Part shown: in pieces, positions 1 to 64,000 of the stretch | Position numbering within the stretch: the first letter of the stretch is position 1 | Layout: the number at the start of each line of letters is the position of its first letter | From: a virus | Length of the DNA: 64,000 bases | Reading direction: 5' to 3' (one strand) | UHGV virus genome: UHGV-0076293 | Notes under the pieces: model-generated | What the model was told of the DNA's origin: nothing | Database searches by the model: none | The model's input: only the letters and a program-made list of their open reading frames with translations | Program-made: the position numbers and the translations under genes

Positions 1-13
1 CCTTGATAAAGAA

Positions 14-478
14 GTGTTGAAAGTCGGTCGTCGTGAATTTGTGTATAAAGCAGAAATCCAGAACCGTTTACCACAGACCTTTTTAAGCAGCTTGCTTAAA
101 GATGTCAACACCCCAGTTGTCAGCCGAACATTTGACGGGGTGAAATATTACTCTTTTGAAGATTCGCACGTTGCTATCTGTGAAGGCGAGAATAAGTTTT
201 TTACGACCGTTATCTACTTTCGTATTGTTGAACCTACGAAAGAAGAACTGGTTTGCAACACTGCGAACGATGTGGCCGGGATGCGTATGGACGATATCAC
301 CGGTTCACTATCTGGATTAAATGACATACCGCGTATTGTGGAGCGAGTCTTGGAAGGAGACGATTACTTTAAGCTGCTTCCGCTGGTAGCAAGCGAAGAA
401 ACAGAACAGGAAAGCGCTTTCATTCAGGTTAACCTTACCGCTGCGCAGGCGGTAGATCGTTTCTTCGAAGCTTTATAA
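14..478 (+). CDS. hypothetical protein (possibly 5'-truncated at window edge)
   Basis: 154-aa ORF with GTG start; frame stays open to the window edge; intrinsic terminator directly downstream. Confidence 0.55.
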   Translation: MLKVGRREFVYKAEIQNRLPQTFLSSLLKDVNTPVVSRTFDGVKYYSFEDSHVAICEGENKFFTTVIYFRIVEPTKEELVCNTANDVAGMRMDDITGSLSGLNDIPRIVERVLEGDDYFKLLPLVASEETEQESAFIQVNLTAAQAVDRFFEAL

Positions 479-530
479 TCAGAAAGCCCTCTACGGAGGG
501 CTTTATTTTTTCGACCTTTAGGAGATAGAA

Positions 531-1082
531 ATGAACAAATTTAATATCTTAGACGCTAAAGTCGTATCCGAGTCTTCTATTCAGCAAGAAATCTTTCGTG
601 TTCAGTTCGGTGAGAAAGTTCTGAATATTCCGCGCCCAGTTATGATTGGCTTAGCGATATTCGTTAACAACAGCCATTGCAATGGTTCGGCGTTGTCAGT
701 TCTTGAGTACGGTGGCTACCAGTTCTATATTCCAGAGCATCTCGAGTATAACCGTTTTATTGAACTTAAACCGTTCTATAAATTCATGCTTGATGCAGGG
801 TATTCGATTCTAACCAAAACGTATATTCGTGACTACTCGAAGTTAGAATCTTTCTATCGTGCCCGTGGTCTTCGTGTCCCGCAACCGTTTGACGGATACC
901 AGACCCGCGTTGTGTTAACTGCGCCGTTAACGAAAGAACTGGCTTCCTATAAACTGGATATCGAGCAGAAACTACTGCGTGACGACTTACTGAAAATCTA
1001 TAACCAGTTGTCCGTGGTACCTTCTTCAACTGTCTCGAACATTGAACCAGAGTACGGAATAAGACAATACAAGGAAGGTTAA
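531..1082 (+). CDS. hypothetical protein
   Basis: 183-aa ORF, AGGAG RBS 7 nt upstream of ATG. Confidence 0.7.
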   Translation: MNKFNILDAKVVSESSIQQEIFRVQFGEKVLNIPRPVMIGLAIFVNNSHCNGSALSVLEYGGYQFYIPEHLEYNRFIELKPFYKFMLDAGYSILTKTYIRDYSKLESFYRARGLRVPQPFDGYQTRVVLTAPLTKELASYKLDIEQKLLRDDLLKIYNQLSVVPSSTVSNIEPEYGIRQYKEG

Positions 1083-1083
1083 G

Positions 1084-1389
1084 ATGAAACCGAGAGCCGA
1101 CCGAGTAGACGTAATACATTTTGAAGAGTGTGAAACCGAGTATCAGGTTAAACGCACTGATTTACGTTTAGTTATTCCTAAGCTAAACGAACCTGAGTGG
1201 AACGGCGAGCTGATGGTACCGCTTGCCGAACCAATTAAAACGGGGACAGGCGAGATTAATTATCTCCATTTAGAAGCCGCCGGACGCAAAGTAACCGTTT
1301 GGCATCTTGCTGACGGTTACAAAACCAGTCAGCTTACACGTAAAGCATTTATTCGGAAATTAAGAAAGTCGATGGGAGTTGTGAAATGA
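1084..1389 (+). CDS. hypothetical protein
   Basis: 101-aa ORF, tightly coupled to flanking genes (stop/start overlap with DHFR). Confidence 0.65.
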   Translation: MKPRADRVDVIHFEECETEYQVKRTDLRLVIPKLNEPEWNGELMVPLAEPIKTGTGEINYLHLEAAGRKVTVWHLADGYKTSQLTRKAFIRKLRKSMGVVK

Positions 1390-1922
1390 CAGTTACTGTA
1401 TCTTTGATTGCAGCAGCGGGACTTAATAATGAAATAGGGAAAGACAATAAACTCCCTTGGCATATTCCCGATGACTTGAAGAACTTCAAAGCACTTACGT
1501 CAGGTAAGGTTATCGTGATGGGACGTAAGACGTGGGAGTCGTTGGGATATAAACCCTTACCGAACCGTCACCATGTTATCTTAACACGAAAACAAGGCGG
1601 TGTTCCTGACATCGACGGTGTGTTGAACCTTAAAGGTGGCATGGGGTCGGTTATCGAGTTTCTCAAGAAAGAAGTCGTGGAGAAAGATTACCCGAAAGAA
1701 ATCTTTATTATTGGCGGCGCAGAGATTTACCACCAAGCGATGCCTTATGCAGATAAGATTTACTTGTCTCGTGTTGAGGTTAAGGTAGAGGGCGCGGATG
1801 CGTTCTTCCCTGAAATCGATCGCGATGTCTTCAGACTGAATTACAACCTGACACACTATTCGAAACCAGAAAGTGGTATTCCGCGTTGGCATTATCAGAT
1901 TTGGAAAAGAGATGGGCGCTGA
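1386..1922 (+). CDS. frd: dihydrofolate reductase
   Basis: 178 aa; motifs IGKDNKLPW, VIMGRKTWESLG and IIGGAEIY align with the E. coli FolA / T4 Frd family signature (IGMENAMPW, VIMGRHTWESIG, VIGGGRVY). Confidence 0.9.
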   Translation: MTVTVSLIAAAGLNNEIGKDNKLPWHIPDDLKNFKALTSGKVIVMGRKTWESLGYKPLPNRHHVILTRKQGGVPDIDGVLNLKGGMGSVIEFLKKEVVEKDYPKEIFIIGGAEIYHQAMPYADKIYLSRVEVKVEGADAFFPEIDRDVFRLNYNLTHYSKPESGIPRWHYQIWKRDGR

Positions 1923-2208
1923 GTTTGTAACCTTAGAAAAACTCTTTTTAGGCAGCGTCGCTAAAGGGAAGATAGCCCGTTTCACCTGGAACCGTACTCC
2001 CGTAAAATACGCGTTTCTACGTCGTTTACACTACGAGAAAAGCATCAAGCTGGTCTTGGTCGTGTTGTTCGAAAACAAACGCGGATTGTTGATTAATAAT
2101 CGTCGTTTTGCGGCGGAGATCTGGGCGACCACATCTGGCGGCGAGGAAGCATCTGTTGGCTTTGCTAACGATGAGGTTATCTTTGAGGGTATACCTTATC
2201 TGTTATAG
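1912..2208 (+). CDS. hypothetical protein overlapping DHFR 3' end
   Basis: ORF in alternate frame; first ATG at 1912 overlaps DHFR stop; intrinsic terminator follows at ~2222. Confidence 0.45.
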   Translation: MGAEFVTLEKLFLGSVAKGKIARFTWNRTPVKYAFLRRLHYEKSIKLVLVVLFENKRGLLINNRRFAAEIWATTSGGEEASVGFANDEVIFEGIPYLL

Positions 2209-2297
2209 CACAGATAAACATAAAAGGGGACTTCGGTTCCCTTTTATTTTTTTTTCATTTCGCGCCTGTGATATGACTATAACGAAGGAACAAGCCA

Positions 2298-3806
2298 ATG
2301 CAACAGTATTTTGAAATTCCGTCGTTAGACGCGACCATTCGCAAACCGATAATCGATGGCGTTATACAACGTGTACTTAATGAATCAGGTATTGATAAAG
2401 CAGCGGTTGTTTTCCTTGATGAATTCAATAGCGCACATCAACCCGATTCCACGTTAGGCGACGGTACAGAAGTTGAGTACAGCTCGCCTGAAAAGGTGTA
2501 TGTTGAAGTAGAAGAAGAACGTGATGAGTGGGCCAGAATCAATCGTCAGGTTGGTCAGCAAGCCGAACCGTACTTCTTTGAAAACTCCGTCGATCAGGTA
2601 CGCGCCTGGCCCGTTAGAACGATGTATAACGTAACGGTGACGTTACGACGTACCAGTGCTTCTCGCGATGAGTTATTGCGCTGGACAAACCGTTTAGACT
2701 CGTTAGTGGACATGGGTCGGTATTCGACAATGACCGAGTCAGAAGCGTTTTATTATATTCCGAAACCGGCACTGAAGTTGCTGAATGCCTGTTATGTCGC
2801 CGCAGGGACTCGTGTACCGACGTTTGATGATTTTAAAGCCTATCTCAAAGCGTACTTTACACCCGACGTGTTTCGCGCTGCTAACGTTGCCGGTGGACAG
2901 GAATCTATTGCGGTTCGCTATGCACCTACTCGCTTAGAGACTGTATACGACGTTCAGACACCTGCCTGGGATAAAGACGAGAACCACTGGGAAGCTACAT
3001 TCGTCGTGCGTTTCTCTTATCAACGTCCTGAAGAGATTGTGGTTTCGTATCCGTATATCATCAACCAGACACCGCTTCCTGATGAATATTGGCCAGAGAT
3101 AGATCCACCGTGGGTGTCTAACGAAGAACTGGTGTATCGTCATCCGCAACAAAAGAATCTCGATTCAACGTGGTGGATTAACGAAACCCGTCAGTATATT
3201 CGTTTACCGTATCTACTGTCACCGACAGAACAGTTCCACCGTACACATTCCCCGTTAAAAGATAAACTCTTACACGTTTTCGGAACAGACGTTGTATTTG
3301 ATGAAGACAATATGAGCTCACCGAAAGTGTTATCTGTGGAGGATTTACCGTACGAGTGGAATCCAGATTTGTTGCCGTATATCGAACACTGTCGTGCAAT
3401 AGACCCTACCGGACAGACAGGTGTCTTCCGTGTGGAGCTGTTCGAAGAAGGACAAATCATCGAACCGCGTTTCTATCATTGGGAAGACAATACCTTCTTT
3501 TTGAAAGGACGTGATTTAAAAGTTAACAAGAGTTACTACCTAACCGAATCGGTGATGTTCGACTGGCGAGGGATGAACCTGTGGCCACTCCAGCTCTATC
3601 CTAAAGCTGCGAAAGTGTTGATAGAATGGTTATTTCCGAAATGGGATGTACCGGACTGGTGGTGGGATAAACCCGTATTACCGCCTAGTGTTGTCGACGA
3701 CATTAATAAACTGATTCCTAACGTAGAAGCCCGCGTCTTGCTGACGGTGCTGAACTCGACTGTGATTACCATGCGAGGGACAGAGAATGCTCAAAGCGAA
3801 GCGTGA
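2298..3806 (+). CDS. hypothetical protein (502 aa), possible virion component
   Basis: long ORF, AAGGA RBS, first gene of a five-gene translationally coupled block. Confidence 0.75.
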   Translation: MQQYFEIPSLDATIRKPIIDGVIQRVLNESGIDKAAVVFLDEFNSAHQPDSTLGDGTEVEYSSPEKVYVEVEEERDEWARINRQVGQQAEPYFFENSVDQVRAWPVRTMYNVTVTLRRTSASRDELLRWTNRLDSLVDMGRYSTMTESEAFYYIPKPALKLLNACYVAAGTRVPTFDDFKAYLKAYFTPDVFRAANVAGGQESIAVRYAPTRLETVYDVQTPAWDKDENHWEATFVVRFSYQRPEEIVVSYPYIINQTPLPDEYWPEIDPPWVSNEELVYRHPQQKNLDSTWWINETRQYIRLPYLLSPTEQFHRTHSPLKDKLLHVFGTDVVFDEDNMSSPKVLSVEDLPYEWNPDLLPYIEHCRAIDPTGQTGVFRVELFEEGQIIEPRFYHWEDNTFFLKGRDLKVNKSYYLTESVMFDWRGMNLWPLQLYPKAAKVLIEWLFPKWDVPDWWWDKPVLPPSVVDDINKLIPNVEARVLLTVLNSTVITMRGTENAQSEA

Positions 3807-5157
3807 TAAGCCGTCAACATTTGAACCCGTAGACCGGCCTATCCCCGAATTAAATAAACCACAGGACGGTGTAAAAGAAACCACCAATATCGTTACGCAA
3901 CCCACACGTACAACTGTTACTGATTTAGACCGTATTCCAAAGCAATACCTAATGAAGTATCTGGAAGGGTCAGCGTGGACGGTGGACTTCTTTAACTTCC
4001 TGAAAGGAAGAAACGACGCCAAGAAGTTTTTCGATTCGAAAGTGCTTACACCTGACCAACAGGTGGAGAAAATCATCGGGTTGGAGCTGCGTGTAACGAC
4101 ACCGCTCGACCGTAGCCAAGACACCACGAACAAAACGTTCAGCATGTCAGGCGCTGCAACAATTGCAAACTCGATTATCCCTAACGAGGGTTGCTTTTTC
4201 ATCGCCCCTATCGGTGACGGTCGTTTCGCGTTGTTTAACGTTACCAACGTTGTGCGTATGTCGAATAACAAAGTCGCGACGTACAACATTGAATACACGT
4301 TACTTTTCGAAGTTGACCCAGAAACCGCAGAAACGATTCGTCGTTGTACCGTACGTGAATACTACTACGTTGCAGAGCGTGCCTGGACAGGTGGTGATAC
4401 ACTTCTCACACCGAAAGAGTACCGTGCGTTCCTGGAAGTCGTTGACGCGATTGAAGACATTGAACAGACGTATGTAAAACGTTTCTACGACGGTGAAACG
4501 GCCACGTTGTTGTTCCCACACGATCGTCACAGCGACGGTTTGCGTAGCCGTGCTTACTACGACGTGTTCTTAGCGCTGTTTGTGCGCGCGGTGGGGTTAC
4601 GTACCGTAGGTAAGGATATTCAGATTTATCCGCACCCACCGATGAACGTGGAAGACATTGAAACGGTGTGGACAGCGCTGCTGCAACAGTCGCCAACGTT
4701 CTTAGCAGATTACAAACGTGACAGCACGGTGTGGCAAACGAAAACTTTCCGTACGATGCAACATCGTAACTCGGTAACGTGGTCGTTGATCTCTGATACC
4801 CGGTTCTTTACGGAAGAGTTAAAGCCAGGTTACGGGATGGCGCAACGTTTCCCCGGTCAGTGGCCAGAATGGAAACCGTTTGAGCCGGTTGAAGTTGAAA
4901 ACTATCGTGGGAACGAAGGGGAGTCTATTCCGGCCTTCCTACCGCTGTCCTTTAAACCGTATTTGCTGAGCGAGACGTTCTACGACGGTTCTTACAGTTC
5001 GTTGTTGGAATACGGCTTGTACTTGTACCTGCATAAACGTTCGCTACCGTCGGTAATTGCGTTAAAACTGTTTGAGGAAGTTTATAAGCTCCCGAAAGAC
5101 GCACAGTTCTATTACATTCCGATGGTGTATCTGCTTTTAAGATATTCGAGGGATTAA
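3787..5157 (+). CDS. hypothetical protein (456 aa)
   Basis: GAGGGA RBS; start overlaps upstream gene by 20 nt. Confidence 0.75.
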   Translation: MLKAKRDKPSTFEPVDRPIPELNKPQDGVKETTNIVTQPTRTTVTDLDRIPKQYLMKYLEGSAWTVDFFNFLKGRNDAKKFFDSKVLTPDQQVEKIIGLELRVTTPLDRSQDTTNKTFSMSGAATIANSIIPNEGCFFIAPIGDGRFALFNVTNVVRMSNNKVATYNIEYTLLFEVDPETAETIRRCTVREYYYVAERAWTGGDTLLTPKEYRAFLEVVDAIEDIEQTYVKRFYDGETATLLFPHDRHSDGLRSRAYYDVFLALFVRAVGLRTVGKDIQIYPHPPMNVEDIETVWTALLQQSPTFLADYKRDSTVWQTKTFRTMQHRNSVTWSLISDTRFFTEELKPGYGMAQRFPGQWPEWKPFEPVEVENYRGNEGESIPAFLPLSFKPYLLSETFYDGSYSSLLEYGLYLYLHKRSLPSVIALKLFEEVYKLPKDAQFYYIPMVYLLLRYSRD

Positions 5158-5158
5158 T

Positions 5159-5698
5159 GTGTCAGTGAAACGTAGTGCAGCATTTATGCTGTTCCATAAG
5201 TGGGTAGCATGGCGGGTTCCTGAATGGACAACCATCACCCAGTATATGTCGCAAGAACACGGATTGTTCTTGCCGGATGACGAAAAGAAAGCACGAGCGA
5301 TTTTGTTGAATAAGAAAACGGTCTATATGCGGCCATTTGAAGTGGCGGTGTATGCAGAGACCGGTGCTGCGTTAGATGTTCACGATCCGAATGACGGTAT
5401 TATCGTTTACGGATATATCATGGAACACCTAGCAGATTGGTTACATTACATGCAAGAGCCTCATCTGACGACGCGTAAAGTGCCGATAGAAGGACTCCGT
5501 CAGTTCAACGCCTTAGCATGTAAACTCTTTCCCGTTGCTAACCGATACGGTTATTTTAAGAAACCGGAAGTGACGATGGCGACGTCGGTACAAGCGTTAT
5601 TTGGAGAGGTGCGTTTAGAAACGCAGCAACACCGTTTTAACGATACGATAATGCGACGTATAGAAGCGATTTATCGTAAAAGGGGAGGTATACTGTAA
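5159..5698 (+). CDS. hypothetical protein (179 aa)
   Basis: GTG start 2 nt after upstream stop, GAGGG RBS. Confidence 0.7.
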   Translation: MSVKRSAAFMLFHKWVAWRVPEWTTITQYMSQEHGLFLPDDEKKARAILLNKKTVYMRPFEVAVYAETGAALDVHDPNDGIIVYGYIMEHLADWLHYMQEPHLTTRKVPIEGLRQFNALACKLFPVANRYGYFKKPEVTMATSVQALFGEVRLETQQHRFNDTIMRRIEAIYRKRGGIL

Positions 5699-7017
5699 TG
5701 TCGTTTGGTCGGTTACAGAACATAGCAAACGTGCACATTGCACAAGCGGCGGGATTACCGGCCATCGAATACGTACCTATCATTACGGTACGTGGCACAG
5801 TTATCAGCGTATTTAAAACGTTGTCGATAATCCATGCCAGTAACTTCGCACAGGACTTAACGACTATCACCCATCTTACCGTGATGATACCGTTAAGCCA
5901 ACAGCGTGTGTTAACGTCTTCCGCAGACGGGGATTTGTCCGTGAAAATTCTAATGCGGACAATGAACAAGAAAACCGTTGCGAAACTCGACTATCGGGGT
6001 ATCGTCGTGAACAACCACGATCCCGATATGGAATCGCCCACGATGTTCTTAGGTGAGTCTGACCAGAAAGCGTTAGCGGTCGTCACCCTGGAGTTGATGG
6101 ACGAGTCGATGTGGTTCTTACGTTGCCGTCAAGTCGGTGGGATTTATCACGAGACAGATGGTCTTAGTGTTGTTCGTGCACTGCTGGCAGATACGTTACC
6201 TACTGGTGATGCGCCAGAAGGCCAGTTGGTGGGTGTGGAGTACGAGGAAGAGGAGCAACAGCCCTATCGGGATATTTTGATTCCTGACTCGGAAAGTTTC
6301 CTGTCCGTGTTCGATTACCTTCAGAATCGTTACGGGGTTTATAGTCAAGGTCTGGGGGTGTTCCTCTACAAACACCGTTGGTATATTTTCCAACCTTGGG
6401 ATTCTAAGAAGTTTTCATCAGCGAAGAATAAGCTGGTGATTATAAACCTGCCGAAAGAGAAAGCAGCGTATCTGAATAAGACCTGCCACATTGACGGTGA
6501 CGTGATTTACCTGATATGTGGTGGCGATGTCCACACCTTCGAAGATAAAGACTCCTTAGCACTAAACCAAGGTACCGGTTATCGTGTGGGGTCTATCCGT
6601 GCGTTGGATGGCCGTGCGTCTTCTTTCTCGTCAGGCGATGTTTCTGCTACAACGTCAGATTCGTTCGTGTCAGCGGCTGATCCGACGCAATATCCAGGTG
6701 GGGTGGTTAACGCACCAATAGACCCGAACCAACACTTCTCGGACACAGATAAACCGCAACGGTCTAAGTTGGCGGCGGCGAAAGGGACGCTAACAGCAAC
6801 AACCTGGAACGCATCAACGTACGGCTTACTCCGTCCGGGGATGGCAGTAAAATATATTTATGCGAATAACTATGGTGTATACACGCGTTACGGAACATTA
6901 GTTGCAGAAGTTTTCCAAGGTGCAATTGATGGTGGTTCAGCGGCTTCACCACGGTTTAATACCATTAGCCAGTTGACGTTGTGGCTGACTAATGAAAATT
7001 TTACATCCACAACGTAA
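5698..7017 (+). CDS. hypothetical protein (439 aa)
   Basis: TAATG stop/start overlap, AGGGGAGG RBS. Confidence 0.75.
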   Translation: MSFGRLQNIANVHIAQAAGLPAIEYVPIITVRGTVISVFKTLSIIHASNFAQDLTTITHLTVMIPLSQQRVLTSSADGDLSVKILMRTMNKKTVAKLDYRGIVVNNHDPDMESPTMFLGESDQKALAVVTLELMDESMWFLRCRQVGGIYHETDGLSVVRALLADTLPTGDAPEGQLVGVEYEEEEQQPYRDILIPDSESFLSVFDYLQNRYGVYSQGLGVFLYKHRWYIFQPWDSKKFSSAKNKLVIINLPKEKAAYLNKTCHIDGDVIYLICGGDVHTFEDKDSLALNQGTGYRVGSIRALDGRASSFSSGDVSATTSDSFVSAADPTQYPGGVVNAPIDPNQHFSDTDKPQRSKLAAAKGTLTATTWNASTYGLLRPGMAVKYIYANNYGVYTRYGTLVAEVFQGAIDGGSAASPRFNTISQLTLWLTNENFTSTT

Positions 7018-7043
7018 GTTATGTCGACAGCAACCTAAAGGAT

Positions 7044-7850
7044 TTGTTAATGAGCAATTTACTTACTTTCCGCATGTCTGGTCAAACGTTAATGCAGATT
7101 GACGAGTACGAAAAAGAACATTTCGCTAAACCGTCTAAACTGTTAGAACGTTGCTTAAAGGTTATTCCAGGCGGCGAGCATTGTCAGCTAGATTTCGTCA
7201 TGGCGTCTTCTGCTGACAAAACGGTCTCTGTTATCTACACGGTTGACGGAGTACAGGGCCATCGCTTATTACCGATTGAAGAAAAAGGTTCTTTGGGTAA
7301 TTTGTTGTTCTTGCACGCAATCACGACTGCGGTAGTGACGGGAGCACTGGAAGCGCAGTACGGTTTCGCGTATTGTTATTTCTACGCACAGAAGTTGGCG
7401 AATGCGGTAGTTCCAGGAGAACCAGAAACGTATCCGAAGTATATCGAACGTTTGCTTCCGACGCATTTTGCTGAGTCTGACGACTATGAGTTCAATGCTT
7501 TCCGTTTCACGATGGTTGGCGAAGCACGCGATCCTGAAAACACCATTGCGTTACGTGCTGTTGTTCGTTACGCAGTAATTTCGTCTGACAGCGGAATGGC
7601 AAGCAACTTCAACGAAGTGTTCCCGGTTATGCAACTAGGTCCGTATATCACGTTTAATGCGTACGTACCGTTTACTTGTCAGTTAATCGGCCCGCAGGAT
7701 AACGATTCTATCCTCCCGATTACTGAAGAGAAAGGTCTGCATATTCGTGACGCTGTAGAAGTCATCAATGATAAACGTTTTACGATCTCATCAAAAAGCG
7801 GTATTGCTGATGAAGAACTTGCGGTCGTGAACAAAATGCAAGTGATGTAA
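7044..7850 (+). CDS. hypothetical protein (268 aa)
   Basis: ORF followed by a strong intrinsic terminator. Confidence 0.75.
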   Translation: MLMSNLLTFRMSGQTLMQIDEYEKEHFAKPSKLLERCLKVIPGGEHCQLDFVMASSADKTVSVIYTVDGVQGHRLLPIEEKGSLGNLLFLHAITTAVVTGALEAQYGFAYCYFYAQKLANAVVPGEPETYPKYIERLLPTHFAESDDYEFNAFRFTMVGEARDPENTIALRAVVRYAVISSDSGMASNFNEVFPVMQLGPYITFNAYVPFTCQLIGPQDNDSILPITEEKGLHIRDAVEVINDKRFTISSKSGIADEELAVVNKMQVM

Positions 7851-7856
7851 AATTAT

Positions 7857-7896
7857 CCCGTTACCTTTGTGGGTAACGGGATGTCCTTTTATTTAC
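7857..7896 (+). terminator. intrinsic terminator
   Basis: hairpin CCCGTTACC-TTTGT-GGGTAACGGG followed by a T-rich stretch. Confidence 0.7.
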
Positions 7897-8010
7897 TCGT
7901 AAATGCGTCTTAGACGCTGTTTTACACCTTAAGACGATTAATGGTGTTTAAAAAATAAAAGGTCGTCAGAATGCGATACAGCGCGTTTTAGAGGGTGTTT
8001 TAATTAAAAA

Positions 8011-8065
8011 TATTTTCAGATATATATTACTTAGGTGAGAGAATTACGTAATACTCATTTATCGA
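8011..8065 (+). promoter_or_regulatory. phage promoter-like element with downstream 5'-UTR hairpin (copy 1)
   Basis: TTTTCAGATATATATTACTTAGGTGAGAG followed by an imperfect palindrome; about 25 nt upstream of an AGGAG RBS; one of five near-identical copies. Confidence 0.6.
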
Positions 8066-8087
8066 ATACCTAATTAGGAGCTATATC

Positions 8088-8231
8088 ATGATTTCTGTAA
8101 AACACAAAAAAGCTATCTTCGCTGTTGTTATCGCTGTTGTTCTGGGTTGCCTGTACCTGGATATCGATAAAGGCTACGACACTTGCATCGACAACGGTAA
8201 TTCCGTTGCGCAGTGCACTGGTCGTGGTTAA
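8088..8231 (+). CDS. small lipoprotein (47 aa)
   Basis: not in the ORF track; N-terminal K-rich plus hydrophobic signal ending in lipobox VLGC; AGGAG RBS; optimal codons; own promoter motif and terminator. Confidence 0.6.
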   Translation: MISVKHKKAIFAVVIAVVLGCLYLDIDKGYDTCIDNGNSVAQCTGRG

Positions 8232-8236
8232 TGTAT

Positions 8237-8268
8237 AAGGCACCTTCGGGTGCCCTTAATTTTTTTAT
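8237..8268 (+). terminator. intrinsic terminator
   Basis: AAGGCACC-TTCG-GGTGCCCTT hairpin followed by a T-run. Confidence 0.75.
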
Positions 8269-8285
8269 TAATTGGAGCATAAACG

Positions 8286-9101
8286 ATGATTACTATTAAA
8301 GATTATTTTCCGCGTGGGTTGAGCAATGAAAACTTCGTTCCAACTGAAGACATTGCCATCGTTGCAGAGTCCAGCGATAAGTCTTTTAAACTCTACTTGA
8401 GTACGGCAGCAGGAAAATCCACTCTTATCCTTCGTGAACCTGAAGTGATAAGCATCTGCTCGTTTGGGGGTGGTGTAGAAGGAACGATTAACTGGTTGAA
8501 ATCCAGAATGCATCGTTTGCTTATCGTGAATACCGATCCTGTGATTCGTTTACAGCAATTGAAATCGTTGAATGAAATTATCGTCGGATTATTGGAACAT
8601 GAAACGTTTGGTAATGCTGAGATTGCGGAAGCGATTAAATCTGTAGAACTAATCGAGTGGAGCGATATCGAATACGAACGTGCTGGGTTATTCGCAATGT
8701 ACGGTGATGATAATCCCGTTGCGTTTGCACAAACGTTGGATAATGTTACCGTAACAGCGCGCGTATTGTTTGGTTTACAACGTGTTGAGTTTGAACTGAA
8801 ACACGTCTACGTGAGCAATAAACCGGAGATGGTGGAGACATTGATTCGTGCTTTCGCATACCCGTTAGACGGTGAATGGGAACAGCAGATTAATGAAGCG
8901 TTAGAAGCCATGCATTTCCTGGCTGAAACGTTAAGGAAGGATGAGAAATTGAAAGGTCGTGTTTATCCAGAACACGATTTTGTTTGTGAAGAATGTGGAG
9001 CACAGTATCAAATCCGTGTTCCTTTAACCGGCCTAACATTCCCGCAAGCCAACGTGCAATGTAAGGAATGTGGTCATGTTCAATACGTAGCGATTAAATA
9101 A
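8286..9101 (+). CDS. hypothetical protein with C-terminal zinc ribbon
   Basis: 271 aa; C-terminal CEECG...CKECG (CxxC-x-CxxC) motif. Confidence 0.75.
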   Translation: MITIKDYFPRGLSNENFVPTEDIAIVAESSDKSFKLYLSTAAGKSTLILREPEVISICSFGGGVEGTINWLKSRMHRLLIVNTDPVIRLQQLKSLNEIIVGLLEHETFGNAEIAEAIKSVELIEWSDIEYERAGLFAMYGDDNPVAFAQTLDNVTVTARVLFGLQRVEFELKHVYVSNKPEMVETLIRAFAYPLDGEWEQQINEALEAMHFLAETLRKDEKLKGRVYPEHDFVCEECGAQYQIRVPLTGLTFPQANVQCKECGHVQYVAIK

Positions 9102-9107
9102 AAGCAA

Positions 9108-9150
9108 CCCCTAATCCCGAAAAGGATTAGGGGTACACTTTATTTATTTT
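9108..9150 (+). terminator. intrinsic terminator
   Basis: CCCCTAATCC-CGAAAA-GGATTAGGGG hairpin followed by a T-rich stretch. Confidence 0.7.
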
Positions 9151-9173
9151 CGCTCTTAAAAGGAAATTGTGTC

Positions 9174-9329
9174 ATGAGAAATGTTAATGCAATGCTTAAC
9201 CAGGCATTTGTTAACCAACAGCGTTTTCAGGAACGCTTAGCACAACTTAAAACACAACACAGACCACCACAACAAAGAGTGGTTAAGAGCAAGTTCGGCG
9301 AAATGGTTTTCGAAAGAAAATCTTTCTAA
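9174..9329 (+). CDS. small basic protein (51 aa), member a of a tandem trio
   Basis: not in the ORF track; AAGGA RBS; followed by a terminator hairpin; shares FxERL and FERKS-type motifs with the next two small ORFs. Confidence 0.45.
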   Translation: MRNVNAMLNQAFVNQQRFQERLAQLKTQHRPPQQRVVKSKFGEMVFERKSF

Positions 9330-9337
9330 TAACCGTT

Positions 9338-9361
9338 AGGGGTGTGACAGCACCCCTTTTT
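9338..9361 (+). terminator. intrinsic terminator
   Basis: AGGGGTG-TGACAG-CACCCCT hairpin followed by TTTT. Confidence 0.65.
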
Positions 9362-9479
9362 ACGCTTTAACTTTTCCAAAGAGAAGTTAAAGCAGTAAGG
9401 ACTGTTGGCGCAGTCCTTACTTGTCATCGCTATTACAGAAACGTGATAGCACAATTCTAATTTTTAGAGGCGATCAGAA

Positions 9480-9647
9480 ATGTTCGACAGTATTACACAA
9501 ATTTTTAACACTACCGTAAACAATCACGCTCAGCAAGCGAAGTTTAATGAACGATTAAGGGAAGTTCAACAATTAGGATTAAATAAAAGATTAAAATCTT
9601 CCAATAATCCTCGAGTACAGATCTTCACCGAAAGGAGAAGTAACTGA
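9480..9647 (+). CDS. small basic protein (55 aa), member b of a tandem trio
   Basis: not in the ORF track; AGAGG RBS; C-terminal QLGLNKRLKSSNN...QIFTERRS closely matches member c. Confidence 0.5.
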   Translation: MFDSITQIFNTTVNNHAQQAKFNERLREVQQLGLNKRLKSSNNPRVQIFTERRSN

Positions 9648-9656
9648 TAAAAACAA

Positions 9657-9684
9657 GGTGAGCTGTTGGAGCAGCTCACCTTTT
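9657..9684 (+). terminator. intrinsic terminator
   Basis: GGTGAGCTG-TTGGAG-CAGCTCACC hairpin followed by TTTT. Confidence 0.7.
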
Positions 9685-9743
9685 ACAACGCCATTACGTT
9701 TCCGTAATGGATTTCTTTAATCACCCTACAAAGAGGGCTTACC

Positions 9744-9917
9744 ATGAACAATGGTTACTACTTTACTGACAAAATGCTTGCAGAACAATATGCAGCAAAA
9801 ACCAATTTACAGCAACGTATCTACGAGTATAGTCAACTCGGTGCGAATAAACGATTAAAACCATCAACCAACCGTTTCACACAGATAATCACTGAAAAAA
9901 GGAGTGAACGCTACTAA
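9744..9917 (+). CDS. small basic protein (57 aa), member c of a tandem trio
   Basis: not in the ORF track; AGAGGG RBS; QLGANKRLKPSTN...QIITEKRS matches member b. Confidence 0.5.
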   Translation: MNNGYYFTDKMLAEQYAAKTNLQQRIYEYSQLGANKRLKPSTNRFTQIITEKRSERY

Positions 9918-10052
9918 CTAATAAAAGGGGGTGTGCTACCACCCCCTACTTAGTTCAGCAGTTGTCTTTCGTTCATAAATATTAGATGTCTTGTTTTTTT
10001 TTGCTTTTCGGGACGCATAAGGGGTCGTAGGGGGAGCCGAAGCTCCCCAGAC

Positions 10053-11615
10053 TCAAAAGAGTTCGTCACCCATACCGCCTGTAAAGACGTTAATCGACGA
10101 TGCAGTCACTGTTTCTTCTTTATCGCAATCCCAAGGCAGAATGCCAACTTCACGGAAAGGTATTACTGTATAATGGTAAGCTTCTTTAGTATCGATAATT
10201 GTACGGTGTTTACCACGTTGTACTTCTAAGTAACTATGCCCATTGACAACACGTTTGTTAAAATACATCTCACCGTCAGCTTCGTTATCCAAGCTGGAGC
10301 AGTTATCGTAAAGACCGCGACCTGGTAAGTTCTTACAGAAACTTGCTGGGTCTAACGCTTTTAATTTTTTGCCTTCCGGTGAGATTTGGTGTGGCGCTAA
10401 CAAGAAACCACGGTTACGTACTACCTGGATGTTTCGAGCGATACGATAAATTTCTTTAATGTCGCTACCGGCAATCCCGTTACCGTGACCTGCTTTACTG
10501 ATAGTCCCGAAATAGTCTCCGCGAATCCCAGCTACATGATAACCTCGACGCTTTAAGTCCAGTATTAAGTCGTTTAAGTAATGTATTTTAAAATCTGAGT
10601 TTGTGTGTTTCTGAAAGATGTACTCCCAACCGTTAGCCCGCATTTTACTACAGAGGTAGTCCGACATTTTTGTGTTGTGTAAAGCTTTCTCTTCGTCGGT
10701 AGCGTTTTCAGAAGCAACCATAACCGGTGCTTCACCTTCAAAATGACCGTAGAGCGCTTGGTACGCATACGCCAAGTTAACGTCCAGTTCGTTCTCTAAA
10801 CTTAAATCGAGAATAACCGGCTGCAAATCACCTTTAACGTTTTCCATTACTTTTTCAGGCGTATTGAATACCGGAATACTGATAGACAACAACAGACTAA
10901 AAAGCGATTTACAGTTAAAGGGCAATGCAGGCATTAGCCAAAGTTCTTCGGTAATCCCTTTGTTACAACCCAGCATCTGGTTAATGGCTTTCCATCCGGT
11001 ACGTAAACCATTACCCGCTGCTTTCTTACTGATTGAGTCGAACACATGTACGAACGGTGCACGGTTATCCGTAATAAGCTCACCAACTAGTGAGGGAATC
11101 TTATTATGAGAGCGTTCACTGAACGTAGAGAGACTATCTCTGAGGTCGTTGAGCGCCGTTTGTAAATCAACGCGCGTTTCGGTTCCGTTCAGTGCGCCTA
11201 ACGTACGACCTAATTTTTGTTTCAGTTGTACGCCTTGAATAGCTTGACGTAATTGGAAGTAGTATTGTGCTACTTGACGGTTAAGATGCTCGATGCGTGC
11301 TTCTGGTTCTTCTGGAATATCATCTTCCAGGAATTTGGTAATCGTATCGTATAGAGGACGTATTTGCGTAGTGGCCAGTTTCAAACGTTTCATGACGTTT
11401 GTGTGGTCGTAAGGCATACCGCCGTCTATGATGGATGTGATGATATCCTTGATTTCGACGAGGGCGGCACGTTCGTCACCTTCCTCTACGTAATCAGGAA
11501 GCTTAGCCTCTAACAGCACTTTTCTTATGACCTCGTGATCCTTCTCAGGGTCGGTCAGCAGACTTTCAGTGTATAGTGTGGCTAATGCGGTTATCAACAT
11601 CATTTTGTTATTCAT
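10053..11615 (-). CDS. hypothetical protein (520 aa)
   Basis: long minus-strand ORF; AAGGA RBS on the minus strand; start codon lies 13 nt from a divergent + strand gene. Confidence 0.75.
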   Translation of the reverse strand: MNNKMMLITALATLYTESLLTDPEKDHEVIRKVLLEAKLPDYVEEGDERAALVEIKDIITSIIDGGMPYDHTNVMKRLKLATTQIRPLYDTITKFLEDDIPEEPEARIEHLNRQVAQYYFQLRQAIQGVQLKQKLGRTLGALNGTETRVDLQTALNDLRDSLSTFSERSHNKIPSLVGELITDNRAPFVHVFDSISKKAAGNGLRTGWKAINQMLGCNKGITEELWLMPALPFNCKSLFSLLLSISIPVFNTPEKVMENVKGDLQPVILDLSLENELDVNLAYAYQALYGHFEGEAPVMVASENATDEEKALHNTKMSDYLCSKMRANGWEYIFQKHTNSDFKIHYLNDLILDLKRRGYHVAGIRGDYFGTISKAGHGNGIAGSDIKEIYRIARNIQVVRNRGFLLAPHQISPEGKKLKALDPASFCKNLPGRGLYDNCSSLDNEADGEMYFNKRVVNGHSYLEVQRGKHRTIIDTKEAYHYTVIPFREVGILPWDCDKEETVTASSINVFTGGMGDELF

Positions 11616-11628
11616 GGAGCATCCTTAA

Positions 11629-12153
11629 ATGCAAATTCGTTTTAGTCCACCGTGGGAAGTTCAGCCTAACATAGATAAAGGCGCTGCCGTTAAAAGTGTA
11701 GAATTGCTCCAGGCAGGGTTCTTTAACTGGTTATATGACTGTCCGAATGGTTTCAGTTCTATCATCTTACCTGAAGTAAGTCGTTCTGCTATTTATAAAG
11801 CGTTAATGGCTCCGCCTGTACTTCCAGGTAAATATTATGATCAGGTGTTACGTCTGGTCGAATCAGGCGAAAAGGTTTCCCTTGACGATTTATATGGGGA
11901 AACAATTCCTTGTCGCTTACGCTGGGTCTTTACCCAACGTGGTGATACGATTGTGGCGTCATTTGCAGAAGCGAAGTCCGGTTCGGGTTTTTCTTCGGGT
12001 GAAGACCACGCTGCGAAAAAGATGTTCTGCGCAGAACTTTTTAAATATATGCGTACCAAGACTCGCGTCGTGGATGACTGCTTCAGTACCTCAACGCAGT
12101 TTGCCGCTAACGAAGTGCTGACGCAATTATACGCATGTCATTTATCTCATTAA
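11629..12153 (+). CDS. hypothetical protein (174 aa)
   Basis: GGAG RBS; immediately upstream of the highly expressed 761-aa gene. Confidence 0.7.
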   Translation: MQIRFSPPWEVQPNIDKGAAVKSVELLQAGFFNWLYDCPNGFSSIILPEVSRSAIYKALMAPPVLPGKYYDQVLRLVESGEKVSLDDLYGETIPCRLRWVFTQRGDTIVASFAEAKSGSGFSSGEDHAAKKMFCAELFKYMRTKTRVVDDCFSTSTQFAANEVLTQLYACHLSH

Positions 12154-12165
12154 GGTATTAAACAA

Positions 12166-14451
12166 ATGAAAGATACCCGAATCTCTAATTTAGAGAAACT
12201 CGTAGAAGCCGGTACTAGTCTGGCCCAAAACGTCATCGGCAACAACACCGCCAGCGAAATGTGGAAGACGATTGTTGCAGGCGAGTCCGTACGTAGCAAC
12301 GCAAAAGTATTTGGCGCTCTGCGTGACGAAGCATCACAGCACTATGCCAACGCTTTTGGCGGCAAGAAAATGTCTCATGCTGCGACCGTCGCTTCCGCAA
12401 TGATTCTGGGCGTAGCTAACCACGGTAAAGACCTGCAAGAACGTGTTGCCCAGGAATACGCTAAGCCGGAATTCCACACCAAGTATAACCTGGATATTGG
12501 TATCCCTGGTGCGCAAGGTGGTGATTGGGGTCGTGAGCGTATGGTTGTTGCTCAGGAATACTACAGCAACAAAGACTACGACAAAAACCTGGGCCTGACC
12601 TGGACCCTGAACGTACGTGCTCTGGAAACTCAGTCCAAGTTTGCTGAAACACTGTTCCCGACCATTACCGTTGACACCAACGATGTTGGTATTACCGTAC
12701 GTACTAAAGTGACTACCGTTTCTCGCGGTATCATGAACGCGCTGCTGAGCAAAGACGTCGTTGAAGATCATCGTCGTCCGCTGCACAACGCTCTGACTGA
12801 CCACACCGTTCTCCAGGACGAAGCGATCAACATCGTTCCTTACGTAATGGAAACCGGTGAAAACCAGGAATACTTCGTAAGCGAAGATCTGGTTCCGAAC
12901 GAAACCGTTCGCCTGGGCCGTGTACCTCCGTATCCGACTAACTACCTGAGCTTTGCAAACGACACACTGAACCTGTTCCAGCTGTCTGCGCATCCGGGTA
13001 TTGTTCAGGAAGGTTACGATGAAACTGATGAAATCGCACCGGGTTGTGCTCTGGGCAGCCTGCTGATTTCTGTACGTAAACCGGCCGAAGAAGCGAAAGC
13101 GGGTAAATTCATCAAACTGCACGTTCGTGACATGCAGTTCGCAACCTTCCAGCGTCCTGCTGAAGGTGACGGCCGTGAACTGGTTCTGCAATTCCGTCGT
13201 ACCGCGTTCTCTCTGAATGCGAAAACCACTGACTGGAAAGGCGACGCTATTCCGGCACTGCAAGCACTGGGCCAGAACTCCTACACCCTGCGCTACGTTA
13301 TCACCATCACCATGTCCCTGTTCACCAGCGGCCAGTTCGGTGGTAAAGTAGACATTTCCGGCCACAAACTGGAAATCGAAGGTCTGTACGATGCAACTGG
13401 TAACAAAGTTGATACCAAGTCTGGTACCGGTAAAGTTATCCTGGACGGCCTGAAACTCGAGCTGATGGGCTGGCGCTTCGATGGTACTCGTACCAACGAA
13501 AACCGTCGTACCCAGGGTCTGCTGCTTGACCCAATTTGGGAACAGGAAAACTACAAACTGCAATACGGTTCTCCGATTCTGACCAAGTCTCCGGTTGGTG
13601 TTGAATACGACGACACTGAACGTCTGGATGACCTGATCTCTGCGGTGAACATCCGTAACGAACAGCTGGCTATTACTCAGACGCTGTCTTACACTGAAGC
13701 AGTACGTAACGCAGCCGCTGCGATGATCACTCCGTGGGACAAACCGGCTATCCGTGGTCTGGGCCGTCACTGGGTTGCTCCGTGGTTCAAAGAGTCTGAC
13801 TACAAAGTCGATGAAGTTGTTCAGTCTCTGGATACCAAAGAAGCGCTGATCAACGCTCGTCAGGGTCTGTTGCAGCGTATCGGTAGCCAGGTAACTCAGG
13901 CTATCCAGGATTCTCGTTTCATTCCTGCACTGCGCCTGCTGACTGCTGATCCGGACATTCTGCCGAAAGTTATCATCGCAACTGACGAACCGACTGCATC
14001 CATGCTGCTGCTGGTTCAGGGCGACCAACGTCTGCTGGGCGACCGTTATGAATACGAAGTCGTTACCACCAACGATGACCGCTGGCGTATCTACAACGCA
14101 GCTGACGATTCCTGGACTCGTCGTCTGCAATGGTTCCTGAAAGTTCCGACTGCGGACGATGGTTCCTACTGCGTACTGAACTGGGGTAACCACTTCTGGT
14201 CTCCGATCATGGTTACCAACATCAACATCCAGCGTAACGGTTCTACTTCTAAAGAACTGGCTGTACAGCCGCGTAACGCGCATATCTGCCACTGCCCGAT
14301 CACTGGTCTGATTTGGGTTAAAGGCATCACCAAACTGGTTGAAGAAAAACTGGCTTACAACGTTTCTGTAGAACAGAACGGCCAGAAACAAACCGAAGGT
14401 GGTGTAGCAGGTAATGTTGCTGGCGACGGTAAAGACAAAGCTGGTAAATAA
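12166..14451 (+). CDS. abundant virion protein, probable major capsid protein (761 aa)
   Basis: extreme bias to enterobacterial optimal codons (CTG, CGT, GGT, ACC, AAA, GAA); the bias leaves a 685-aa stop-free antisense frame; size fits the ~750-aa major capsid proteins of phiKZ-like phages; no motif-level confirmation possible here. Confidence 0.5.
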   Translation: MKDTRISNLEKLVEAGTSLAQNVIGNNTASEMWKTIVAGESVRSNAKVFGALRDEASQHYANAFGGKKMSHAATVASAMILGVANHGKDLQERVAQEYAKPEFHTKYNLDIGIPGAQGGDWGRERMVVAQEYYSNKDYDKNLGLTWTLNVRALETQSKFAETLFPTITVDTNDVGITVRTKVTTVSRGIMNALLSKDVVEDHRRPLHNALTDHTVLQDEAINIVPYVMETGENQEYFVSEDLVPNETVRLGRVPPYPTNYLSFANDTLNLFQLSAHPGIVQEGYDETDEIAPGCALGSLLISVRKPAEEAKAGKFIKLHVRDMQFATFQRPAEGDGRELVLQFRRTAFSLNAKTTDWKGDAIPALQALGQNSYTLRYVITITMSLFTSGQFGGKVDISGHKLEIEGLYDATGNKVDTKSGTGKVILDGLKLELMGWRFDGTRTNENRRTQGLLLDPIWEQENYKLQYGSPILTKSPVGVEYDDTERLDDLISAVNIRNEQLAITQTLSYTEAVRNAAAAMITPWDKPAIRGLGRHWVAPWFKESDYKVDEVVQSLDTKEALINARQGLLQRIGSQVTQAIQDSRFIPALRLLTADPDILPKVIIATDEPTASMLLLVQGDQRLLGDRYEYEVVTTNDDRWRIYNAADDSWTRRLQWFLKVPTADDGSYCVLNWGNHFWSPIMVTNINIQRNGSTSKELAVQPRNAHICHCPITGLIWVKGITKLVEEKLAYNVSVEQNGQKQTEGGVAGNVAGDGKDKAGK

Positions 14452-14466
14452 TAACGAATAAAAAGT

Positions 14467-14504
14467 GTCTAAGCCCTTCGGGGCTTAGACCTTTTATTTT
14501 TTTC
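14467..14504 (+). terminator. intrinsic terminator
   Basis: GTCTAAGCCC-TTCG-GGGCTTAGAC followed by a T-run. Confidence 0.8.
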
Positions 14505-14568
14505 TTTCTATTATTTTTTGGATAGATATTATCAAAGGGAGACTGTCAGTTGGTTTAAAGGAGACTTT

Positions 14569-14619
14569 ATGGAAAAAATACAGTTAAGACTAAAGATATG
14601 TACCATTATTAAAACTTAA
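14569..14619 (+). CDS. possible 16-codon upstream ORF / leader peptide
   Basis: ATG with AGGAG RBS 7 nt upstream; encodes MEKIQLRLKICTIIKT; stop lies 12 nt before the SD-less start of the next gene, in the same frame. Confidence 0.3.
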   Translation: MEKIQLRLKICTIIKT

Positions 14620-14631
14620 TCTGGCCCTTAC

Positions 14632-15642
14632 ATGAACCGTCTTGATATTGATGTGGTACCCAGTATTACTGACCGCTCGTTGTATCAAAAGTCAGGACTA
14701 CAAAAACTCATCACTTTTGAGAATAATACTGGTGTGCCAATTTACGTCACTGAAACCAGTGGCGGTAGCTTTATTTTAACTCCGTCCAAAAGCCCGGCTG
14801 ATGAGCATGGGGTTGTTGTTTATGTAACGTATCAATCATTCGGAAATCTGGCTAACCTGAACGGGTTTGCAGAAGTCTTACCAGAAAAACAATTCACTAA
14901 ATTTTGTGCAGATTTAAAGGAGAAAGGAGAGGTCACACTCCGATACGTGGTTGACGATATCGGTGCTTTATTACGTGGGGACTTGGTTGTATTGAAGCAG
15001 CTAGGATTCGCATTTTCAATTACACCAGTTCGATTAGAAAGTACGCCACCGAGCGTAAGACCAGGAGGTGAGAGAACTGAATTTACATTAGGTGTTATTG
15101 TTGTGCAGCGTTACGACGATCCCGAACTATATCGTTGGATTAGATTCTACGGAACGCGCATGGAAGTACAACCGGTACTATCACGGTATTACGAACCGGG
15201 TGTGTACATGGTAATAGGAGGAGGAGACAAAGTAGAAGGGAGCAGGATGATTCACTTTGAGTTCGATGACTTATTGTCACCGTTCCGTGTTTTTAAAGAT
15301 AAAGAAACAGCCACTGCGTTTCGATGGCAAGAAACGTTACCGGATATTCACGAGATAAAGGAAAAGCTGGAAAGTCAATACAGAGAAAAATTAGAAAGTT
15401 TGGATTCGGCAAAAGACAAACTGGAATTAGAACACAAAAAACAACTACAGAATTTGGCTTTAGAAAAGGAGCGTTTGACTCTAGCGTATAAACAACAAGA
15501 ACTAGAAGCAAAGTCTCGGGCAGAGGCACGAAAAGAATTCTACGAGACTCGTTCTTACATTCGTAAAGATGGGTCAGACCTATTTAAATCAGTCCCTGCG
15601 TATCTGGCGGCGGGTGTCGCATTTATAGGGATGCTAAAGTAA
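14632..15642 (+). CDS. hypothetical protein with coiled-coil region and C-terminal hydrophobic segment
   Basis: 336 aa; heptad-like charged region EKLESQYREKLESLDSAKDKLELEHKKQLQNLALEKERL; C-terminal AYLAAGVAFIGML. Confidence 0.7.
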   Translation: MNRLDIDVVPSITDRSLYQKSGLQKLITFENNTGVPIYVTETSGGSFILTPSKSPADEHGVVVYVTYQSFGNLANLNGFAEVLPEKQFTKFCADLKEKGEVTLRYVVDDIGALLRGDLVVLKQLGFAFSITPVRLESTPPSVRPGGERTEFTLGVIVVQRYDDPELYRWIRFYGTRMEVQPVLSRYYEPGVYMVIGGGDKVEGSRMIHFEFDDLLSPFRVFKDKETATAFRWQETLPDIHEIKEKLESQYREKLESLDSAKDKLELEHKKQLQNLALEKERLTLAYKQQELEAKSRAEARKEFYETRSYIRKDGSDLFKSVPAYLAAGVAFIGMLK

Positions 15643-15652
15643 GGAGCGTGGC

Positions 15653-17428
15653 GTGTTTAAAGATGCAATCAGAAAGCTTAAAGAGGATGGCAAAATAGTA
15701 CCCTTTAACCGAGCGATTGCGGAAGGTGTCGGTTATACCCAGGCCAAAGATGGTATACACGAACGTGTTCAGATTATCTTGAAACGTGAGCTGGATTATC
15801 ATCCTGTTGATAATCCGCGTGTTCCTGAAGGGCTGGCTGTATTAGGTGTACGGTTAATGTCGCCGTTTGAAACGTTCATCTATAAGCTGTCTCGTTCTGA
15901 GAGCAGCAGAATGGATAGACGCCGTGGTGTGATGTCCATTGCGAACACCGATGCGTATATGGTCATGTCAACATTCCGTATTCCAGGAGATTCTCGACCG
16001 ATCTCAAGACCGATTAACTTACCCTTTATCCGTCGTGGTGGTTTAATGAACTATTACGGTACGACGTATCACGTTGCGCCGGTTATTCACCAGCCAGGTA
16101 TCTGTCGCGAACACGGTGGGGTATTTGTTAACTTTGACTTTAAACGTAAAGCCTCGTTGAAATTCTGTAAGCAACCTGTCCGTGTGTTAGTCAACGGTAA
16201 AAAAGAGGAGCTATTCTTACCAGGAACCAAAAACCTGTTCAAAGCGAAGAACGCAACACATCCCGATACTGACGAGAAACCGTTAATGTATTGGTTGTTC
16301 GGACGTTACGGATTTAAAGAAGCGATTAAACGCTATACTGGTGTTGACGTAGAAATTTATCCATCGTTTAAGATCCCAGAACTCGATCTCAACGAGAAAG
16401 TTGTAATCAGTTCCGGTGAATCGAAATATAACCGTTCGATAATGTACGCGGTTGTCGTACCCGCAGAAGCATTGCCGAACGTGGATAAAGTCGGTTGGGA
16501 TCAAAACGAGCATTTATTGCTGGCTGCAATTGCTGCGTTCTTCAAAGCTGCTCACTACTATTGCAGTAAACAATCTATTAAGAACGGTAACGTCACACCG
16601 CTGCCGCCGCTGTTTACCGCAATTAACGAGTTAGCGATGGAAGACGATATTGCTAATCTGAACTCTGCTCCGATTTGGCGTGAGATTCTGGGAAGAAGTA
16701 TCGTAGGACTGAAACCTTCCGATATTGAGTTAGCGCACAGTATGGCGAAACACTATACTGAATGTGATCGCTATGTTAACTCAACGTTCCGTGCAGAACT
16801 GAAGATGACCGATCCCGACATTCCAGACGATATGGATATGTTTGATTTCTTCTGGTATGCAACGAAACTGATGGTACGTACCCGTTTGACCAAACAGGGC
16901 GACATTCCGTCGATGTACGGAAAACGTTTAACCGTAACTGACTACTTACTGTTAGGTGACCGTGGGTTTACACCAACGGTAGCGGCTATTCGTTTCCAGC
17001 TGGGACAAACGGAGAACCGTTCGCCGGAATCCTGCGCGAATATGATTCGTAGCGCACTCAATAAAGAAATTGTCACGAGTCTGGTACTGCGTAATATCAC
17101 CGGTAATGGCGGTGTAAGTTATTTTAACGCATCAACAGAATCCATGGTGTTAGGAGTATCCACACACGCGATCAGTCAAACTGAAACGGAATCTAAACGC
17201 AACAGCAAGGGCGGTAAAACGGTTAACCTTAACGACCGTACGAAACACGCTTCTGCATCGCATCTGGAGTGCGGTAACGTTTATTATATTCCGAAATCGT
17301 CCCCGTTCAAATGGGGTGTCCTTAACCCGTATATGAAAACTAACCGTCAGTTAGTGATGGTTCGTAATCCAAAACTTGACGAGTTAATCCAAGCAACTGA
17401 AGAAGACATTGCGAAGATTGGCCGTTAA
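15653..17428 (+). CDS. hypothetical protein (591 aa)
   Basis: GTG start 6 nt after AAGGAG. Confidence 0.75.
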   Translation: MFKDAIRKLKEDGKIVPFNRAIAEGVGYTQAKDGIHERVQIILKRELDYHPVDNPRVPEGLAVLGVRLMSPFETFIYKLSRSESSRMDRRRGVMSIANTDAYMVMSTFRIPGDSRPISRPINLPFIRRGGLMNYYGTTYHVAPVIHQPGICREHGGVFVNFDFKRKASLKFCKQPVRVLVNGKKEELFLPGTKNLFKAKNATHPDTDEKPLMYWLFGRYGFKEAIKRYTGVDVEIYPSFKIPELDLNEKVVISSGESKYNRSIMYAVVVPAEALPNVDKVGWDQNEHLLLAAIAAFFKAAHYYCSKQSIKNGNVTPLPPLFTAINELAMEDDIANLNSAPIWREILGRSIVGLKPSDIELAHSMAKHYTECDRYVNSTFRAELKMTDPDIPDDMDMFDFFWYATKLMVRTRLTKQGDIPSMYGKRLTVTDYLLLGDRGFTPTVAAIRFQLGQTENRSPESCANMIRSALNKEIVTSLVLRNITGNGGVSYFNASTESMVLGVSTHAISQTETESKRNSKGGKTVNLNDRTKHASASHLECGNVYYIPKSSPFKWGVLNPYMKTNRQLVMVRNPKLDELIQATEEDIAKIGR

Positions 17429-17467
17429 CCACGAAAGACGTATTAAGACCTATTAGGAGAATTAAGA

Positions 17468-19078
17468 ATGGCAAGCTACAGCGAAACTCGTGAATTTATC
17501 TTGAAAGTTGTAATGGCTAAACAGGATCAGCTGTTGAACTATCTCGTCGATGCGATGAATGCGAAAGGGATAAAAGAAGATCCGTTTGTTAATGCAGCGT
17601 GCATTGTAGGTAACTGGTATCTGCAAAACCGTCGTCCTAACGACCAGACTAACGTTGCGGTTATCGAAACCTTTAAGGCAACGCTGTATAGCCGTCTGTT
17701 AGGTTTAGGCCTGACGCCGTTGCAGCCGGACATTCATAGCGCGTTAGAGAAAGCGTTTGTGCTGGCGAATCAACTTGCAGAAGAAGCTCGTCGTGCCGGG
17801 CAGGGTGGATTCGGTGTACGTACTGAACCAGTTAACTTCGGTATTCAGAATTCACAGAATGCGCAACCAACCGCACCGATTCAGGGTTCTTCTGTACCAA
17901 TGGCCAGCTATACTCCGGCAGGTGTAACAGTGCAACCTGTACAACCCGCTCCGGTATTCGGCGGTACTCCGCAACCTCAACCTCAGCCGCAATCGCAGCC
18001 TGCTATTATTCAGCCGGCTGTTCCGCAGGAAGTGATGAACAAAAGCAAGCCTGTGGATATGAATAAGGAAACGATGGATGATATCATTCAACGTGCTAAC
18101 CGTCCTCACCATGACATTTTGCGGGTAGAAATTGTGGAAGACTATTTAGATCACGAGCTGAAAGAAAAGATTCAGCAAAACGTTGTTTCGCCGAAAGAAG
18201 CTAACACACGCGTCAAGAATTCTGTGTATGCAGAACATCGTGACTGGGGTGATAAGGTTAGTGAACTGGTTGAAGATAACGACAAACAATATTGCTCGTA
18301 TGACGATGCGGGTATCATGGTGAAAGTCGAAAGCGAATATCGTCTGTATCCGATGGCACAGACTGAAACTTCTGCGGTGTATCTCCAGGAGTTTTATAGT
18401 TCGGTTCGCCAGATTATCGACGATCTCGATACCGTACGTGATATTGACGATATTGAAAAGCTGATGGAGCGTGTTTCTAATGACGTCTTCAGACTGCGTG
18501 ACCTTGCACAACGTTTGTTAATGTACTTCCTCACCAAATCTGATGAGAATGAAACGTATCGTAGCGAATGTTCAATGTTTACTCGTCGTTTCATTGCAAC
18601 ATTAACTGTGCTGGTTCACAACGCCATCTCCGTGGCATCTGCTTACGGTAAAGACGTTCCGGGTACGAAATTCGTACAGTTGGAATGCTGCCTGGATGAC
18701 ATGACCTACTTTAAAGAGACAGTGTATGGTCGTACCATCGGTGAAAATGGTGTGAGCAAGTCTGCGGATTATTTCCGTGAAATGTTCCTGCTGATCGCGC
18801 GTTCTCTGCGTAAGCTGCACATTCGTCTGACCTGCGATAATAAAGCCATTGAACTGTCTCAGGTAACGTACACGATTTCTCTGCAAGCAGATTATCAATC
18901 CGCTAACGATCGACATATCGTGGAAATCTCTTCGTTCGGTAACAGCTTCGAACCGATTGTTTCAATCTACGAAGTCATTAACCAGAAAGCACCAGAAGCG
19001 TTCATTAAACTTAAGACTCCGTCTCATGTTTACTCGCTGCTGAGCACAGGTGACGTTACTGCACCAGTTCGTTATTAA
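17468..19078 (+). CDS. hypothetical protein with Pro/Gln-rich linker
   Basis: 536 aa; low-complexity PQPQPQPQSQP segment between two domains. Confidence 0.75.
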   Translation: MASYSETREFILKVVMAKQDQLLNYLVDAMNAKGIKEDPFVNAACIVGNWYLQNRRPNDQTNVAVIETFKATLYSRLLGLGLTPLQPDIHSALEKAFVLANQLAEEARRAGQGGFGVRTEPVNFGIQNSQNAQPTAPIQGSSVPMASYTPAGVTVQPVQPAPVFGGTPQPQPQPQSQPAIIQPAVPQEVMNKSKPVDMNKETMDDIIQRANRPHHDILRVEIVEDYLDHELKEKIQQNVVSPKEANTRVKNSVYAEHRDWGDKVSELVEDNDKQYCSYDDAGIMVKVESEYRLYPMAQTETSAVYLQEFYSSVRQIIDDLDTVRDIDDIEKLMERVSNDVFRLRDLAQRLLMYFLTKSDENETYRSECSMFTRRFIATLTVLVHNAISVASAYGKDVPGTKFVQLECCLDDMTYFKETVYGRTIGENGVSKSADYFREMFLLIARSLRKLHIRLTCDNKAIELSQVTYTISLQADYQSANDRHIVEISSFGNSFEPIVSIYEVINQKAPEAFIKLKTPSHVYSLLSTGDVTAPVRY

Positions 19079-19115
19079 GTTTGGATTGGGGGTGGAAACA
19101 TCCCCATTTTAAGGA

Positions 19116-19370
19116 GTGCGTATGGCCGCTTATGTTGATTACAGTAAAGCCAAGATAGAGCTAAACGTAATTGATACCGTAGAGCGTTTAAAGCAACAAC
19201 TTTCTTTGGAGTTATATCAACTTCGCGTCCGTATTCACGAGCGTGAACAACTTATTGAGAAACATCCATTATTTATCGACGAGAAGCAGGTAAAACTTAT
19301 CACTGCGGAGTTAGAAGTTATGGCCGCAGAGAAACTGTTACTCGAAGAACGTATCGCTGCTATTGGTTAA
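19116..19370 (+). CDS. hypothetical small coiled-coil protein
   Basis: 84 aa, AAGGAG RBS, terminator follows. Confidence 0.65.
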   Translation: MRMAAYVDYSKAKIELNVIDTVERLKQQLSLELYQLRVRIHEREQLIEKHPLFIDEKQVKLITAELEVMAAEKLLLEERIAAIG

Positions 19371-19378
19371 TCACCACG

Positions 19379-19412
19379 CAAGGAGAGCTTCGGCTCTCCT
19401 CCTTTATTTTTA
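19379..19412 (+). terminator. intrinsic terminator
   Basis: AGGAGAGC-TTCG-GCTCTCCT followed by a T-rich stretch. Confidence 0.75.
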
Positions 19413-19458
19413 TTCCCCAATTTATTATAGCTGCCCACTATAGTGAGGGAATGAGGAA

Positions 19459-19764
19459 ATGATTAAATATGTTGTTATTAATGTAAACTACGAACGTAGT
19501 CCACGTTTTCGCTTCGAATTACCTGAAACCGAAGCAACCATGGAGTTTAATCGCTACTTTTTACAGCATTCAAACACCAAAGTCAATCGCGGTAGATACT
19601 GGCTTATCTACTATAATGCACGTAATGAGTTATTGGAAGCCGTTAAGAAATCAGGTCAGTCAGAACTGTTAGCGAAACTGATGGCGTTTGATAACGATCC
19701 TTTAGCGATAGGAATTATGTTAGACCTTGTTATTAATAAAGACCATATAGCATGGTCCGATTAA
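19459..19764 (+). CDS. hypothetical protein (101 aa)
   Basis: GAGGGAATGAGG RBS region; preceded by a degenerate copy of the promoter motif. Confidence 0.65.
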   Translation: MIKYVVINVNYERSPRFRFELPETEATMEFNRYFLQHSNTKVNRGRYWLIYYNARNELLEAVKKSGQSELLAKLMAFDNDPLAIGIMLDLVINKDHIAWSD

Positions 19765-19783
19765 AGAAAAGCTACTCCGACCC

Positions 19784-19822
19784 CAGAAGGGTCGGAGTAA
19801 GCTCGAATTAATTTTTTTTTTG
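19784..19822. terminator. bidirectional intrinsic terminator between convergent genes
   Basis: CTCCGACC-CCAGAAGG-GTCGGAG hairpin flanked by an A-rich stretch on the left and T10 on the right. Confidence 0.65.
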
Positions 19823-19826
19823 CTAT

Positions 19827-22544
19827 TTAGAGAGTTTCATCGGTGTTGTCATCTGCACCGGTATCCGTCTCGTCTGTGCCTTCAGTTGAAACGTCTTCTT
19901 CCGTTGTCGTATCGGTTTCCGTCGTTTCGTCATCAGTCATGTCCAAGTCTTCATCACCGCCCAGATCGTCACCACCTAAGTCCTCATCGCCTCCTAAGCC
20001 GCCGTCGTCTTCAGAGCCGCCACCGAAGTCGCTACCCCCGCCGAAGTTATTGGCGTCCTCAGGATTCAGATCAGCTGCTTTTGCCAATGTTTCGACTTTC
20101 CCTGTTACACGTTTTGCTAACTGAATCAATGTCTTAGACGCAGAAGCAATTTCGTCAGAGATCATCTTCACATTTTCACCGCGTTTCTCTTCATCGTAAA
20201 TCAGGTCGAACATATCGTTCTCAATGCCCTGATTACGTAGCCAGTGGCGCGCGTAGAAGGTCTTAACCATCGTCTTGAGGTCATCAGGCGACATTTCAAT
20301 ACCTTCGTTCTGAAGCATATTAGCAATGTCATCCGTGACCACCAGATCTGCAAGTTTCTCGATAAATTCATAGCGTTTATCGAAGAGATCAGCTTGAGAT
20401 GCTGTTGCAGAAGTATCAGGCGGTGGCAAGGTGACCTTCATACCGTTGATAAACTTCGCCATATACTCTGACGTTTGTTTTGTCATCTCTTCGCTAGATA
20501 CATTCGGATTCTGCTCACGGATATACTCAACGATAATACGGATGAGTTCTGCTTGCAGTTTCGGTGAAGCTTGCAGACTGTTTGTAACGTAGCGCGTAAG
20601 CGGGGTTGAGAGGATTTCCTGTTTCTTCACAATCTGTTGAGTAACCAACAGCGATTTAGAATAAATCTGAGAAGCAAACTCCAGGTTCTCCGGGGTAAGT
20701 ACAAGGTCAGGATCAACACACGCGATGTGACACGTACGGCGTAACAGGTTCTCGTCAATTTGTTGATCAGGAACTTTATACTCCGGCGTGGTATCAGACA
20801 CAGACACTTTGTGGCTGGCGTAGTAATCGTTACCCGTTACGTTAAAGGCAATCCCCGCGTTAGCTCCCATTGCCCAAGCATCGTTAATATCCCCCCACAT
20901 CGGTAAACGACGGTTGTAGGAGTTAAGGATATCCGATTTGGTTTGGTCGACAGTTTTTTGACCGTTTGCATCATCTGGTGATAGCTCAATGTCGTACTGC
21001 ATGTGACGTGCCGAGTTCAGTACAGATGAGTTCATTGTCGCAAACAACAGCGCCATCCTGACGGTGGAGATGATAAAGGAGCGTTCAGTGATAGAAACCC
21101 CGATACCGTCTTCGTTAAAATCCGTTGCAAAATAGCATAGGTTATTAACCGGAATGTAAACCACCTGAGTATGACGTTTTGCGAGATGACGCGCTAACAG
21201 AATACGACCGAATGTTTCGGTAATATTCATGCTGATTTCTGCGCCACCTAGTGCCTGACTTAATGCGCGGGCAAATTCGTTTTCAGCGATTTCACCGCAA
21301 CGTGTACTTAAACGGTTGGCGATTTCCGGGGTAATGCGAGAAGTGTTCCCTAGGCCCAGATTAGAACGGTTAATGATGCTGTCCGTCATCCCGTCGTTAT
21401 TCAGGTAGTTCATAAAGTTCGCATCGCCGTACAGCGAGGAGCGAGCATTGATGAAGTTACCCATGTCATCTACGATGGTCAGATAACCGATAGGGTTACG
21501 AACGTCATCGCCAATTACCAGTGGCAGCGTTGACTCTGCGGGCAGTAAACGTTCGATGTATTCGATTTTGTTATTCTCATCCATTGAGATAATAGGAATA
21601 TCACCGTACGTTTGTGTTTTCGGTGTTGACTTATACGCCTCGTTTAAATCACCCAAGTTAATGAACCCTTTTTCAGCGGCGTCACGCTGACGGTCATCGA
21701 AAGATTGGTTAGGGTCGAACGGACTGCCACCGTTTGGTGTAGACGGCTTTTCATATGCGGCTTGCTCTAATTGCCCGTACAATCCCGTACGTGCGTTCTC
21801 ATGCGCAATACGACGATACAAATCTGGCAGCATGGTAATGCGCGGGTTATCGGTAATCGTGATTTCCATCTGGAATTTATCCGAGAACATCGAATCGTGC
21901 TTACCGAAATCGATTTTCAACGTCTGAGGACCAGTAACGGCTCCGTGTAAACGGTTGAGAATTGATTCCACACCAACTCGCTGCCCTTCTTTCGGCGCAT
22001 TAATAGGCCCGAGAATACCAAGCTGTTGTTCGAAGAACGCCGTTTGGGAACGACGAACAGATTCAGTAGCGACCTTTGTATTCAGACCGAATAATTGGTC
22101 GAAGCCGGTATCCGAGATTATCATCACTGGACTTGCGCCTTTGGTTTTTAACGCATCGTAAATCCACTGATATAATTTCTTAGGTAGCTGACGAATGTTA
22201 TCGTGATAATCACGGGTCGGTGTCAGTAGTGCGTTACGCAGATCGATGGGGATGTCCGCGATGTTGTCGTAAATCAACGTCGTGTTGATTAAGTCTTTTG
22301 TTGATAGCAGGCTCGAAGTTGCAATAGTAACGATTGTTTCGAGTTCAGGTAACGCATCAAAGATACGTTCCGCATTTTTGATAGTACGAATACGTGAACT
22401 CGCAATTGCCGTGAGTTCTTGACGTGTTGGCGTAGAACCACCCTCGCTACGCGTACCGCGTTGTTGCTGAGGTGCTGGGCCCGTAGTTTTACGAAGAATT
22501 GCAGCTACGGCGGGGTCGCCCGTTAATTTACTAATATCGTCCAT
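19827..22544 (-). CDS. large protein (905 aa) with acidic Gly-rich C-terminal tail; possible head/portal-class protein
   Basis: long minus-strand ORF; C-terminal ~80 aa are FGGGSD/DLGGDED repeats plus a D/E/T-rich tail; functional class not verifiable from sequence. Confidence 0.7.
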   Translation of the reverse strand: MDDISKLTGDPAVAAILRKTTGPAPQQQRGTRSEGGSTPTRQELTAIASSRIRTIKNAERIFDALPELETIVTIATSSLLSTKDLINTTLIYDNIADIPIDLRNALLTPTRDYHDNIRQLPKKLYQWIYDALKTKGASPVMIISDTGFDQLFGLNTKVATESVRRSQTAFFEQQLGILGPINAPKEGQRVGVESILNRLHGAVTGPQTLKIDFGKHDSMFSDKFQMEITITDNPRITMLPDLYRRIAHENARTGLYGQLEQAAYEKPSTPNGGSPFDPNQSFDDRQRDAAEKGFINLGDLNEAYKSTPKTQTYGDIPIISMDENNKIEYIERLLPAESTLPLVIGDDVRNPIGYLTIVDDMGNFINARSSLYGDANFMNYLNNDGMTDSIINRSNLGLGNTSRITPEIANRLSTRCGEIAENEFARALSQALGGAEISMNITETFGRILLARHLAKRHTQVVYIPVNNLCYFATDFNEDGIGVSITERSFIISTVRMALLFATMNSSVLNSARHMQYDIELSPDDANGQKTVDQTKSDILNSYNRRLPMWGDINDAWAMGANAGIAFNVTGNDYYASHKVSVSDTTPEYKVPDQQIDENLLRRTCHIACVDPDLVLTPENLEFASQIYSKSLLVTQQIVKKQEILSTPLTRYVTNSLQASPKLQAELIRIIVEYIREQNPNVSSEEMTKQTSEYMAKFINGMKVTLPPPDTSATASQADLFDKRYEFIEKLADLVVTDDIANMLQNEGIEMSPDDLKTMVKTFYARHWLRNQGIENDMFDLIYDEEKRGENVKMISDEIASASKTLIQLAKRVTGKVETLAKAADLNPEDANNFGGGSDFGGGSEDDGGLGGDEDLGGDDLGGDEDLDMTDDETTETDTTTEEDVSTEGTDETDTGADDNTDETL

Positions 22545-22555
22545 TGGGGTCTCCG

Positions 22556-24739
22556 ATGCAGAGATTTAACATATTTCGTGAACAGAACATCGCGTTGGCG
22601 AAATCACTGATTATTAAATCAGAATCAATCGCACAACAGATGAATCTGGCAATAACCGAGAACGGCGGTTTCGTTTCCGATAACCGAAGTACGTGGCGAT
22701 ACTACCTGCATTTAGCAGGACAACGTCACGAATGGGATAAGCCCATTTACATAACGTCGCTCGACACGCAAGAGCAGATAGAATTAACGACAGCCAACCT
22801 GTCCCGTCATAAAAAGACCTCAAACGTATTTCGTTCGAACGGCGAGTACATTGAGGAGCTGATCAGAACGTATCCTGACTACGCGATTTATATCCGAGGT
22901 GTGTTTAATCCGGTGGATATAAACTACGCCATCCGTGTGGCTGATTGTTCTATTCTCTATTACGACAGTTCATTAGTGGAGTCGCAAGAGACGTCACTGA
23001 TGTCGAGATTGGAAGACAGAATAAGGGCAGCTCACGTTCGCTATATGTCAGAAGGGTGGAAAGTTCACAACGATGCGTTCGTGTTAGCATTCTACTGTAT
23101 TCTGTATCCGCAGCTACCCGGCATTATCGGCTATATCCGTTCTTCTTTACAGCATACCACGGAAACACACTCGTTTTACGTGACAGAGTTCTTAGCATCG
23201 CACCAAGAACTTCACGAGTTTATGCCGTATCTGACCCAGAAACAGAAATTCATTCTTTATCGGAACATTCGTTACTGGGAACGTAACTCAGGGAAAGAGG
23301 AGATTTTCGACTGGCAGATTGATGCTTTGCTGACAGGTTGGGGGATGCCTGCGGTTGGGTATAATGTTGCACAACAGATACACGAACCGAAGGATGATGA
23401 CGACTCCACGTTAACACCGTTACCGATTGGTTATCAGCAATCGCTTAACTATACGGAAAAGGATTCTGGTCGAGACCTTGACATTGTAACGACGACGGAC
23501 ATTATCCAGAAGGAAGTCGCGTTAGCGTACAATAACCCGGCGTACGAACCGGAGTATCAGGAAGACTTAGATACCCGTTTAAGTTTAACGCAATACCCTA
23601 ACCTGAAAACCAAACTCATTGAAGTTACAGCAGTCGACCCAGAAGCGATTGAGCGCTTCGAGTATCTGCATAACCTCTTTAACGAATGGGTACATCTCGT
23701 CGCGAAAGGGAAATACAACATTTACCACGAGATTCTTAACCCAACAAACGGGGATACCCTAAAGCTTAGCTCAAAAGAGTTACTGGCGCTGTTCTTGTAC
23801 GCGGCGTATAAAGGGTATTCTGACGTTGCGTTAGAAGAGATTCCTGTGTTCAACGTGTTCGGGGTGTTAATCAAACGCTGGGTTTCGTTCGATGAAATGG
23901 AACAACATTTAATTCCGAGTTGGGAAAACCGTTTCGATGCGTTGATTAACTATTATACCGATACACACACAGAAGTCGTCGGAACGATTCTTAGTGCTGA
24001 TGAACTTTACGACACGGTTAATGAAATCATTACCCAGAAACGTCGTCGTTGGCGTTATAGTCAAAACCGACGTAAGATTCCTGACCGTGCAGCGGGCTTG
24101 ATGCTGTTTAACTACCATTACCGTGATTATCGTTGCGATTTAAAACTGAACTATCGTAATTACGATGAGTTCTTTAAAACGTTTGGGTTAGATTATACGT
24201 TGGTTTCGGCGGAGACGTGGCAAGATATTGCTATTGACGCATTTAACACCGCAACTAACCTGGAAACCCGCGCAACGATTTCACAGTCTGAGATTCAGCG
24301 TGCGATGGTACGTCTGATGACGAAGTTGTCATCCTACACCGTACATTTTGCTGCACGAATGGGGTCAGATTCTTACGACGTTATGGACCCGCTCTGTCCT
24401 ATCTTAGGGGATATCCCTATGAGTGGGGAGGGGTCGGTTACCATTATTGAACCCCTCTTAGGCGTACAGCAAGTTACGCGTCACCAGTATATATCCACCG
24501 ACACTGTGTTACCGGCAGCGCCTGTTATTAAAGAACTGTCGATGCCGCAGCACATCAAACTCAGGATGAACATTTACATGGGCATCCGAGTGAAAGTAAC
24601 ACAGCAGGTTGTGGTGGATATTAACGAGCCGACTACCGGGGTTGTTAAAGTGAAATCTTCGCTTGACGATTGGACGTTAAACGAACAGGTGAAAATTAAC
24701 GATCTTGACGGCTTCACGCTTGACCAGCTACCTAAGTGA
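22556..24739 (+). CDS. hypothetical protein (about 727 aa)
   Basis: ORF track starts at a TTG at 22544; the first ATG is at 22556; start lies 12 nt from the divergent minus-strand gene start. Confidence 0.7.
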   Translation: MQRFNIFREQNIALAKSLIIKSESIAQQMNLAITENGGFVSDNRSTWRYYLHLAGQRHEWDKPIYITSLDTQEQIELTTANLSRHKKTSNVFRSNGEYIEELIRTYPDYAIYIRGVFNPVDINYAIRVADCSILYYDSSLVESQETSLMSRLEDRIRAAHVRYMSEGWKVHNDAFVLAFYCILYPQLPGIIGYIRSSLQHTTETHSFYVTEFLASHQELHEFMPYLTQKQKFILYRNIRYWERNSGKEEIFDWQIDALLTGWGMPAVGYNVAQQIHEPKDDDDSTLTPLPIGYQQSLNYTEKDSGRDLDIVTTTDIIQKEVALAYNNPAYEPEYQEDLDTRLSLTQYPNLKTKLIEVTAVDPEAIERFEYLHNLFNEWVHLVAKGKYNIYHEILNPTNGDTLKLSSKELLALFLYAAYKGYSDVALEEIPVFNVFGVLIKRWVSFDEMEQHLIPSWENRFDALINYYTDTHTEVVGTILSADELYDTVNEIITQKRRRWRYSQNRRKIPDRAAGLMLFNYHYRDYRCDLKLNYRNYDEFFKTFGLDYTLVSAETWQDIAIDAFNTATNLETRATISQSEIQRAMVRLMTKLSSYTVHFAARMGSDSYDVMDPLCPILGDIPMSGEGSVTIIEPLLGVQQVTRHQYISTDTVLPAAPVIKELSMPQHIKLRMNIYMGIRVKVTQQVVVDINEPTTGVVKVKSSLDDWTLNEQVKINDLDGFTLDQLPK

Positions 24740-24746
24740 GAAAACC

Positions 24747-25274
24747 ATGGCATATCGCGTCGACTTAACGAAAACTCCGAAACAAATTCTGGTAGATCGT
24801 ATTAACTACGTTTTCGGGGTATCCTATACCACTGACAACATCGATTTTAACGATAAAGGTGTGCAACCACTGACAAAAGATGAAGCCCGTCGTTACGGAC
24901 TGGAATCGAAAGTGGCTGCTGACTTTAAAAACGGTGTTGCAGGGAACCAGGAATTTATCTTAACCCGTGTTGACCTGGCAACGTTCTTAGCTGACGAACC
25001 GGTTACGGTACCGAAAGGCGAAGTAACCAGCAGCCAAGAACTGGCAGACTATATCGTTGCTCAGACCGGTATTGATTTGACTGAAGACGACATTATGATC
25101 GAGCCTATCAGTGAGGAACTCGATTCTTATGATGTTCGCTTAGTCCCGAATCACTTATCTTTTAAAGGAACGATTCCGGTCGTATTTACTGACCCCACAC
25201 CACGTACGTTGGCGTCTCTCGTGACGAAACTTGCGCTGGACGGGTTCCGCCCTGGAGAATTAATCAATGTCTAA
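24747..25274 (+). CDS. hypothetical protein (175 aa)
   Basis: first ATG of the ORF, 8 nt after the upstream stop. Confidence 0.65.
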   Translation: MAYRVDLTKTPKQILVDRINYVFGVSYTTDNIDFNDKGVQPLTKDEARRYGLESKVAADFKNGVAGNQEFILTRVDLATFLADEPVTVPKGEVTSSQELADYIVAQTGIDLTEDDIMIEPISEELDSYDVRLVPNHLSFKGTIPVVFTDPTPRTLASLVTKLALDGFRPGELINV

Positions 25275-26154
25275 TGTCAAAGTTTACGACGGTAAACTCT
25301 CGACGGTAACACTTAATGCGATGCGTCTGGCTACCGCATTAATTACCGGTGCCGATGTGCAATACCCACAGAAGTCCACACTGAATGAGTTTTATAAGCT
25401 CATGCAAACTCCAGTGCCGGACGGTAAAGCACGTCCCCATTTGCAGTACATGGCGATTGGTAACCGTGGCCACATGGTCGACACATCAGATGTTGTTGCT
25501 GATGTTGTTCCTGTAGCTAAAGAACCTATCGCGTCCGGGATGTTTTCACGCGTTCCGTTTGTCCTGCGTACTAAAGACAACGATTTGTCTGATGAACAGC
25601 GTAAGAACTACGCTTTCCGTACTCTGGAAACCATCAACAAACGTGAGTATTGGGCGTACTATTTAAAACGCATTGACATGCGTGCAGTAAAAACTACCGA
25701 CTACGACATTAAGCGTGAGAACGGTGTTGAAACTGTAGAAGACTTTGTTTATACGGATACTGAACTGAACCCGGTACCGAAAGTGTTGCCGGACTACGAT
25801 TACGACGATGACGGTACCGTTGCAATTCCTGATGGCCGTTATGTGGAATCAGGCGCAGACCTGGTTATTCCGTGGACGGACTTTGACGTTCAGGAGTACA
25901 TGAACGTGACCAGCATTATGCGCGGTAGCCCTCGTAGTTCGATTATCTCTGAACTGGCACTGTGCTCTGGTTTAGACCAGGTAACGTCCGGTGACTCTGC
26001 CACAGGTTCGAAGTTCAGCTACACTGAAGCTATCGGTGTACAAGCCCTGTATTACATTTCGATGTTTACTAACCTGGCGCAGACGAACGATAAGCTGTCA
26101 CTGACAATCCGTATCGGTCAACCTGCACCGTTCTTCTTAGGGACAGCGAATTAA
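25267..26154 (+). CDS. hypothetical protein (295 aa)
   Basis: overlaps upstream stop; TAATG overlap with the downstream gene. Confidence 0.7.
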   Translation: MSNVKVYDGKLSTVTLNAMRLATALITGADVQYPQKSTLNEFYKLMQTPVPDGKARPHLQYMAIGNRGHMVDTSDVVADVVPVAKEPIASGMFSRVPFVLRTKDNDLSDEQRKNYAFRTLETINKREYWAYYLKRIDMRAVKTTDYDIKRENGVETVEDFVYTDTELNPVPKVLPDYDYDDDGTVAIPDGRYVESGADLVIPWTDFDVQEYMNVTSIMRGSPRSSIISELALCSGLDQVTSGDSATGSKFSYTEAIGVQALYYISMFTNLAQTNDKLSLTIRIGQPAPFFLGTAN

Positions 26155-26798
26155 TGTTGATTCCTGAGCCGAGACTTCCCGATAAGATGGTCAGGATCGC
26201 GGCGATAGACCCCGGTACGAGCCATCTCGGGATGGCGGTGCTGGATTGGGAATATGGCAGCGACCAAGCCGAAGTGGTGTGGGCTGATACCATGCACGTA
26301 TTAGACCCAACACATCCAAGTGCGTTTGCAGAGTGTGTCGGTAAACGCGACGATCGCTTAGTAAAACTCGAAGCGTGCTACCGTGAGTTTCTTCGGATTG
26401 CGCGTCCGACGTTTGTTGCAACAGAAACGCCGTTTATGCGGCGGGCAAAACTCTCCGCGTACGAATCTGGCGTAGAGTTACAGCTGATGTTAAGACGAGC
26501 GTTATGGGACGTGTTTCCAGAGAAGGTGCTACACGGGTTCAATCCGATTATTGTAAAATCATTCGTTGGTGTGGAAGCGAAAGGAACGGACAAAACAGAT
26601 ATGTTTCGTGCCGTAACGAAGTTGTATCGCGACCACGCGTTGTTTGACATTACAACGTTGGATGAGCACAGTATCGATGCCGTGGCGGTGGGGAATATCT
26701 TTGTCAGGGTAAACCTGTTAAACTTGAATAGTCTCCTACCGCCAAAACAAAAGTCTGCTAAGACAGCAAAACGGCGGAGAAGACGTCGGAGGAAATAG
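26154..26798 (+). CDS. RuvC-like Holliday junction resolvase with poly-Arg tail
   Basis: motifs IAAIDPGTSHLG, ATETPFM and DEHSIDAVAVG align with the RuvC catalytic motifs (GIDPG, AIEQVFM, DAADALAIA); C-terminal KRRRRRRRK. Confidence 0.7.
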   Translation: MLIPEPRLPDKMVRIAAIDPGTSHLGMAVLDWEYGSDQAEVVWADTMHVLDPTHPSAFAECVGKRDDRLVKLEACYREFLRIARPTFVATETPFMRRAKLSAYESGVELQLMLRRALWDVFPEKVLHGFNPIIVKSFVGVEAKGTDKTDMFRAVTKLYRDHALFDITTLDEHSIDAVAVGNIFVRVNLLNLNSLLPPKQKSAKTAKRRRRRRRK

Positions 26799-26800
26799 CG

Positions 26801-27379
26801 ATGTCGCAACCAACACAAGACGTGTCAGCAGCAATTCTTGACATTCTTATCCAAGCAGGGAACAGAAAGTTAAGTAAAGAGCAGTCCGAAGAACTGTCTA
26901 AGATTCTCAAAGACAACTTCGGTGACGAAGTCTCTGTAGACGTAACACGGTCGGGTACAAAGATTCTGTCGGAGTTACGTCCAACGCTTCTTGAGAACCT
27001 TGGAAAGATGGCGGAAAACTTTCAGCAGCAAGCCACAAATGCTGTAGAGAGTTTAGGTGACGAAGTAAGCAAAGAAACGATGTTGACACTGTGGCCGAAA
27101 CTTGCTGGCGCACAGAAGTTCATTATTGTTCTGCTTGCATTCGCCACTGTTGTCGTGACAGGCTTCTTAGCGTACGACACTCATCAGAACTTTCCAAAAG
27201 ACAGCATGGAAGTGTTGTTTGTATCCTTACTTCCGCTGTTCGGATTGGTAGTGTTCGCAACGTGGCCAATTAAAACATTGGCTTACAAGTCGTTGGAGAT
27301 TGCTACCAAAGTTGTCGAGAAGAAACTTGAGAAATCAGGTCAGGTCATCGCGAAGACAGAAACAAAGACAACGAAATAA
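26801..27379 (+). CDS. membrane protein, two predicted TM helices
   Basis: hydrophobic segments FIIVLLAFATVVVTGFLAY and VLFVSLLPLFGLVVFATWPI. Confidence 0.7.
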   Translation: MSQPTQDVSAAILDILIQAGNRKLSKEQSEELSKILKDNFGDEVSVDVTRSGTKILSELRPTLLENLGKMAENFQQQATNAVESLGDEVSKETMLTLWPKLAGAQKFIIVLLAFATVVVTGFLAYDTHQNFPKDSMEVLFVSLLPLFGLVVFATWPIKTLAYKSLEIATKVVEKKLEKSGQVIAKTETKTTK

Positions 27380-27383
27380 AACC

Positions 27384-27420
27384 AACCTCTACCTTCGGGT
27401 AGAGGTTTTCTTCTTTTTAT
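27384..27420 (+). terminator. intrinsic terminator
   Basis: ACCTCTACC-TTCG-GGTAGAGGT followed by a T-rich stretch. Confidence 0.75.
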
Positions 27421-27467
27421 TTTACAATTTTTGATCATACTGTGAGACTTCTAGCGAGGAGATTTAG

Positions 27468-28154
27468 ATGAAGGAATTGCAATTAAGAAAGCGTACTACT
27501 CTTATCCCCCTTAAGGAACTAAAACAGTGTCCCGTTTTCTACTCACCGAAAGATCACCTAGATTTATCTAAAGAGAAAAAGATTATTATTTCTGCCTTCC
27601 GAGAAGTAATCAATCTTCGTTATTTCGCGGCACCAATGGATTGTGCTATCGAACATGCTATGTTGGATGGAAGAACGTCGCTTACAGTTTACGATTTGTT
27701 AGAAGAAAAGAATATCGGTATTGAAACTGGTATACTGAGAGTAAACAAAAATGAGTTATTAGAAAGTCAAAAACAACTAATGACAGGTGTTCAATTACTC
27801 TTAGAGCAATATGGCTTCTATTCGGAAAAACCAACTTCTGCGGTATCTACGCAACCCATCATCTGTGACCATGGGTTTGAGGTAGAATGGAAAACAATTC
27901 GAGGGCAAGATTTTATTTTAATACATTGGTTCGTTCCCTATCTTTGGAAAGAGCGTACCACAGTTTATGCTTTACTTGAATTCGCTGTCTACTGGAGCAT
28001 TTATAAAAAAGAACGTGCTACTGCAATGAAAACGGTAATGACCACGCCGTTAAATCAACTTTTTACCTCTGGGTTAGAAACAGATTTTAACGAACTATGT
28101 ACAACTATTTTCAAGATGGAGTATGGCTATGCACCAGTTGGATATAACCGCTGA
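27468..28154 (+). CDS. hypothetical protein (228 aa)
   Basis: GAGGAG RBS. Confidence 0.7.
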   Translation: MKELQLRKRTTLIPLKELKQCPVFYSPKDHLDLSKEKKIIISAFREVINLRYFAAPMDCAIEHAMLDGRTSLTVYDLLEEKNIGIETGILRVNKNELLESQKQLMTGVQLLLEQYGFYSEKPTSAVSTQPIICDHGFEVEWKTIRGQDFILIHWFVPYLWKERTTVYALLEFAVYWSIYKKERATAMKTVMTTPLNQLFTSGLETDFNELCTTIFKMEYGYAPVGYNR

Positions 28155-28605
28155 TAAAATCTCCGCTAAATTTCCACAATTACGTGAATACATCAACGAC
28201 TTAAATTCAATTCGGGAAACACCGGTTAGAATTACGTTAGCAGTTGAAGATGATATTACTCACGGTATTGCGATCTGGGAGCCGGGTAATCTTATTTATC
28301 TGGTGGTGGCGGAAGGTTCTCGACGTTTCGGTGTTGGTTCGTTTTTATTGCAATACGTTCAATTGAATTCCGATCGTCAAATGGTGACGTGCCGTGTCCA
28401 CCCTTCGAACATTGACGGCCTGTGTTTCTTTTCGAAAAAGGGCTACCAGATTGACCGTTGGTATATCGCCAGCGACTCTCGTCGGTATTTTCGTATGACG
28501 AACGGTAACGTTGTTTCGTCATACGCCCCGCCGGAAGAAGGATATTTGGTGGATTTTATCGAAAACACGCCCATCTTTCTCTCTGTTGCGGATAAAATTT
28601 ATTAA
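28123..28605 (+). CDS. GNAT-fold acetyltransferase-like protein
   Basis: acetyl-CoA binding motif-like RRFGVGSFLL; start may be the in-frame ATG at 28129. Confidence 0.5.
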   Translation: MAMHQLDITADKISAKFPQLREYINDLNSIRETPVRITLAVEDDITHGIAIWEPGNLIYLVVAEGSRRFGVGSFLLQYVQLNSDRQMVTCRVHPSNIDGLCFFSKKGYQIDRWYIASDSRRYFRMTNGNVVSSYAPPEEGYLVDFIENTPIFLSVADKIY

Positions 28606-28621
28606 CCGTTGAGAGTCTAAA

Positions 28622-29098
28622 ATGATACGTGTCGAATATGAGACGCGGTGCTTAGAAGACAATCGAGCAAAAGCATTACGTTGTGTTGAAATCGTCCCCG
28701 CACACGAACTGGATATTCAAGCTGGTAAGGTTCGGGGCGTTCCGGTTAAGATCGTACAACACAGCCATTGTTCGCAATATAAAGAGAAAGCTGTCCCAGT
28801 AGTACGTTCCAGTAAACGAGAAGACTTTTCAGAACTCCGTAAGTGTTTTCAACGACACTACCGCCGGAGTAAATGGAAGGTGTTGGTATTAATGTTAGTC
28901 GACGATTTCATTAAAGACCTGGTTTGGGAAGAAGTGCTTAAAGAGCGTGGTTTTCAACCCAAACCGTTCTCGTATCACTGGGAACGTTTCAAAAAGAAAT
29001 ACCACGAGTCATTGCGTTGGTCTCCGAACACACGGAATATGATGCCACGTTTGGAATCAATGCCTTGGCTTCGTGTTTATCTCGATGAGGTAAACTGA
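28622..29098 (+). CDS. hypothetical protein (158 aa)
   Basis: ORF with ATGA-type coupling to the downstream gene. Confidence 0.65.
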   Translation: MIRVEYETRCLEDNRAKALRCVEIVPAHELDIQAGKVRGVPVKIVQHSHCSQYKEKAVPVVRSSKREDFSELRKCFQRHYRRSKWKVLVLMLVDDFIKDLVWEEVLKERGFQPKPFSYHWERFKKKYHESLRWSPNTRNMMPRLESMPWLRVYLDEVN

Positions 29099-29487
29099 TG
29101 AAACGTTTTATTACTCCCTTTCTAATGTTACTTTCGTTTTCCGTATTAGCGGATTTTAAACCTTACGATATCAGTCGTTACGAACCCGCTGTTCCTGGCG
29201 ATAAACCGGTTGTGTTTAAAGCAGGTGACCAACCCGTCACTGTGGTTCAAAACGATGAGTTTGCAGTGGTGAACTACGGCAAAACGGAGTTATGCCCTGC
29301 GGGTGGATTTTATCTGGTGAACATCAAACGTCGGACTTACCAGTTTGTTGATCCGGGTAGCTGCTCTGCAACGGTTAAGGTAACGTTAGAAACCGTACCT
29401 TACACGAATAAAAACATTAATATACAACGTTTAACCTTTTATGCGGGTGATGAAATCACAGCACGTTATCCGTTATACGGGTATTAG
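29098..29487 (+). CDS. secreted/periplasmic protein with signal peptide
   Basis: N-terminal MKRFITPFLMLLSFSVLA signal-peptide-like segment. Confidence 0.65.
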   Translation: MKRFITPFLMLLSFSVLADFKPYDISRYEPAVPGDKPVVFKAGDQPVTVVQNDEFAVVNYGKTELCPAGGFYLVNIKRRTYQFVDPGSCSATVKVTLETVPYTNKNINIQRLTFYAGDEITARYPLYGY

Positions 29488-29510
29488 TGATTAGCCCCCA
29501 CGGAGTTCGT

Positions 29511-30149
29511 ATGTCTTTTGTAATTGATTTCGACGTTGGCCACAGACAGAACTTACTTAATCTCGTTAGTTATTGTAACAGCGACAGTGTACGGAAAAAG
29601 CTTTCGGCTGAAAAGGTAGACGTTACGCTCGTCGGTGCCCCAACACCTGAAGGGCGCTATAAGGTAAAGTTAACGAACCGTAACGACATAAACGATGCGG
29701 TACTGATTACCTACACAAAGCTTCAACTGAACGACTTCCTTGAGATTCCCGCCAAGTATCTGGATTGGTTTGATTTCGAAAACGGTCAACCTAAGAACTA
29801 CGATACGTGGGCAGCTTCCGCTAAAGTCGCTGTAGAGAAAATGTGCCAAGACCGAGGTATGGTGTTATCGCGCGCTTGGGACACCGGTTCACAGTGTCAT
29901 GTTGAGTTTGACGAGTCTATCGAACGGTATGTGGTTGTTTACGAGTGCGACTCTTTTATTTATAGTGCGAGAAACCGATTCATCTTACCTCTACACTTAG
30001 GGCAGGTGATTAACGACACGACATTAGACGGTCTTAATTACAATAACGAACTGAACAAGAAACCATTGGCGGATTTGGACGGTGAGTTAGAAGTGTGGAT
30101 GGGTCAGGCGTTGGCTGAGACAGTAGTCTTAAGCGGCCTGGAAGTGTAA
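29511..30149 (+). CDS. hypothetical protein
   Basis: ATG with GGAG RBS; ORF track extends to a GTG at 29487. Confidence 0.65.
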   Translation: MSFVIDFDVGHRQNLLNLVSYCNSDSVRKKLSAEKVDVTLVGAPTPEGRYKVKLTNRNDINDAVLITYTKLQLNDFLEIPAKYLDWFDFENGQPKNYDTWAASAKVAVEKMCQDRGMVLSRAWDTGSQCHVEFDESIERYVVVYECDSFIYSARNRFILPLHLGQVINDTTLDGLNYNNELNKKPLADLDGELEVWMGQALAETVVLSGLEV

Positions 30150-30161
30150 TAGTAACGGTGT

Positions 30162-30205
30162 GTAGAGAGAGCTTTCGGGCTCTCTCTACTTTTCTTTTTT
30201 TTTTC
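30162..30205 (+). terminator. intrinsic terminator
   Basis: GTAGAGAGAGC-TTTCG-GGCTCTCTCTAC followed by T10. Confidence 0.85.
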
Positions 30206-30233
30206 ATTATCGACGGTCTTTATGGAGGTGACT

Positions 30234-30788
30234 ATGAAAGAATATAGAATTGCGATCATCGGGTCTCGAGAAACACCGGAAGACGTTATGCAGGAAATGT
30301 TAGAAACGTTACGGGAAGGGTTTCGAATCTTACGAAAGAAAGGCTACACGATTACCACCCGTTCTGGAGGGTGTTATAAAGGCCCAGACCAACTTCAGTT
30401 TATGATAGCACGTACCGAGGACGTTAAGAGCGTTTGTTATCTGCCGGATGAAAAGAAAATGTGGTTAGGGAAAATACACCCTAAGGTAGAGTTTCGTTAT
30501 ATCCCACAAGACGTTCAGTATCGTGCAGTTGTTGCTTCACTCCACCCAAACCCAGATAAGCTCTCACCGATTGCCTGGGCGTTACACGGTCGTAATCTGA
30601 ACATCATCGCAGGTGACCGCTTAGACGAACCGGTAGACGCAGTATATTACTTTAGCGACCACGACAAACACGGAAACGCAAAGGGTGGTACTGCGATGGG
30701 TGTAAAATACGCGAAGTCAATCGACGTTCCTTGTTACTATCATACCGCCGATCGAGATAAGTGGTTGGAAAGTCTTCGTTTATTATGA
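30234..30788 (+). CDS. Rossmann-fold SLOG-like (DprA/LOG-like) protein
   Basis: N-terminal YRIAIIGSRE followed by a Gly-rich segment resembles DprA/Smf and LOG-family nucleotide-binding folds; GGAGGT RBS. Confidence 0.4.
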   Translation: MKEYRIAIIGSRETPEDVMQEMLETLREGFRILRKKGYTITTRSGGCYKGPDQLQFMIARTEDVKSVCYLPDEKKMWLGKIHPKVEFRYIPQDVQYRAVVASLHPNPDKLSPIAWALHGRNLNIIAGDRLDEPVDAVYYFSDHDKHGNAKGGTAMGVKYAKSIDVPCYYHTADRDKWLESLRLL

Positions 30789-30911
30789 ACTTGACTTTAA
30801 CCGCGTAGTTGAGTTCAGCGATTCACCGTGTGATGGGAACAGAAGTTACTGCGTATCCGTTAGCAGGGTGAACTGGGTAAAAGTAAGATCAAAGCAAACG
30901 AGTAAATTATC

Positions 30912-32045
30912 ATGTCAACGTTAGATAGCGACTTAGAAGTGCTTTGTGACGATTACGACCGACTCGTAGCGTTAGAATCCATTGGAGTAAAAGACAATTA
31001 TCCGGCTATCGTTGCTATCCGTAAACGTTGGCTTTTGGATGATGTGGTTGTTGCGTCAGAGTCTGCGGCCATGATGCATCGTGCGCAGTTTTTGTCAGAC
31101 ACGGAACCTGATAAAGGGATTGGCAAAGCGGCGGCGCGACTCACCGGTCGTGCGGTTCGTGGCGTAAGTCGGGTAGCAGGACGTGCTGCCAGTGCAGGTG
31201 CAAAAGCATCAGCGAACTTTGCAGGTAAACATTCCAAACAACTTGCTTTACGTTTTGTGGATTTTGCTGAGGCTGCCGGTAAAGAAGTCATTAAGGAATT
31301 AAAAGAAGCGACGTCTAAAACGACGACCTTAGAACGCAAACTGCAAAAGTTAACCGCACGTCTAAGTTTAATCGGTGACAAAGACACTTTAAAACCGGTT
31401 GACTGCGACACGGGAAGTTGGACGACCAAAGTCTGTTTAGAAGACAAACCTAACGTAAAAGCATGTATTGAGTTCAGTAAGAACCTGAACGCAATGGATG
31501 CGATGGTCAACGAGTATACCGTTAAAACACGCACCATTATCGGTAAGAGCAAGAAAGTTACCGAGAGTGGTTTGGAGAAAGTAGGCCGGTCAACGAACTG
31601 GGCGATTAAACGTAGCGCAGGATTGTTCGGTATTATTGATCCGTTTAAAACGGTGAAAGCATATCCGTGGCCAGGTAACGTGGTGGTCGTTGAACACGAC
31701 AGCGGTAAGATTGAGTGGGCGATTGCCCGTGATGGTGATTTTGGCCACACAATCAAATCGCTGAACTTACACGAAATCGGTTCAGCACTCGATGCCGTTA
31801 GAAACATTATCCGTGCTTTACGTCAGCGTGGTACGAAACGACGTAGCGTTGGTTATACCGGTATTTACGATGAAATTCAGCGAATGAAAAAAGAACTGAA
31901 ATCGTTAGACGGTCGTGAGTTACGTGACGCTACCGTTCGGTATAAGAACGCACTGCGTTTAGAAGATGCGTTTACTACCTCGTTAGTGCGTGTTGCGGAA
32001 GGCTTACTGGAATGGTGCAGGTTGTCGCTGATTGAGGTTAAATAA
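30912..32045 (+). CDS. hypothetical protein (377 aa)
   Basis: long ORF with Ala/Arg-rich N-terminal region; the antisense 269-aa ORF inside it is rejected. Confidence 0.7.
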   Translation: MSTLDSDLEVLCDDYDRLVALESIGVKDNYPAIVAIRKRWLLDDVVVASESAAMMHRAQFLSDTEPDKGIGKAAARLTGRAVRGVSRVAGRAASAGAKASANFAGKHSKQLALRFVDFAEAAGKEVIKELKEATSKTTTLERKLQKLTARLSLIGDKDTLKPVDCDTGSWTTKVCLEDKPNVKACIEFSKNLNAMDAMVNEYTVKTRTIIGKSKKVTESGLEKVGRSTNWAIKRSAGLFGIIDPFKTVKAYPWPGNVVVVEHDSGKIEWAIARDGDFGHTIKSLNLHEIGSALDAVRNIIRALRQRGTKRRSVGYTGIYDEIQRMKKELKSLDGRELRDATVRYKNALRLEDAFTTSLVRVAEGLLEWCRLSLIEVK

Positions 32046-32512
32046 TGCGTATCACTATTATTCTCAAACCCGACAGTAAATACGGAAAGTTATACGGCGA
32101 CCAGGTACTCAAACTGCACAACATGCTGTTCGCAGAAGAGAAAGTGCGTATTAGTCAGTTAACCGGCCGTGACACGTTCAACCCCATCGAACGTTTAGAA
32201 GAGATTTGGCCTCAAGATTATCTCTGTGCGTGTGCGGTAGGTGACAACGAACAGCTTCTGGGATTTATGACGTTCTCATTGGGTTCTTGCTCAAAAGACA
32301 CGTTTGTTTACATCGGGAATTACTATGTGATTCCTGAAGCACGTTCTCAAGGGGTAGGGCGTGCGCTTATGGACAAAGTCCGTGAATACGGAAAGTCCAA
32401 AGGTTGTGGTTGGATGAGTCTGGATGTGTTAGACAACAACGTTAAAGCTATCTCCTTGTATGAGAAAATGGGATTCCGTACCGAATGCAGGGAAATGATA
32501 AAGGAAATCTAA
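32045..32512 (+). CDS. GNAT family N-acetyltransferase
   Basis: motif A-like RSQGVGRALMDKV and C-terminal LYEKMGF. Confidence 0.7.
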   Translation: MRITIILKPDSKYGKLYGDQVLKLHNMLFAEEKVRISQLTGRDTFNPIERLEEIWPQDYLCACAVGDNEQLLGFMTFSLGSCSKDTFVYIGNYYVIPEARSQGVGRALMDKVREYGKSKGCGWMSLDVLDNNVKAISLYEKMGFRTECREMIKEI

Positions 32513-32513
32513 A

Positions 32514-33146
32514 ATGGCTGCAAGATTCGTACCGTTTCACGACGGGTCTAGATATACTTTTGGTGTAGAGCGTTACGCTGTGGGTTTTCGTCCTGGTTGG
32601 AGAGTGGTACGAATCGATAAAACGTGTTGGTGTTTACCGACCAGCATTTTTGATTACTTTACACCTGAAGCTTTAACGCGGTTTGTTTCTCTGGGTTCAC
32701 CCACGCAACGTGCTGCGTGGGAAAAGAATATTCGTTGCCGTTATTTGGGTAAAACACGAAACGCGACGGTACGTGGTGTTTATCATGTAGGGAGTCGTTG
32801 GTTACACGTTGAGCCAACACATCCCCGTTGTGCCGTCACGCCCTTTAACGGTGAATATCATGGTCAGGTGTATACGGGGTTACATTTTGCGTTCCCGGAT
32901 AACCCTGACCTTAATTATTTTCTGGCTACCCCGAAAGACGTTACATTAGCCACGTTCTATAAATACCTTTTGTTCTATCCTGCCTACGTCGTTGCAGAAT
33001 ACGAACACAAAGCATTTCCTCTGCCTTACGGTAGAGACAGGAGATTAGCAGGATGTTCTATCGAGAACTTCAGCAATACACCGACGCTCTCCGAAAAGCG
33101 ACCATTGATGCTCACAACAACCTCAGAGATGTCGTTAGCGTTATAG
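32514..33146 (+). CDS. hypothetical protein (210 aa)
   Basis: ORF directly after the GNAT gene. Confidence 0.65.
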   Translation: MAARFVPFHDGSRYTFGVERYAVGFRPGWRVVRIDKTCWCLPTSIFDYFTPEALTRFVSLGSPTQRAAWEKNIRCRYLGKTRNATVRGVYHVGSRWLHVEPTHPRCAVTPFNGEYHGQVYTGLHFAFPDNPDLNYFLATPKDVTLATFYKYLLFYPAYVVAEYEHKAFPLPYGRDRRLAGCSIENFSNTPTLSEKRPLMLTTTSEMSLAL

Positions 33147-33424
33147 AACAGTGTTCGGATGTATTGTATGCGGAAACGATTGAAACGCCAACCCACGACG
33201 GTGTGAAATCGCTCCAGCTACACGTTTGTAGTAAACACGGCAGTCTGTCGTTAAACTTCCGTGTAGGTTTAGATTATTACATGGTTCGTAAGAGCTATTT
33301 AAGTTGTGACGGTGACCTCTATCCGGTTGTCTGGAACAACGATTATTCTAAGTTTGTTTATCCACTTGAAGAACACCGACGCACGGTTTATGAATTTGTG
33401 AAAGCTGTTCTCGAGGGGTTCTAA
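33053..33424 (+). CDS. hypothetical protein (123 aa), overlaps upstream gene by 94 nt
   Basis: alternate-frame ORF; unusually long overlap, so one of the two boundaries may be wrong. Confidence 0.4.
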   Translation: MFYRELQQYTDALRKATIDAHNNLRDVVSVIEQCSDVLYAETIETPTHDGVKSLQLHVCSKHGSLSLNFRVGLDYYMVRKSYLSCDGDLYPVVWNNDYSKFVYPLEEHRRTVYEFVKAVLEGF

Positions 33425-33434
33425 AGAGGGTATT

Positions 33435-34043
33435 GTGATGTCAGAGATGATTCTCGACTCATTACTGCTGATTACGGTGGCGTATATCAACAAAACCGGT
33501 AAGCTACCAAAGCGTGGGGTGACGATTGAACGGGAGGGGTTTAAGCACCGCTACCCGTTAACGAAAGTTCTCGATTTGGCAGCGCGGTTAGCGAAGATGC
33601 GTAGACCGACGTCAGACGCAGCACCGAAGTACGTATTAGTGGTACTTCAACGTGCGATTTCTGAAGTTCGTCGTGCGCGTCGTCGTGCCTCGTTTCGCTT
33701 TTATCCAAACTCTACGCAACAGGTTGTGGGGGTCTATAACGAAATGGTTGTTGATTTACGTACCGAACACTGTAACGTTACGGGACTTGCGTATAACCGC
33801 CTCAAACGCATTCTGGACAACTCAGACGCGTTTACCACACCGCAAGAAGGCCAAGCGGCTTTAGCGCTTCTACGTGGCGCTGAGCTCGTTATTGTGGACA
33901 CCGCAGTACAGGCCGCAAGAATGCAGCACTATCTTGCTAAGCAAGGGTTAGTTATACTGTGTGTACCGTCTGCACAGGCTGCTAATCTTACCGCACCGGA
34001 AACGTCAGAAGTGTGGAGTGGTCCGATTGTTGACCATCAATAA
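33435..34043 (+). CDS. hypothetical protein (202 aa)
   Basis: ORF followed by a terminator. Confidence 0.65.
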   Translation: MMSEMILDSLLLITVAYINKTGKLPKRGVTIEREGFKHRYPLTKVLDLAARLAKMRRPTSDAAPKYVLVVLQRAISEVRRARRRASFRFYPNSTQQVVGVYNEMVVDLRTEHCNVTGLAYNRLKRILDNSDAFTTPQEGQAALALLRGAELVIVDTAVQAARMQHYLAKQGLVILCVPSAQAANLTAPETSEVWSGPIVDHQ

Positions 34044-34050
34044 AACCTTA

Positions 34051-34088
34051 CCCCTACCGTTAGGTAGGGGCGGGTTTCTTTTTTATCC
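34051..34088 (+). terminator. intrinsic terminator (repeat-family hairpin)
   Basis: CCTTACCCCTACC-GTTA-GGTAGGGG followed by a T-rich stretch; near-identical hairpin recurs at 34813. Confidence 0.75.
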
Positions 34089-34181
34089 TAAAATTTATTA
34101 CAACCAATAGCTATTATGTGAACGCCGGTATGGAATAAAGAAGTATCGGTTTAAATTTTTGTGCGTAAAGGTAAAACAATA

Positions 34182-34805
34182 ATGCTTAAGACAGTGTCTA
34201 TTGATGGCCCTGACTTTTCTGGGAAATCGACGTTGTGCAAAATAGTAAAAGGTATGCTGGAATCTGCGGGGTTAAAGGTCTGCATCCGTAATCACCCTAC
34301 GACGGAGACCGAAGCGGGTATCCGCGCACGCAGTTTAGTCGTTCAGTCCGCAGCAAAAGCAAAAATTGCTGAAGCGATGTGCGACGATTTCCTCCACACG
34401 CTAGACCATGTTGTTGACGATTACGATGTTGTTATTTTCGACAGGTTCTGTCCCTCTACAATCGTTTACCAGGGCGTCGACGGTAAAGACGAAGTTTTCC
34501 GACGCAAGCTAACGCGTCATTTCCACGCGCCAGATTTATACGTTTGGACAGATGTGGATTACGACGGCGCAGTAGCACGCTTTAAGAAACGAGTAGAAGA
34601 ACAAGGTAAGAATTGGGACGATGAAGTTCTTACCGTTAAGTATTTAAAAGACAACCAAAGCTGGGAAGCGTTACGTGACCACTACCGTTTCGCCCACCAC
34701 ATTCTCACTGAAGGCGGTTGTCTACATCGTTTATTGCCTGTGAAACAAGACGACGACTACCGTTTAAAAGCGGCGGAAATCGTTGCTTGTATTTTAGAGA
34801 ATTAA
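34182..34805 (+). CDS. tmk: thymidylate kinase-like nucleoside monophosphate kinase
   Basis: P-loop IDGPDFSGKST and DRF...STIVYQG align with the E. coli Tmk motifs (IEGLEGAGKTT, DRH...STQAYQG); ATG at 34182 with AAAGG RBS (track starts at a GTG at 34161). Confidence 0.65.
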   Translation: MLKTVSIDGPDFSGKSTLCKIVKGMLESAGLKVCIRNHPTTETEAGIRARSLVVQSAAKAKIAEAMCDDFLHTLDHVVDDYDVVIFDRFCPSTIVYQGVDGKDEVFRRKLTRHFHAPDLYVWTDVDYDGAVARFKKRVEEQGKNWDDEVLTVKYLKDNQSWEALRDHYRFAHHILTEGGCLHRLLPVKQDDDYRLKAAEIVACILEN

Positions 34806-34812
34806 TCCCTTA

Positions 34813-34848
34813 CCCCCTACCTTCGGGTAGGGGTTATTTAATTTTTTC
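34813..34848 (+). terminator. intrinsic terminator (repeat-family hairpin)
   Basis: CCCTTACCCCCTACC-TTCG-GGTAGGGG followed by a T-rich stretch. Confidence 0.75.
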
Positions 34849-34890
34849 TCAGATATATATTACCTTAGTGAGATTACACAGTAATCACTT
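34843..34890 (+). promoter_or_regulatory. phage promoter-like element with downstream 5'-UTR hairpin (copy 2)
   Basis: TTTTTTCTCAGATATATATTACCTTAGTGAGA followed by an inverted repeat (TTAC...GTAATCAC). Confidence 0.6.
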
Positions 34891-34923
34891 TACGACTTGT
34901 TCTACAGATTAGGATTAATTATC

Positions 34924-35283
34924 ATGGCTTACAATCACAACTCTATTGTTTTAGCAAAACGTAAATTCGGTCTTCATCTTTCTTACGTGATTCGTCATTT
35001 GACAGCGAAAGACATTACGCAGCGTGAACTTGCCCAGCTTGCGAAAGTTTCACAACCGGTTATCTCATCTATTAAGAACGATCGCAGCGAACGCCTGAGT
35101 CTCCCAATAATGATGAAGGTTGCTGATGCGATTCGTCTGAAATATCAGATTACGTTTAATTCTGTTAAAGGGCGTTGCTCAGTAACGGTTCACGTAGAGT
35201 CTGCGTTGGACTACGTTGCAAATACGTCCCTTAAACGTACAGCGAAGAATATTCGTTTTGTTACTAACAGCGCAACACACTAA
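34924..35283 (+). CDS. XRE-family helix-turn-helix DNA-binding protein
   Basis: ITQRELAQLAKVSQPVISSIKN is a canonical HTH; first ATG (track starts at a TTG at 34897); directly downstream of promoter motif copy 2. Confidence 0.65.
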   Translation: MAYNHNSIVLAKRKFGLHLSYVIRHLTAKDITQRELAQLAKVSQPVISSIKNDRSERLSLPIMMKVADAIRLKYQITFNSVKGRCSVTVHVESALDYVANTSLKRTAKNIRFVTNSATH

Positions 35284-35304
35284 TCAACCTAAAGGAGTAT
35301 TATC

Positions 35305-35988
35305 ATGGCACCGAAAACTAAGAAAACTGAAGTTAAAGAAACTGTAGAAAAACCGGTTGATGCTAAGGAAGCAGAAGTTAAGCAGACTGAGCCTAGCAAG
35401 AAGCTTGCGCTTATGCCGCCTGCCACAGAAATACACGGGGATAAAATCTTAAGTTACACTCCGCGTGCGAGTTTAACGATCGATATTTACCATTACCCGG
35501 TATTCGACTTGTACACGCTTGTCTGTCGACTCGACGATGAGGTACTGGCAGTCGTTCCTGGTATCCACAAAGAAAAACTGCTTACGGGTTCAGTCATTAG
35601 CGAGATTTTCCTGCGCTTGATGTTTAAATCAGACGATAAGAGGATCAGCCAGATTGCTAGTAAATTGGCTGACTTCTTTGTTGAGGCTTCAACGTGGTTA
35701 GGCTTTCACCCAACGGCTTATTTCATTTTCGACACCAAAATGTTGTATGCTGAAATGGGCGATAGTGTTAAGTATCCTATCTTACTTAATGAAGAAGTCG
35801 TTCCGTTTTCCCTTTCCAGTCCTAACAAACATCTTCGCTTTCATCCGGCGTTAGAAAGCCTGATCGAATACCAACGGTTGGAAAAATATTACGCTTATCA
35901 TCGCATGTTCTTTGAGCTTCTGCGTGATAAATTAAGAGGCAAAGTTCCAGATTCTAGTGTATCGTTCACTAGTTCTAAGCTTTGGTAG
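35305..35988 (+). CDS. hypothetical protein (227 aa)
   Basis: AAGGAG RBS; Lys/Glu-rich N-terminus. Confidence 0.7.
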   Translation: MAPKTKKTEVKETVEKPVDAKEAEVKQTEPSKKLALMPPATEIHGDKILSYTPRASLTIDIYHYPVFDLYTLVCRLDDEVLAVVPGIHKEKLLTGSVISEIFLRLMFKSDDKRISQIASKLADFFVEASTWLGFHPTAYFIFDTKMLYAEMGDSVKYPILLNEEVVPFSLSSPNKHLRFHPALESLIEYQRLEKYYAYHRMFFELLRDKLRGKVPDSSVSFTSSKLW

Positions 35989-35997
35989 TTTGTAACA

Positions 35998-36028
35998 AAC
36001 AGGGAGCTTCGGCTCCCTTTTTCTTTTT
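35998..36028 (+). terminator. intrinsic terminator
   Basis: AGGGAGC-TTCG-GCTCCCT followed by a T-rich stretch. Confidence 0.8.
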
Positions 36029-36074
36029 ACAACTTTTTCTTTTGTTGTGAGGAAAGCCGATAAGGAGTATTAAA

Positions 36075-37061
36075 ATGGTATATCGTAAAACGATAGAAAG
36101 AACCTCTTCTGATTTAACAGTAGGACGCTTAGCCCGTAGAGATATTCGCAATCCTCAACTTCAGGCATGTTTAATGGGTCCTAACGGTGCGGTGATTCGT
36201 GAAGCACTGTGTAATACCGAGCTGAATACGTTCTCTTTACAAAAAGGAAAAACAATCCAAGGGTTTATCATCACAAAACACATTTACGGTGATCCAACGT
36301 TACACTGCTTGTATATGCACGAAATTGTACCAGGCTGTTTGAACAAACTGAGTCTTCTATTGGTACTTGACTATACGGGTTTTACGTACCTTAACCGAAT
36401 TGCCAGAGGCGTGGAAGAAATTGCTGAGCTTAACGATTTAGGGTTTAGACATACCCACACAGCATATCGTTTAGGTACACGTACGCTATCGGATGTCACT
36501 TTACCGACGAACGTGAAGAACGTCTCCGGCGACTTCTATAAAGACTTAACCGGAGCACAACGTGAGCAGCTCATGACATTGTTTGGCACTAGTGTCGTTG
36601 AAAATATCAATGCTGACCCTGTAACGCGTTCTCGACAAATAATGCCGCAAGTTGAAACATTGGTGGAGTTAGTGCGGCACGTCAATCACTACACTTACGT
36701 TTGGATGGGCGGTAATGACGTTGTGGGTGTGGTGCAAGTTAAATCACGTAATCTTAGTGAGTGCGAACTAAAAGCCATTGCGGTAAGTGAATCACACCGG
36801 GGCCGTGGGATTGGGCGTGCGTTGCTGTATCGTGCTTTACAGATTGCATCGACAACAGCGGCACCATTAGAAATAGGGTGTTACAATAACAATTCAGCAT
36901 TTAGACACCTGGCTGTAGATTTGTTTAAATTCCGTCCCTACGAGTACGAATTTGTTTTAGTGCGCGACGACGATGTCGTCAGTTGGGAGCGTCGGAAAAA
37001 CCGCGTCGCGTTAGTGTTAGGCGACGAAATGTCAACGTTACAAGGCGGAATTAATGCATAA
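36075..37061 (+). CDS. two-domain protein with C-terminal GNAT acetyltransferase fold
   Basis: C-terminal AVSESHRGRGIGRALLYRAL (GNAT motif A); about 200-aa N-terminal domain of unknown function; overlaps the Dam start. Confidence 0.6.
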   Translation: MVYRKTIERTSSDLTVGRLARRDIRNPQLQACLMGPNGAVIREALCNTELNTFSLQKGKTIQGFIITKHIYGDPTLHCLYMHEIVPGCLNKLSLLLVLDYTGFTYLNRIARGVEEIAELNDLGFRHTHTAYRLGTRTLSDVTLPTNVKNVSGDFYKDLTGAQREQLMTLFGTSVVENINADPVTRSRQIMPQVETLVELVRHVNHYTYVWMGGNDVVGVVQVKSRNLSECELKAIAVSESHRGRGIGRALLYRALQIASTTAAPLEIGCYNNNSAFRHLAVDLFKFRPYEYEFVLVRDDDVVSWERRKNRVALVLGDEMSTLQGGINA

Positions 37062-37869
37062 ACCAATTATAAAGTGGATGGGTGGCAAATCGCGGATCAT
37101 CGACACCTTACTACAAGTCTTACCTGAACGTACAACATTCGTTGAACCGTTTGTTGGTGCAGGGTCGGTGTTTTTGAACACACGTTATAAACGTTACATT
37201 CTTGCTGACTCTAACCCTGACTTAATACAGTTGCTGAACGTGGCGAAAGACCAACCTGAAGAACTTATCTTAAAGTCGAAACCGCTATTCGAAGACGGTA
37301 ACGATTGTATTAAGTATATGGAGAGACGAGAACTGTTTAATCGCGAAACGGATATGGCTCCGTTAGACCGTGCTGCAATGTTTCTGTACTTAATGCGTCA
37401 CGGTTTTAACGGGATGTGTCGTTACAACGGCAGCGGGGGGTTTAACGTTCCGTTTGGTCGCTATCCTAACGGTGTGTATTACCCGTTAGAAGAGATTCGT
37501 GGTTGGGCTAAACGTTGTCAAGAACCGGAATACTTAGAAATTGTTTGTGAAGATTTCCGAACAGTTTTAGAGCGTACACCGGAAGACAGCGTGATTTACG
37601 CAGACCCACCTTATATACCGCTCTCAGAGACCGCTAAACACGCCCAATACCATCGGAAGGAGTTTTCCCAGGCTGACCATCGGGAACTCGCCAGAGCGCT
37701 GTTTAAGCAGGTTGAGAAGGGGAATAGCGTTGTGTTGTCCAATGCAGATACGTTACTAACGCGTGAGATTTATTACGGGTTCGAATGGCGTTCTGTGGAA
37801 GTAGGGCGGTATATGGGTGCATCGGGCGCTGCTCGTAAAACGGTAACGGAATTGTTAGGAGTGCTCTAA
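37054..37869 (+). CDS. dam: Dam-type DNA N6-adenine methyltransferase
   Basis: KWMGGK, VEPFVGAGSVFLNT, YILADSN and catalytic DPPY motifs match E. coli/T4 Dam almost residue for residue. Confidence 0.9.
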   Translation: MHKPIIKWMGGKSRIIDTLLQVLPERTTFVEPFVGAGSVFLNTRYKRYILADSNPDLIQLLNVAKDQPEELILKSKPLFEDGNDCIKYMERRELFNRETDMAPLDRAAMFLYLMRHGFNGMCRYNGSGGFNVPFGRYPNGVYYPLEEIRGWAKRCQEPEYLEIVCEDFRTVLERTPEDSVIYADPPYIPLSETAKHAQYHRKEFSQADHRELARALFKQVEKGNSVVLSNADTLLTREIYYGFEWRSVEVGRYMGASGAARKTVTELLGVL

Positions 37870-38642
37870 TGCGTATAGTGGATATCCACGATTATCGTAA
37901 TGACCATTTAGCGATTGGTGTAGAAGGTAAAATGGTTTCGTTAACCCGTGTACGTAAAGGGTTAATGGAAAAGGAAATCATTCGGGAATCTGAAGACCCT
38001 ACCTTTATCATCCTTTCGAATACTAACCAGTTACAGGGCATCTTTTCAGGGCGTGCAGACGGTAAGATTTTCTATATGTCCGCGATCGTTGTGTTTGCGA
38101 AGAAGAACATCAACTTCGCCCAACTCAAACGTTTGTTAAACGTGAAGATGTTCGATGTCACGTACCCTGCTAACGACCTAAAACGTCGTAATCAATTAAT
38201 GACGTTTTTAGGTATGCAACCAACGTCTATCGATTATGACCTTACGATTACTGAAAAGCCGGAAGTGCGCACTGACTTACCTGACGTAGACGATGTTGAA
38301 TCCTTAACGTTAGAAGAGACGTTTACGATTCCTAAGGTTGTTAATGTCAACCTGGACACGCACTGTTTAGGGTTGTTAGCCGTAGGTGCAGCAGAAGGGT
38401 TGTGTTGTCGTAAAGACGGTAAGGTTGAAGGTATCTTAGTCTATTCGAAAATCAACGAAAAGACATTTGCCACCGAAGGCTTTTTCTATAACGATTGCAC
38501 TTACGGAAACGCTCTACTAACCACGTATTTCCGTATTGCTTATCTGAAAGGCGCAACTGTACGCCTCACGTTTCCATACACAGCTCCACCGTCTATGGGT
38601 GGAGTTGAGGTAGAAGCATTAACCGGTCACTTTATCTTTTAA
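37869..38642 (+). CDS. hypothetical protein (257 aa), third gene of the GNAT-Dam operon
   Basis: TAATG overlap with dam. Confidence 0.65.
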   Translation: MRIVDIHDYRNDHLAIGVEGKMVSLTRVRKGLMEKEIIRESEDPTFIILSNTNQLQGIFSGRADGKIFYMSAIVVFAKKNINFAQLKRLLNVKMFDVTYPANDLKRRNQLMTFLGMQPTSIDYDLTITEKPEVRTDLPDVDDVESLTLEETFTIPKVVNVNLDTHCLGLLAVGAAEGLCCRKDGKVEGILVYSKINEKTFATEGFFYNDCTYGNALLTTYFRIAYLKGATVRLTFPYTAPPSMGGVEVEALTGHFIF

Positions 38643-38651
38643 GGATGATGA

Positions 38652-38879
38652 ATGGAAATCAAACGTATTGTAACCAAAAACAAACAGATTGTTTACGTCG
38701 CAGGTGATAACGAATTCTCGGCGGTAATTAACAGCGAAAATGCGCTCATTATCGGTTATCCGGGTAAAGTTATTACGCGCAGTCACCAACGTGCGATTGA
38801 CAAACTTATCGCGAAAGCGAAAGCGCGCGACGGTGTTGGTTCAGTACAAACCCACACAGGGTTAACGCTGACCCTCTAG
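38652..38879 (+). CDS. hypothetical small protein (75 aa)
   Basis: AGGATGATGAATGG RBS region. Confidence 0.6.
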   Translation: MEIKRIVTKNKQIVYVAGDNEFSAVINSENALIIGYPGKVITRSHQRAIDKLIAKAKARDGVGSVQTHTGLTLTL

Positions 38880-38918
38880 TCAGCAGGTAATATGACCTCT
38901 TAACTGGAGACTTTAATA

Positions 38919-39425
38919 ATGAGTGAGACTCTGGATTTTAATCAGCTCGAACAACACGATTTCGATCTCGGTGTTCGTGATATCGATGCTGATCATGAAA
39001 CACGTTGTAAAGAGCTGTTTAACCGTTACGGTCAGCTCATCACCGGTGCCTCTGATGACACCGAATTCAGTTTAGATGAGTTTGAAAAAGTTTTGTCGTG
39101 TTTTATCACCGATTGCCTGGCGAAGAAAGCGTTACTGGTAGAACTGAACTTAGACTCCGTCGAACCTACCGATGCCCACGCGGTGTTGAAAGAATCCATT
39201 ATCCCAACTGATGAGATTATGGACACGGTAGCAGGTATTCGTGGTACGTTTGAAACCGCTGTAGATGAATACACGGAACAGCTTCGTGAGTCAGGACTGA
39301 CGTTGTGTGCGCCAGCAGGCGAGCAATTACCGTCCGACGCAGAAACTGAAGAAGCGCGTAGCCGCTTAGCACGTTATGTTATCACGTCTATCTTGGTAGA
39401 TGATCGCGAAGAGAATCTGCTGTAA
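38919..39425 (+). CDS. strongly acidic small protein
   Basis: 168 aa with very high Asp/Glu content and few basic residues. Confidence 0.65.
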   Translation: MSETLDFNQLEQHDFDLGVRDIDADHETRCKELFNRYGQLITGASDDTEFSLDEFEKVLSCFITDCLAKKALLVELNLDSVEPTDAHAVLKESIIPTDEIMDTVAGIRGTFETAVDEYTEQLRESGLTLCAPAGEQLPSDAETEEARSRLARYVITSILVDDREENLL

Positions 39426-39428
39426 GCT

Positions 39429-39466
39429 GCCCCCTCTCTCCAGACGGAGAGAGGGTGTATTTTTTA
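39429..39466 (+). terminator. intrinsic terminator (repeat-family hairpin)
   Basis: CCCCCTCTCTCC-AGAC-GGAGAGAGGG followed by a T-rich stretch; near-identical hairpin at 40214. Confidence 0.8.
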
Positions 39467-39520
39467 CGCGTATAGCCGTAGTTATGCACAAGTAAACAAA
39501 ATTAATTGAGGAACAATCTG

Positions 39521-39838
39521 ATGTGGTTAAGTGCTATTCATCGCGATTTACCGAAAACGGCAGTGAGTTTTGCTAAGAAAACTCCTGTTCCTAACGTTGG
39601 TGTTGCTAAATTTGAACGAGTGGAAGAGGGGCAATTCGTTGTAACGGATCATAAAGAAAACGAATTTATGTTGTATCATCCAGAAGTGGATACCTCTGAA
39701 ATTTGTGAGGGTGTTTTTTTATTGTCCTGGCAAGACCCTGAAACTAAAGAGTGGAAGTGGTGCACCGCTAAACCATTAAAAGAAATCGAAAACGGTTATG
39801 GGATTGGAGAGATTTATGTCGAACCAGAACCACACTAA
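39521..39838 (+). CDS. hypothetical protein (105 aa)
   Basis: first ATG with GAGGA RBS (track starts at a TTG at 39506). Confidence 0.6.
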   Translation: MWLSAIHRDLPKTAVSFAKKTPVPNVGVAKFERVEEGQFVVTDHKENEFMLYHPEVDTSEICEGVFLLSWQDPETKEWKWCTAKPLKEIENGYGIGEIYVEPEPH

Positions 39839-39879
39839 TTTCGATATAACTTCAGCATTGTGTTGTTAACGGTCTAAAA

Positions 39880-39920
39880 AATTTAAGATATATTTCATCT
39901 ATGTGAGAATTCTCACTTAA
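39880..39920 (+). promoter_or_regulatory. phage promoter-like element with downstream 5'-UTR hairpin (copy 3, variant)
   Basis: AAGATATATTTCATCTATGTGAGAATTCTCAC; perfect GTGAGAA/TTCTCAC palindrome. Confidence 0.5.
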
Positions 39921-39939
39921 CTAAATGGAGTAATCTAAA

Positions 39940-40209
39940 ATGGCTAAGATTTACATTGTTGAAAAACGTTCAGGTAATGTTCTTTCTTATCACGAAGAAG
40001 GCAAACCCGAAAGAGTTAAAACGCTCAAGCTTGAAGGTTTTGATGTGAAAAGCCTGCGTAAAGGCGTGAAGATTACTTTCAAAGGTTTGATTCGTGCAAG
40101 TAACTTACACATCATTAAAACGGACGGAACGATGGTTGCATTAGCACCGGCTACCGCTGCGAAAACGACAGCCGGTCGGGGTTGCTACGGCAGCAGTCGT
40201 AAGATTTAA
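39940..40209 (+). CDS. hypothetical small protein (89 aa)
   Basis: GGAG RBS, downstream of promoter motif copy 3. Confidence 0.6.
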   Translation: MAKIYIVEKRSGNVLSYHEEGKPERVKTLKLEGFDVKSLRKGVKITFKGLIRASNLHIIKTDGTMVALAPATAAKTTAGRGCYGSSRKI

Positions 40210-40213
40210 GCAG

Positions 40214-40254
40214 TGCCCCTCTCTCCTAGCGGAGAGAGGGTACTTTTATTTTTC
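40214..40254 (+). terminator. intrinsic terminator (repeat-family hairpin)
   Basis: CCCCTCTCTCC-TAGC-GGAGAGAGGG followed by a T-rich stretch. Confidence 0.8.
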
Positions 40255-40264
40255 TTCGAGGTGT

Positions 40265-40756
40265 GTGATGACAACGGTATTAGTAACAAAGGATTACATT
40301 TTAGCTGATCGTTTAGTGGAATATAGTGGAACAGTTAAAGAATTGCCCAAACTACACAAACACAAAAACAAGTTTGTTTTCTACACGGGGGAACGTGTAC
40401 TGGACACCGAGTTTTGGAAAATGTCGATGACCGTTACTATAGAAAAATATTTAGACGAGGATAAACGCAAGAAAGTTGAGCCGTTGCTTGTGGAACTTTT
40501 CGAAAAAGAGCAATTGTTTGATCAAATCGTCATTTTTACGGTCAGAGAAACCTATTGGCTAGGATTAGTATCAGATAAGTTTAAAACGTTTGTAATAAAT
40601 AAAAATGCGGTCTGGACGACGGGATCTGGTGGCGGCTTTGCGCGGGCAGCTTGGGCAACAGGAATATCAGAAAAGAAAATTATGCCATTGGTAGGATCAA
40701 TTGATACAGCATCATCACAAACGTACGACTTGTTTTACAGGAAGCATTTACGATGA
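40265..40756 (+). CDS. hypothetical protein (163 aa)
   Basis: GAGGTG RBS. Confidence 0.65.
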   Translation: MMTTVLVTKDYILADRLVEYSGTVKELPKLHKHKNKFVFYTGERVLDTEFWKMSMTVTIEKYLDEDKRKKVEPLLVELFEKEQLFDQIVIFTVRETYWLGLVSDKFKTFVINKNAVWTTGSGGGFARAAWATGISEKKIMPLVGSIDTASSQTYDLFYRKHLR

Positions 40757-41274
40757 AAATAAATGCGGTTTTAATTGGCGATGAAATATTCGTTAATACA
40801 AAAACACAATATATGTGTTACGAAGGTATTACTGTAATAGACGATTATTACGGTAAATACGGTTGGTGGGTTCCGTCTCCTAATTCTTTACGATTAGAAG
40901 AGGCATTAACTGCCGAAGAGAACAAACTGGATGACGAATGGACTTATATCAGCTCCGTAATTGACGTCAGTGGACGAATTAAAGACGTCTTCTGGGCTAA
41001 AGATATAGGGTGGCGTGTTACACTACACCAACCAACCCCGGTAAGATTGCTCTACGACCACGCCGATACTTCAGAGTTAGCGTTTACCATTGAGACGCTC
41101 TCGGTACGTAAAGATTTAGATAACGTAGGTAAAGGGAAGTGGTCTATTGAACGCGTAGAGGAAATTCTTAGTCACTTTAAAGCCAACAACAAATTTAAAC
41201 GTTGGTGCACGTTACCTGAATTAGTAGAGGAGTTGAAAAAGCGGGATTGCAAGCCGCTACCTTTTAATCCGTAA
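40753..41274 (+). CDS. hypothetical protein (173 aa)
   Basis: ATGA overlap with upstream gene. Confidence 0.65.
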   Translation: MKINAVLIGDEIFVNTKTQYMCYEGITVIDDYYGKYGWWVPSPNSLRLEEALTAEENKLDDEWTYISSVIDVSGRIKDVFWAKDIGWRVTLHQPTPVRLLYDHADTSELAFTIETLSVRKDLDNVGKGKWSIERVEEILSHFKANNKFKRWCTLPELVEELKKRDCKPLPFNP

Positions 41275-41318
41275 CTTTTTACGAATGTAGCTATTTTAAT
41301 GATTAGGAGAATATAGAG

Positions 41319-41714
41319 ATGACAGCAATACTAGGTGTAATGACAAGAAAAGCCGATGCCATTGAAACGTTTATTGAACAATACAACAACTCACCGTATA
41401 CGCGTTTTAGATTGCATAAACCGAAGAATAGTACAGAATGGGTTCGTTGGTTTAGGATTTGGGATAAAACAATAAGTAAAATTGATCCGTTATTTAGAAT
41501 AACGGTTGAACCTGCTTATTGGATAGTAATGGAAATTTCGCTATTGCGTATTATCGAAAAACGTCCTATTGACACAAAGACGATGTTTGGGAATGATACG
41601 TATAAAATGTTGACTAACGGTTTTGTAGGTAATGGAGAACACACTTTGTATCAGGCGATGCTGGAAATGTGTTTGTTCGATTTAGTTACATACGAATTGG
41701 AGATTTCAAAATGA
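41319..41714 (+). CDS. hypothetical protein (131 aa)
   Basis: AGGAGA RBS. Confidence 0.65.
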   Translation: MTAILGVMTRKADAIETFIEQYNNSPYTRFRLHKPKNSTEWVRWFRIWDKTISKIDPLFRITVEPAYWIVMEISLLRIIEKRPIDTKTMFGNDTYKMLTNGFVGNGEHTLYQAMLEMCLFDLVTYELEISK

Positions 41715-42175
41715 ATTGCTTCGAATCTAAAGAAATTGTTGAGTTGTTTAAACAGCGTGAGAAAACCTCTTTCCGTGACTTGTACGATTCTGATTATCGT
41801 CCACTATTTGCGGTATTGTTGAAACTGGATAAAGAACCCGAAATCGCGTTAGCAGAAGTCCAGCATCATCACGTGAGTTTCGTGTTAACTGAAAACAAGG
41901 AACGTTGGGTAGATGACATACTGAACCGTATCGCGCTTTTGGAAACGCCGCATCGCTGGGAAGTGGTTATTCAGAAATCGTTGTTCCCGCGTGAAGACAT
42001 TTTCAACAACTATCGTCCGAAACAGTATTACAACCACGACGGGTCGCCAAAACGTGCTTTCCTGGCACCCCAGCATTTCGTAACCTACGTAACGTTGCGT
42101 TACAAAGACACCGTGGTGCCGTTTGACACCTACCTGGAAATGCGCGAGATAATTTTAGGGAAGAATCCGTCATGA
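41711..42175 (+). CDS. hypothetical protein (154 aa)
   Basis: ATGA overlap with upstream stop; track lists a longer ORF from 41669. Confidence 0.6.
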   Translation: MNCFESKEIVELFKQREKTSFRDLYDSDYRPLFAVLLKLDKEPEIALAEVQHHHVSFVLTENKERWVDDILNRIALLETPHRWEVVIQKSLFPREDIFNNYRPKQYYNHDGSPKRAFLAPQHFVTYVTLRYKDTVVPFDTYLEMREIILGKNPS

Positions 42176-42654
42176 TTCAATTTTCTGTTGACGCAGAAAG
42201 ACTGGCGTCATTTAAAGAGCGTGCTCAGTCTGCAATCAAAAACGGTTACATTGAGAAAGGTGTTCGTGATACTTGTAAACTAATCAACGACCATCCGCAT
42301 GTTGTTTCGATCTGGTCTTGTGAAGGACATGGTACTTATTCAAAGTCTCCAGGGCATCTCCGTATTATCTTTGCAACGCACGCTGTTGGAAACCAGATAC
42401 CGATGCGGCTAATGAACGAACTTGCAAAAAGCGACTTAGCCAACTTTTGGAATCTTAGTTTGTGTCGTCTTCATTTACCAGAAGTGGATTCAGAATTATT
42501 ATATCCTGAACCTGACTACGGGTTGAACACAGACGACACGTCTTACTGGGCATGGCAAATCGGGTACATGTGCTTGATTAATCGCCCTGCGTTAATTGAG
42601 ACACGTCAAGCTCTTTATAAAGCATTTCACACAGTATTAGTTGAGAATAAATAA
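42172..42654 (+). CDS. hypothetical protein (160 aa)
   Basis: ATGA overlap. Confidence 0.65.
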   Translation: MIQFSVDAERLASFKERAQSAIKNGYIEKGVRDTCKLINDHPHVVSIWSCEGHGTYSKSPGHLRIIFATHAVGNQIPMRLMNELAKSDLANFWNLSLCRLHLPEVDSELLYPEPDYGLNTDDTSYWAWQIGYMCLINRPALIETRQALYKAFHTVLVENK

Positions 42655-43346
42655 TGGCTACCAAACAAAAGAAACCTCGTAACAAAAAGTATAACCCGAA
42701 AGCGGCTGCTAACCGTACTGCACACACCATTGCTGAAAATGCGCTAAACCGCATTACTTTCGTCGGTAGCTCTATTCGTCCCATCGGTCCGTACGCGGGC
42801 CGTGGTTTCCAGTTTACAACGTCGCCGCGTATGCGCATGGCAGCCACCGACATGTTAATCGGTGGTTTGTTTGACGAACCGCGTAACTGGAAACTTTGGG
42901 TTGCGCATCTGTACGAAACAGATGACGGTGTACAAGCAGAAACCATCGTTGCAACGCTTGACGACTACACGTTAAGTGACTTCTGTCAGCATGGTGATAA
43001 AATCATCAAGTCGCTACGTGAGACGGAAGAAAACTATTTCGGTTACGCTTTCGTTGCTGCACCTAACGAACGTTATGATTTCGACCAGGGAGAAGAACGC
43101 TTACTGGAAAACTTCATGCATTCGGGTCTGTTAGACAAATCCTTACACTTACCTGAAGAAGAACTGATGGTTACGCGTAAGGATATGGTAACGTTGCTAC
43201 TAGCCGATCGTGGTCGTTTTGATATTACTGAACCCCATGTACGTAAAGTACAGAAACTCGTGGATAAAGTAGACGAAACTGACCTGGACACTAACGAAGT
43301 CGCAACACGACTTCAGTCTGTGGTAAACCAGATTGAGGATTACTAA
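42654..43346 (+). CDS. hypothetical protein (230 aa)
   Basis: TAATG overlap; basic N-terminus. Confidence 0.65.
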   Translation: MATKQKKPRNKKYNPKAAANRTAHTIAENALNRITFVGSSIRPIGPYAGRGFQFTTSPRMRMAATDMLIGGLFDEPRNWKLWVAHLYETDDGVQAETIVATLDDYTLSDFCQHGDKIIKSLRETEENYFGYAFVAAPNERYDFDQGEERLLENFMHSGLLDKSLHLPEEELMVTRKDMVTLLLADRGRFDITEPHVRKVQKLVDKVDETDLDTNEVATRLQSVVNQIEDY

Positions 43347-43348
43347 AC

Positions 43349-43879
43349 GTGATAGCGAGACTTATGAGTTGGTTTAAGCAATGTCGGGCAAAGGCGGTCG
43401 AATGGCCGCCTATTACGCACGATGAAAAGGTGGTTGCTTTTCTGAATTATAACAAAGACTTGAAGAGATTAGGCGAGTTAATGCGCTTAACGGAATGTCA
43501 GGTTTTTGCTAAGATTTCAAGTAGTGCTTTACGTAAACAGGTAATTCCCTACCTATCCTTTTCAGGGCAGGTTTATGCAATAACAGCAGAAGAATTTTTA
43601 TCGATGGTGGGCAATGAAACCCCACGTATACGGTACTCGGTTGCGGGTTCATCTGATGCGGTCGGTACAGTTGATTTCGGACGGTTGTATCAGAGCATTA
43701 AAAGTGTGGGGCATATACATGTTAAGCGATTATCAGAAACTTCTGTAGTGATTTATCATCGCACTGAGCACGATTTGTTAGGGTGTGTTATAAGGCTAAC
43801 AAATTTACATAGTTTTTACGTTGATTTACTTACAGAGTTTTATCCAGAATCATGGTGCTATATAGATGAAAATAAATGA
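43349..43879 (+). CDS. hypothetical protein (176 aa)
   Basis: GTG start after GAGGA. Confidence 0.6.
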   Translation: MIARLMSWFKQCRAKAVEWPPITHDEKVVAFLNYNKDLKRLGELMRLTECQVFAKISSSALRKQVIPYLSFSGQVYAITAEEFLSMVGNETPRIRYSVAGSSDAVGTVDFGRLYQSIKSVGHIHVKRLSETSVVIYHRTEHDLLGCVIRLTNLHSFYVDLLTEFYPESWCYIDENK

Positions 43880-44078
43880 CGGATATATCATCTCAGCAAT
43901 TGTTTCAACTGCGTTGATTGTAGCGATGTTGATGTTCTACGTTAAGACGTCCGACGAATCACGTAGAGAGTCCCTTTATCGTGAATGTATGTCAGGTACT
44001 ACTGTAGATAACCCACGTTACGCTGAATTAGTAATGGCGTGTACGGAATACGCTAAACGAATGGGAGGCGGACGATGA
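43866..44078 (+). CDS. small single-pass membrane protein (70 aa)
   Basis: N-terminal TM helix YIISAIVSTALIVAMLMFYV, two Cys in the soluble part; architecture matches the next gene. Confidence 0.55.
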   Translation: MKINDGYIISAIVSTALIVAMLMFYVKTSDESRRESLYRECMSGTTVDNPRYAELVMACTEYAKRMGGGR

Positions 44079-44272
44079 AAATTTGGTTGCCGATTGTAGT
44101 TTTTATCCTTATCGCAGGGGCACTAGCGAACGCCGAGTACGAGAGTCGTGTTTTAGAAACGAAACGCATGTTGTATCTGAATTGTATAAAGGATTATACA
44201 CCAGGCACAGAGCTTCATGCACAGGCTGTAAAAAGCTGTGCATTGATGGCTGAATCACAGACTCGCTCCTAA
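44075..44272 (+). CDS. small single-pass membrane protein (65 aa)
   Basis: N-terminal TM helix IWLPIVVFILIAGALA, ESR motif and two Cys; ATGA overlap. Confidence 0.55.
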   Translation: MKIWLPIVVFILIAGALANAEYESRVLETKRMLYLNCIKDYTPGTELHAQAVKSCALMAESQTRS

Positions 44273-44646
44273 TGCGTATCTGGACGCTACAACTTGCTAA
44301 GTGGCGGTTAGCTAAGCAGAAAGGATTTCACGCAGTGGATATTACTGTGAAGTCAGGGCGAAAGGAACTCGCCCCCGACTGGGATTTCCTAATGGCGTAT
44401 AAAGTTTCTGCCCAGGACGCTACCGCTGAACGTGAGTACACGATAAAGTATTTGTACAAACTCGAACAACTGTTAGATACTGATGCCGAAGTTTTAGTGT
44501 CGTTACTCAGGCACGATGACTTGGTTTTGATGTGTTATTGTCCCGCAGGTAAGTTTTGTCATCGTTACTTACTGGCGAACAAACTTCAAGAAGTAGGAAT
44601 GATATTCGGTATCGACGTTGAGTTATGTGGAGAATTAACCGAATGA
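44272..44646 (+). CDS. hypothetical protein with Cys-x-Cys...CHR motif (DUF488-like)
   Basis: C-terminal LMCYCPAGKFCHRYLLA resembles the conserved CHR signature of the DUF488 family; assignment from memory of the family signature. Confidence 0.35.
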   Translation: MRIWTLQLAKWRLAKQKGFHAVDITVKSGRKELAPDWDFLMAYKVSAQDATAEREYTIKYLYKLEQLLDTDAEVLVSLLRHDDLVLMCYCPAGKFCHRYLLANKLQEVGMIFGIDVELCGELTE

Positions 44647-45080
44647 AAGTAAAAGCAGCAGTAGAAGTTATTCCCAAAAAAGAAATCGTAGTGTGTTCCG
44701 GTTTAGTATTCGAGCTGCCGCGCACTGAATGTTATAATAGCACCAATCCTGAAACGATAATTAGACGCCTTTCAAGACATTGCCTAAACTACTGTCAAGT
44801 TGTTACACCGACAAAGGATGGCGATATAGTCCAAGAACATTTGATTATTAATGAACTCGTGGGCGGTGTCCTTAACGGAATGGAGCTTGAAGAAGTGAAT
44901 GGTTCGTTAAAGCTTTATGCCAACTTTCGTCCATGTGGACCACTGGGCAATAAAGTAAATGAATTTATTCAGTCACACGGGTATGTAAAGCTTAAACCAC
45001 GTTTACACTATATCGATTCTAAAGTAGCTATGATTTCAGCTATCGATATTGACCTATCAAAACCTTCTGAAAATCACTAA
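44643..45080 (+). CDS. hypothetical protein (145 aa)
   Basis: ATGA overlap with upstream stop. Confidence 0.6.
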   Translation: MKVKAAVEVIPKKEIVVCSGLVFELPRTECYNSTNPETIIRRLSRHCLNYCQVVTPTKDGDIVQEHLIINELVGGVLNGMELEEVNGSLKLYANFRPCGPLGNKVNEFIQSHGYVKLKPRLHYIDSKVAMISAIDIDLSKPSENH

Positions 45081-45111
45081 CCGTCCTTGATTTTCAGCTA
45101 CAGATTAGTTT

Positions 45112-45156
45112 CCTACCGCCCGATTCTATGGGCGGTAGGTGTTTTATTTTTTTTTG
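45112..45156 (+). terminator. intrinsic terminator
   Basis: CCTACCGCCC-GATTCTAT-GGGCGGTAGG followed by T9. Confidence 0.8.
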
Positions 45157-45171
45157 ATCTTGGAGGGTTAA

Positions 45172-45735
45172 GTGGCCACATCTTACGTACCTGATTTGAG
45201 TCTGACCTCAGCAGAGCTAGTGGTCGCTTTAATCAATCATGATAACGGGTTACAGCTTACGCTAAACGAAATCCGTATTAGCGGAACCGTAACAAACCCA
45301 TCACCAACAACTTCGCGTCGTAACACCATCACCGAAATCAGTAAAATCAGAAAACCGGATGGTGCGTCTGTTGTGGTCTACTACGACAGACTTGACGCCG
45401 ATGAGGTATTAACGTCTGAACCTATTTTGATTTCGTTAGACGGTACCGAAGCGATTATCCGTGACGTTCTGAGTGTTGTAAATGAACACTGCGGTACGAA
45501 CTTACAGCCTGAAGACTTACGCGTTTCTGATATTACTTCAGGTAACGATCCTATTGCCGTTAACGTTGCCGACGATTCACCTGCGTGGATGAATGCGTTT
45601 ATGGTGACGTTATTTGATAAAACTGAGCGTGCGTTAGCGAACGAAGAAGATGAAATCTTCTGCATCGGTGACGATAGCGTTCTTACCTTTGAGGTTCCAG
45701 ATGACGACTCAGCTGAAGAAAACCCGACTACATGA
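45172..45735 (+). CDS. fibre-associated protein, paralog A1 of a four-member family
   Basis: GTG start after GGAGGG; shares PDLSLTS...NHD...YYDRLDA...CGTNLQ...CIGDDSVLTF with the gene at 51471; sits directly upstream of a tail fibre gene. Confidence 0.6.
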   Translation: MATSYVPDLSLTSAELVVALINHDNGLQLTLNEIRISGTVTNPSPTTSRRNTITEISKIRKPDGASVVVYYDRLDADEVLTSEPILISLDGTEAIIRDVLSVVNEHCGTNLQPEDLRVSDITSGNDPIAVNVADDSPAWMNAFMVTLFDKTERALANEEDEIFCIGDDSVLTFEVPDDDSAEENPTT

Positions 45736-45940
45736 ACTTGATGATTTTTACCGGTAATGGAGGACAAAGCAAACTTTTATCAAGACTTAGCAAACCAAAA
45801 TCATGAAAACGCGAAATTGAACATCGCTTTCACGTTAGAAGATGATGTATTAAAACCAGGGCAATAGTAACCCGCTTATAAAAAATTGGGGGGTAAACTA
45901 CTCTCCTGATCTTTTAGCTCCCGATAGAGAATTAAATATC

Positions 45941-48900
45941 ATGGCTAAAGCGGTAAAGAAAATTCGTTTACACGATTTACGTCCATACACCGGTGATATC
46001 GGTGAAGGCGTTTTACTTTTCTCCAAGGATGAGAAAGATTATAAGTTACCAGTCCGTGAGGTTATTGCAGATATTGACACCGTACGTAATGCGGTGGCTG
46101 ATGCACAAACAGCAGCAGCACAATCACAAGAAGCTGCAACTCAGGCTACGCAAGCAAAAGTTTTAGCAGAAGCAGCAAAACAACAAACTGACACAGTTGC
46201 GGCAACGGTTGCACAACAAGCGCAAACCGTAACCGAAAAAGCAACAGAAGTCAGTACAAAACACACCGAAGTGTTAGCCGCGAAAACGGCGGTAGACGCT
46301 CAGGCTGTGTCCATTAATGAGAAAGCACAAGCGGTAGCGACAAGTGAGGCAAACGTCACACAAGCAGAAACTACCGTTACGAAGAAAGCAGAAACTGTTG
46401 CCACACAAGCCGGGCGGGTCGAACAGTCACTTACGGCAGTTAACGAAGCTGTTGCGTCGGTAGAGTCGTCGAAAGCTGCCGTAGAAGCTAAAGCAACACA
46501 AGTTACTTCAGACAAAGAAACCGCAGAGAATGCGGCAACTCGTTCTGAGGCAGCCGCTAAGCGTGCGGAAGAAATCGTTGCTCAAGGTACTGTTGATGCA
46601 ACAACGACCAGTAAAGGTGTCGTTAAACTTAATAATACCTTAACCAGTGACTCTGTTACTGAAGCGGCTACACCGTCAACGGTTAAGCAGTTAAATGATG
46701 AATTGCAGTTAAAAGCAAACCGTCACAACCCAACTTTTACCGGTGTGGTAAAAGCACCGACTCCTGCTTCGGATTCTAACGACACGAGCGTCTCAACGAC
46801 TGCATGGGTACGGCAAGCGATTGCTGAATTAGTGGACTCTTCACCCGAGACGTTAGATACGTTATCAGAAATTGCAGCCGCGTTAGGAAACGATCCTAAC
46901 TTTGCGACAACGATAACGAACCAACTAGCGGGTAAACAGCCGTTAAGTCCGTTACTGACAGCGATTGCCGCAGTCACCACCGCTGCAAACAAACTCCCTT
47001 ACTTTACCGGTAGTAATCAGGTAGGGTTAGCGGATTTCACCTCGACTGCTCGCGAATTATTAGCGAAAGGGTCGACGGCCGATATCATCAGCTTCCTGGG
47101 GTTGAAAACCACCGTTGATAAAGCTGCGGGCGCTATGCAACGTAGTTCTAACGGTGCCGATATTCCCGATAAAGCCACCTTCGCGAAGAACATCGGGTTG
47201 TCAGCAGAGACGTACCTGAAGTTTAATGGGGAGATGCCAGTAGATGCAGACATCAACACCTTCGGCCCGGTTGAAGCGTTTATGGGCGTTTGGTCTAAAG
47301 CCACGTCTACGAACGCAACAGTTGCAAAGAATTTTCCAGAAGAAAACGCAGTTGGTTGTTTAGAAGTTTTCAAAGCGGGTAACTACAGCGGAAGTCAACG
47401 TTTTACTGTACGTAACGGTAACATCTATACACGTCATCTTACTGCTGCATGGAATGGGACAAACGGTCCTTGGTCAGAATGGCGTAATGTTGCTGGTTCC
47501 GCCAGAACGTTGAACGAACAAAATAATCTGAATGACTTGGGTGGTGAGGCCGCACTAGGTGTTTGGAGAAACAGTTCGAGTACATTAGCAACAACCGCGC
47601 TGAATTATCCTGAAGAAGGCTCTTTTGCCCAGGGCGTATTAGAAGTTCTCAAAGGTGGCAACTATAGTTACACACAACGCTACACTACCCGCAGAGGCAA
47701 TGTATACGTTCGTTGTCTACAAGCCACGTGGGACGCTTCAAACCCGCAATGGGAAGAATGGCGCTGTGTTGGTCATCAATCTGTCAGCACATATTTCGAA
47801 GGCGATCTCGACACGTTAACTTCGCCTAACCGTTATAGCATTACTGATAAAGCGACAAACGTTCCTTTAATCGACGGTACTAAAATTATCGGTATCTTGG
47901 ACGTCAGTCGTCGTTTTGATAACATTAGTGTCGAACAAAAATTCACCTCGTTTGGTTCTGGGAGCAAAACTACAGGGCGTATTTTCACACGTGTATTCTC
48001 CGGTCAATCAAACGGTAAATGGAGTGAGTGGCGAGAGGTTTTCACCTCGTATTCACTTCCGTTAGTTTTAGGTATCGGTGGGGTTGCAGCTAAGGTTGAC
48101 CCGTTAGACTGGCAAACCTACGACTTCGTTCCTGGACAGATGTTAACGACGCCGTTGAACACCATGAAAAACATTCCTGCAGGAATGGATTGGGGTACTA
48201 TTGACGGTAACTTAGTTAACATCCTTGTAGGGCCGTCTGACGACACCGGTACTGGTCGGAGTATGCTGGTTTGGCGTAGCACAGTGTCTGTTGCTAACTA
48301 TCGCTTCTTTGCGGTACGTATCGCTGGTGAGAAGGGTAGTCGTACGATTACGCCGCGTCAGATGCCTGTGTTGAACGCAGCGCACACCTGGGCAGAGAAA
48401 CAAACGTTCTCTAAAGGTTTAGCGGGTGAATTAACCGGTAATGCTTCTTCAGCAACGAAACTTCAAACAGCCCGTTTAATCGGCGGCGTAAGTTTCGACG
48501 GCACCAAGGACATTGCACTCCCTGGCGTTAACGCACAAGGTACGCAGAACACCACTGGGAATGCGGCTACCGCAACCAAATTACAAACGGCTAGAAATAT
48601 CAACGGTGTGAAATTCGATGGCTCTGGAGACATCAATATCAACACCTTAGTAGGTCGTGGACGTGTCACTGCTCTGGCTGGATCAAACAAAGGTACACCT
48701 GGTATCCAGATGTACGAGGTTTACAATAACGGTTATCCGACCGCGTATGGTAATTTACTGCATTTAGGTGGTGCTACTGCCGTAGGTGAAGGTGAACTAC
48801 TGATCGGTTGGTCTGGTACCAGTGGCGCACACGCACCTGTTTATATCCGTAGTCGTCGAGACACTACAGATGCGCCGTGGTCAGAATGGGCGCAAGTTTA

Positions 48901-50257
48901 TACTGCACGAGACAGCATTCCGGGTGTCAACACCACAGGTAATCAGGATACGACCGGAAACGCAGCTACCGCTACAAAACTTAAAACCACACGTAAAATA
49001 GGCGGGGTTAATTTTGACGGAACGGGTGATATTAACCTACCAGGTGTAAACCAGCAGGGCAACCAGAACACAACAGGTAACGCTGCGACAGCGACTAAAC
49101 TCCAGACTGCCCGAAATATTGGTGGTGTGGCTTTCGATGGTACTAAAGACATCAGTTTACCTGGGGTAAACCAAACAGGGAATCAGTCAACTACGGGGAA
49201 CGCTGCTACTGCAACGAAGTTGCAGACAGCAAGAAGTATCAACAACGTACCATTCGATGGTTCGAAAGATATTACTCTAACGCCAAGTAATATCGGTGCG
49301 GCTGCCTCCTCAATGACTTGGTTAAATACCGGGGATAATGGTGCAGCGCTTAGTACAGATTCTTTTATTACTTTGTTGCAAAATAACGGGGCTTTTAATT
49401 CCAGAACTTGGATAGCCCGATGCTCTTGGGCGTATGCTCAAAATGGCGTGATTCCAGATAGTGAAACAAAGTGCGGTACTATTCCACTTGCAGGCTCAGT
49501 TATTGAAGTTGTAAGTTTTGGGATGACCAACTACACCATTCGTATCACAACCCCTACGACGACATCGGTTAGCGGAGCAAAAACCAACTCTGAGTTTATT
49601 TATTGCTATAATGGTAAAGATTATTCTCCAGGTTGGCGACGGCAGTATAACACTGTTAATAAACCGTCTGCTAGTGACGTTGGCGCTCTACCAACTGGTG
49701 GCGGTACTGTCAGTGGCGATTTGACGGTTAATGGTAAACTGGTTACGAAAAATGCCGATTTTCGAATTGCTTACGGTAGTTACGGTTTCATTTTACGTAA
49801 CGATGGCAATAGCACCTATTTCTTAGTAACAGCATCTGGTCAAGCTGCAACGGGTTCCTGGAACAACTTACGACCGATGTACTTTAGCAATTCTACCGGT
49901 CAAGTAACCTTCGGACACAACATTACCGGTAACGGCAACGGTTCGTTTAACGACGTACAGATTCGTTCTGACCGTCGTAACAAACGTAATCTGGTGAAAC
50001 TGGATAATGCATTAGACCGTTTAGAACTCCTTACCGGGTATCTGTACGAAGTTCAACATCCTGACGATGGATGGAATACTTCGGTAGGCTTAATTGCCCA
50101 GGATGCATTAGTTGCGTTACCTGAATTGGTTACTGAAGACGATGACGCTATTTCTGGTGAAAAACGTTTACGTTTGAACTATAATGGTGTTATTGCGTTG
50201 TTGGTAGAGGGTATTAAAGACCTTCGTCGTGAGCTTAAGGAACTCAAGGGGAAATAA
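45941..50257 (+). CDS. long tail fibre, T5 pb1-like (1438 aa)
   Basis: Ala/Gln/Thr-rich coiled-coil N-terminal region; five tandem GNAATATKLQTARNIGGVxFDGTKDI repeats (phage tail-fibre repeat class); C-terminal peptidase S74-type intramolecular chaperone with SDRRNK Ser-Lys motif. Confidence 0.85.
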   Translation: MAKAVKKIRLHDLRPYTGDIGEGVLLFSKDEKDYKLPVREVIADIDTVRNAVADAQTAAAQSQEAATQATQAKVLAEAAKQQTDTVAATVAQQAQTVTEKATEVSTKHTEVLAAKTAVDAQAVSINEKAQAVATSEANVTQAETTVTKKAETVATQAGRVEQSLTAVNEAVASVESSKAAVEAKATQVTSDKETAENAATRSEAAAKRAEEIVAQGTVDATTTSKGVVKLNNTLTSDSVTEAATPSTVKQLNDELQLKANRHNPTFTGVVKAPTPASDSNDTSVSTTAWVRQAIAELVDSSPETLDTLSEIAAALGNDPNFATTITNQLAGKQPLSPLLTAIAAVTTAANKLPYFTGSNQVGLADFTSTARELLAKGSTADIISFLGLKTTVDKAAGAMQRSSNGADIPDKATFAKNIGLSAETYLKFNGEMPVDADINTFGPVEAFMGVWSKATSTNATVAKNFPEENAVGCLEVFKAGNYSGSQRFTVRNGNIYTRHLTAAWNGTNGPWSEWRNVAGSARTLNEQNNLNDLGGEAALGVWRNSSSTLATTALNYPEEGSFAQGVLEVLKGGNYSYTQRYTTRRGNVYVRCLQATWDASNPQWEEWRCVGHQSVSTYFEGDLDTLTSPNRYSITDKATNVPLIDGTKIIGILDVSRRFDNISVEQKFTSFGSGSKTTGRIFTRVFSGQSNGKWSEWREVFTSYSLPLVLGIGGVAAKVDPLDWQTYDFVPGQMLTTPLNTMKNIPAGMDWGTIDGNLVNILVGPSDDTGTGRSMLVWRSTVSVANYRFFAVRIAGEKGSRTITPRQMPVLNAAHTWAEKQTFSKGLAGELTGNASSATKLQTARLIGGVSFDGTKDIALPGVNAQGTQNTTGNAATATKLQTARNINGVKFDGSGDININTLVGRGRVTALAGSNKGTPGIQMYEVYNNGYPTAYGNLLHLGGATAVGEGELLIGWSGTSGAHAPVYIRSRRDTTDAPWSEWAQVYTARDSIPGVNTTGNQDTTGNAATATKLKTTRKIGGVNFDGTGDINLPGVNQQGNQNTTGNAATATKLQTARNIGGVAFDGTKDISLPGVNQTGNQSTTGNAATATKLQTARSINNVPFDGSKDITLTPSNIGAAASSMTWLNTGDNGAALSTDSFITLLQNNGAFNSRTWIARCSWAYAQNGVIPDSETKCGTIPLAGSVIEVVSFGMTNYTIRITTPTTTSVSGAKTNSEFIYCYNGKDYSPGWRRQYNTVNKPSASDVGALPTGGGTVSGDLTVNGKLVTKNADFRIAYGSYGFILRNDGNSTYFLVTASGQAATGSWNNLRPMYFSNSTGQVTFGHNITGNGNGSFNDVQIRSDRRNKRNLVKLDNALDRLELLTGYLYEVQHPDDGWNTSVGLIAQDALVALPELVTEDDDAISGEKRLRLNYNGVIALLVEGIKDLRRELKELKGK
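48425..49295 (+). repeat. five tandem ~37-aa tail-fibre repeats inside the fibre gene
   Basis: repeated TGNAATATKLQTAR-x-IGGV-x-FDG-x-DI-x-LPGVNQ-x-GNQ units, recoded with synonymous codons between copies. Confidence 0.8.
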
Positions 50258-50260
50258 AGG

Positions 50261-50803
50261 ATGGCAGTTGTTGAAGTTCCAGGTTATATCGGTTCTTCTG
50301 CAAAGGAAGTTACTGGCGAAGAGATGATGTCTGAAGCGATGACCGAACTCGGCGTTGTCGTACCAGGGATGATGTCTGAAATGGCAGGTCTGTCAATGGG
50401 TTGCTATGTAACGTTTGAGGAGTGGACTACCGTTGAAGATGGCCTTGATGTTCGATGGATCGGTGCGTCTACTTCCGAGTGGACAGACGGCTACGGCAAA
50501 CCGGTCGTTAAAGGAAAAATATCCGGGGCGAAGATGTTTGGTTTGAATGTCGAAGCGGAGCTGATCGGAATGCACTATAAAAAGCATCCGCGATTCCCTT
50601 GGTCAGTCGAACTAAAATGTCGCTGCGAAAAAGGTAGCAATTTCAGTTATACGTTAGACGGTGTAAGCGGTTCTGTATCGAGTGATGGTACCGGTACAAC
50701 CGGAATGCAAATTCGTACATTCAAATTTAACAATTTCAGTGCAGCATTTAAGGAAAAGATAGAGCAAGTTGGTGTCAAGATGCCAACATCACGTAAATAT
50801 TAA
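50261..50803 (+). CDS. hypothetical protein, paralog X1
   Basis: N-terminal GSSAKEVTGEEMMSEA...MMSEMAGLSMGC motif shared with the gene at 50865. Confidence 0.65.
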   Translation: MAVVEVPGYIGSSAKEVTGEEMMSEAMTELGVVVPGMMSEMAGLSMGCYVTFEEWTTVEDGLDVRWIGASTSEWTDGYGKPVVKGKISGAKMFGLNVEAELIGMHYKKHPRFPWSVELKCRCEKGSNFSYTLDGVSGSVSSDGTGTTGMQIRTFKFNNFSAAFKEKIEQVGVKMPTSRKY

Positions 50804-50815
50804 AAGAGTAGCGTA

Positions 50816-50825
50816 GGGGGGGGGG
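50816..50825. repeat. poly-G tract (G10) inside a GC hairpin
   Basis: homopolymer GGGGGGGGGG pairing with a downstream C6 run. Confidence 0.9.
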
Positions 50826-50853
50826 AGGTCACCCCCCTACGCGAATCTTAACA

Positions 50854-50862
50854 GGGGGGGGG
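50854..50862. repeat. poly-G tract (G9) forming the ribosome-binding region of the gene at 50865
   Basis: GGGGGGGGG ends 2 nt before the ATG. Confidence 0.9.
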
Positions 50863-50864
50863 TA

Positions 50865-51368
50865 ATGGCGGTTAACTCGGGTTGGGTCGGTTCTTCGGCT
50901 AAGAGCGAAACGGGCGAACAGTGGATGAGCGCTGCGGGTGCCAAATTGGGATTGGGTAAACCTTTTATGATGAGTCAAATGGTGGGACGATCTATGGGCT
51001 GTAAAATTTCAACTGCTGCATATAGTGATTCTTTAGGTAAGAAATGGGGTGCTGTGGGATCAAGTTGGCCATTAACTCAGAAAAATCAGGGAACCATTCA
51101 AAACGCGGGTAACTGCGGGGTGGGAACTTTAGTAGGTATAGAGTTACAATTAACGACGGTAGTTGCCAACGCAACGCCTACTCTAGCGGTCTATTTACAA
51201 GGCGGCAGGGCCTCTAACATCACTGCAAATCTAGGCGGTAACACTTGTGCGCTGACCTATCAGCAGGTTATTAATGGCCAACATTATTACTGGACCAATA
51301 ACATTAGTGCCGCGTTCCAAAACGTGATGAAATCGACCGGTACACTAAGAGATTTCAAAATTAGTTAA
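50865..51368 (+). CDS. hypothetical protein, paralog X2
   Basis: GSSAKSETGEQWMSAA...MMSQMVGRSMGC; flanked by poly-G tracts. Confidence 0.65.
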   Translation: MAVNSGWVGSSAKSETGEQWMSAAGAKLGLGKPFMMSQMVGRSMGCKISTAAYSDSLGKKWGAVGSSWPLTQKNQGTIQNAGNCGVGTLVGIELQLTTVVANATPTLAVYLQGGRASNITANLGGNTCALTYQQVINGQHYYWTNNISAAFQNVMKSTGTLRDFKIS

Positions 51369-51405
51369 TTATTTTTCAAACGAATGTGTTTGAAAACGTA
51401 ATCGA

Positions 51406-51415
51406 GGGGGGGGGG
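51406..51415. repeat. poly-G tract (G10)
   Basis: homopolymer about 55 nt upstream of the gene at 51471. Confidence 0.9.
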
Positions 51416-51470
51416 TGAAGTGTTTTTAGCCAACATTTTATGTCTCCCCAACCGTAGGAGGTAAATATAC

Positions 51471-51983
51471 GTGGAACAATTCACGCCAGATTTGTCGTTA
51501 ACTTCACTTAACATGGTTATTTCACTGGTTAACCATGACCTCCAACTTGACTTGCAAGAGAATGAGGTCGAAGTCAGTGACGTAAAGACCAGTGACGAAA
51601 TGGAACGTGACACCACTGCTGTTGTAAAGATAAAACGTTCTGGTAACAGAACGTTACAAATCTACTACAACCGTTTAACTGCAGAGCGGTGGTTAAACCG
51701 ACAACCTGTACTTGTAAAAGTAACAGGCGAAGGGTTTAATGCGCACGATCTAATCGAATCCATCAACACCGTTTGTGGTGCTAACTTACAAACCGACGAT
51801 TTAACCGACCAGTCGTTCACGGTGGGTAAAGACGCGGTAATATTTAGCATCGCTCCGAGTTCCCTCGGCTACAAAGGTCAGTTCTCCGTGGTGGTTTTCG
51901 GTCCAGATGAAACACCGTGTGGTATCGGTGACGATTCTGTCGTGCTAACGTTTGACAATAAAATCTTAACCTTTGGAGAGTAA
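51471..51983 (+). CDS. fibre-associated protein, paralog A2
   Basis: GTG start after AGGAGG; paralog of the gene at 45172; directly upstream of the second fibre gene. Confidence 0.6.
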   Translation: MEQFTPDLSLTSLNMVISLVNHDLQLDLQENEVEVSDVKTSDEMERDTTAVVKIKRSGNRTLQIYYNRLTAERWLNRQPVLVKVTGEGFNAHDLIESINTVCGANLQTDDLTDQSFTVGKDAVIFSIAPSSLGYKGQFSVVVFGPDETPCGIGDDSVVLTFDNKILTFGE

Positions 51984-51986
51984 TAG

Positions 51987-54119
51987 ATGAGTCAGCCAAT
52001 TGGAAAGAAGCGTATTCATGAGCTGGAAACATTTGAAGGTGAATTAGCAGGAGTCGTTCTGCTGATGTCCAAAGACGACAAAGAATATAAACTTGACGCA
52101 TCTCGTTTACAAAACGATAAGCTGTATCTAGCTTGCGGTACACCTTTTCCTAAACTAGTATTCCAAAACGATAAAACACATTACAATATTAATCCGTACA
52201 GTGACTACGACACTTATGAAGTTTCTGCAAATAAAGGTCGGGTATCTAAAGTTACTCGTGCCACATTTAGCGTGATGGCTGGGTCTTTATCGGTTGGCGA
52301 GAAAATACAACTTACAGTTACGCGCAATGGCGTACCATTTCAATTTGAAGTTACCGTATCGGGACCGCGTATCACTACTCCCACTTGGACACTTCCAGTT
52401 AATGGCGGTAAATTGAGCGTAACGCCAACCTTTGAAGTAACTGACTATCAAGCCTATCCATATACCAACACCGGTAATCAACAGACCGCTGCCAGTTGGG
52501 AAATTTCCACTAGTGAAGATTTCTCAACTACAGTTTTCCAATCACTGAACGACACCGTCAACAAAACAACCATCAGTATCCCAGAAGGTAAGTTAGAACC
52601 AGGTCAAACTTACTACGCACGTGTTCGCTTCCATAACGCAGTAACCGAAAGTGATTGGTCCGTTGTTCAATTCTCAGTCGGCGAAGCATTTATTCAGCGT
52701 CCTGCACTGATCGAACCCACCGTAGACATGGTGTTAAGCGCATCGAATATTACACTTAAAACTGATGTTTTTAAATGGGTCGGTGACGAACCTGCGGAGA
52801 CCCACGTATCGACTGACTGGCAGGTTACTTACGGTAGCAACGATTTTGACGAAATGAATAATCTCGTTAACCAATTAGAAGATGCGATTAACCTGACGTC
52901 GCTTAAATTACCGTCTGATCGGGTTTACGTTAATAACAGTTATCGTGCACGCGTGCGTTTTCGTGGTGAGAGAAGCGTCAGTGATTGGTCTGAACCTTTA
53001 ACGTTCCGTGTAAGTCGCGGGAACGTACCAACAAGTGAATTCCAGTCAATTTCTGCTTCTGGATTTACAGGTAATTCAATCGGTGCTGAGTTGGCATGTA
53101 CTGACGACGGTTTGCTGTTTGCTGCTACTGGCGTTGCACAGAAAGCGAAATTCTTACATATCTTTAAGAAAGACTTCCCGTCTTACAACAAAGTTGCCTC
53201 TTTAACAGCTGCTACTGAGGTTGACGCAGACAGAGATGGTCGCTGTCCGGTCAGTATGTCAGCCGACGGTAAGATTATTGTTGTCGGTGTTAGCGCATCT
53301 AAAGCTAACGAAGACCACGGCGAAGTTATCGTTTACCGTAACCCAGATAACGCTGAGTGGAGTACAATCAACGGAATAACTTTAGCGGGATTACCCACAG
53401 AAGGGTTCCATGGCCTTGCAGTAAAACTGTCAAAAGACGGCAATCGTTTGATTGTGGGTAACGGTACGAAAGTGCTGTCTATGTATTCCAATACCGATCA
53501 ATTTGCTACACGTACGGCTGTGTCGCCGACACTAAGTGCCGAAGACGCCACTTGTGGTGGTATTGGTAGCATTGCAATGTCTGAAGACGGTAACGGTTTA
53601 GTGCTTGGCGAAACTAACGGAACGAAATTCCACGTACTGGCTTGGGAATCGGATAGTTGGGTGTCTAAGGCATCTATTACACCAAAAGACTTGACTGAGA
53701 AAGCAACGATTAAAGTCGCTGCTTCTTCTGACTTGTCTACGATTCTTGTTTCTGTAGTTGAGACACACAAATACTACGTTTACAAGAAAACCGGTGATAG
53801 TTGGTCTCTGTTCCAAACCTTGGATTATACCGAACTGGATTACTCCATTACTTCTACCCGTTACCCGACGGGAGACATTAATGTTGCGCCTTCCGGAAGC
53901 TGGTTAATTTTCGGTATGGTGGGTTCGTTGGGTTCTATTTTCGAATTTCGTAATAGTACCTACCAACGACAAAATAGCATTTACGGCAGTAGTCTTAGCG
54001 ATCCTGAGAATTACCACTTCTATACGTCACAAGCCATCAGTGCACAAAACGATTTGTTCGTCGGTGCTGATGTTAAAGAAAGTGCTTCGTACTTCCCACA
54101 AATCAAAGTTTACATGTAA
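51987..54119 (+). CDS. second tail fibre / receptor-binding protein (710 aa)
   Basis: N-terminus KKRIHELETFEGELAGVVLLMSKDDKEYKL is homologous to the N-terminus of the 1438-aa fibre; two FN3-like units (YYARVRF...SDWS, YRARVRF...SDWS); C-terminal repeated S-x-DG-x-x-(I/L)-(V/I)-x-G beta-propeller-like blades. Confidence 0.7.
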   Translation: MSQPIGKKRIHELETFEGELAGVVLLMSKDDKEYKLDASRLQNDKLYLACGTPFPKLVFQNDKTHYNINPYSDYDTYEVSANKGRVSKVTRATFSVMAGSLSVGEKIQLTVTRNGVPFQFEVTVSGPRITTPTWTLPVNGGKLSVTPTFEVTDYQAYPYTNTGNQQTAASWEISTSEDFSTTVFQSLNDTVNKTTISIPEGKLEPGQTYYARVRFHNAVTESDWSVVQFSVGEAFIQRPALIEPTVDMVLSASNITLKTDVFKWVGDEPAETHVSTDWQVTYGSNDFDEMNNLVNQLEDAINLTSLKLPSDRVYVNNSYRARVRFRGERSVSDWSEPLTFRVSRGNVPTSEFQSISASGFTGNSIGAELACTDDGLLFAATGVAQKAKFLHIFKKDFPSYNKVASLTAATEVDADRDGRCPVSMSADGKIIVVGVSASKANEDHGEVIVYRNPDNAEWSTINGITLAGLPTEGFHGLAVKLSKDGNRLIVGNGTKVLSMYSNTDQFATRTAVSPTLSAEDATCGGIGSIAMSEDGNGLVLGETNGTKFHVLAWESDSWVSKASITPKDLTEKATIKVAASSDLSTILVSVVETHKYYVYKKTGDSWSLFQTLDYTELDYSITSTRYPTGDINVAPSGSWLIFGMVGSLGSIFEFRNSTYQRQNSIYGSSLSDPENYHFYTSQAISAQNDLFVGADVKESASYFPQIKVYM

Positions 54120-54128
54120 GGAAACGCG

Positions 54129-54689
54129 ATGAAATATGCTTATTTAAAAGACGGTAATGTGATCGACTGGAATGTTACCGAAGACATGATTGCTTTGCGT
54201 GGCCACACTGTAGATATTTATACGCCTGTAGTAGAATCTGCTAAACCGGTTGTTAACCCTGATTGTTATATCGTGTTCGAAACAACACCAAAACTGGTAA
54301 AAGGCAAGCTGGTTCAACAGTGGGTGACTGAAGCGCTGCCTAAAGAAACGGTAGTACGTAACCAGAAGGCACGTTTAGCGGAAATTCGTTATGCGAAAGA
54401 AACTGCCGGGATTACGTTTAAAGACCAAACTATTCCTACGACACGTGATGTACGTTATCAGTTAATTCAGTCTAAACACGTTGATTCTACGCAACCTATT
54501 AACTGGAAGCTAGGCGATACGTGGCTAAGTCTTACTCAGGAAGACATTGATGCGCTGCTGGTTGCAATCGCAACTTATGTTGAGAAATGCTACGCGGCAG
54601 AACGCACAGTCTCCGAGAAAATCACTAAGGTGAAAGCACCTGAAAAACTGGATGTAGAAACCTTATTTAACGACGCTTTCGCAGCGTAA
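54129..54689 (+). CDS. possible tail-fibre assembly/chaperone-like protein
   Basis: position immediately after a fibre gene; ARLAEIRYAKETAGITFKD...WKLGDTWLSLTQEDIDALL resembles tail-fibre assembly proteins; weak. Confidence 0.4.
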   Translation: MKYAYLKDGNVIDWNVTEDMIALRGHTVDIYTPVVESAKPVVNPDCYIVFETTPKLVKGKLVQQWVTEALPKETVVRNQKARLAEIRYAKETAGITFKDQTIPTTRDVRYQLIQSKHVDSTQPINWKLGDTWLSLTQEDIDALLVAIATYVEKCYAAERTVSEKITKVKAPEKLDVETLFNDAFAA

Positions 54690-54692
54690 CAC

Positions 54693-54736
54693 GGTAGCAG
54701 GGGCTTAGCCCCTGCTACCTTTTTCTTTATTTTTTC
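54693..54736 (+). terminator. intrinsic terminator
   Basis: GGTAGCAGGGGC-TTA-GCCCCTGCTACC followed by a T-rich stretch. Confidence 0.85.
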
Positions 54737-54782
54737 TCAGATATATATTACCTAGAGGAGAGTGAAATTTACATTCACTCCA
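54731..54782 (+). promoter_or_regulatory. phage promoter-like element with downstream 5'-UTR hairpin (copy 4)
   Basis: TTTTTTCTCAGATATATATTACCTAGAGGAGAGTGAA followed by an inverted repeat ending TTCACTCC. Confidence 0.6.
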
Positions 54783-54809
54783 TTAGTTATAGCCGAAAAG
54801 GAGGATTAG

Positions 54810-55661
54810 ATGTATCACCCGTATTATCTCCCGCACATTCTAGCAAATAGAGACCCTGGTTATTACTACGAACAAACAAAAGGATCTTTTAATCGGCTCT
54901 ACATTCGCGAATTTAATACTGATGAAATGACCGATGACCAGTATCTGGAGTATCTAAAAGACCTCTACGGTTTTTCAAAATCGAATAAAGGTGGCTTTGG
55001 ACGTTCCGCAGTTATTAGAGTTGGTGAATATCGTCATTTGGCTAAGCCCGTTACGTATCCTATTGTTACACGCGCTTATACATCGGATAGGCAATATATT
55101 GCTGAACTAAAATTTCCTTTACGGATAGACGGGCCACAAATTAGCGCTATAGAAGTAGAAATTCAACCAATTGCTGAAGACTATATTGAAGTCTACTTCA
55201 AGAAAGCTAAAGAGGTACTCGAGGAGGGTTTAAGCTACTATGAAGAAGGAACGATTTGTCTTCTTTCGTTACTCACGAAGGCTTATGTCACAGCAAATTT
55301 CCGTATCTCCGACTCCAGTGACTATAACACATTTACCCCCTCTAAGGCAAAACCTGTTTATTGGGACGATCAGTTAGTCGACAGACAACGCTGGCTTACT
55401 ATCTTAGATAAAGTAAAATTCGAACCCCCTAAACACACTGAAGACAACTTTATTCTATTCCACAACTTCGAACCGATCTATATTCCGACGCATTTTGAGC
55501 AAGCCTTACGTCATCGATTGAAGTATGTGTTGGAATTACGGTACGGGAAGATAAATGGGCTAACTTGTTCTGGTGAATTGAGTGAAGAAGAACGCGAGAA
55601 GATAAAAATCGTGTTTGATAAGTTGGTTGAAGATTACATTAAGAAGGAAGGACAGTTATGA
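54810..55661 (+). CDS. hypothetical protein (283 aa)
   Basis: AAGGAGGA RBS; first gene after the promoter motif. Confidence 0.7.
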   Translation: MYHPYYLPHILANRDPGYYYEQTKGSFNRLYIREFNTDEMTDDQYLEYLKDLYGFSKSNKGGFGRSAVIRVGEYRHLAKPVTYPIVTRAYTSDRQYIAELKFPLRIDGPQISAIEVEIQPIAEDYIEVYFKKAKEVLEEGLSYYEEGTICLLSLLTKAYVTANFRISDSSDYNTFTPSKAKPVYWDDQLVDRQRWLTILDKVKFEPPKHTEDNFILFHNFEPIYIPTHFEQALRHRLKYVLELRYGKINGLTCSGELSEEEREKIKIVFDKLVEDYIKKEGQL

Positions 55662-56101
55662 AACCAAATACTACTAACGGCATTATGTTACTTTGTGATT
55701 CTGAAACGTTAGCAAACCGTATTCGTGGTTTGATGCAAGTACGTTGGCAGCAAAAGGTTCGCGTGGATTATGCTGCTCCGTTTGTTCACGTTAGTTGGTT
55801 GCCAGAAGCTAACGATTTCAAAGAAAATATCACCACGAAAAGAATTAAAAATTGGTTAATGGCAATCATTAACAAACAGATTACCGTTATCAATTTCCAG
55901 TTGTTCGGTAGTAAAGAGGAACATGATACCTTAAAACGCTGTTTAAGGGGATTGGATCTTGCCTTTTCTGTTCGTGGAAATTGTTACACAGCGTTCTTCA
56001 TCGGTTCTCTCGAGTTATTTCAGGGAACATTAAACATTCAACTAAAAGAAGATTACGGGATTGTAAATAAGATTGATTTCGAATTCCCAGCAATGATTTA
56101 A
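55658..56101 (+). CDS. hypothetical protein (147 aa)
   Basis: ATGA overlap. Confidence 0.65.
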   Translation: MKPNTTNGIMLLCDSETLANRIRGLMQVRWQQKVRVDYAAPFVHVSWLPEANDFKENITTKRIKNWLMAIINKQITVINFQLFGSKEEHDTLKRCLRGLDLAFSVRGNCYTAFFIGSLELFQGTLNIQLKEDYGIVNKIDFEFPAMI

Positions 56102-56112
56102 GGAGTAGTAGC

Positions 56113-56940
56113 ATGTTACAGTTCGAACTCACCGAAGAAAGAAAAGTCGTTAACGAGTTTAAAATTTCCCCTATCCCTACCGAAAAACAAATTAAAGAAA
56201 TCGCTGAGTTACAAAATAAGTACAGCTTTTACTATAAAGTTAAATCGGAAACATTTAATATTTTCTGGACCGAAGACGAGGTCAATTTCCCTAACAAACT
56301 CATTAATGCGGCTCTAGATATTTTAGTACGGCCTGTTGAGACGTCTAAAGATCCAGAACAAACCACTTGTAGGTTGAAAGTCGAGCGCCCAGCGAAGGAT
56401 GTTGCTTACTTCACAGACGAGATTCTACTTACCTCCAAACAGGCAGGTAAAATTGGATCAATATTATACCTTTTTTACAGCGACAAATTCACTTATCTGG
56501 TTGAAAACAGCGTACTTAAAGTGAACTATGAATATGCTAGTTATCGTGTTCTTTTAAATCAACTATTGGAAGACATAGAGGGAGAAAATGTTCTGGTATT
56601 TACAGTTGAATATATTAGCAAAGCCGATGCTGTCGAGTTTATCCGCCGCGTGAAAGATGAACTCGAAGACCGTGAATTTATGATTTATCAAAGCAAATAT
56701 CTTGAAGGTAACTTGAATCTCTTGATCAGAAACGAATCATGGATTCTTAAAGTTTTGGAATCCCATGCGCAGAAAATTAAGAGAGGCAGTGATTGTTTTA
56801 AACAAATTTTCGAGAAATACGAAACGGAAATTAGACAACGGCTTGCATCCCACTGGGCCGTAGATCAGGATGTGGAATACGCCCAGCTATTTGATAAGTT
56901 TTATAACGAGATGAGGAGGGTTTGGGATCTTAAACAATAG
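56113..56940 (+). CDS. hypothetical protein (275 aa)
   Basis: AGGAG RBS. Confidence 0.7.
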   Translation: MLQFELTEERKVVNEFKISPIPTEKQIKEIAELQNKYSFYYKVKSETFNIFWTEDEVNFPNKLINAALDILVRPVETSKDPEQTTCRLKVERPAKDVAYFTDEILLTSKQAGKIGSILYLFYSDKFTYLVENSVLKVNYEYASYRVLLNQLLEDIEGENVLVFTVEYISKADAVEFIRRVKDELEDREFMIYQSKYLEGNLNLLIRNESWILKVLESHAQKIKRGSDCFKQIFEKYETEIRQRLASHWAVDQDVEYAQLFDKFYNEMRRVWDLKQ

Positions 56941-57020
56941 GCCGAAGATCATTTCCGTAAGTATTAAACAGGGGGATTTACGTCCCCTCAACACAGAGCA
57001 AACCCCTAAAGGAGCATTAA

Positions 57021-57536
57021 ATGTCAGTAAATATTAACATGAATCTTTATACTAAACGTGAACGTCAGATTCTGGCGAATCAACCCGGTGTTACGACTAT
57101 TGACGGTAAACCCATTGACCGTTTAAAAGTTATCGTTGCGCGAAATTGCCATGAACGCGATTGGGACATTACCTACTTCCGTTGTTGTTCGGTCGCAAAC
57201 GCGCTTACCCAACTCTCCAACTACCACCCAGGGCCGTTATTAAAAGACTGGGTTTGGTTAGTACCCAAAACACCTTCGGCGATTGAATACCCCTCAGGGT
57301 TAGTCTATATTCGCCCTGTTGCTTATCCAGAGCGTCTGAAAGAGTATCTTGAAGTTATCTGGAACCGTCCTCGTAAAGAGCTGCTGACGATTATTAATTT
57401 ACTGCAACAGATCGATATCCCCGGTGTTTCGAATTTGAAACTCACGTCTCGCGATATTAACCAGGCTTACTGGGAACTAGAGTGGACAGAACCGAAATTC
57501 GAAAACACTAACCGTATTTTCTTGCACCGGGGGTAA
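57021..57536 (+). CDS. hypothetical protein (171 aa)
   Basis: AAGGAG RBS. Confidence 0.65.
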   Translation: MSVNINMNLYTKRERQILANQPGVTTIDGKPIDRLKVIVARNCHERDWDITYFRCCSVANALTQLSNYHPGPLLKDWVWLVPKTPSAIEYPSGLVYIRPVAYPERLKEYLEVIWNRPRKELLTIINLLQQIDIPGVSNLKLTSRDINQAYWELEWTEPKFENTNRIFLHRG

Positions 57537-57538
57537 AA

Positions 57539-57820
57539 ATGTTAAATTGGTTGTTGGGTTTAATTAACTCACGTCAACAGGAGCTTTATAAAGAAAACAC
57601 ACGATTACGGCAGGAACTTAATAACAATCGTCAGACCAAACGACAATTAATTCGGATGGTAAAACAACAGGCGCGTTGTATACGGGATATCGATTATCAG
57701 TATCACCGTCTGAATACCTTAGACCCAACAACAAAAGCTTTAGGTAGTACGATTGGACACGCACGTAAAGTCAGTCACGATGCGTTAGTTCGAATCGATA
57801 CAATAGAAGAGAAACTGTGA
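57539..57820 (+). CDS. hypothetical coiled-coil protein (93 aa)
   Basis: start 2 nt after upstream stop. Confidence 0.6.
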   Translation: MLNWLLGLINSRQQELYKENTRLRQELNNNRQTKRQLIRMVKQQARCIRDIDYQYHRLNTLDPTTKALGSTIGHARKVSHDALVRIDTIEEKL

Positions 57821-57863
57821 TTAGCACTCCCTCGGTTTTCCCGAGGGAGATAAGGTGTTTTGC

Positions 57864-58253
57864 ATGAAGCGTTTATCTTACTTAAAAAGACGTTTGTTAC
57901 TAAAGGTCCAATTATTCATCAATGGGAAAGTTAAAAACTGGCTATGTGGTGAAAGGGTACAACGTATCGTCAGTGAGGGCGACTGGTATACGGAAATCGT
58001 GGTTTCCCCAAATGGCGAGCTTATAAACGTTACCATTCGTGACGTTTTGGTTAAGATTGGCAGGGAAGGTGGTTTGCTGTTTGAATCGGAAACTACAAAA
58101 GTCGTTGCTAAACAATTGAAAGAAGGTCGGATTATATTCAACGTTGCTGCCCAAAAATACTACGACAATTTATTCGAATGTCAACGAGCAATAGGCAGAA
58201 TGACTCGTGAGATGCGAAGAATGCACATCACGGAGATCACTATAGGAGTTTAA
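57864..58253 (+). CDS. hypothetical protein
   Basis: first ATG (track begins at a GTG at 57855); preceded by a GAGGGAG-containing hairpin. Confidence 0.6.
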   Translation: MKRLSYLKRRLLLKVQLFINGKVKNWLCGERVQRIVSEGDWYTEIVVSPNGELINVTIRDVLVKIGREGGLLFESETTKVVAKQLKEGRIIFNVAAQKYYDNLFECQRAIGRMTREMRRMHITEITIGV

Positions 58254-58255
58254 CG

Positions 58256-58564
58256 ATGGAAAATAAAATCGCAAACACAACGGCACCTGAGAACATCGTC
58301 AACTATATTCTCAGTGGCGGGTTATTAGAAGACAACAAAGAAACGTGCGATAAACTCGTTTCACAACTACTGCCTATTCGTTCAGAATACTGCGAAATCG
58401 TTATCTTAGGTTCTGAGTATTGCGTACGTTCTTACTGTCGTCGTTTCGAAGCCTTACGCGTTCCACGTACGTTAGGTGGCGTGATACTCTTAGTCTCTAA
58501 CTTTCACAGTGCACACGTTCGTGTTGCAACCTGGATTGCAAACGGTGGCGATAATGGTTTTTAA
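58256..58564 (+). CDS. hypothetical protein (102 aa)
   Basis: tight coupling to neighbours. Confidence 0.6.
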   Translation: MENKIANTTAPENIVNYILSGGLLEDNKETCDKLVSQLLPIRSEYCEIVILGSEYCVRSYCRRFEALRVPRTLGGVILLVSNFHSAHVRVATWIANGGDNGF

Positions 58565-58841
58565 TTTATTTAAACGTAAGGAATGTCTTGTCTGCGAAAC
58601 CTGCGAAAAAATTATCTCTACGCAAGATGAGCTAATCAAACAGCAAGATAAGTTGCTCACTGAAATGGGCGAACTCTATTTTAAACTTTGTGCTATTACC
58701 GAACTGGTTAGTGAAGGTGTGTTAACGAAAGACGGTGGATTAGAGTTGGTCAAGAAGGCAACGATTCACTGTCGTCCTGAAGTAGAAAAATATAAACTTG
58801 AAGTGAAACGTGAAATGTGGGAGATTATTAATGAAGCGTGA
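58554..58841 (+). CDS. hypothetical protein (about 95 aa) with CxxC motif
   Basis: internal ATG of the track ORF 58509-58841; 11-nt overlap with upstream gene; CLVCETC motif. Confidence 0.5.
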   Translation: MVFNLFKRKECLVCETCEKIISTQDELIKQQDKLLTEMGELYFKLCAITELVSEGVLTKDGGLELVKKATIHCRPEVEKYKLEVKREMWEIINEA

Positions 58842-59112
58842 AACAGTTGTATTTCGTAGTAATGGTGATGTGGTTTTGTATCGTGGTAAGAAACGTATTC
58901 GTACGTTAGAATACCGTGAAGCAAAACGTTTTGTTGAAGAGTGTGCATGGTTAATGCATTACGAAGGGAACTATCGTGCTATCTTAGAAGCTCCGCGTTT
59001 AGAACGTGCGGTTGCACAGATGGCAATAGGTAATCCTAAGAACTGTTACCTGGCCCGTAAGCCAAAATACTTACAGCGTCTTTCGTTAGGCAGCTTTATT
59101 GCTGGATTTTAA
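58831..59112 (+). CDS. hypothetical protein (about 93 aa)
   Basis: internal ATG of the track ORF 58810-59112 with GGAG RBS. Confidence 0.5.
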   Translation: MKRETVVFRSNGDVVLYRGKKRIRTLEYREAKRFVEECAWLMHYEGNYRAILEAPRLERAVAQMAIGNPKNCYLARKPKYLQRLSLGSFIAGF

Positions 59113-59118
59113 TAAAAA

Positions 59119-59170
59119 TAATTTCAGATATATATTACCTAGGTGAGAGTTCAGTTACTCTCACTTAACC
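59119..59170 (+). promoter_or_regulatory. phage promoter-like element with downstream 5'-UTR hairpin (copy 5)
   Basis: ATTTCAGATATATATTACCTAGGTGAGAGT-TCAGT-TACTCTCAC; clean 8-bp stem. Confidence 0.65.
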
Positions 59171-59194
59171 AAAACCATTTTAGGAGCATATACC

Positions 59195-59689
59195 ATGAAC
59201 TTCACTAGACTTGACTACACTAACGAATTAGTCGACAAAGAAAAATACAAATTCACCGTTGACTTGGGTTACGGATTACTGGACGTAGAAAAAGACGTCC
59301 TGCACAAAGAATTCCGTGAACAGTTCGGTGCTCTGTTCTGCGCAGGTTTCCGCAGAAACACTATCGATATCGGTTATAGCGCAACAGCGTATACCGACGA
59401 AGAAATGTTTAAGCTGGTAACACAGATTATCGGTACGCGTGGAGCCAAACGACTCAACTATTCCAACGAACTTGTTTCGAAAGAACATTACAAGTTCACC
59501 GTTAGACTACCTGTTCCCCTCACAGAAGAGGATAAGAACATCCTCTATAAAGCCCTTCAAACCGAATTCGGTAAAACGCTCAAAGTAGGGTTCCGTAATC
59601 GTAGTATCGATATCGGAATTAGTGTGGACGTGTGTAGTGACGACGACCTTTACGAATTAGTTTCGGAAGTTATCGAAAAACATCTCTAA
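59195..59689 (+). CDS. hypothetical protein with internal tandem duplication
   Basis: two ~80-aa halves: RLDYTNELVDKEKYKFTVDL...GFRRNTIDIGYS versus RLNYSNELVSKEHYKFTVRL...GFRNRSIDIGIS. Confidence 0.7.
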   Translation: MNFTRLDYTNELVDKEKYKFTVDLGYGLLDVEKDVLHKEFREQFGALFCAGFRRNTIDIGYSATAYTDEEMFKLVTQIIGTRGAKRLNYSNELVSKEHYKFTVRLPVPLTEEDKNILYKALQTEFGKTLKVGFRNRSIDIGISVDVCSDDDLYELVSEVIEKHL

Positions 59690-59735
59690 ACCTAAATTAA
59701 CACTTCGACTTGTAAATCTAAAAGGAAAAATAAAA

Positions 59736-60500
59736 ATGAAAACTATCGAATTCAAAAACAGCAACGTACGCGAGCAAGGACACATTATCACGAGCTTCCT
59801 GAAAAATTCTACACCGCATTTAGCTTATCAATTCTACGGGAACGAACTTAAGATTGCCGGTTTTGATGAAGTTGAATTAAATAAGGCAAACGAATTCATT
59901 ACCGACGTTATTGCCGACGAAGCTACCTGTTTAGTTCTGAACTTCGTTAAACCTGGAGAAGACATAAAGTCTGCCGAGAAGTTATTTATGGCAGTTTCTG
60001 AGAAACTATACGGTATCGTTGAGGTTGATAGCAATAACTATATTGTTTATTTTAAGCATTCTCCAAAGAAAAACCTCGCTAAAATCAGAGAGTTTTTTGA
60101 ACACAACCCTTCATACTGCGTAGATCTTTACACCCTCGCCTACGACGGAAAAGCACATCCTAACAACCTTATTCGTTATGACCATATTCCGCATGTACCG
60201 GGAAGATTCGAGGCTACGGAATGGTTCTTATTACACAAAGATCGGATTGCTTATTACAATTACGAAGAGATCAAAGGGATTGTAGACAAAATCAATGATG
60301 ACTACTTACAAACTCGTGAAATGTTTTGCGTGACTGTAAGAGCTAATGGTTTAACTTCATTCACTTGTGACAACCGCGTCGGTCGTCGGGTCTACGATCT
60401 GTTAATAAAGGAACTTGACAAACTTACTCCGGTAAAAGTTGGTGTTAACTATTTAAATTGGATAAAGGCGGGTTTAATTGATGAAAACTCTAAATTCTGA
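59736..60500 (+). CDS. hypothetical protein (254 aa)
   Basis: AAGGAAAA RBS. Confidence 0.7.
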   Translation: MKTIEFKNSNVREQGHIITSFLKNSTPHLAYQFYGNELKIAGFDEVELNKANEFITDVIADEATCLVLNFVKPGEDIKSAEKLFMAVSEKLYGIVEVDSNNYIVYFKHSPKKNLAKIREFFEHNPSYCVDLYTLAYDGKAHPNNLIRYDHIPHVPGRFEATEWFLLHKDRIAYYNYEEIKGIVDKINDDYLQTREMFCVTVRANGLTSFTCDNRVGRRVYDLLIKELDKLTPVKVGVNYLNWIKAGLIDENSKF

Positions 60501-60909
60501 TTTGCGTGATTACATTCGTAAATACCCAGCCAGTATTCCGGTACTGGCTTCACTCTCTTTATCGGGTATGGACCTTAATACCTTAACGGTAGAAAAATTC
60601 CACGAAGTAGTAAAATCGTCGTATCAAATTGTTACCGATATGTCAGTGCGGAAACGTGCTGACTACCCAGACGGTGATTTCGGTACAGAGATGTTCACAG
60701 ACTACGCAGTTGCGTATCTGATGGGACGTCACTTTATCGATAAACTCAATACGGCTGTAGAAGGAGAAACAGTCACGGAAATTGTCAATGCTTGGCAGCA
60801 ACGTATTGTGAGTGACGCTTACTGTCGTCAAGCCTTAAAGAAAATGTCGGCGGTAGCATTAACCAATGACCAACGTGCTTTAGAGTTCCTTAAGCACAAT
60901 TACGAATAA
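60481..60909 (+). CDS. hypothetical protein, paralog of the gene at 62097
   Basis: ATG 3 nt after a TTG used by the track; shares DLRDYIRKYP...EYPxGDFG...VxEWxxRIxSD with the gene at 62097. Confidence 0.65.
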   Translation: MKTLNSDLRDYIRKYPASIPVLASLSLSGMDLNTLTVEKFHEVVKSSYQIVTDMSVRKRADYPDGDFGTEMFTDYAVAYLMGRHFIDKLNTAVEGETVTEIVNAWQQRIVSDAYCRQALKKMSAVALTNDQRALEFLKHNYE

Positions 60910-60930
60910 TTTACCAAAAGGAAAAGTACC

Positions 60931-62034
60931 ATGTTTAATATCGAGATTACACCGCTCGTTAAAACTGAAATCCGTCCGGTTCCTGAAGCACAGTTACTCG
61001 ATCAACTTTATCGTATATTCCTGGATAAAGGTGTACATTTCCGTGCAGAACAGGTCAACGATGAAAGCATCGTGTTCTACTGGACTCACTGCAACGATTA
61101 TCTTTGCGACACTATTGCGGTGGAAATCGGTGAGTTACTCAACCCGGTAGAAACGGCCGAGACTGAACAACCGAAAGTCGATGAACAGCAGAAAGACGAA
61201 CCGCTCGTCCTCTGGTACGAAGGCGAAAAGATTAAGGATATTAAAGAGGCGTTAGAGACCTTCTATCCCGGTGATTTAGGCATTTACTGGGATAACAGCA
61301 AGCTCGTCGTTCGATTGAAGAAAGACGATCGTAACCTCATGGAAGAAGTACGTTCTATCGCCGAACTGTTCGATAACGACGCAGTTCGTCTTATTTCGTT
61401 TCATGATATCGGAAAAGAAGACGCAGATGATATCATGCGTGGTGCTGTACACGAACACAAGGGGAAAATTCGCCAGTCTAATTATGTTGACAGCACTCTA
61501 ACTGTGCTTGTTGATAATGATCCTGACGTTATTAAATGGTTCGAAGAACCGTATTCCTTTACTTACACTGGCCCAGAGGCCGAAGCGATTAATGATACCT
61601 TGACAGCTTTCTATCCTACCAAAGTAGAGACTAAACTCGAAGGTGAAAAACTCACCATTAAATGGAAATGGTGGGACGCTGCTCTCGACGAAGAAATTCA
61701 TAGTCTCATTAAAGAGATTGTTGGCAATCGTCTACGTCTTCTAACAATCACTACTATTGGGAAAGAAGATGCCGACACGCTTATGCGTGGTATCACTCGT
61801 TGGTTTCCTGAGAAAGTCCGTCAGTGGACTTACACAAACGATACACTTACCATTCTACTCAACTATGAACCCGGTATTATTGGAAAGTTAAAAACTCATC
61901 TGCGTGACTTGTGGTCAGTTCGTTTTCTTAATAATAACGAGCACTTACTCGACACGTACTTTAGAGAAATATCTTCTGGCGTAGGTTGCAACTGCCCTAA
62001 CTGTCAAAAACGTCGTCAATTAACGACTTTCTAA
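60931..62034 (+). CDS. hypothetical protein with internal tandem duplication (367 aa)
   Basis: two ~115-aa repeats, each containing IGKEDAD(D/T)(I/L)MRG. Confidence 0.7.
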   Translation: MFNIEITPLVKTEIRPVPEAQLLDQLYRIFLDKGVHFRAEQVNDESIVFYWTHCNDYLCDTIAVEIGELLNPVETAETEQPKVDEQQKDEPLVLWYEGEKIKDIKEALETFYPGDLGIYWDNSKLVVRLKKDDRNLMEEVRSIAELFDNDAVRLISFHDIGKEDADDIMRGAVHEHKGKIRQSNYVDSTLTVLVDNDPDVIKWFEEPYSFTYTGPEAEAINDTLTAFYPTKVETKLEGEKLTIKWKWWDAALDEEIHSLIKEIVGNRLRLLTITTIGKEDADTLMRGITRWFPEKVRQWTYTNDTLTILLNYEPGIIGKLKTHLRDLWSVRFLNNNEHLLDTYFREISSGVGCNCPNCQKRRQLTTF

Positions 62035-62042
62035 ATTCATCT

Positions 62043-62078
62043 AGAGGGGTGGTAAACCACCCCTCTATTATTGTATTT
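62043..62078 (+). terminator. intrinsic terminator
   Basis: AGAGGGGTGG-TAAA-CCACCCCTCT followed by a T-rich stretch. Confidence 0.75.
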
Positions 62079-62096
62079 ACCTAAAGGAGTATTAAA

Positions 62097-62528
62097 ATGT
62101 TTTTCGTATTAAAAGATGATATCCGTAACTACATTCGTAACAACCCGATTGCTCTGACTGTTTTAATAGGTTTCTGCCGCCCGAATACTGGCTTCGATTT
62201 ACTTAAGTTAGAGGAATACCAAGAGATTGTAAACACTGCCTATATGGAGATTTGCAGCTGCGGTAAACGTCCTCGTGAAGAGTATCCCGCAGGTGAATTA
62301 GGCGACTCTATGCATCGTGACCAGAATCTGATGCAGGAATTCGTTGAATACACACTGGAAAATCTTAACTATCCACTCCTGGTCGACACTGTACCAGAAA
62401 TGGTTGACGAATGGTTAAAACGTATTTATAGCGATCCTACTGCCAACAAGTTACTGAGCCAGATGTCGCAAACTTCTCGTGACATCGACACTCGTAGCCT
62501 GATGTACTTAGCACACAACGTTCGCTAA
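62097..62528 (+). CDS. hypothetical protein, paralog of the gene at 60481
   Basis: AAGGAG RBS; DIRNYIRNNP...EYPAGELG...VDEWLKRIYSD. Confidence 0.65.
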   Translation: MFFVLKDDIRNYIRNNPIALTVLIGFCRPNTGFDLLKLEEYQEIVNTAYMEICSCGKRPREEYPAGELGDSMHRDQNLMQEFVEYTLENLNYPLLVDTVPEMVDEWLKRIYSDPTANKLLSQMSQTSRDIDTRSLMYLAHNVR

Positions 62529-62535
62529 CCACTCT

Positions 62536-62580
62536 CCGCTATAGGCTTCGGTCTATAGCGGAATTAATTTTCTTTCCCTT
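62536..62580 (+). terminator. intrinsic terminator
   Basis: CCGCTATAGGC-TTCG-GTCTATAGCGG followed by a long T-rich stretch. Confidence 0.8.
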
Positions 62581-62694
62581 TTCTTTTTTGTTATTTTGAC
62601 ACCACCTTACTTACACCCTACCCGACTATTCCTATGCTGGCTGAGGGATGTAAAACGACCTCTTAAACCTTTTTACTTACTGTGAGTTAACGCG

Positions 62695-63543
62695 ATGTCT
62701 CTTACGTCAAAACAGAAACTGCTAAAACTCATCAACACTGAAAACAATATTAGTCCGCCGTTGACCTTCAGTGATGTTGATATCGGAGAGCCTACTGGTA
62801 CTGGGGTTGATACCCAGGTGGTTCTGACCTCTAAACTCAAAGGCGATGAGTCTACTACTTTAACAGTGACTTACCACCGTCGTAACTTACCTGACTACCT
62901 AACCGGTGAGTTGGTATTCGGTAACGACAGTGTGGTAACCGCATCAGATTTGCTTAATGCGATTAACGCAAAATACAACCTAAATATTTTACCCTCGGAT
63001 ATCGTTGACGCAAAAGTTGAAGGCGAAACCCATCAGCTTACCGCTAACGAGAAATCTTACGAGTGGTGCGGTGTAGTAACACTTACGCTGCGTGATCCTA
63101 TTGACCTGACTGAACTGTTACCAGTTACTCAATTAGAGAATCTGGTAGAGTATCCGTCCACTAAGAAAGGTAACGCTGCGGTTTATTCTCACCCGATCGA
63201 TTTCACCGCAGAAAAAGATTACCTTGACCCGATTACTATCAACGACACCGTAGACTTGGTCGAGTTAGCCGCTAAACTGGATGGCGTCGTTGACGAGAAA
63301 TGGGTAAGTGTGCCTAAGAACGCGACTAACAACCTGTACGGTGCGAAGGTTATTTACGATGGCCCAACCGCAGGTTACGAAGGCGCAAATACGAAGTTCA
63401 CTCGTGTGTTGGTGCTGACGCTCAGCCCGCTGTGTTCTAACCTGACAGGTAATCTGTTAATCCACTTTAACGGTACCGATCGTCCGAAGTCGAAGATTGA
63501 ATTAGCACAGACTAATCCGGTCTTACCGGGATTCTTAGATTAA
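62695..63543 (+). CDS. hypothetical protein, paralog B1 of the fibre-associated family
   Basis: N-terminal MSLTSKQKLLKLIN...TVTYHRRNL...SDLLNAINAKYNLNI aligns with the genes at 45172 and 51471. Confidence 0.65.
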   Translation: MSLTSKQKLLKLINTENNISPPLTFSDVDIGEPTGTGVDTQVVLTSKLKGDESTTLTVTYHRRNLPDYLTGELVFGNDSVVTASDLLNAINAKYNLNILPSDIVDAKVEGETHQLTANEKSYEWCGVVTLTLRDPIDLTELLPVTQLENLVEYPSTKKGNAAVYSHPIDFTAEKDYLDPITINDTVDLVELAAKLDGVVDEKWVSVPKNATNNLYGAKVIYDGPTAGYEGANTKFTRVLVLTLSPLCSNLTGNLLIHFNGTDRPKSKIELAQTNPVLPGFLD

Positions 63544-63556
63544 GAGGATTACAGTA

Positions 63557-63997
63557 ATGACCAATCAAGAAACTATCTTCGACCTTATTAAAAAGGCTAA
63601 CCCAGACGCTGAGTTCGACACCACCAAAGTCACACTGGGTGACCCGGTCGTAACCACCGGTACGTACAATACCGAAATCACAGTTGCGTCAATTAAGAAT
63701 CTCGGTTATACTAACGAACAAACGTTCCAGTATAACCGGATCGACGCAGGTTTGTATTTCCTGAACGTATTACCGAAACTGTTGGTGGAATCGGCAACAA
63801 CGACCGCTGACTTACTGCCTGTCATTAACGAGCAGTACAGCCTAACCCTTACAGAAGACGATGTATGGGTAGAGCAGGTTGGTGAGTTACCGTTAGACGG
63901 AAGCGCAATCGAACACGGTATTTTCTTCCGTCCTGAGTGTCTGACCTGGGTTGGCGGTTTTACAGTGCGAGTTGCGCGTAAACCGGCTGGGCAGTAG
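63557..63997 (+). CDS. hypothetical protein, paralog B2 of the fibre-associated family
   Basis: TFQYNRIDA...ADLLPVINEQYSLTL matches the same conserved core. Confidence 0.65.
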   Translation: MTNQETIFDLIKKANPDAEFDTTKVTLGDPVVTTGTYNTEITVASIKNLGYTNEQTFQYNRIDAGLYFLNVLPKLLVESATTTADLLPVINEQYSLTLTEDDVWVEQVGELPLDGSAIEHGIFFRPECLTWVGGFTVRVARKPAGQ

Positions 63998-64000
63998 CTA

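Follow-up and report, generated by a model that had tools for sequence, protein, structure and literature searches.

A run of small genes in a SPN3US-related jumbo phage is probably a plastic accessory region read in three transcription units

Positions 38652-45080 of the analyzed viral DNA (64,000 nt of UHGV-0076293, here called the window) carry a run of small genes that an earlier note had taken for a single block with the architecture of phage early host-takeover or anti-defence regions. Is this locus such an early region, and does it form one unit at all? The outer limits coincided exactly with ORF edges: a 75-aa gene begins at 38652, and a 151-aa gene stops at 45080. The size range of 65-230 codons was also confirmed. 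The count of about 17 genes was too high: we found 15, all on the + strand, as are the terminators and the promoter motif described below, and independent gene calls on related contigs gave the same 15. Their lengths are, in order, 75, 168, 105, 89, 162, 173, 131, 154, 160, 230, 176, 70, 65, 124, and 145/151 aa. This is the longest run of genes of ≤230 aa in the window (16 if the next gene is counted; other runs comprise 7-8 genes). ATGA (-4) overlaps, described before as joining many of the genes, were real and enriched, with 4 of 14 block junctions (40753, 41711, 42172, and 44075) versus 2 of 62 in the rest of the window (Fisher p = 0.009), but five other junctions were true intergenic gaps of 39-101 nt. 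The remainder were two 1-nt TAATG overlaps (42654 and 44272), two longer overlaps (-14 and -22 nt), and one 2-nt gap. No overlap lay outside the later portion of the block (40268-45080).

The block was syntenic with gp107-gp121 of SPN3US (Seoulvirus; 98.5-105.7 kb of SPN3US), and no megablast-level DNA similarity to SPN3US was found. Both regions lie between thymidylate kinase/HTH/GNAT/Dam genes and DUF7941 plus tail-fibre genes, and the block contains orthologues of gp108, 109, 110, 112, 114, 115, 120, and 117 with 26%-63% aa identity. The window belongs to an undescribed Salmonella jumbo phage related to SPN3US; in the joint explanation that we favor with moderate confidence, this phage has ~224 kb and is of the phiKZ-like type with two RNA polymerases.

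The block is not a single operon: three strong, conserved intrinsic terminators split it into three units. They were among the four strongest + strand terminator matches in 34-52 kb, and in the relatives their stems were invariant while the loops varied. The first (39432-39455; 10-bp stem CCCTCTCTCC/GGAGAGAGGG, 4-nt loop, T-run) ends unit A; its stem was kept and its loop varied in the relatives, and SPN3US has a hairpin of other sequence at the same place after gp109. The second (40217-40240) lies 8 nt past the stop of the 89-aa gp112 homologue and has an identical stem sequence with a loop that differs in the relatives; a terminator is found at the equivalent place after SPN3US gp112. The third (45112-45139; 11-bp stem with 8 G-C pairs) ends an 11-gene operon, was invariant in seven relatives, and precedes the DUF7941 and tail-fibre genes; SPN3US has an equivalent after gp121, the last gene of its region. 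The stem sequences in SPN3US differ from those of the block.

Unit A would consist of the last two genes of the GNAT/Dam methylase operon. The first of these, penultimate in an operon headed by the GNAT gene (36075), encodes a 75-aa basic protein (38652-38879) orthologous to SPN3US gp108 (41% identity; phrog_7896, 3e-21; dN/dS 0.08-0.30). The second encodes a 168-aa acidic protein (38919-39425; pI 4.2; dN/dS 0.03-0.06), orthologous to gp109, with 40% identity to the SPN3US protein and 55% to the Machinavirus homologue. SPN3US gp109 is a head protein, found in whole and in tailless particles (Table S4, PMC5105663). Unit B would be short, comprising only the homologues of gp110 and gp112. The 105-aa gp110 orthologue (39521-39838; 59%), which in the relatives begins with the ATG at 39521, carries a divergent allele (68%-76% aa identity versus 97%-98% for the flanks; dS ~1.0 versus 0.1-0.3). 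The sequence TTATG, which forms the phiKZ late-promoter core (PMC7598289), is kept upstream of it in the lineage of this phage and in SPN3US. The gp112 orthologue (39940-40209; 44%) is an 89-aa basic protein (pI 10.2); SPN3US gp112 was reported as a non-virion protein.

The gp112 homologue would have its own diverged early-type promoter, of the kind used by a virion RNA polymerase (vRNAP), together with a 5' hairpin. The promoter motif noted before as copy 3 was confirmed. Five intergenic copies of AGATANATNTNAYNT, all on the + strand, occur in the window against a chance expectation of 0.05, and AGATATATTTCATCT at 39886-39900 is the third of them. It is followed by the hairpin GTGAGAATTCTCAC at 39903-39916, so that motif and hairpin span 39886-39916. 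The 70 nt around the motif were invariant in six relatives, the sequence upstream diverges, and SPN3US has a promoter-like AGATA..AT motif before gp112. The motif agrees with the description of phiKZ-type vRNAP early promoters, which are likewise AT-rich, ~10 nt long, highly conserved, and found repeatedly in front of small non-virion gene operons, always in gene orientation (PMC7598289). Unlike these, the block copy, a predicted promoter, contains TATG, the phiKZ late-promoter core. It is also the most diverged of the five, with 3 changes from the canonical TATATATTAC in the 10-nt core. The genes behind the four canonical copies are non-virion and for the most part lineage-specific, and the copies at 54738 and 59125 head other runs of small genes that fit an early region better. 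The sole gene directly behind the block motif is that of the gp112 homologue.

Unit C would be an operon of 11 genes, translationally coupled through chained ATGA and TAATG overlaps. It begins 27 nt past the terminator at 40217, and no early-type promoter motif was found for it. The non-virion polymerase would transcribe it as a middle-class operon, and/or it would be reached by read-through from the gp112 homologue's promoter. The strong terminator that separates unit C from this sole early-type promoter would speak against early read-through. A terminator also immediately precedes the virion-gene operons at 2298 and 45172. Sigma-70-like sites were not enriched (29 found versus 29.1 expected).

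By homology and predicted fold, the first gene of unit C (40268-40756) encodes a 162-aa HslV-type (proteasome beta-like) Ntn peptidase (phrog_1040, 3e-6). The family profile matched PDB HslV 4hnz at E = 4.8e-5, and the top Foldseek matches of an AF2 model of moderate quality (pLDDT 74.7, TM about 0.46) were all HslV or proteasome; Pfam Proteasome gave no match at E ≤ 0.1. Thr2/Thr3, Asp14, Lys28, G(S/T)G, and Asp146 were invariant, a complete catalytic set. With bacterial HslV (ClpQ; MEROPS T1B; PDB 4hnz/1m4y/1ned), the protein shares the N-terminal Thr, the Asp, Lys, and G-S-G positions, and, by prediction, the overall alpha-beta-beta-alpha fold. It differs from bacterial HslV by an identity of only 14%-19%, below Pfam detection, by a shorter middle region, and by a gene without a cognate HslU next door. 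The ATGA-joined next gene (40753-41274) encodes a 173-aa protein (phrog_25529; 32% to pEa_SNUABM_43 gp126). In Cronobacter phage CR5, Erwinia Machinaviruses, and Salmonella phage pSal-SNUABM-04, the equivalent position is also occupied by an HslV-like gene (24%-28% identity over the full length), and in Machinavirus it is coupled to the conserved downstream partner by the identical ATGA overlap. CR5 and pEa_SNUABM_43 encode an HslU-like ATPase of 578-687 aa a few genes downstream, whereas tblastn found no HslU homologue within the 64-kb window. Since the window covers 64 kb of ~224 kb, a gene for such an ATPase may lie in the remaining part of the genome, and the peptidase would work with this ATPase or with host HslU. 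Phage pSal-SNUABM-04 had previously been described as having an HslV-like gene but no detected HslU.

The 131-aa protein encoded next (41319-41714; dN/dS 0.09-0.26) had no family match. It is followed by a 154-aa protein (41711-42175, the ATG at 41711 giving the ATGA overlap; phrog_7413), a distant paralogue of the adjacent 160-aa gp114 orthologue (42172-42654; 39%), which has a sub-threshold Pfam TYW3 match and an SCEGHG motif. The 230-aa gp115 orthologue (42654-43346; 63%; phrog_6965, 2e-80; dN/dS 0.02-0.04) has a basic N-terminus, and belongs to a rare family without known domain; no other gene of the block is as conserved (97%-99% in the relatives). The most variable gene (44%-78% aa identity in the relatives; dN/dS ~0.3) follows directly and encodes a 176-aa protein without family match (43349-43879). 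The 70-aa protein (43866-44078) has an N-terminal membrane helix, two Cys, and a hydropathy of 2.45, and probably belongs to the SPN3US gp116 family; its tandem paralogue of 65 aa (44075-44272) also has two Cys, and its N-terminal helix is of the membrane or signal type. A 124-aa DUF488 (DUF488-N3a) protein (44272-44646; PF22751, 45.4 bits, cut-off 27) is orthologous to gp120 (55%), and its weak matches to candidate defence components were the only PADLOC matches in the block. The last gene (44625-45080) encodes a 151-aa homologue of SPN3US gp117 (26% identity, 1e-7; phrog_7478 "head maturation protease", 4e-6). SPN3US gp117 (MEROPS S80-like) is a diverged paralogue of the prohead protease gp245 (PMC5694885). 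The similarity was weak but reciprocal; in contrast to gp117, the residue aligned with its proposed catalytic Ser126 is Lys here, a position that varies (K/T/S/V/G) across the family, and close relatives can do without the gene. It probably encodes an inactive prohead-protease paralogue.

The statement that no gene had an assignable function was thus wrong for four or five of them (HslV-like, DUF488, prohead-protease paralogue, gp109 orthologue, two small membrane proteins). Five of the 15 genes (HslV-like, its partner, 41319, 41711, and 43349) have no SPN3US counterpart, and for both membrane proteins the similarity to gp116 is weak. Conversely, SPN3US gp107, 111, 113, 118, 119, and 121 have no copy in the block, and the gp117-like gene follows the DUF488 gene here but precedes it in SPN3US.

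Gene content and alleles also turned over between phages with 95%-100% identical flanking genes. The gp117-like gene was absent in four of seven relatives, with a 32% allele in its place in two, and the gene at 41319 was present in five and absent in two. A gp111-like gene, lacking here, was present in relatives L006 and L010. In the HslV-like gene, the gp110 homologue, and 43349, dS reached 1-2, versus 0.1-0.3 in flanking genes. This plasticity fits accessory host-interaction genes. On balance, we favor the view that the block is a plastic accessory region specific to the SPN3US group and divided into three transcription units, and it is ordinary for its phage group. Unit C, with its peptidase and partner, two gp114-family paralogues, gp115 homologue, hypervariable 176-aa protein, membrane proteins, DUF488 protein, and gp117-like protein, all proposed to be non-virion, would form a dispensable module for host interaction, one that reshapes proteostasis, of the host or of the phage, and envelope functions.

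That the whole block is instead an early host-takeover or anti-defence operon, with the injected virion RNA polymerase starting at the internal motif, appears unlikely. It agrees with the conserved 70-nt footprint at 39886, with small, overlapping, mostly orphan genes of variable content and alleles, and with the DUF488 matches, and the authors of the RAY study raised the possibility that HslU-family proteins of phages act against host defences. The orthologues are also mostly non-virion: gp108, 110, 112, 114, 115, 117, and 120, i.e., seven of eight, do not appear in the proteome of SPN3US virions (Table S4, PMC5105663). Virion incorporation, which the earlier note had set as evidence against its reading, applies to the gp109 orthologue alone. 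What survives of that reading is a set of mostly non-structural, variable genes with an early-type motif inside. The motif itself sits mid-block, where it cannot serve the three genes upstream, is the most diverged copy, and heads one 89-aa gene before a 10-bp G+C-rich terminator conserved in the relatives and, by position, in SPN3US. One product is orthologous to a head protein, and the canonical copies at 54738 and 59125 mark better candidates for an early region. No block gene matched any characterized anti-defence or host-shutoff protein.

We consider it somewhat less likely still that the block is a late morphogenesis module, with the gp109 homologue in the head and the protease-like and small membrane proteins in head or tail-fibre assembly. 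Unit C may have a morphogenetic role because it adjoins the DUF7941/tail-fibre virion genes and contains a prohead-protease paralogue; gp109 in SPN3US heads, the TTATG retained upstream of the gp110 homologue, and the start of unit C directly after a terminator point the same way. Against such a module, most SPN3US orthologues were undetected in virions, the gp117-like gene and 41319 are dispensable in close relatives, the Ser position of the gp117-like protein is not conserved, and SPN3US lacks the HslV-like family. Allele replacement at this rate is also unexpected for essential assembly factors.

That part of the block consists of wrongly called ORFs, or of pseudogenes undergoing decay, within a spacer that separates functional modules is very improbable: four genes had no match in PHROG and Pfam searches (11 of 15 matched PHROG families), the first possible start is GTG or TTG in two genes, and antisense ORFs reach 122 aa, but dN/dS was 0.02-0.34 for all 15 genes against seven related contigs, indicating purifying selection, the frames were intact in the seven relatives, the independent gene calls concurred, and Shine-Dalgarno-like sequences or coupling overlaps were present at the gene starts. 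The ORFs of the block are real genes.

The stretch from 38652 to 45080 (the block) comprised 15 ORFs of 65–230 codons, all on the + strand. The earlier note had described about 17 small overlapping genes; the overlapping run held, while the count had to be lowered. Independent gene calls on seven contigs of the same lineage (the relatives) returned the identical 15-gene set, and the calls on the relatives favored ATG starts at 39521, 40268 and 41711 over upstream TTG or GTG codons. Of the 14 junctions, four were ATGA overlaps, two were TAATG overlaps and two were longer overlaps; the others were one gap of 2 nt and five gaps of 39–101 nt. All overlaps fell within 40268–45080. ATGA overlaps were found at 4 of 14 junctions in the block compared to 2 of 62 in the rest of the window (p = 0.009), and the block was the longest run of small genes in the window. 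Every ORF of the block had a dN/dS of 0.02–0.34, indicating purifying selection, and mis-called ORFs were excluded as an explanation of the block. Antisense ORFs such as 42578–42946 (122 aa) were dropped as spurious, because they overlap conserved + strand genes with dN/dS of 0.03–0.2. Elsewhere in the window, an antisense ORF of 685 aa (12334–14391, - strand) lies within the major capsid protein gene and is probably a compositional artefact.

Among the genes flanking the block, PHROG scans identified a DnaB-like helicase, a major head protein, a portal-size virion protein and internal head proteins, and also thymidylate kinase, Dam methylase and T4-like long tail fibres. Gene-by-gene BLASTP showed that the window is colinear with gp56–gp141 of Salmonella phage SPN3US, a giant phage related to phiKZ whose multisubunit RNA polymerases are of a virion and a non-virion type (PMC5105663, PMC7598289). 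The best-conserved gene of the block had tblastn matches only in jumbo phages of the SPN3US/Erwinia/CR5 group, with at most 64% identity. Megablast of 38–46 kb against 50,697 GenBank phage records gave no match at the DNA level, so relatives were sought by protein search. The same lineage was recovered as single contigs of 222–226 kb in metagenomes and in assemblies of Salmonella enterica isolates (serovars Javiana, Dublin and Enteritidis; among them GCA_007161585.1 and GCA_009563675.1). Since the protein searches recovered the lineage in Salmonella assemblies and no GenBank record matched at the DNA level, we assigned the window by its sequence to an undescribed SPN3US-like Salmonella jumbo phage of about 224 kb. 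The lineage is possibly carried by Salmonella isolates. A search of the window against Rfam at gathering thresholds and a tRNA scan found nothing.

A terminator scan located three strong intrinsic terminators on the + strand at 39432–39455, 40217–40240 and 45112–45139, each a G+C-rich hairpin followed by a T-run. The first two, 785 nt apart, have an identical 10-bp stem. The stems were invariant in the relatives and the 4-nt loops varied; in one case among the relatives, a loop was present as its reverse complement. In SPN3US, the same three boundaries (behind gp109, gp112 and gp121) carry hairpins with other stem sequences. Invariant stems with free loops, together with hairpins at the same boundaries in SPN3US, are the signature of a conserved structure. 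The three conserved terminators thus split the block over three transcription units. Unit A follows a terminator at 36001 and contains the genes for GNAT, Dam, gp106h, gp108h and gp109h (h marks the homologue of the respective SPN3US protein), unit B consists of gp110h and gp112h, and unit C comprises the 11 genes at 40268–45080. Unit C starts 27 nt past the hairpin at 40217 and has no early-type motif, and the operons of virion genes at 2298 and 45172 are preceded by the same layout. Because its start abuts a terminator and the early motif is absent, we infer that unit C is not primarily early. A search of the accessible literature found no transcript data for this phage or for SPN3US. Sigma-70-type promoter sites were not enriched in a scan, as is to be expected when a phage has polymerases of its own.

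We consider it probable, with moderate confidence, that the block is a three-unit accessory region. It would be composed of a head-protein gene, a small early-type gp112h unit, and an operon of 11 translationally coupled genes that encodes non-virion proteins, some of them dispensable, and begins with an orphan HslV-type peptidase. This type of region, HslV-like genes, a gp117 paralogue and the early-promoter class were already known from related phages; new here are the lineage and the operon map. The block is an ordinary, poorly understood accessory region that is found at this position in every SPN3US-like jumbo phage, and our results overturn no current views. The corrected map, with its terminators and one early-type promoter, indicates which genes are likely to be co-expressed.

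The early-type motif was present in the window in four near-identical copies of CAGATATATATTACCT (8017–8032, 34850–34865, 54738–54753 and 59125–59140) and a fifth, diverged copy, AGATATATTTCATCT, at 39886–39900 in front of gp112h (39940–40209). The degenerate pattern AGATANATNTNAYNT occurred five times, always on the + strand and in intergenic regions, compared to 0.05 expected occurrences. Upstream of every copy there is an A/T-rich stretch, and an inverted repeat whose stability varies lies 2–7 nt downstream; the four CAGATATATATTACCT copies each sit just past a terminator and are followed by a hairpin. In six relatives, the 70 nt that extend from the A-run up to the start codon of gp112h were invariant except for one loop substitution, and the sequence immediately upstream was diverged or rearranged. 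In SPN3US, the canonical motif precedes gp101, and the related CAGATAGATGTTATTT precedes gp112. A literature search on TATATTAC yielded nothing informative. Early promoters of the virion polymerase of such phages share a conserved AT-rich element (about 10 nt, centered near -10), which was identified by bioinformatics ahead of early operons (PMC7598289). The motif in the window is likewise AT-rich, about 10 nt long, and repeated upstream of operons in gene orientation, so that at the sequence level the family matches this description. A promoter of this class would also have its transcription start about 10 nt further downstream and would act early, with no need for protein synthesis. Behind the canonical copies lie non-virion genes, most of them lineage-specific, which fits the early class. 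The pentamer TTATG (39482–39486), about 37 nt upstream of gp110h, is kept in SPN3US (6970–6974 of the SPN3US locus), where the spacer has otherwise diverged. Late promoters of phiKZ have TATG as their core (PMC7598289), and we regard TTATG as a candidate late-promoter element that serves as a lead only.

These results bear on the proposal of the earlier note that the block is a single early anti-defence operon. The long run of small, coupled genes and the presence of a motif copy agree with it. The layout did not agree with one early transcription unit: there are three terminator-bounded units, and the diverged motif directly serves only the gene for the 89-aa gp112h, with the terminator at 40217 closing this gene off. 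The runs of small genes behind the motif copies at 54738 and 59125 (54.8–57 kb and 59.2–62.5 kb) look like better candidates for an early region. Furthermore, no similarity of the block proteins to characterized anti-defence or host-shutoff proteins was detected with Pfam, PHROGs, NCBIfam or PADLOC; NCBIfam gave no meaningful matches at all. We consider a single early anti-defence operon unlikely.

Orthologues in SPN3US, which bear on the alternative of a late morphogenesis module, cover 8 of the 15 genes: gp108 (38652, 41% aa identity), gp109 (38919, 40%), gp110 (39521, 59%), gp112 (39940, 44%), gp114 (42172, 39%), gp115 (42654, 63%), gp120 (44272, 55%), and a gp117-like protein (44625, 26%). 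SPN3US gp109 is the sole virion protein of the gp107–gp121 interval (Table S4 of PMC5105663) and is kept in tailless particles, and is thus a head protein (PMC5105663). SPN3US gp112 is stated to be a non-virion protein. By orthology, one of the eight, gp109h, is a head protein, in line with a morphogenesis role, and the other seven would be non-virion proteins. A late morphogenesis module is quite improbable.

The block varied among the seven relatives, whose flanking genes are 95–100% identical to the window. The gp117-like gene was absent in four of them and replaced by an allele with 32% identity in two, gene 41319 was missing from two, and two had a gp111-like gene that is not present in the window. 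Identity between the window and the relatives was 68–76% for gp110h, 67–88% for the HslV-like gene and 44–78% for 43349; at these three genes dS reached 1–2, compared to 0.1–0.3 in the flanks. The products gp109h and gp115h were 97–99% identical. Indels of three genes and alleles with 32–78% aa identity in backbones with 95–100% identity make up a mosaic that is typical of recombining accessory genes. The natural variation points to the HslV-like gene, 43349, gp110h and the gp117-like gene as candidates for host interaction.

The HslV-like protein encoded at 40268–40756 matched PHROG 1040 ('peptidase HslV family', 3e-6), and homologues hold the equivalent genome position in CR5 and Machinaviruses. 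All relatives start at the same ATG, resulting in 162 aa. The N-terminal M-T-T was invariant in 21 family members with 24–97% identity to the window protein and would expose an N-terminal Thr nucleophile after removal of Met. D14, K28, G119-S/T-G121 and D146 were also invariant in this alignment and are the equivalents of Asp17, Lys33, Gly-Ser-Gly and Asp166; in the HMM alignment, the GSG motif aligned with GSGG of 4hnz. This HslV structure was the sole PDB match of the family profile (E = 4.8e-5). An AlphaFold model based on the broader family alignment reached a pLDDT of 74.7; a model from a shallow alignment (at least 67% identity) reached only 39 and was discarded. The top 20 PDB matches of the model in Foldseek were all HslV or proteasome (best E = 2.9e-5), with a TM score of only about 0.46, and matches in BFVD were phage proteins annotated as 'ATP-dependent protease subunit / proteasome beta'. 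Curated models did not recognize the protein (no Pfam match at E ≤ 0.1, no relevant NCBIfam match), and single-sequence phmmer searches of the PDB with the HslV-like, gp117-like and DUF488 (44272) proteins gave nothing significant.

CR5 and pEa_SNUABM_43 have an HslU-like ATPase in the same block, whereas the window lacks one: tblastn with the HslU-like proteins of CR5 and Machinavirus gave no match within the 64 kb. An HslV-like gene without detected HslU was already noted for pSal-SNUABM-04 (PMC7823757), and an HslU-family protein of Erwinia phage RAY localizes to the phage nucleus. The partner gene 40753 is coupled to the HslV-like gene by an ATGA overlap here and likewise in Machinavirus. 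The 11-gene operon could be imagined as an anti-defence or host-proteostasis island, in which an orphan, catalytically complete HslV and its coupled partner would dock on host HslU, and the hypervariable 43349 and the pseudo-protease alleles of the gp117-like gene would be arms-race effectors; we give this idea little credence. If it were true, docking would redirect ATP-dependent proteolysis to host defence or stress proteins, or would titrate HslU from phage proteins. With a phage HslV that lacks HslU, biochemistry has a concrete and cheap test case for the use of proteasome-like proteases by nucleus-forming phages.

The protein at 44272 passed the Pfam model PF22751 (DUF488-N3a) with 45.4 bits (cut-off 27, E = 1.2e-11), and precomputed annotation of the relatives assigned the same family to this gene. 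In PADLOC it had weak matches to candidate systems only, and a literature search on DUF488 was not informative. In SPN3US, the prohead protease gp245 has a diverged paralogue, reported to be gp117 (PMC5694885). The gp117-like protein of the window did not retain the His-Ser-Asp triad of prohead serine proteases of the T4 gp21/phiKZ gp175/SPN3US gp245 type, with Asp at the Asp144 position in a low-identity alignment. The window protein probably lacks serine protease activity, because the position of the proposed catalytic Ser126 is occupied by Lys and is not conserved in the family.

BLASTP among the proteins of the block revealed no significant paralogues. The products of 43866 and 44075 are small membrane proteins with one N-terminal hydrophobic helix each and share a C-x17-C pattern that is also present in SPN3US gp116; their paralogy is based on a weak alignment, and that of gp114h and 41711 on a common PHROG. 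The gp114 family (42172–42654 and 41711–42175) has a conserved S-C-x-G-H-G motif and gave sub-threshold matches to Pfam TYW3 (E about 1e-3 in four of eight members), so that a relation to TYW3 may serve as a lead; the family profile had no match in the PDB. A word-index search found the gp115 family in SPN3US-like phages only, and an exhaustive profile search of 1.84 billion protein representatives recovered it in just 17 clusters. None of the 17 had a Pfam domain and no function could therefore be assigned.

The fibre region next to the block contains a duplicated cassette (45172–50257 and 51471–54119), in which a DUF7941 gene precedes a fibre gene whose N-terminus is gp123-like. SPN3US gp123 and gp124 are tail proteins (PMC5105663). 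The relatives have other fibre arrangements, e.g., an additional gene of 1001 aa. The intergenic regions 50804–50864 and 51369–51470, which adjoin genes for a Gp38-like adhesin and tail fibres, contain runs of 9–11 G and a C6 run. Judged by their sequence, these G/C tracts are slippage-prone and are located beside host-range genes.

Follow-up and report, generated by a model that had tools for sequence, protein, structure and literature searches.

How does a jumbo phage hold several receptor-binding proteins (RBPs) with unrelated distal parts on one virion? The question is raised by positions 45172-54689 of UHGV virus genome UHGV-0076293, from which a 64,000-nt stretch (the window) was analyzed. 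The genome belongs to an SPN3US/Erskinevirus-like jumbo phage of roughly 225 kb, and the block is a variable accessory host-recognition module of a new SPN3US-like chimallivirus. An earlier sequence-only reading had placed seven ORFs here, and all were found at those positions; its general view of a modular receptor-binding locus, with a shared N-terminal anchor and unrelated distal domains, was supported. Strong intrinsic-terminator-like hairpins with T-runs mark both borders: the left one closes the upstream unit (45112-45139, + strand; 11-bp stem, 8 GC pairs), and the right one follows the last gene (54693-54719, +; 12-bp stem, 9 GC pairs). A sigma-70 promoter scan yielded 24 sites, not above the 18.6 ± 4.4 obtained in shuffles; the scan is not relevant here since the phage has its own RNA polymerases.

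The two large proteins of the locus had been said to share their N-termini, and they do: 16 of 36 residues are identical (E = 3e-7) within a segment of ~43 aa. Beyond it fibre 1 and fibre 2 align nowhere, as had also been proposed. Among window ORFs of at least 60 aa, each of the two N-termini matched only the other (phmmer, E ~1e-6). The anchor HMM, of which both are seed sequences, recognizes residues 1-43 of fibre 1 (45941-46069, +; E = 2.6e-20) and residues 1-43 of fibre 2 (E = 5e-19). The anchor is also present on SPN3US gp123, whose N-terminus is 56% identical to that of fibre 1 (tblastn, E = 3e-6), and on Asesino gp140. Close relatives encode two to four anchor-bearing RBPs per genome, Eowyn and KpHz_2 encode seven each, and every accessory RBP of SPN3US-like and Eowyn-like phages is headed by this element of ~45 residues. 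From residue 47-48 onward, the 273-aa and 206-aa RBPs of relatives match the C-termini of unrelated fibre families. The anchor is a genuine portable attachment module, to which unrelated distal parts have been grafted at about residue 46. A profile search retrieved no solved structure for it, and neither a T4 gp10-like nor any other known anchor domain was found in Pfam. Weak tblastn matches in Felix O1-like phages (E 0.5-0.7) were taken as noise.

Fibre 1 (45941-50257, +) is a long tail fibre of 1438 aa with a T2/S16-type distal tip. It carries the Pfam domains Phage_fiber_2, Gp34_trimer, and Peptidase_S74, matches many tail-fibre PHROGs, and aligns in its C-terminal part with the Mu S, T4 gp34, and S16 gp37 chains. 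The tip with its intramolecular chaperone (residues 1277-1436; 49769-50248, +) corresponds to the S16 gp37 tip (PDB 6F45_A, E = 6e-14). Peptidase_S74 covers residues 1343-1397 (37.4 bits; cutoff, 22) and begins with an SDRRNK motif, in which Ser1343 and Lys1348 form the predicted autocleavage dyad; i/i+5 is the spacing that we take, following the K1F endosialidase literature, to be expected of such a Ser/Lys pair. Fibre 1 is predicted to cleave itself at Ser1343. Its DNA contains no tandem repeats, repetition being confined to the protein level.

Two genes downstream of fibre 1, X1 (50261-50803, +) and X2 (50865-51368, +), had been described as a further paralog pair. They are paralogs (30% identity, E = 3e-14, BLASTP) but not a separate pair of unassigned role, as both encode gp38-type adhesins. 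The Gp38 N-terminal tip-attachment domain PF21721 (cutoff, 25) scores 43 bits in X1 (E = 4e-11) and 73.6 bits in X2 (E = 1e-20), and X1 also matches phrog_1121 (tail fiber adhesin). The N-terminal 61 aa of X2 align with S16 gp38 (PDB 6F45_D, E = 3e-4), and its first ~150 nt share 85 to 89% identity with gp38-like genes from Stx phages. Pfam gave no match to the polyglycine-rich gp38 receptor-binding domain, PF05268, in X1 or X2; PF05268 GP38 proteins occupy the X1 slot in two relatives (L006 and L012). In relatives, the X1 slot is hypervariable or empty and the X2 slot conserved; the first ~1100 aa of fibre 1 are 74 to 96% identical, and its distal ~300 aa vary with the type of adhesin. By these comparisons, X1 and X2 appear to belong functionally to fibre 1 as its tip adhesins. 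The arrangement thus resembles the T2/T6/S16 fibre tip (gp37 plus gp38, PDB 6F45) in its gp37-type tip with an S74 chaperone and in its gene order, the fibre gene being followed by adhesin genes with a gp38 N-terminal domain. Unlike S16 gp38, X1 and X2 are of the short phrog_1121 type without the polyglycine-rich domain, as in Stx phages; unlike in T2 and S16, the fibre is accompanied by two adhesin genes; and the proximal end of fibre 1 is the jumbo-phage anchor, whereas that of T2/S16 gp37 is a gp36-binding domain.

The second anchored protein (51987-54119, +; 710 aa) had been called a fibre, a description that the predicted structure does not bear out, and we refer to it as RBP 2. Its anchor is predicted to be followed by three Ig/FN3-like beta-sandwiches (residues ~60-342) and a beta-propeller (residues ~367-662), as judged from an Ig_Rha78A_N match and from an AF2 model (pLDDT 67.7) whose Foldseek matches are 7-bladed propellers and FN3 arrays. 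In its terminal propeller, predicted to be presented from the region of the baseplate, RBP 2 is similar to phiKZ gp131-type fibres, which have a 7-bladed propeller C-domain (SPN3US gp168-170). It differs from them at the N-terminus, which is the 45-aa anchor in RBP 2 and an N-domain with a helix bundle in gp131 (PMC13250141). A relationship between RBP 2 and gp131 was considered and rejected: a PDB sequence search gave no match at E ≤ 1, gp131 included, and the 50 best Foldseek matches did not include gp131. The last gene of the block encodes a 186-aa DUF4376 protein (54129-54689, +; PF14301, E = 2e-12, 47.7 bits against a threshold of 25; phrog_10508 and phrog_2837), for which no PDB relative was found. 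It travels with RBP 2 (as in L011) and is absent where RBP 2 is of the 206-aa type; in L007, a different DUF4376 protein comes after the 273-aa RBP. It is a putative RBP-specific accessory, either an assembly factor or a distal partner.

The remaining two genes, A1 (45172-45735, +; 187 aa) and A2 (51471-51983, +; 170 aa), encode paralogs, as had been claimed (32% identity over 170 aa, E = 3e-30, BLASTP). Both belong to DUF7941 (PF25613; A1 68.5 bits, A2 51.4 bits; gathering score, 27), A1 matches phrog_2935, and A1 is a homolog of SPN3US gp122. Their matches cover positions 3-154 of the 276-position profile. An N-terminal globular domain that contains the family motifs PD(L/V)SLxSxxLVxxLINHDN and YYDRL is followed by a tail of only ~25 to 35 aa. 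A profile built from 36 A sequences reached phiKZ gp127 (9xqd_0, E = 0.0048); a PDB sequence search with A1 alone gave no match. The AF2 model of A1, of low confidence (pLDDT 55.8) and used solely for the comparison with gp127, has the fold of gp127 residues 1-150: the gp127 N-terminal domain was its only significant Foldseek match in the PDB (9xqd_0, E = 1.7e-5, TM 0.44/0.52). A1 and A2 share their N-domain with the DUF7941 proteins of Chimalliviridae (phiKZ gp126/gp127, Goslar gp22/gp23, SPN3US gp122 and family B) but, unlike full-length members, have neither the long disordered linker nor the C-terminal globular domain. The same truncation is seen in Goslar gp23, an accepted member of the family. 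A1 and A2 each represent a minimal DUF7941 unit, made up of a gp127-type N-domain and a short tail. In one relative, a glycosidase-like domain precedes A2 in a fusion, and Ig, lectin, BNR, and propeller domains occur on long family members. Further DUF7941 genes of the window (24705-25274, 62695-63543, and 63557 onward) lie apart from RBP genes.

The idea that A1 and fibre 1 form an original cassette was not upheld. The 205 bp between them are a deletion scar with two gene remnants. The first consists of 18 codons of a gp123-like anchor gene (MTTQLKKTRLHELDDFYR*; 45701-45757, +), aligns with the start of a 153-aa gene of L006, and overlaps the 3′ end of A1, as does the intact gene in relatives. 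The second comprises the final 35 codons of a gp124-like gene (…NIAFTLEDDVLKPGQ*; 45760-45867, +), which encodes a tail protein of ~1000 aa; it aligns with the 3′ end of the gp124-like gene of L006 and resembles the C-terminus of SPN3US gp124 (…LDITFTIPDDPLETN*). A decayed terminator lies 3′ of it (45888-45906). In four close relatives, the order is A1, gp123-like gene, gp124-like gene, fibre 1, with no separate A gene for fibre 1. The original partners of A1 are thus the gp123-like anchor protein and the gp124-like tail protein, deleted here, and A1 and fibre 1 became neighbours secondarily. Values of dN/dS are 0.09 to 0.20 for A1 among genomes without gp123/124 and 0.06 to 0.22 for A2. Since A1 has lost its clients yet stays under selection, its present client is probably fibre 1 or some other RBP with the anchor.

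A genes and anchors are linked beyond this locus. In the SPN3US-like loci in which the downstream sequence was read, each short A gene lies directly 5′ of anchor-coding sequence, intact or remnant, except for two A2 genes at the end of a locus. Most short A genes of Eowyn and KpHz_2 also precede an anchor, and the spacing between the two genes is often 0 to 12 nt. The identity of A2 follows the downstream anchor and not the flanking genes: between the window and L018, X2 is 95% identical, A2 77%, and the anchor 44%. By this pattern, A2 and the RBP downstream of it are inherited as one unit. A resemblance of the anchor to the DUF7941 linker found no support: a by-eye pattern (L-x-x-L-x-x-Y/F … G-x-h-h-Y/F-S), by which the anchor would mimic the DUF7941 linker docking on the N-domain, was rejected, as hhalign of anchor against A gave a probability of 0.3% and the scores of the anchor HMM were no higher for 66 real DUF7941 linkers than for their shuffled or reversed counterparts.

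Published virion data bear on where the A proteins act. In SPN3US, gp122 gave 7, 7, and 8 peptide-spectrum matches (PSMs) in wild-type virions and 0, 0, and 0 in tailless particles; gp123 gave 16, 16, and 23 against 0, and gp124 followed the pattern of gp122 (PMC10052503, Table S2). Together with the gp127 fold, this makes it plausible that A1 and A2 are virion adaptor components, a part of the earlier proposal that thus stands as plausible. Against docking, the counts of gp122 are low, it went undetected in the wild-type data of 2017, and the SPN3US authors class it as non-virion. Family B of SPN3US, the full-length paralogs, is head-associated and equally abundant in tailless particles (PMC10052503), which is at odds with a baseplate location of all DUF7941 proteins. 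In phiKZ, gp127 ends the gp139 spoke in the outer baseplate, with one copy per star lobe (PMC13250141); the Goslar preprint proposes head-to-tail DUF7941 chains from the peripheral baseplate and reports ~2,100 copies of gp23, of minimal architecture, with no RBP linkage (10.64898/2026.04.21.720040). Goslar encodes DUF7941 proteins, and no anchor motif was seen on its fibre candidates gp25, gp26, and gp29 in the first 50 kb of the genome, which also counts against docking. So do the unequal numbers of A genes and anchors (2:4 in L007, 5:7 in each of Eowyn and KpHz_2) and the negative comparison of the anchor with the DUF7941 linker.

On gene order, co-inheritance, and homology, the best reading is that the A proteins are probably RBP docking adaptors. 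For the block as a whole, we lean toward an accessory host-recognition unit composed of exchangeable anchored RBPs, a fibre capped by gp38-type adhesins, and DUF7941 connectors that dock the anchors. Each RBP would be attached to the virion by its ~45-residue N-terminal anchor, behind which distal parts are exchanged, and A1 and A2 would be low-copy connectors on the outer peripheral baseplate that provide the docking sites. Fibre 1 would trimerize, after which its S74 chaperone would cut itself off at Ser1343, and X1 or X2 would then cap the tip and contact the receptor, so that two alternating adhesins could confer two specificities on one fibre 1 shaft. RBP 2 would present its beta-sandwiches and propeller and need or carry the DUF4376 protein. 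A more specific version, in which gp122-type DUF7941 proteins are dedicated sockets, each plugging one or more exchangeable RBPs through the anchor onto the gp127 position where the spokes of the outer baseplate end, with socket and plug swapped together, is offered tentatively.

Two other explanations of A1 and A2 seem unlikely to us. In the first, they are non-structural or transient chaperones that fold or trimerize the anchor of the adjacent RBP, and the anchor is bound directly to a conserved protein of the baseplate. The gene order, tight and apparently translationally coupled as for partner-specific factors, the covariation of A2 with its anchor, and the presence of gp122 at or under the detection limit in SPN3US virions, where its authors do not count it, would all suit such a role. 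Yet the genes of fibre chaperones usually lie downstream of the client gene, the A fold is that of a domain built into the phiKZ baseplate, gp122 peptides are present in three wild-type replicates and in none of the tailless ones, and fusion of the A domain to enzyme or lectin domains better suits a structural module.

The second, which we also consider improbable, is that A1 and A2 are members of a DUF7941 filament or decoration, either in the baseplate "fibre cloud" or on the head, independent of RBPs, and that adjacency reflects late-gene synteny. The further window copies apart from RBPs, the head association of family B, the abundant Goslar gp23 of minimal architecture, and the unequal numbers of A genes and anchors are in line with it. 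What argues against it is that the gp122-like subfamily is confined to RBP clusters, upstream of anchor sequence in the SPN3US-like loci examined, and that this linkage is kept across genera though the A proteins share only ~30% identity. In addition, A copies rise with RBP number (1, 2, and 5 copies), A2 and its RBP form a recombination unit, and gp122 is low in abundance and tail-dependent, neither of which is true of family B. The A1/A2 subfamily differs from other DUF7941 proteins in just these respects, being low-abundance and tail-dependent in SPN3US and encoded beside anchor-bearing RBPs. Finally, tandem duplication of an A-plus-fibre cassette with later divergence, the origin first suggested, is very improbable despite the paralogous A proteins and anchors and the repeat-like present gene order, given the gp123/gp124-like genes between A1 and fibre 1 in four relatives and their remnants here, which largely refute it for cassette 1, the import of the distal parts from unrelated fibre families, and the fact that in the single-cassette phages SPN3US and Asesino the partner of A is not a fibre but a gp123-type protein.

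Branched systems such as phi92, CBA120 TSP1-4, G7C gp63.1/gp66, PhiK64-1, and RaK2/phiKp24 also place several RBPs on one virion through a conserved N-terminal attachment module, with recombined distal domains, and in them small proteins link enzymes without an anchor of their own, to which gp123 with gp124 may be likened. Their anchors have no detectable sequence relation to the one described here, and the putative adaptor in our locus is, unlike theirs, a chimallivirus-specific DUF7941 domain. The parts of the locus belong to known families. No description of the pairing of the anchor with DUF7941 was found in the literature searched, and the available parts of the Goslar and phiKZ papers contain no mention of a link between short A proteins and anchored RBPs.

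The 2026 phiKZ and Goslar structures did not resolve the chimallivirus outer baseplate and fibres in full. DUF7941 is a virion-abundant family, and the locus offers a testable role for it, the coupling of RBPs to the baseplate. Should docking prove wrong, the locus would remain a clear case of RBP modularity, with a T2-type tip and two adhesins on a jumbo phage. If it is right, a minimal DUF7941 subfamily couples interchangeable RBPs by a defined plug of 45 residues whose graft point is sharp, which would account for the gain or loss of specificities in SPN3US-like and Eowyn-like phages and show phage engineers a cut-and-paste site for retargeting these jumbo phages, whose hosts are Salmonella, E. 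coli, Shigella, Erwinia, and Klebsiella. Sockets of this kind, if real, would be a chimallivirus-specific mode of RBP docking unrelated to T4 gp10-like or T7-like anchors and would give DUF7941 a concrete part in host-range evolution.

The seven-ORF layout that the sequence-only reading proposed for 45172–54689 was recovered in full in the window, with each ORF at the position assigned to it. These are A1 (45172–45735), fibre 1 (45941–50257, 1438 aa), the adhesin genes X1 and X2, A2 (51471–51983), receptor-binding protein (RBP) 2 (51987–54119, 710 aa), and a DUF4376 ORF (54129–54689). This ORF set is flanked by the region's two best terminator-like hairpins (45112–45139 and 54693–54719, both on the plus strand), so the block is terminator-bounded and is probably a single transcription unit. 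The proposed homologies were also confirmed: A1 and A2 are paralogs (BLASTP E = 3e-30, 32% identity, alignment over the full length), as are X1 and X2 (E = 3e-14), and fibre 1 and RBP 2 have homologous N termini (16 of 36 residues identical, E = 3e-7, over the first ~36 to 43 residues) followed by sequences that cannot be aligned. When all window ORFs of at least 60 aa were searched, these two N termini retrieved only one another.

The window has ~73% nucleotide identity to SPN3US (Seoulvirus) and phiEaH2/Asesino (Erskinevirus), confined to conserved structural genes, and the best relatives of A1 in the phage database are 42 to 48% identical. Far nearer relatives (83 to 96% identity for A1 and 68 to 100% for RBP 2) are found on contigs of 220 to 227 kb, whose sources are metagenomes and sequencing projects on Salmonella, Shigella, and E. 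coli. The window phage thus belongs to an under-described ~225-kb clade of phiKZ-related enterobacterial phages. No close DNA-level match was found among phage records in the August 2025 collection. Many assemblies that carry the label Salmonella enterica, Shigella flexneri, or E. coli contain near-complete ~225-kb contigs of the clade, and some clusters contain 139 to 186 member sequences. This jumbo phage lineage is common yet under-described, and its members are possibly carried along with bacterial isolates.

The shared N terminus, hereafter the anchor, is not limited to the two window proteins. The A homologs of SPN3US (gp122) and Asesino (gp139) are each directly followed by a ~155-aa virion protein with the anchor motif MATVVKKKRLHELDSYDGDKSSAVALISVDEKEYKL at its N terminus and then by a ~1000-aa tail protein. 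The anchor heads two to four proteins per locus in close relatives and seven RBPs per genome in Klebsiella phage Eowyn, likewise in KpHz_2. From residues 47 to 48 on, 273-aa and 206-aa RBPs of relatives match the C termini of unrelated, far longer fibre families, which marks the anchor as a discrete module whose graft point is sharp. In a tblastn search, matches to the fibre 1 anchor were restricted to SPN3US-like and Asesino-like phages, except for two noise-level matches in Felix O1-like phages (E of 0.5 to 0.7). No PDB relative of the anchor was found, and neither Pfam nor PHROG has a family for it.

Fibre 1 contains Phage_fiber_2, Gp34_trimer, and Peptidase_S74 domains, and its residues 1277–1436 align with the tip of S16 gp37 as present in the complex with gp38 (6F45_A, E = 6e-14). 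The Gp38 N-terminal attachment domain occurs in both X1 and X2, and the first 61 residues of X2 match S16 gp38 itself. Among relatives, fibre 1 is conserved over its N-terminal ~1100 residues and varies over its distal ~300 in step with the adhesin type; the X1 slot contains canonical PF05268 GP38 proteins of 176 to 263 aa or is empty, and the X2 slot is occupied nearly always. Based on the S16 matches, the Gp38 domains, and the covarying distal end, fibre 1 together with X1/X2 constitutes a fibre tip of the T2/S16 type that bears one or two tip adhesins. X1 and X2 are thus tied to fibre 1 and do not stand apart as an unexplained paralog pair. Autocleavage is predicted from an SDRRNK motif (Ser1343, Lys1348) with which the S74 domain begins. 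In X2, the initial ~150 nt (50865–51017) are 85 to 89% identical to gp38/tail fibre adhesin genes of the Stx-converting phages P13374, phi191, and 75/02 Stx and of phage CMS-2020a. This level of identity indicates that the tip-attachment module was probably exchanged recently between the jumbo phage and unrelated E. coli/Shigella phages. The fibre 1 protein also contains internal repeats (WSEW at aa 511, 694, and 980; GNAATATKLxTAR five times at aa 838–1091) and an Ala/Gln/Thr-rich segment at aa ~45–215 that is probably a coiled coil; no tandem repeat was detectable at the DNA level in the gene (45941–50257).

The second anchor-bearing protein had been taken for a fibre. Its AlphaFold model (pLDDT 67.7) instead consists of a β-propeller and three β-sandwich domains, and Foldseek searches with the model returned FN3/Ig arrays and seven-bladed propellers, so RBP 2 as modeled does not have fibre character. 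No sequence relation between RBP 2 and phiKZ gp131 was found. Downstream of A2, relatives encode either the 710-aa protein with the DUF4376 protein, as in the related locus L011, or a 206-aa protein with no DUF4376 protein; in another locus, L007, a 273-aa RBP is followed by a different DUF4376 protein. The DUF4376 protein is an RBP-specific accessory that may act as a chaperone or may be a distal subunit.

In four close relatives (L006, L007/L008, L012, and L013), A1 is followed by the gene for a gp123-like anchor protein, then by that for a gp124-like tail protein, and only then by fibre 1. In the window, the 205-bp gap aligns with remnants of both intervening genes, which form a deletion scar (45701–45867): the gp123-like gene is reduced to its initial 18 codons (45701–45757), fused to the final 35 codons of its gp124-like neighbour (45760–45867). 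A decayed terminator is also present, and the identical junction is found in the relative L010. The adjacency of A1 and fibre 1 thus arose through a ~3.4-kb deletion and, contrary to what the sequence-only reading suggested, does not represent a duplicated original cassette. A1 remains intact among deletion-carrying genomes (dN/dS of 0.09 to 0.20), which argues that its role is not restricted to gp123/gp124. The window A1 allele is closer to genomes retaining both genes (dS of 0.26 to 0.37) than to other deletion carriers (dS of 0.73 to 1.0), suggesting that it may have recombined later.

The second cassette, A2 with its downstream RBP, behaves as a unit, since the identity of A2 tracks the downstream anchor and not the flanks (95% for X2, 77% for A2, and 44% for the anchor between the window and L018). 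In L023 (IMGVR_UViG_3300045988_095954, 9300–10110), A2 is intact, and the next RBP gene is cut to an anchor remnant (HELPSLSEDITI) and a terminator; most of the following gene (dn283) is also lost. This is a second, independent deletion, and the A gene was spared in both. In SPN3US-like loci whose downstream sequence could be read, anchor-coding sequence, intact or remnant, directly follows each short A gene; two A2 genes at a locus end are outside this count. Most short A genes of Eowyn and KpHz_2 also directly precede anchor-coding sequence. The ratios of A genes to anchors are 1:1, 2:2–4, and 5:7.

Both A1 and A2 match the DUF7941 profile (positions 3–154 of 276), and a profile built from 36 A homologs matches phiKZ gp127 (E = 0.0048), one copy of which terminates every gp139 spoke of phiKZ (PMC13250141). 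In a recent preprint on Goslar, DUF7941 was reported to be chimallivirus-specific, purified gp22 formed filaments, head-to-tail assembly was predicted, anchoring at the peripheral baseplate was proposed, and some members were found to carry carbohydrate-binding or hydrolase domains (10.64898/2026.04.21.720040). An exhaustive HMMER search yielded 235 clusters with a ~145-aa DUF7941 domain, which either stands by itself or is combined with Ig, lectin, BNR, SPRY, or propeller domains. By alignment, A1 and A2 resemble Goslar gp23 in consisting of the N-domain and a short tail. In the ~225-kb relative IMGVR_UViG_3300029126_000001 (L019/L022, 6217–8151), the A2 domain forms the C-terminal end of a 644-aa ORF. 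The N-terminal ~470 residues of this ORF resemble, judged by sequence, an (α/α)-barrel glycosidase, and an anchor-bearing RBP still lies downstream. Elsewhere in the window, a short, 189-aa member is located beside structural genes (24705–25274), and an array of ~280-aa full-length paralogs begins at 62695–63543 and 63557–63997. This array is the equivalent of SPN3US “paralog family B” (gp138–154), assigned to the head by proteomics.

Our best reading, to which we give about an even chance, is that the A proteins act at the outer baseplate as low-copy DUF7941 connectors that would serve as docking sites to which anchor-bearing RBPs attach. Docking through a likeness of the anchor to the DUF7941 linker was considered and rejected, as the likeness failed statistical controls. 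SPN3US gp122, unseen in the 2017 wild-type data, had PSM counts of 7, 7, and 8 for wild-type virions and of 0, 0, and 0 for tailless particles in the 2023 Orbitrap data; the counts were 16, 16, and 23 versus 0 for gp123 and 530 versus 20 for gp124 (PMC10052503 Table S2). Given this shared pattern, gp122 may, with caution, be considered a low-copy, tail-dependent component. The authors classified gp123 and gp124 as tail proteins and gp122 as non-virion (PMC10052503), a listing at odds with counts that match the pattern behind the gp123 tail call. Two readings that we hold less likely are that the A proteins are assembly chaperones and that they belong to an independent DUF7941 filament or decoration system. 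The full-length family B paralogs are equally abundant in tailless particles and virions (PMC10052503). Baseplate binding is therefore not uniform among the DUF7941 proteins of SPN3US, which conflicts with the universal peripheral-baseplate attachment put forward for the family in the Goslar preprint.

Overall, the modular receptor-binding locus envisaged initially holds, and we regard the RBP locus, its portable anchor, the gp37/gp38-type tip, and the deletion history as well supported. Every domain comes from a described family, and modular multi-RBP systems with adaptors are familiar. In the literature searched, we found no description of the anchor that is conserved among SPN3US-like and Eowyn-like RBPs, nor of how consistently it is paired and co-inherited with a minimal DUF7941 subfamily. 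The finding is directly testable.

Follow-up and report, generated by a model that had tools for sequence, protein, structure and literature searches.

The fibre operon and its poly-G tracts

The window, by which we mean the whole 64,000-base stretch of viral DNA analyzed here, is from a novel, uncultivated SPN3US-like jumbo phage of enterobacteria. Megablast found no close relatives in the phage database, and the ~225-kb clade occurs in human-gut metagenomes and in isolate assemblies of E. coli, Salmonella, Shigella, and Enterobacter. A single metagenome pattern scan matched 1 contig. The tracts under study lie in a fibre operon bounded by two terminators (Table 1), the upstream of which has a T11 run in the related contigs L044 and L045. 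The long fibre carries a C-terminal Peptidase_S74 intramolecular chaperone domain, and the order of a gp37-like fibre with chaperone, adhesin-1, and adhesin-2 fits a gp38-type setting. The DUF7941 gene at 51471 is the opening gene of a second fibre module.

Table 1. Features of the fibre operon in window coordinates.
Feature	Position	Strand	Remarks
Intrinsic terminator	45112..45155	+	Upstream bound of the fibre operon; hairpin and T-run, T9 at 45147-45155
Site 0, G-run/C-rich hairpin	45885..45910	+	G6 at 45888-45893; 48 nt 5' of the fibre gene
Long tail-fibre gene, 1438 aa	45941..50257	+	T-even gp34/gp37 type
Adhesin-1, 180 aa	50261..50803	+	Gp38_N domain
Intercistronic hairpin	50811..50842	+	GCGTA-G10-AGGTCA-C6-TACGC; 5' arm holds tract 1
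Tract 1, G10	50816-50825	+	Non-coding; 5' arm of the 11-bp intercistronic hairpin
Tract 2, G9	50854-50862	+	Non-coding; Shine-Dalgarno (SD) of adhesin-2
Adhesin-2, 167 aa	50865..51368	+	Short gp38-type receptor-recognising protein; Gp38_N
Hairpin directly 3' of the adhesin-2 stop	51374..51395	+	TTTCAAAC/GTTTGAAA
Tract 3, G10	51406-51415	+	Non-coding; 5' arm of a conserved 17-bp leader hairpin
Site 3 leader hairpin	51406..51449	+	Tract 3 forms the outer-stem 5' arm and pairs with UCUCCCC
SD and DUF7941 virion-protein gene	51456..51983	+	AGGAGG at 51456-51461; gene from GTG 51471 to 51983
Second fibre gene, 710 aa	51987..54119	+	First 42 residues common to the 708-aa fibre of relatives
Canonical terminator	54693..54730	+	Closes the fibre operon

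The tracts bracket the downstream member of a tandem pair of gp38-type tail-fibre adhesins, which are 30% identical to each other. Residues 1-40 of adhesin-2 match positions 1-40 of the Gp38_N profile (PF21721; E = 1.2e-20), indicating that ATG 50865 is its true start. Its residues 1-61 match phage S16 gp38 (PDB 6F45 chain D), and the protein is 61-63% identical to the adhesins of Stx phages and CMS-2020a and is placed in the short gp38 type (phrog_1121). A search of IMG/VR for homologues of adhesin-1 returned none. The T2/S16-type C-terminal domain with its glycine-rich motifs (PF05268) was not found in adhesin-1 or adhesin-2; it occurs in the long gp38 of relatives.

The first-pass annotation described the three tracts as the only long G homopolymers of the window, all within 600 bp, and the run count agrees: tracts 1, 2, and 3 are the only G runs of at least 7 in the 64,000 bases, in which no C runs of at least 7 were found. 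Because base composition predicts only about 0.10 runs of at least G9 in 64 kb (0.025 for at least G10), three tracts in 600 bp far exceed chance. All three are intergenic (0/3 inside a reading frame), which excludes frameshift action in the window.

Tract length among related genomes

By the contingency-locus criterion, a homopolymer of about 7 or more is long enough to slip, and the tracts are G10, G9, and G10. The suggestion that they are slippage-prone, which came with a proposal to compare their lengths among relatives, is supported by that comparison, in which the lengths differ between otherwise 99.6-100%-identical genomes. All indels among the genomes 99.6-100% identical to the window fall in homopolymers. 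In this group, tract 1 is G10 or G4 and tract 2 is G9 or G10 (G4 and G10, respectively, in L044, L045, and L056), and tract 3 is G8, G9, or G10 (G8 in L054). The window differs from L044/L045 by 24 SNPs in 12.5 kb, and 4/4 indel events between them are in homopolymers of at least 9 (the three G tracts and one T tract). Between L056 and L044 there are 0 SNPs in 6.8 kb and one indel, located in tract 3, and between L074 and L075 there are just two 1-nt indels, one at site 3 and one in a coding tract described below. Over ~30 related contigs, the tract at site 3 ranges from G5 to G12.

Sequencing or assembly error, by which Illumina or the assembler would have made the runs or their length differences, is a very improbable source of this pattern. 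Logan contigs L046, L047, L079, and L083 break exactly at the tracts, the protein call P0002 enters tract 3 frameshifted at a contig end, and L044 and L056, with tract 3 as their sole difference, are possibly from the same sample. Against these points, the long G runs recur at identical positions in >25 independent assemblies (ENA, JGI, Logan, NCBI) that differ in sample, pipeline, and repository, and in a closed E. coli replicon. The flanks around the tracts are unique, spans of 4-6 nt (G4 vs G10, G6 vs G10, G7 vs G11) exceed consensus error, and an inversion of the tract 1 hairpin loop is seen in three assemblies. Judged from the assembled sequences, the tracts are real and not an assembly artefact, with exact lengths that may be uncertain by ~1 nt; 1-nt differences among assemblies could be homopolymer consensus errors. 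The earlier warning that the tracts are error-prone places holds in that they disturb assembly, since contigs terminate inside them.

Relatives of the window also carry poly-G tracts inside genes. In their second fibre gene, a coding tract sits at the joint of the conserved 42-residue N-terminus and the variable receptor-binding part (after base 52112), a joint at which the second fibre gene of the window has no tract. The gene is intact with G10 (five contigs) or G7 (two contigs), encoding 708 and 707 aa where the contig holds the whole gene, and it is split by a frameshift with G9 (two contigs) or G11 (one contig). A tract at the adhesin start of relatives is in frame as G5 or G8 and out of frame as G4 in L070, and the protein sequences of cluster members P0014, P0018, and P0019 imply a G9 allele (P0014) and out-of-frame alleles there as well. 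Because relatives carry both in-frame and out-of-frame alleles, the general idea of poly-G contingency at this locus is right for the clade. The contig breaks at the tracts are at most suggestive of reversible, frequent switching inside a single population.

Hypermutable polyG tracts in receptor-binding protein genes are described for Campylobacter Fletchervirus phages (Sorensen et al. 2021, Cell Rep 35:109214, as cited in PMC10579305 and PMC10877375). The likeness lies in runs of ~7-11 G in host-range genes, with lengths varying between otherwise identical genomes, and in ON/OFF in-frame tracts, which are present here in relatives only (the second fibre gene and the adhesin start). In contrast, none of the tracts of the window is coding (two are hairpin arms, one is an SD), they coincide with module joints, and they belong to an SPN3US-like Enterobacteriaceae jumbo phage of ~225 kb. 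We know of no experimental proof of hypermutable poly-G in phage receptor-binding genes outside Campylobacter phages, and, to our knowledge, hosts in the Enterobacteriaceae do not rely on poly-G phase variation as Campylobacter does.

Even where the flanking genes of a lineage are down to 75-88% identity, pure G9-G11 runs are retained at site 3, and the G tracts are invariably on the sense strand, with C arms of at most 6. A closed 221,873-bp relative has two G/C runs of at least 7, both G on the sense strand and both part of AATC-Gn-loop-Cn hairpins upstream of DUF7941 genes. No G/C runs of at least 7 were found in 30 kb around the SPN3US fibre locus. At the level of sequence comparison, the persistence at site 3 and the strand bias suggest that the tract is under selection and not simply tolerated.

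Leader hairpins and predicted effects on translation

The first tract had been assigned to a G10/C6 hairpin, and a hairpin is indeed predicted at 50811-50842, with a folding energy of -29.6 kcal/mol (z = -3.6). Its homologue is the G4-G5 leader hairpin that precedes the short gp38 genes of L038, L059, Stx prophages, and CMS-2020a. Stx prophages P13374 and phi191, CMS-2020a, L038, and L059 share the architecture of a leader hairpin and a G-rich SD before a short gp38 gene, with partly homologous sequence (TCACCCC..ACGC..ATTC..GGGG..ATG), but their own G runs are 4-5 long versus 9-10 in the window lineage.

Three near-identical genomes (L044, L045, and L056) carry the allele GCGTA-G4-TGACCT-C6-TACGC, in which the loop is exactly reverse-complemented relative to the window. 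As in invertible DNA switches of the Mu G/P1 C segment or shufflon type, the flipped loop is flanked by inverted repeats, the 11-bp arms GCGTAGGGGGG/CCCCCCTACGC. Small hairpin-loop inversions between short inverted repeats are known in chloroplast non-coding DNA, and the replacement of AGGTCA by TGACCT, enclosed by 11-bp inverted arms in genomes that are 99.8% identical, is of the same kind; the differences are its setting in a phage, 5' of a receptor-binding gene, and the accompanying change of tract length. Unlike the segment of an invertible DNA switch, the flipped segment holds no alternative coding ends or promoter, its 6-nt loop being without coding capacity, and the nine ORFs between 45941 and 56940 yielded no recombinase or invertase domain.

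Tract 2 lies in the ribosome-binding region, 2 nt 5' of ATG 50865, as first described. Its homologues read GGTGGGGG, GGAGGGG, or GGAGGGGG. Since its 3' end stays fixed 2 nt from the ATG, its length does not alter the SD-to-ATG spacing. In equilibrium folding models, which leave out kinetics, ribosome traffic, and phage factors, the energy of anti-SD pairing levels off from G5-G6 upward, and the opening energy of SD and AUG is flat (2.6-2.9 kcal/mol for G4-G12). The models predict that tract length affects translation little. A small ORF or UAAUG translational coupling through tract 2 was discarded, as direct reading shows that its frame has no start codon.

These results bear on the proposal that the tracts are a phase-variable switch of the bracketed gene. 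Slippage in tracts 1 and 2, together with the hairpin flip, would then shift the output of adhesin-2 relative to adhesin-1, and progeny virions would differ in the gp38 capping their fibres, a form of host-range bet hedging. The tracts do fall precisely on the SD and leader of the second tandem adhesin, near-identical genomes carry different alleles, and the tandem order of long and short gp38 is conserved. Combining the flipped G4 allele with an SD of at least G9 raises the predicted SD opening energy from ~2.8 to 4.0-5.2 kcal/mol, and true ON/OFF poly-G alleles exist in host-range ORFs of relatives. We nevertheless regard a switch or rheostat of adhesin-2 as unlikely: the tracts are outside the ORF, the SD-ATG spacing is independent of length, the duplex energy is already saturated, the modelled effect is about twofold and not ON/OFF, and tract 3 and site 0 stand before non-adhesin genes. 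In Neisseria, Haemophilus, and Bordetella, simple-sequence contingency loci include homopolymers in promoters or 5' leaders, and the window resembles them in having non-ORF homopolymers of slippage-variable length that could tune expression. Their tracts, however, set the -35/-10 spacing or sit in an ORF, whereas no promoter was identified in the window, the distance from tract 2 to the ATG is fixed, and the models are length-independent. A phase switch of the bracketed gene is therefore unsupported, and what stands of the proposal is poly-G contingency in the clade.

Tract 3 ends 55 nt 5' of GTG 51471, in keeping with its earlier placement about 55 nt before the next paralog. The inner stem of its hairpin is UGAAGUGUUU/AACAUUUUAU, and the G.U pairs indicate that it folds as + strand RNA. 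All relatives can form this hairpin, even L005 and L038 with their different stem and loop sequences; RNAalifold gives one compensatory pair with a covariation term of +0.57, which is weak support. The hairpin directly 3' of the adhesin-2 stop is kept with pairing-preserving stem changes in L004, L005, L006, L048, and L050. At site 0, the homologous run is G9-G10 in L005, L007, L048, and L050, and it is interrupted (G5AGG or GAGGGG) in L058, L059, and L049.

Several other roles for these elements were considered and set aside. The tract 1 and tract 3 hairpins are G+C-rich, as in intrinsic terminators, but neither is followed by a U-run (GAATCTTAACA after tract 1, AACCGTAGGAGG after tract 3), and a terminator scan gives the canonical terminators at 45112 and 54693 instead. 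An Rfam search of 45700-52000 with E up to 1 gave no family. Sigma-70 promoter scans found no more sites than in shuffled sequences and none on the + strand at the tracts. A TTGAAA-N-TGAAAT promoter across tract 3 was given low weight because its spacer in the window is 20 nt and because phages of the phiKZ type use polymerases of their own for transcription (PMC7598289). A phiKZ-type late promoter TATG is present in the tract 3 loop of the window and L007, but L004 and L006 have TACG; the derived motif TAYGTCYCC occurs only 2 times in 64 kb, and the motif was rejected as a promoter of general use. A G-quadruplex was also rejected, as a lone run of 9-10 G cannot form an intramolecular one.

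Module joints and the nature of the tracts

The first-pass annotation also named recombination, and the tracts do coincide with recombination or mosaic joints among relatives. This raises the possibility that the G tracts and their AATC flank are microhomology joints for the exchange, duplication, or deletion of host-range cassettes, which would pass between co-infecting phages, with length variation as a side effect. Homology between the window and L005 stops inside tract 3 (51409), homology with L007 and L038 begins at 51406-51408, and L007 and L038 are alike to the left of the tract and unlike to its right. Direct G10 repeats flank adhesin-2, L004 and L085 lack the segment 50306-50864, the coding tract of relatives falls exactly at the boundary of the 42-residue N-terminus and the variable part, and the Gn-TGACCT-Cn hairpin core recurs at an unrelated locus of another genome. 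However, any conserved intergenic element would resemble a boundary, the mosaic breaks just as sharply at the canonical terminator (54693) in all relatives, a pure G tract is dispensable at a joint, as L038, L059, and L084 have GGAGGGGG, and neither a recombination intermediate nor a nuclease came to light. On balance, a role as recombination linkers is doubtful as the explanation of the tracts.

Tetart, Desplats and Krisch (1998, J Mol Biol) are reported to have described recombination between short conserved motifs at the T-even distal fibre/gp38 locus. That locus likewise has a gp37-like fibre with a gp38 adhesin family and mosaic relatives, and short conserved G-rich or Gly-coding motifs border its exchanged specificity segments. 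Its motifs are coding Gly-rich or His-box elements inside gp37 and gp38, whereas here pure homopolymers form the joints, most of them between genes and inside hairpins.

The reading that we favor, and consider probable, starts from the ordinary G-rich punctuation of a jumbo phage's late host-range operon: the tracts would be hypermutable expansions of it into poly-G. Pure G runs would have formed from interrupted purine runs (GGAGGGGG, GGTGGGGG, and GGGGGAGG), and G would be gained and lost in them, presumably by replication slippage; the length polymorphism itself is directly observed. The tracts of the window would belong to a clade-wide set of poly-G runs confined to host-range genes and module joints. 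Surplus G would merely supply extra bases to a 5' arm or an SD while the C-rich, anti-SD-like 3' arms stay sequestered, so that any effect on expression would be small and quantitative at most.

A bolder interpretation, which we hold only tentatively and think rather unlikely, is that poly-G is a dedicated diversity-generating punctuation of host-range genes, at once a switch, a flip-flop hairpin, and a cassette-swap joint, in a widespread clade of enterobacterial jumbo phages. The tracts would then act as hypermutable ON/OFF or rheostat switches in ORFs, SDs, and leader hairpins, and selection would keep them pure and sense-stranded. We speculate that such tracts might be favored by replication in a phage nucleus from which host mismatch repair is kept out.

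Poly-G tracts of the kind seen in Campylobacter phages are present here at the host-range locus of a clade of ~225-kb jumbo phages. Because contigs break at the tracts and gene calls are split, annotation pipelines will mis-call these fibre genes. That tracts and module joints coincide gives a way to test how fibre cassettes are exchanged. Should fibres and adhesins be tuned or switched by the tracts, a single phage stock would contain a mix of host-range variants, which would bear on host-range prediction, phage therapy, and typing.

Poly-G tracts in the host-range operon

By its sequence, the window is that of a novel SPN3US-like jumbo phage, since its major head protein is 78-80% identical to the counterparts in SPN3US, phiEaH2, and related jumbo phages and no phage close to it at the DNA level was found in an INPHARED-based phage collection. 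A terminator scan delimits one host-range operon between two canonical hairpin-plus-T-run terminators. Adhesin-2 has 61-63% identity with 'receptor recognizing protein Gp38' from Stx prophages and from phage-plasmid CMS-2020a, its N-terminus matches S16 gp38 (PDB 6F45), and it shares 30% identity with adhesin-1.

Features of the window, with operon genes in 5' to 3' order (operon 45112-54730)
Feature	Coordinates	Remarks
Upstream terminator	45112-45155	T run 45147-45155
DUF7941 virion protein	45172-45735	first operon gene
Long fibre	45941-50257	second gene; 1438 aa, T-even-like, C-terminal S74 intramolecular chaperone
Adhesin-1	50261-50803	third gene; Gp38_N domain, tandem with adhesin-2
Tract 1	50816-50825	G10
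Tract 1 palindrome	50811-50842	loop 50826-50831
Tract 2	50854-50862	G9
Adhesin-2	50865-51368	fourth gene; Gp38_N domain
Tract 3	51406-51415	G10
Second DUF7941 gene	51471-51983	fifth gene
Second fibre (fibre-2)		sixth gene; 710 aa, after second DUF7941 gene
DUF4376 protein		last gene; after second fibre
Downstream terminator	54693-54730	
Further DUF7941 region	62695-63997	
25-nt motif copies	8016-8040, 34849-34873, 54737-54761, 59124-59148	+ strand, intergenic

Tandem gp38-family adhesin genes 3' of the fibre gene are conserved in the clade (window 50261-51368; relatives' records L005, L007, L038, L050, L068, L074, and others); in relatives, the first is usually a long gp38 of the T2/S16 type with PF05268 and the second a short adhesin with Gp38_N only, and the T-even-like Klebsiella phage KLB31 also has two gp38-family adhesin genes. 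DUF7941 paralogues number at least six per genome (also L065:15675-20516, in a record of the window's own sequence); one heads each fibre module, G-tract leader hairpins lie upstream of some of them, and they may be fibre adaptors. Two relatives' contigs just 3 SNPs apart, L075 and L077, differ by a 240-bp in-frame indel in the long fibre gene (about locus 315-554), which suggests gain or loss of repeat units of the fibre shaft. The 25-nt AT-rich motif TCAGATATATATTACCTAGGTGAGA has four copies where 0 are expected, often just 3' of a terminator and with a small hairpin after it, and probably represents the consensus of early promoters used by the phage's virion RNA polymerase.

A homopolymer census of the 64-kb window bears out the claim of the first-pass annotation that tracts 1-3 are its only long G homopolymers: no other G run of at least 7 and no C run of at least 7 is present, and from base composition about 0.1 runs of at least G9 would be expected per 64 kb. 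Direct reading confirms that tract 1 lies within a G10/C6 hairpin (GCGTA-G10-AGGTCA-C6-TACGC), that tract 2 ends 2 nt 5' of ATG 50865, and that tract 3 lies upstream of the paralogue called A2, with 55 nt from the tract end to GTG 51471. The hairpin whose 5' arm is tract 1 has 11 bp (-29.6 kcal/mol, z = -3.6), with no U-run 3' of it. Tract 2 is the Shine-Dalgarno (SD) region of adhesin-2; a Pfam alignment places adhesin-2 residues 1-40 on profile positions 1-40, which makes ATG 50865 the true start and leaves tract 2 outside the coding sequence. In a two-part predicted hairpin of 17 bp, tract 3 supplies the 5' arm: the G run pairs with UCUCCCC, the inner stem is UGAAGUGUUU/AACAUUUUAU, and the 3' end lies 6 nt upstream of the SD (AGGAGG) of the DUF7941 gene. 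Since both stems contain G.U pairs, this structure would form only in + strand RNA. It is also predicted in L005 and L038 despite different stem and loop sequences; formal covariation is weak because most relatives are almost identical at the site. An Rfam search of 45700-52000 at E up to 1 gave no matching family.

Punctuation and module joints in relatives

Two closed 'plasmid' records, NZ_CP173450.1 (E. coli 98232; L058 and L060-L064) and NZ_CP134650.1 (Enterobacter ludwigii; L059), are relatives of the window phage. In the one complete genome surveyed, all 221,873 bp of NZ_CP173450.1, there are just two G/C runs of at least 7, both sense-strand G and both in AATC-Gn-loop-Cn hairpins immediately 5' of DUF7941 paralogues. 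The first is G10 at site 3, the position of tract 3; the second is a G9-TGACCT-C5 hairpin separating two tandem DUF7941 genes, which has a core in common with the tract 1 hairpin of the window's lineage. SPN3US has no G run of at least 7 in 30 kb around its fibre locus. In the genomes examined, the tracts are confined to host-range punctuation and joints. Deposited relatives take the form of closed circular 'plasmids' of ~222 kb from E. coli and Enterobacter ludwigii and, in isolate assemblies of Salmonella and Shigella, of contigs of ~225 kb (proteins P0003, P0004, and P0009-P0014); these records suggest a carrier state or pseudolysogeny and point to likely hosts.

BLAST alignments of the window with its relatives break at the tracts. 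The match to L005 stops at 51409, those to L007 and L038 start at 51406-51408, and segment 50306-50864, which takes in tracts 1 and 2 and most of adhesin-1, is missing from L004 and L085, in which the adhesin lies directly 3' of the fibre gene. The breakpoint at terminator 54693 is as sharp as those at the tracts, indicating that joints are marked by conserved punctuation generally and not by poly-G alone.

Tract length in near-identical genomes and coding tracts

The comparison of tract lengths for which the first-pass annotation had called was made with exact-protein look-ups, which recovered the window's own contig and near-identical genomes from other samples; lengths differ between near-identical genomes, some of the compared assemblies possibly coming from shared samples.

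Tract alleles in the window and near-identical contigs
Record	Tract 1	Loop	Tract 2	Tract 3
Window (L043, L065)	G10	AGGTCA	G9	G10
L044, L045	G4	TGACCT	G10	G9
L056	G4	TGACCT	G10	G10
L054 (contig covers tract 3 only)				G8

L044/L045 differ from the window by 24 SNPs in 12.5 kb, and all four indel events fall in homopolymers of at least 9, namely the three G tracts and the T run of the upstream terminator. This run has 9 T in the window and 11 in L044 and L045, showing that long T runs are variable too. L056 and L044 have 0 SNPs in 6.8 kb, and their sole indel is 1 nt in tract 3. Such 1-nt differences between assemblies may in part be consensus error, and four Logan contigs (L046, L047, L079, and L083) start or stop precisely within a tract, which fits either heterogeneity or read errors. 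Among more distant relatives (~30 contigs), site 3 is G5, G6, G8, G9, G10, or G11, and one contig end shows G12 or more; a single lineage has G5 or G6 in five contigs and G10 in a sixth (L073). At the site 5' of the fibre gene, the window has G6, and L005, L007, L048, and L050 have G9-G10.

At tract 1, the loop is the exact reverse complement of the window's in L044, L045, and L056, between the 11-bp inverted arms, and the shorter 5' arm accompanies this change in genomes 99.8% identical to the window. This change, seen in all three assemblies, is a hairpin flip. The E. coli 98232 phage has the same Gn-TGACCT-Cn core at a different locus, between two DUF7941 genes.

Homologous loci of relatives carry coding tracts, both in and out of frame. 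In ten contigs of one lineage (L074-L083), the fibre-2 gene (708 aa, SASA and DUF6645 domains) reads ...CTT CAA G(n) TG ACG... some 126 nt from the start of the ORF (for example, L075:3962-3971). The gene is intact with G10 (five contigs; 708 aa where the contig spans the whole gene) and G7 (two contigs; 707 aa in L077, truncated where contig L078 ends), and is split into 45 + 663 aa with G9 (two contigs) and 61 + 663 aa with G11 (one contig). Flanks are identical across alleles, and L074 and L075, 10 SNPs apart in 6.7 kb, have their sole 1-nt indels at site 3 and in this tract. The tract is the precise joint between a conserved 42-residue N-terminus, common to the window's 710-aa gene, and the variable receptor-binding remainder; at the homologous joint of the window, about 52112, there is no poly-G tract. 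A variable G run also occupies codons 2-4 of the short adhesin in relatives: most begin ATG-G5-TA, L006 has G8 (L006:5992-6003), in frame with one extra Gly, and L070 has G4, giving ATG GGG TAG, out of frame. The N-terminal extension ...RWGGVASGW of protein P0014 requires G9 at the adhesin start, and P0019 starts at Met21; both would imply further out-of-frame alleles, and the 187- and 147-aa gene calls (P0014, P0018, and P0019) point to G9 and another out-of-frame state.

In the window, the proposed phase-variable switch of the bracketed gene is excluded in its frameshift form, the tracts being non-coding, and its translational form is not predicted by energy calculations. The calculated anti-SD duplex energy of tract 2 reaches a plateau (-10.8 to -12.3 kcal/mol) at 5 or more G. 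By ensemble energy, opening the SD and AUG of adhesin-2 costs 2.6-2.9 kcal/mol for all combinations of tract 1 G4-G12 and tract 2 G4-G12 in the window orientation; it costs 4.0-5.2 only when the flipped G4 allele is combined with an SD of G9 or longer, for which a roughly twofold effect is predicted. For tract 3, opening the SD downstream is calculated to cost 6.2-6.6 kcal/mol over G5-G11. Promoters in this group of phages cannot be predicted (PMC7598289), and simple promoter-motif tests in the window were unsuccessful. The effect of tract length on expression in the window would be small.

Origin and significance of the tracts

The tracts are real, and they derive from short G runs. Short gp38 genes of the jumbo relatives L038 and L059, CMS-2020a, and Stx prophages have leaders homologous to that of adhesin-2, which consists of a hairpin, ~11 nt, a G-rich SD, and the ATG (for example, TCACCCCACGCATTCAGAAGGGGAG versus window TCACCCCCCTACGCGAATCTTAACAGGGGGGGGG); in those other leaders, G runs are just 4-5 and the SD is GGAGGGG or GGTGGGGG. 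Site 3 is GGAGGGGG in L038, L059, and L084, and the site upstream of the fibre gene is GGGGGAGG in L058 and L059. These short or interrupted homologous runs indicate that the long tracts are expansions of ordinary interrupted G-rich elements. Replication slippage would be the mechanism of length change. Surplus G in a 5' arm or an SD would be tolerated because the C-rich, anti-SD-like 3' arm stays paired, and expansion of C would sequester the SD; this constraint would account for the expansion of sense-strand G runs only.

Among experimentally established systems, the closest is that of Campylobacter Fletchervirus phages, whose receptor-binding proteins undergo polyG phase variation (Sorensen 2021, via PMC10579305 and PMC10877375). 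No account of poly-G tracts in fibre loci of enterobacterial or jumbo phages turned up in full-text literature searches. The set described here is hypermutable, largely non-coding, hairpin-embedded, and at the module joints of the host-range operon of a jumbo phage; its coding members are in relatives. Pure G9-G11 persists at site 3 in lineages whose flanks are just 75-88% identical, and the tracts are restricted to host-range genes, which together suggest that they are under selection and not merely tolerated; the same two observations keep live the readings of the tracts as a rheostat or as recombination linkers.
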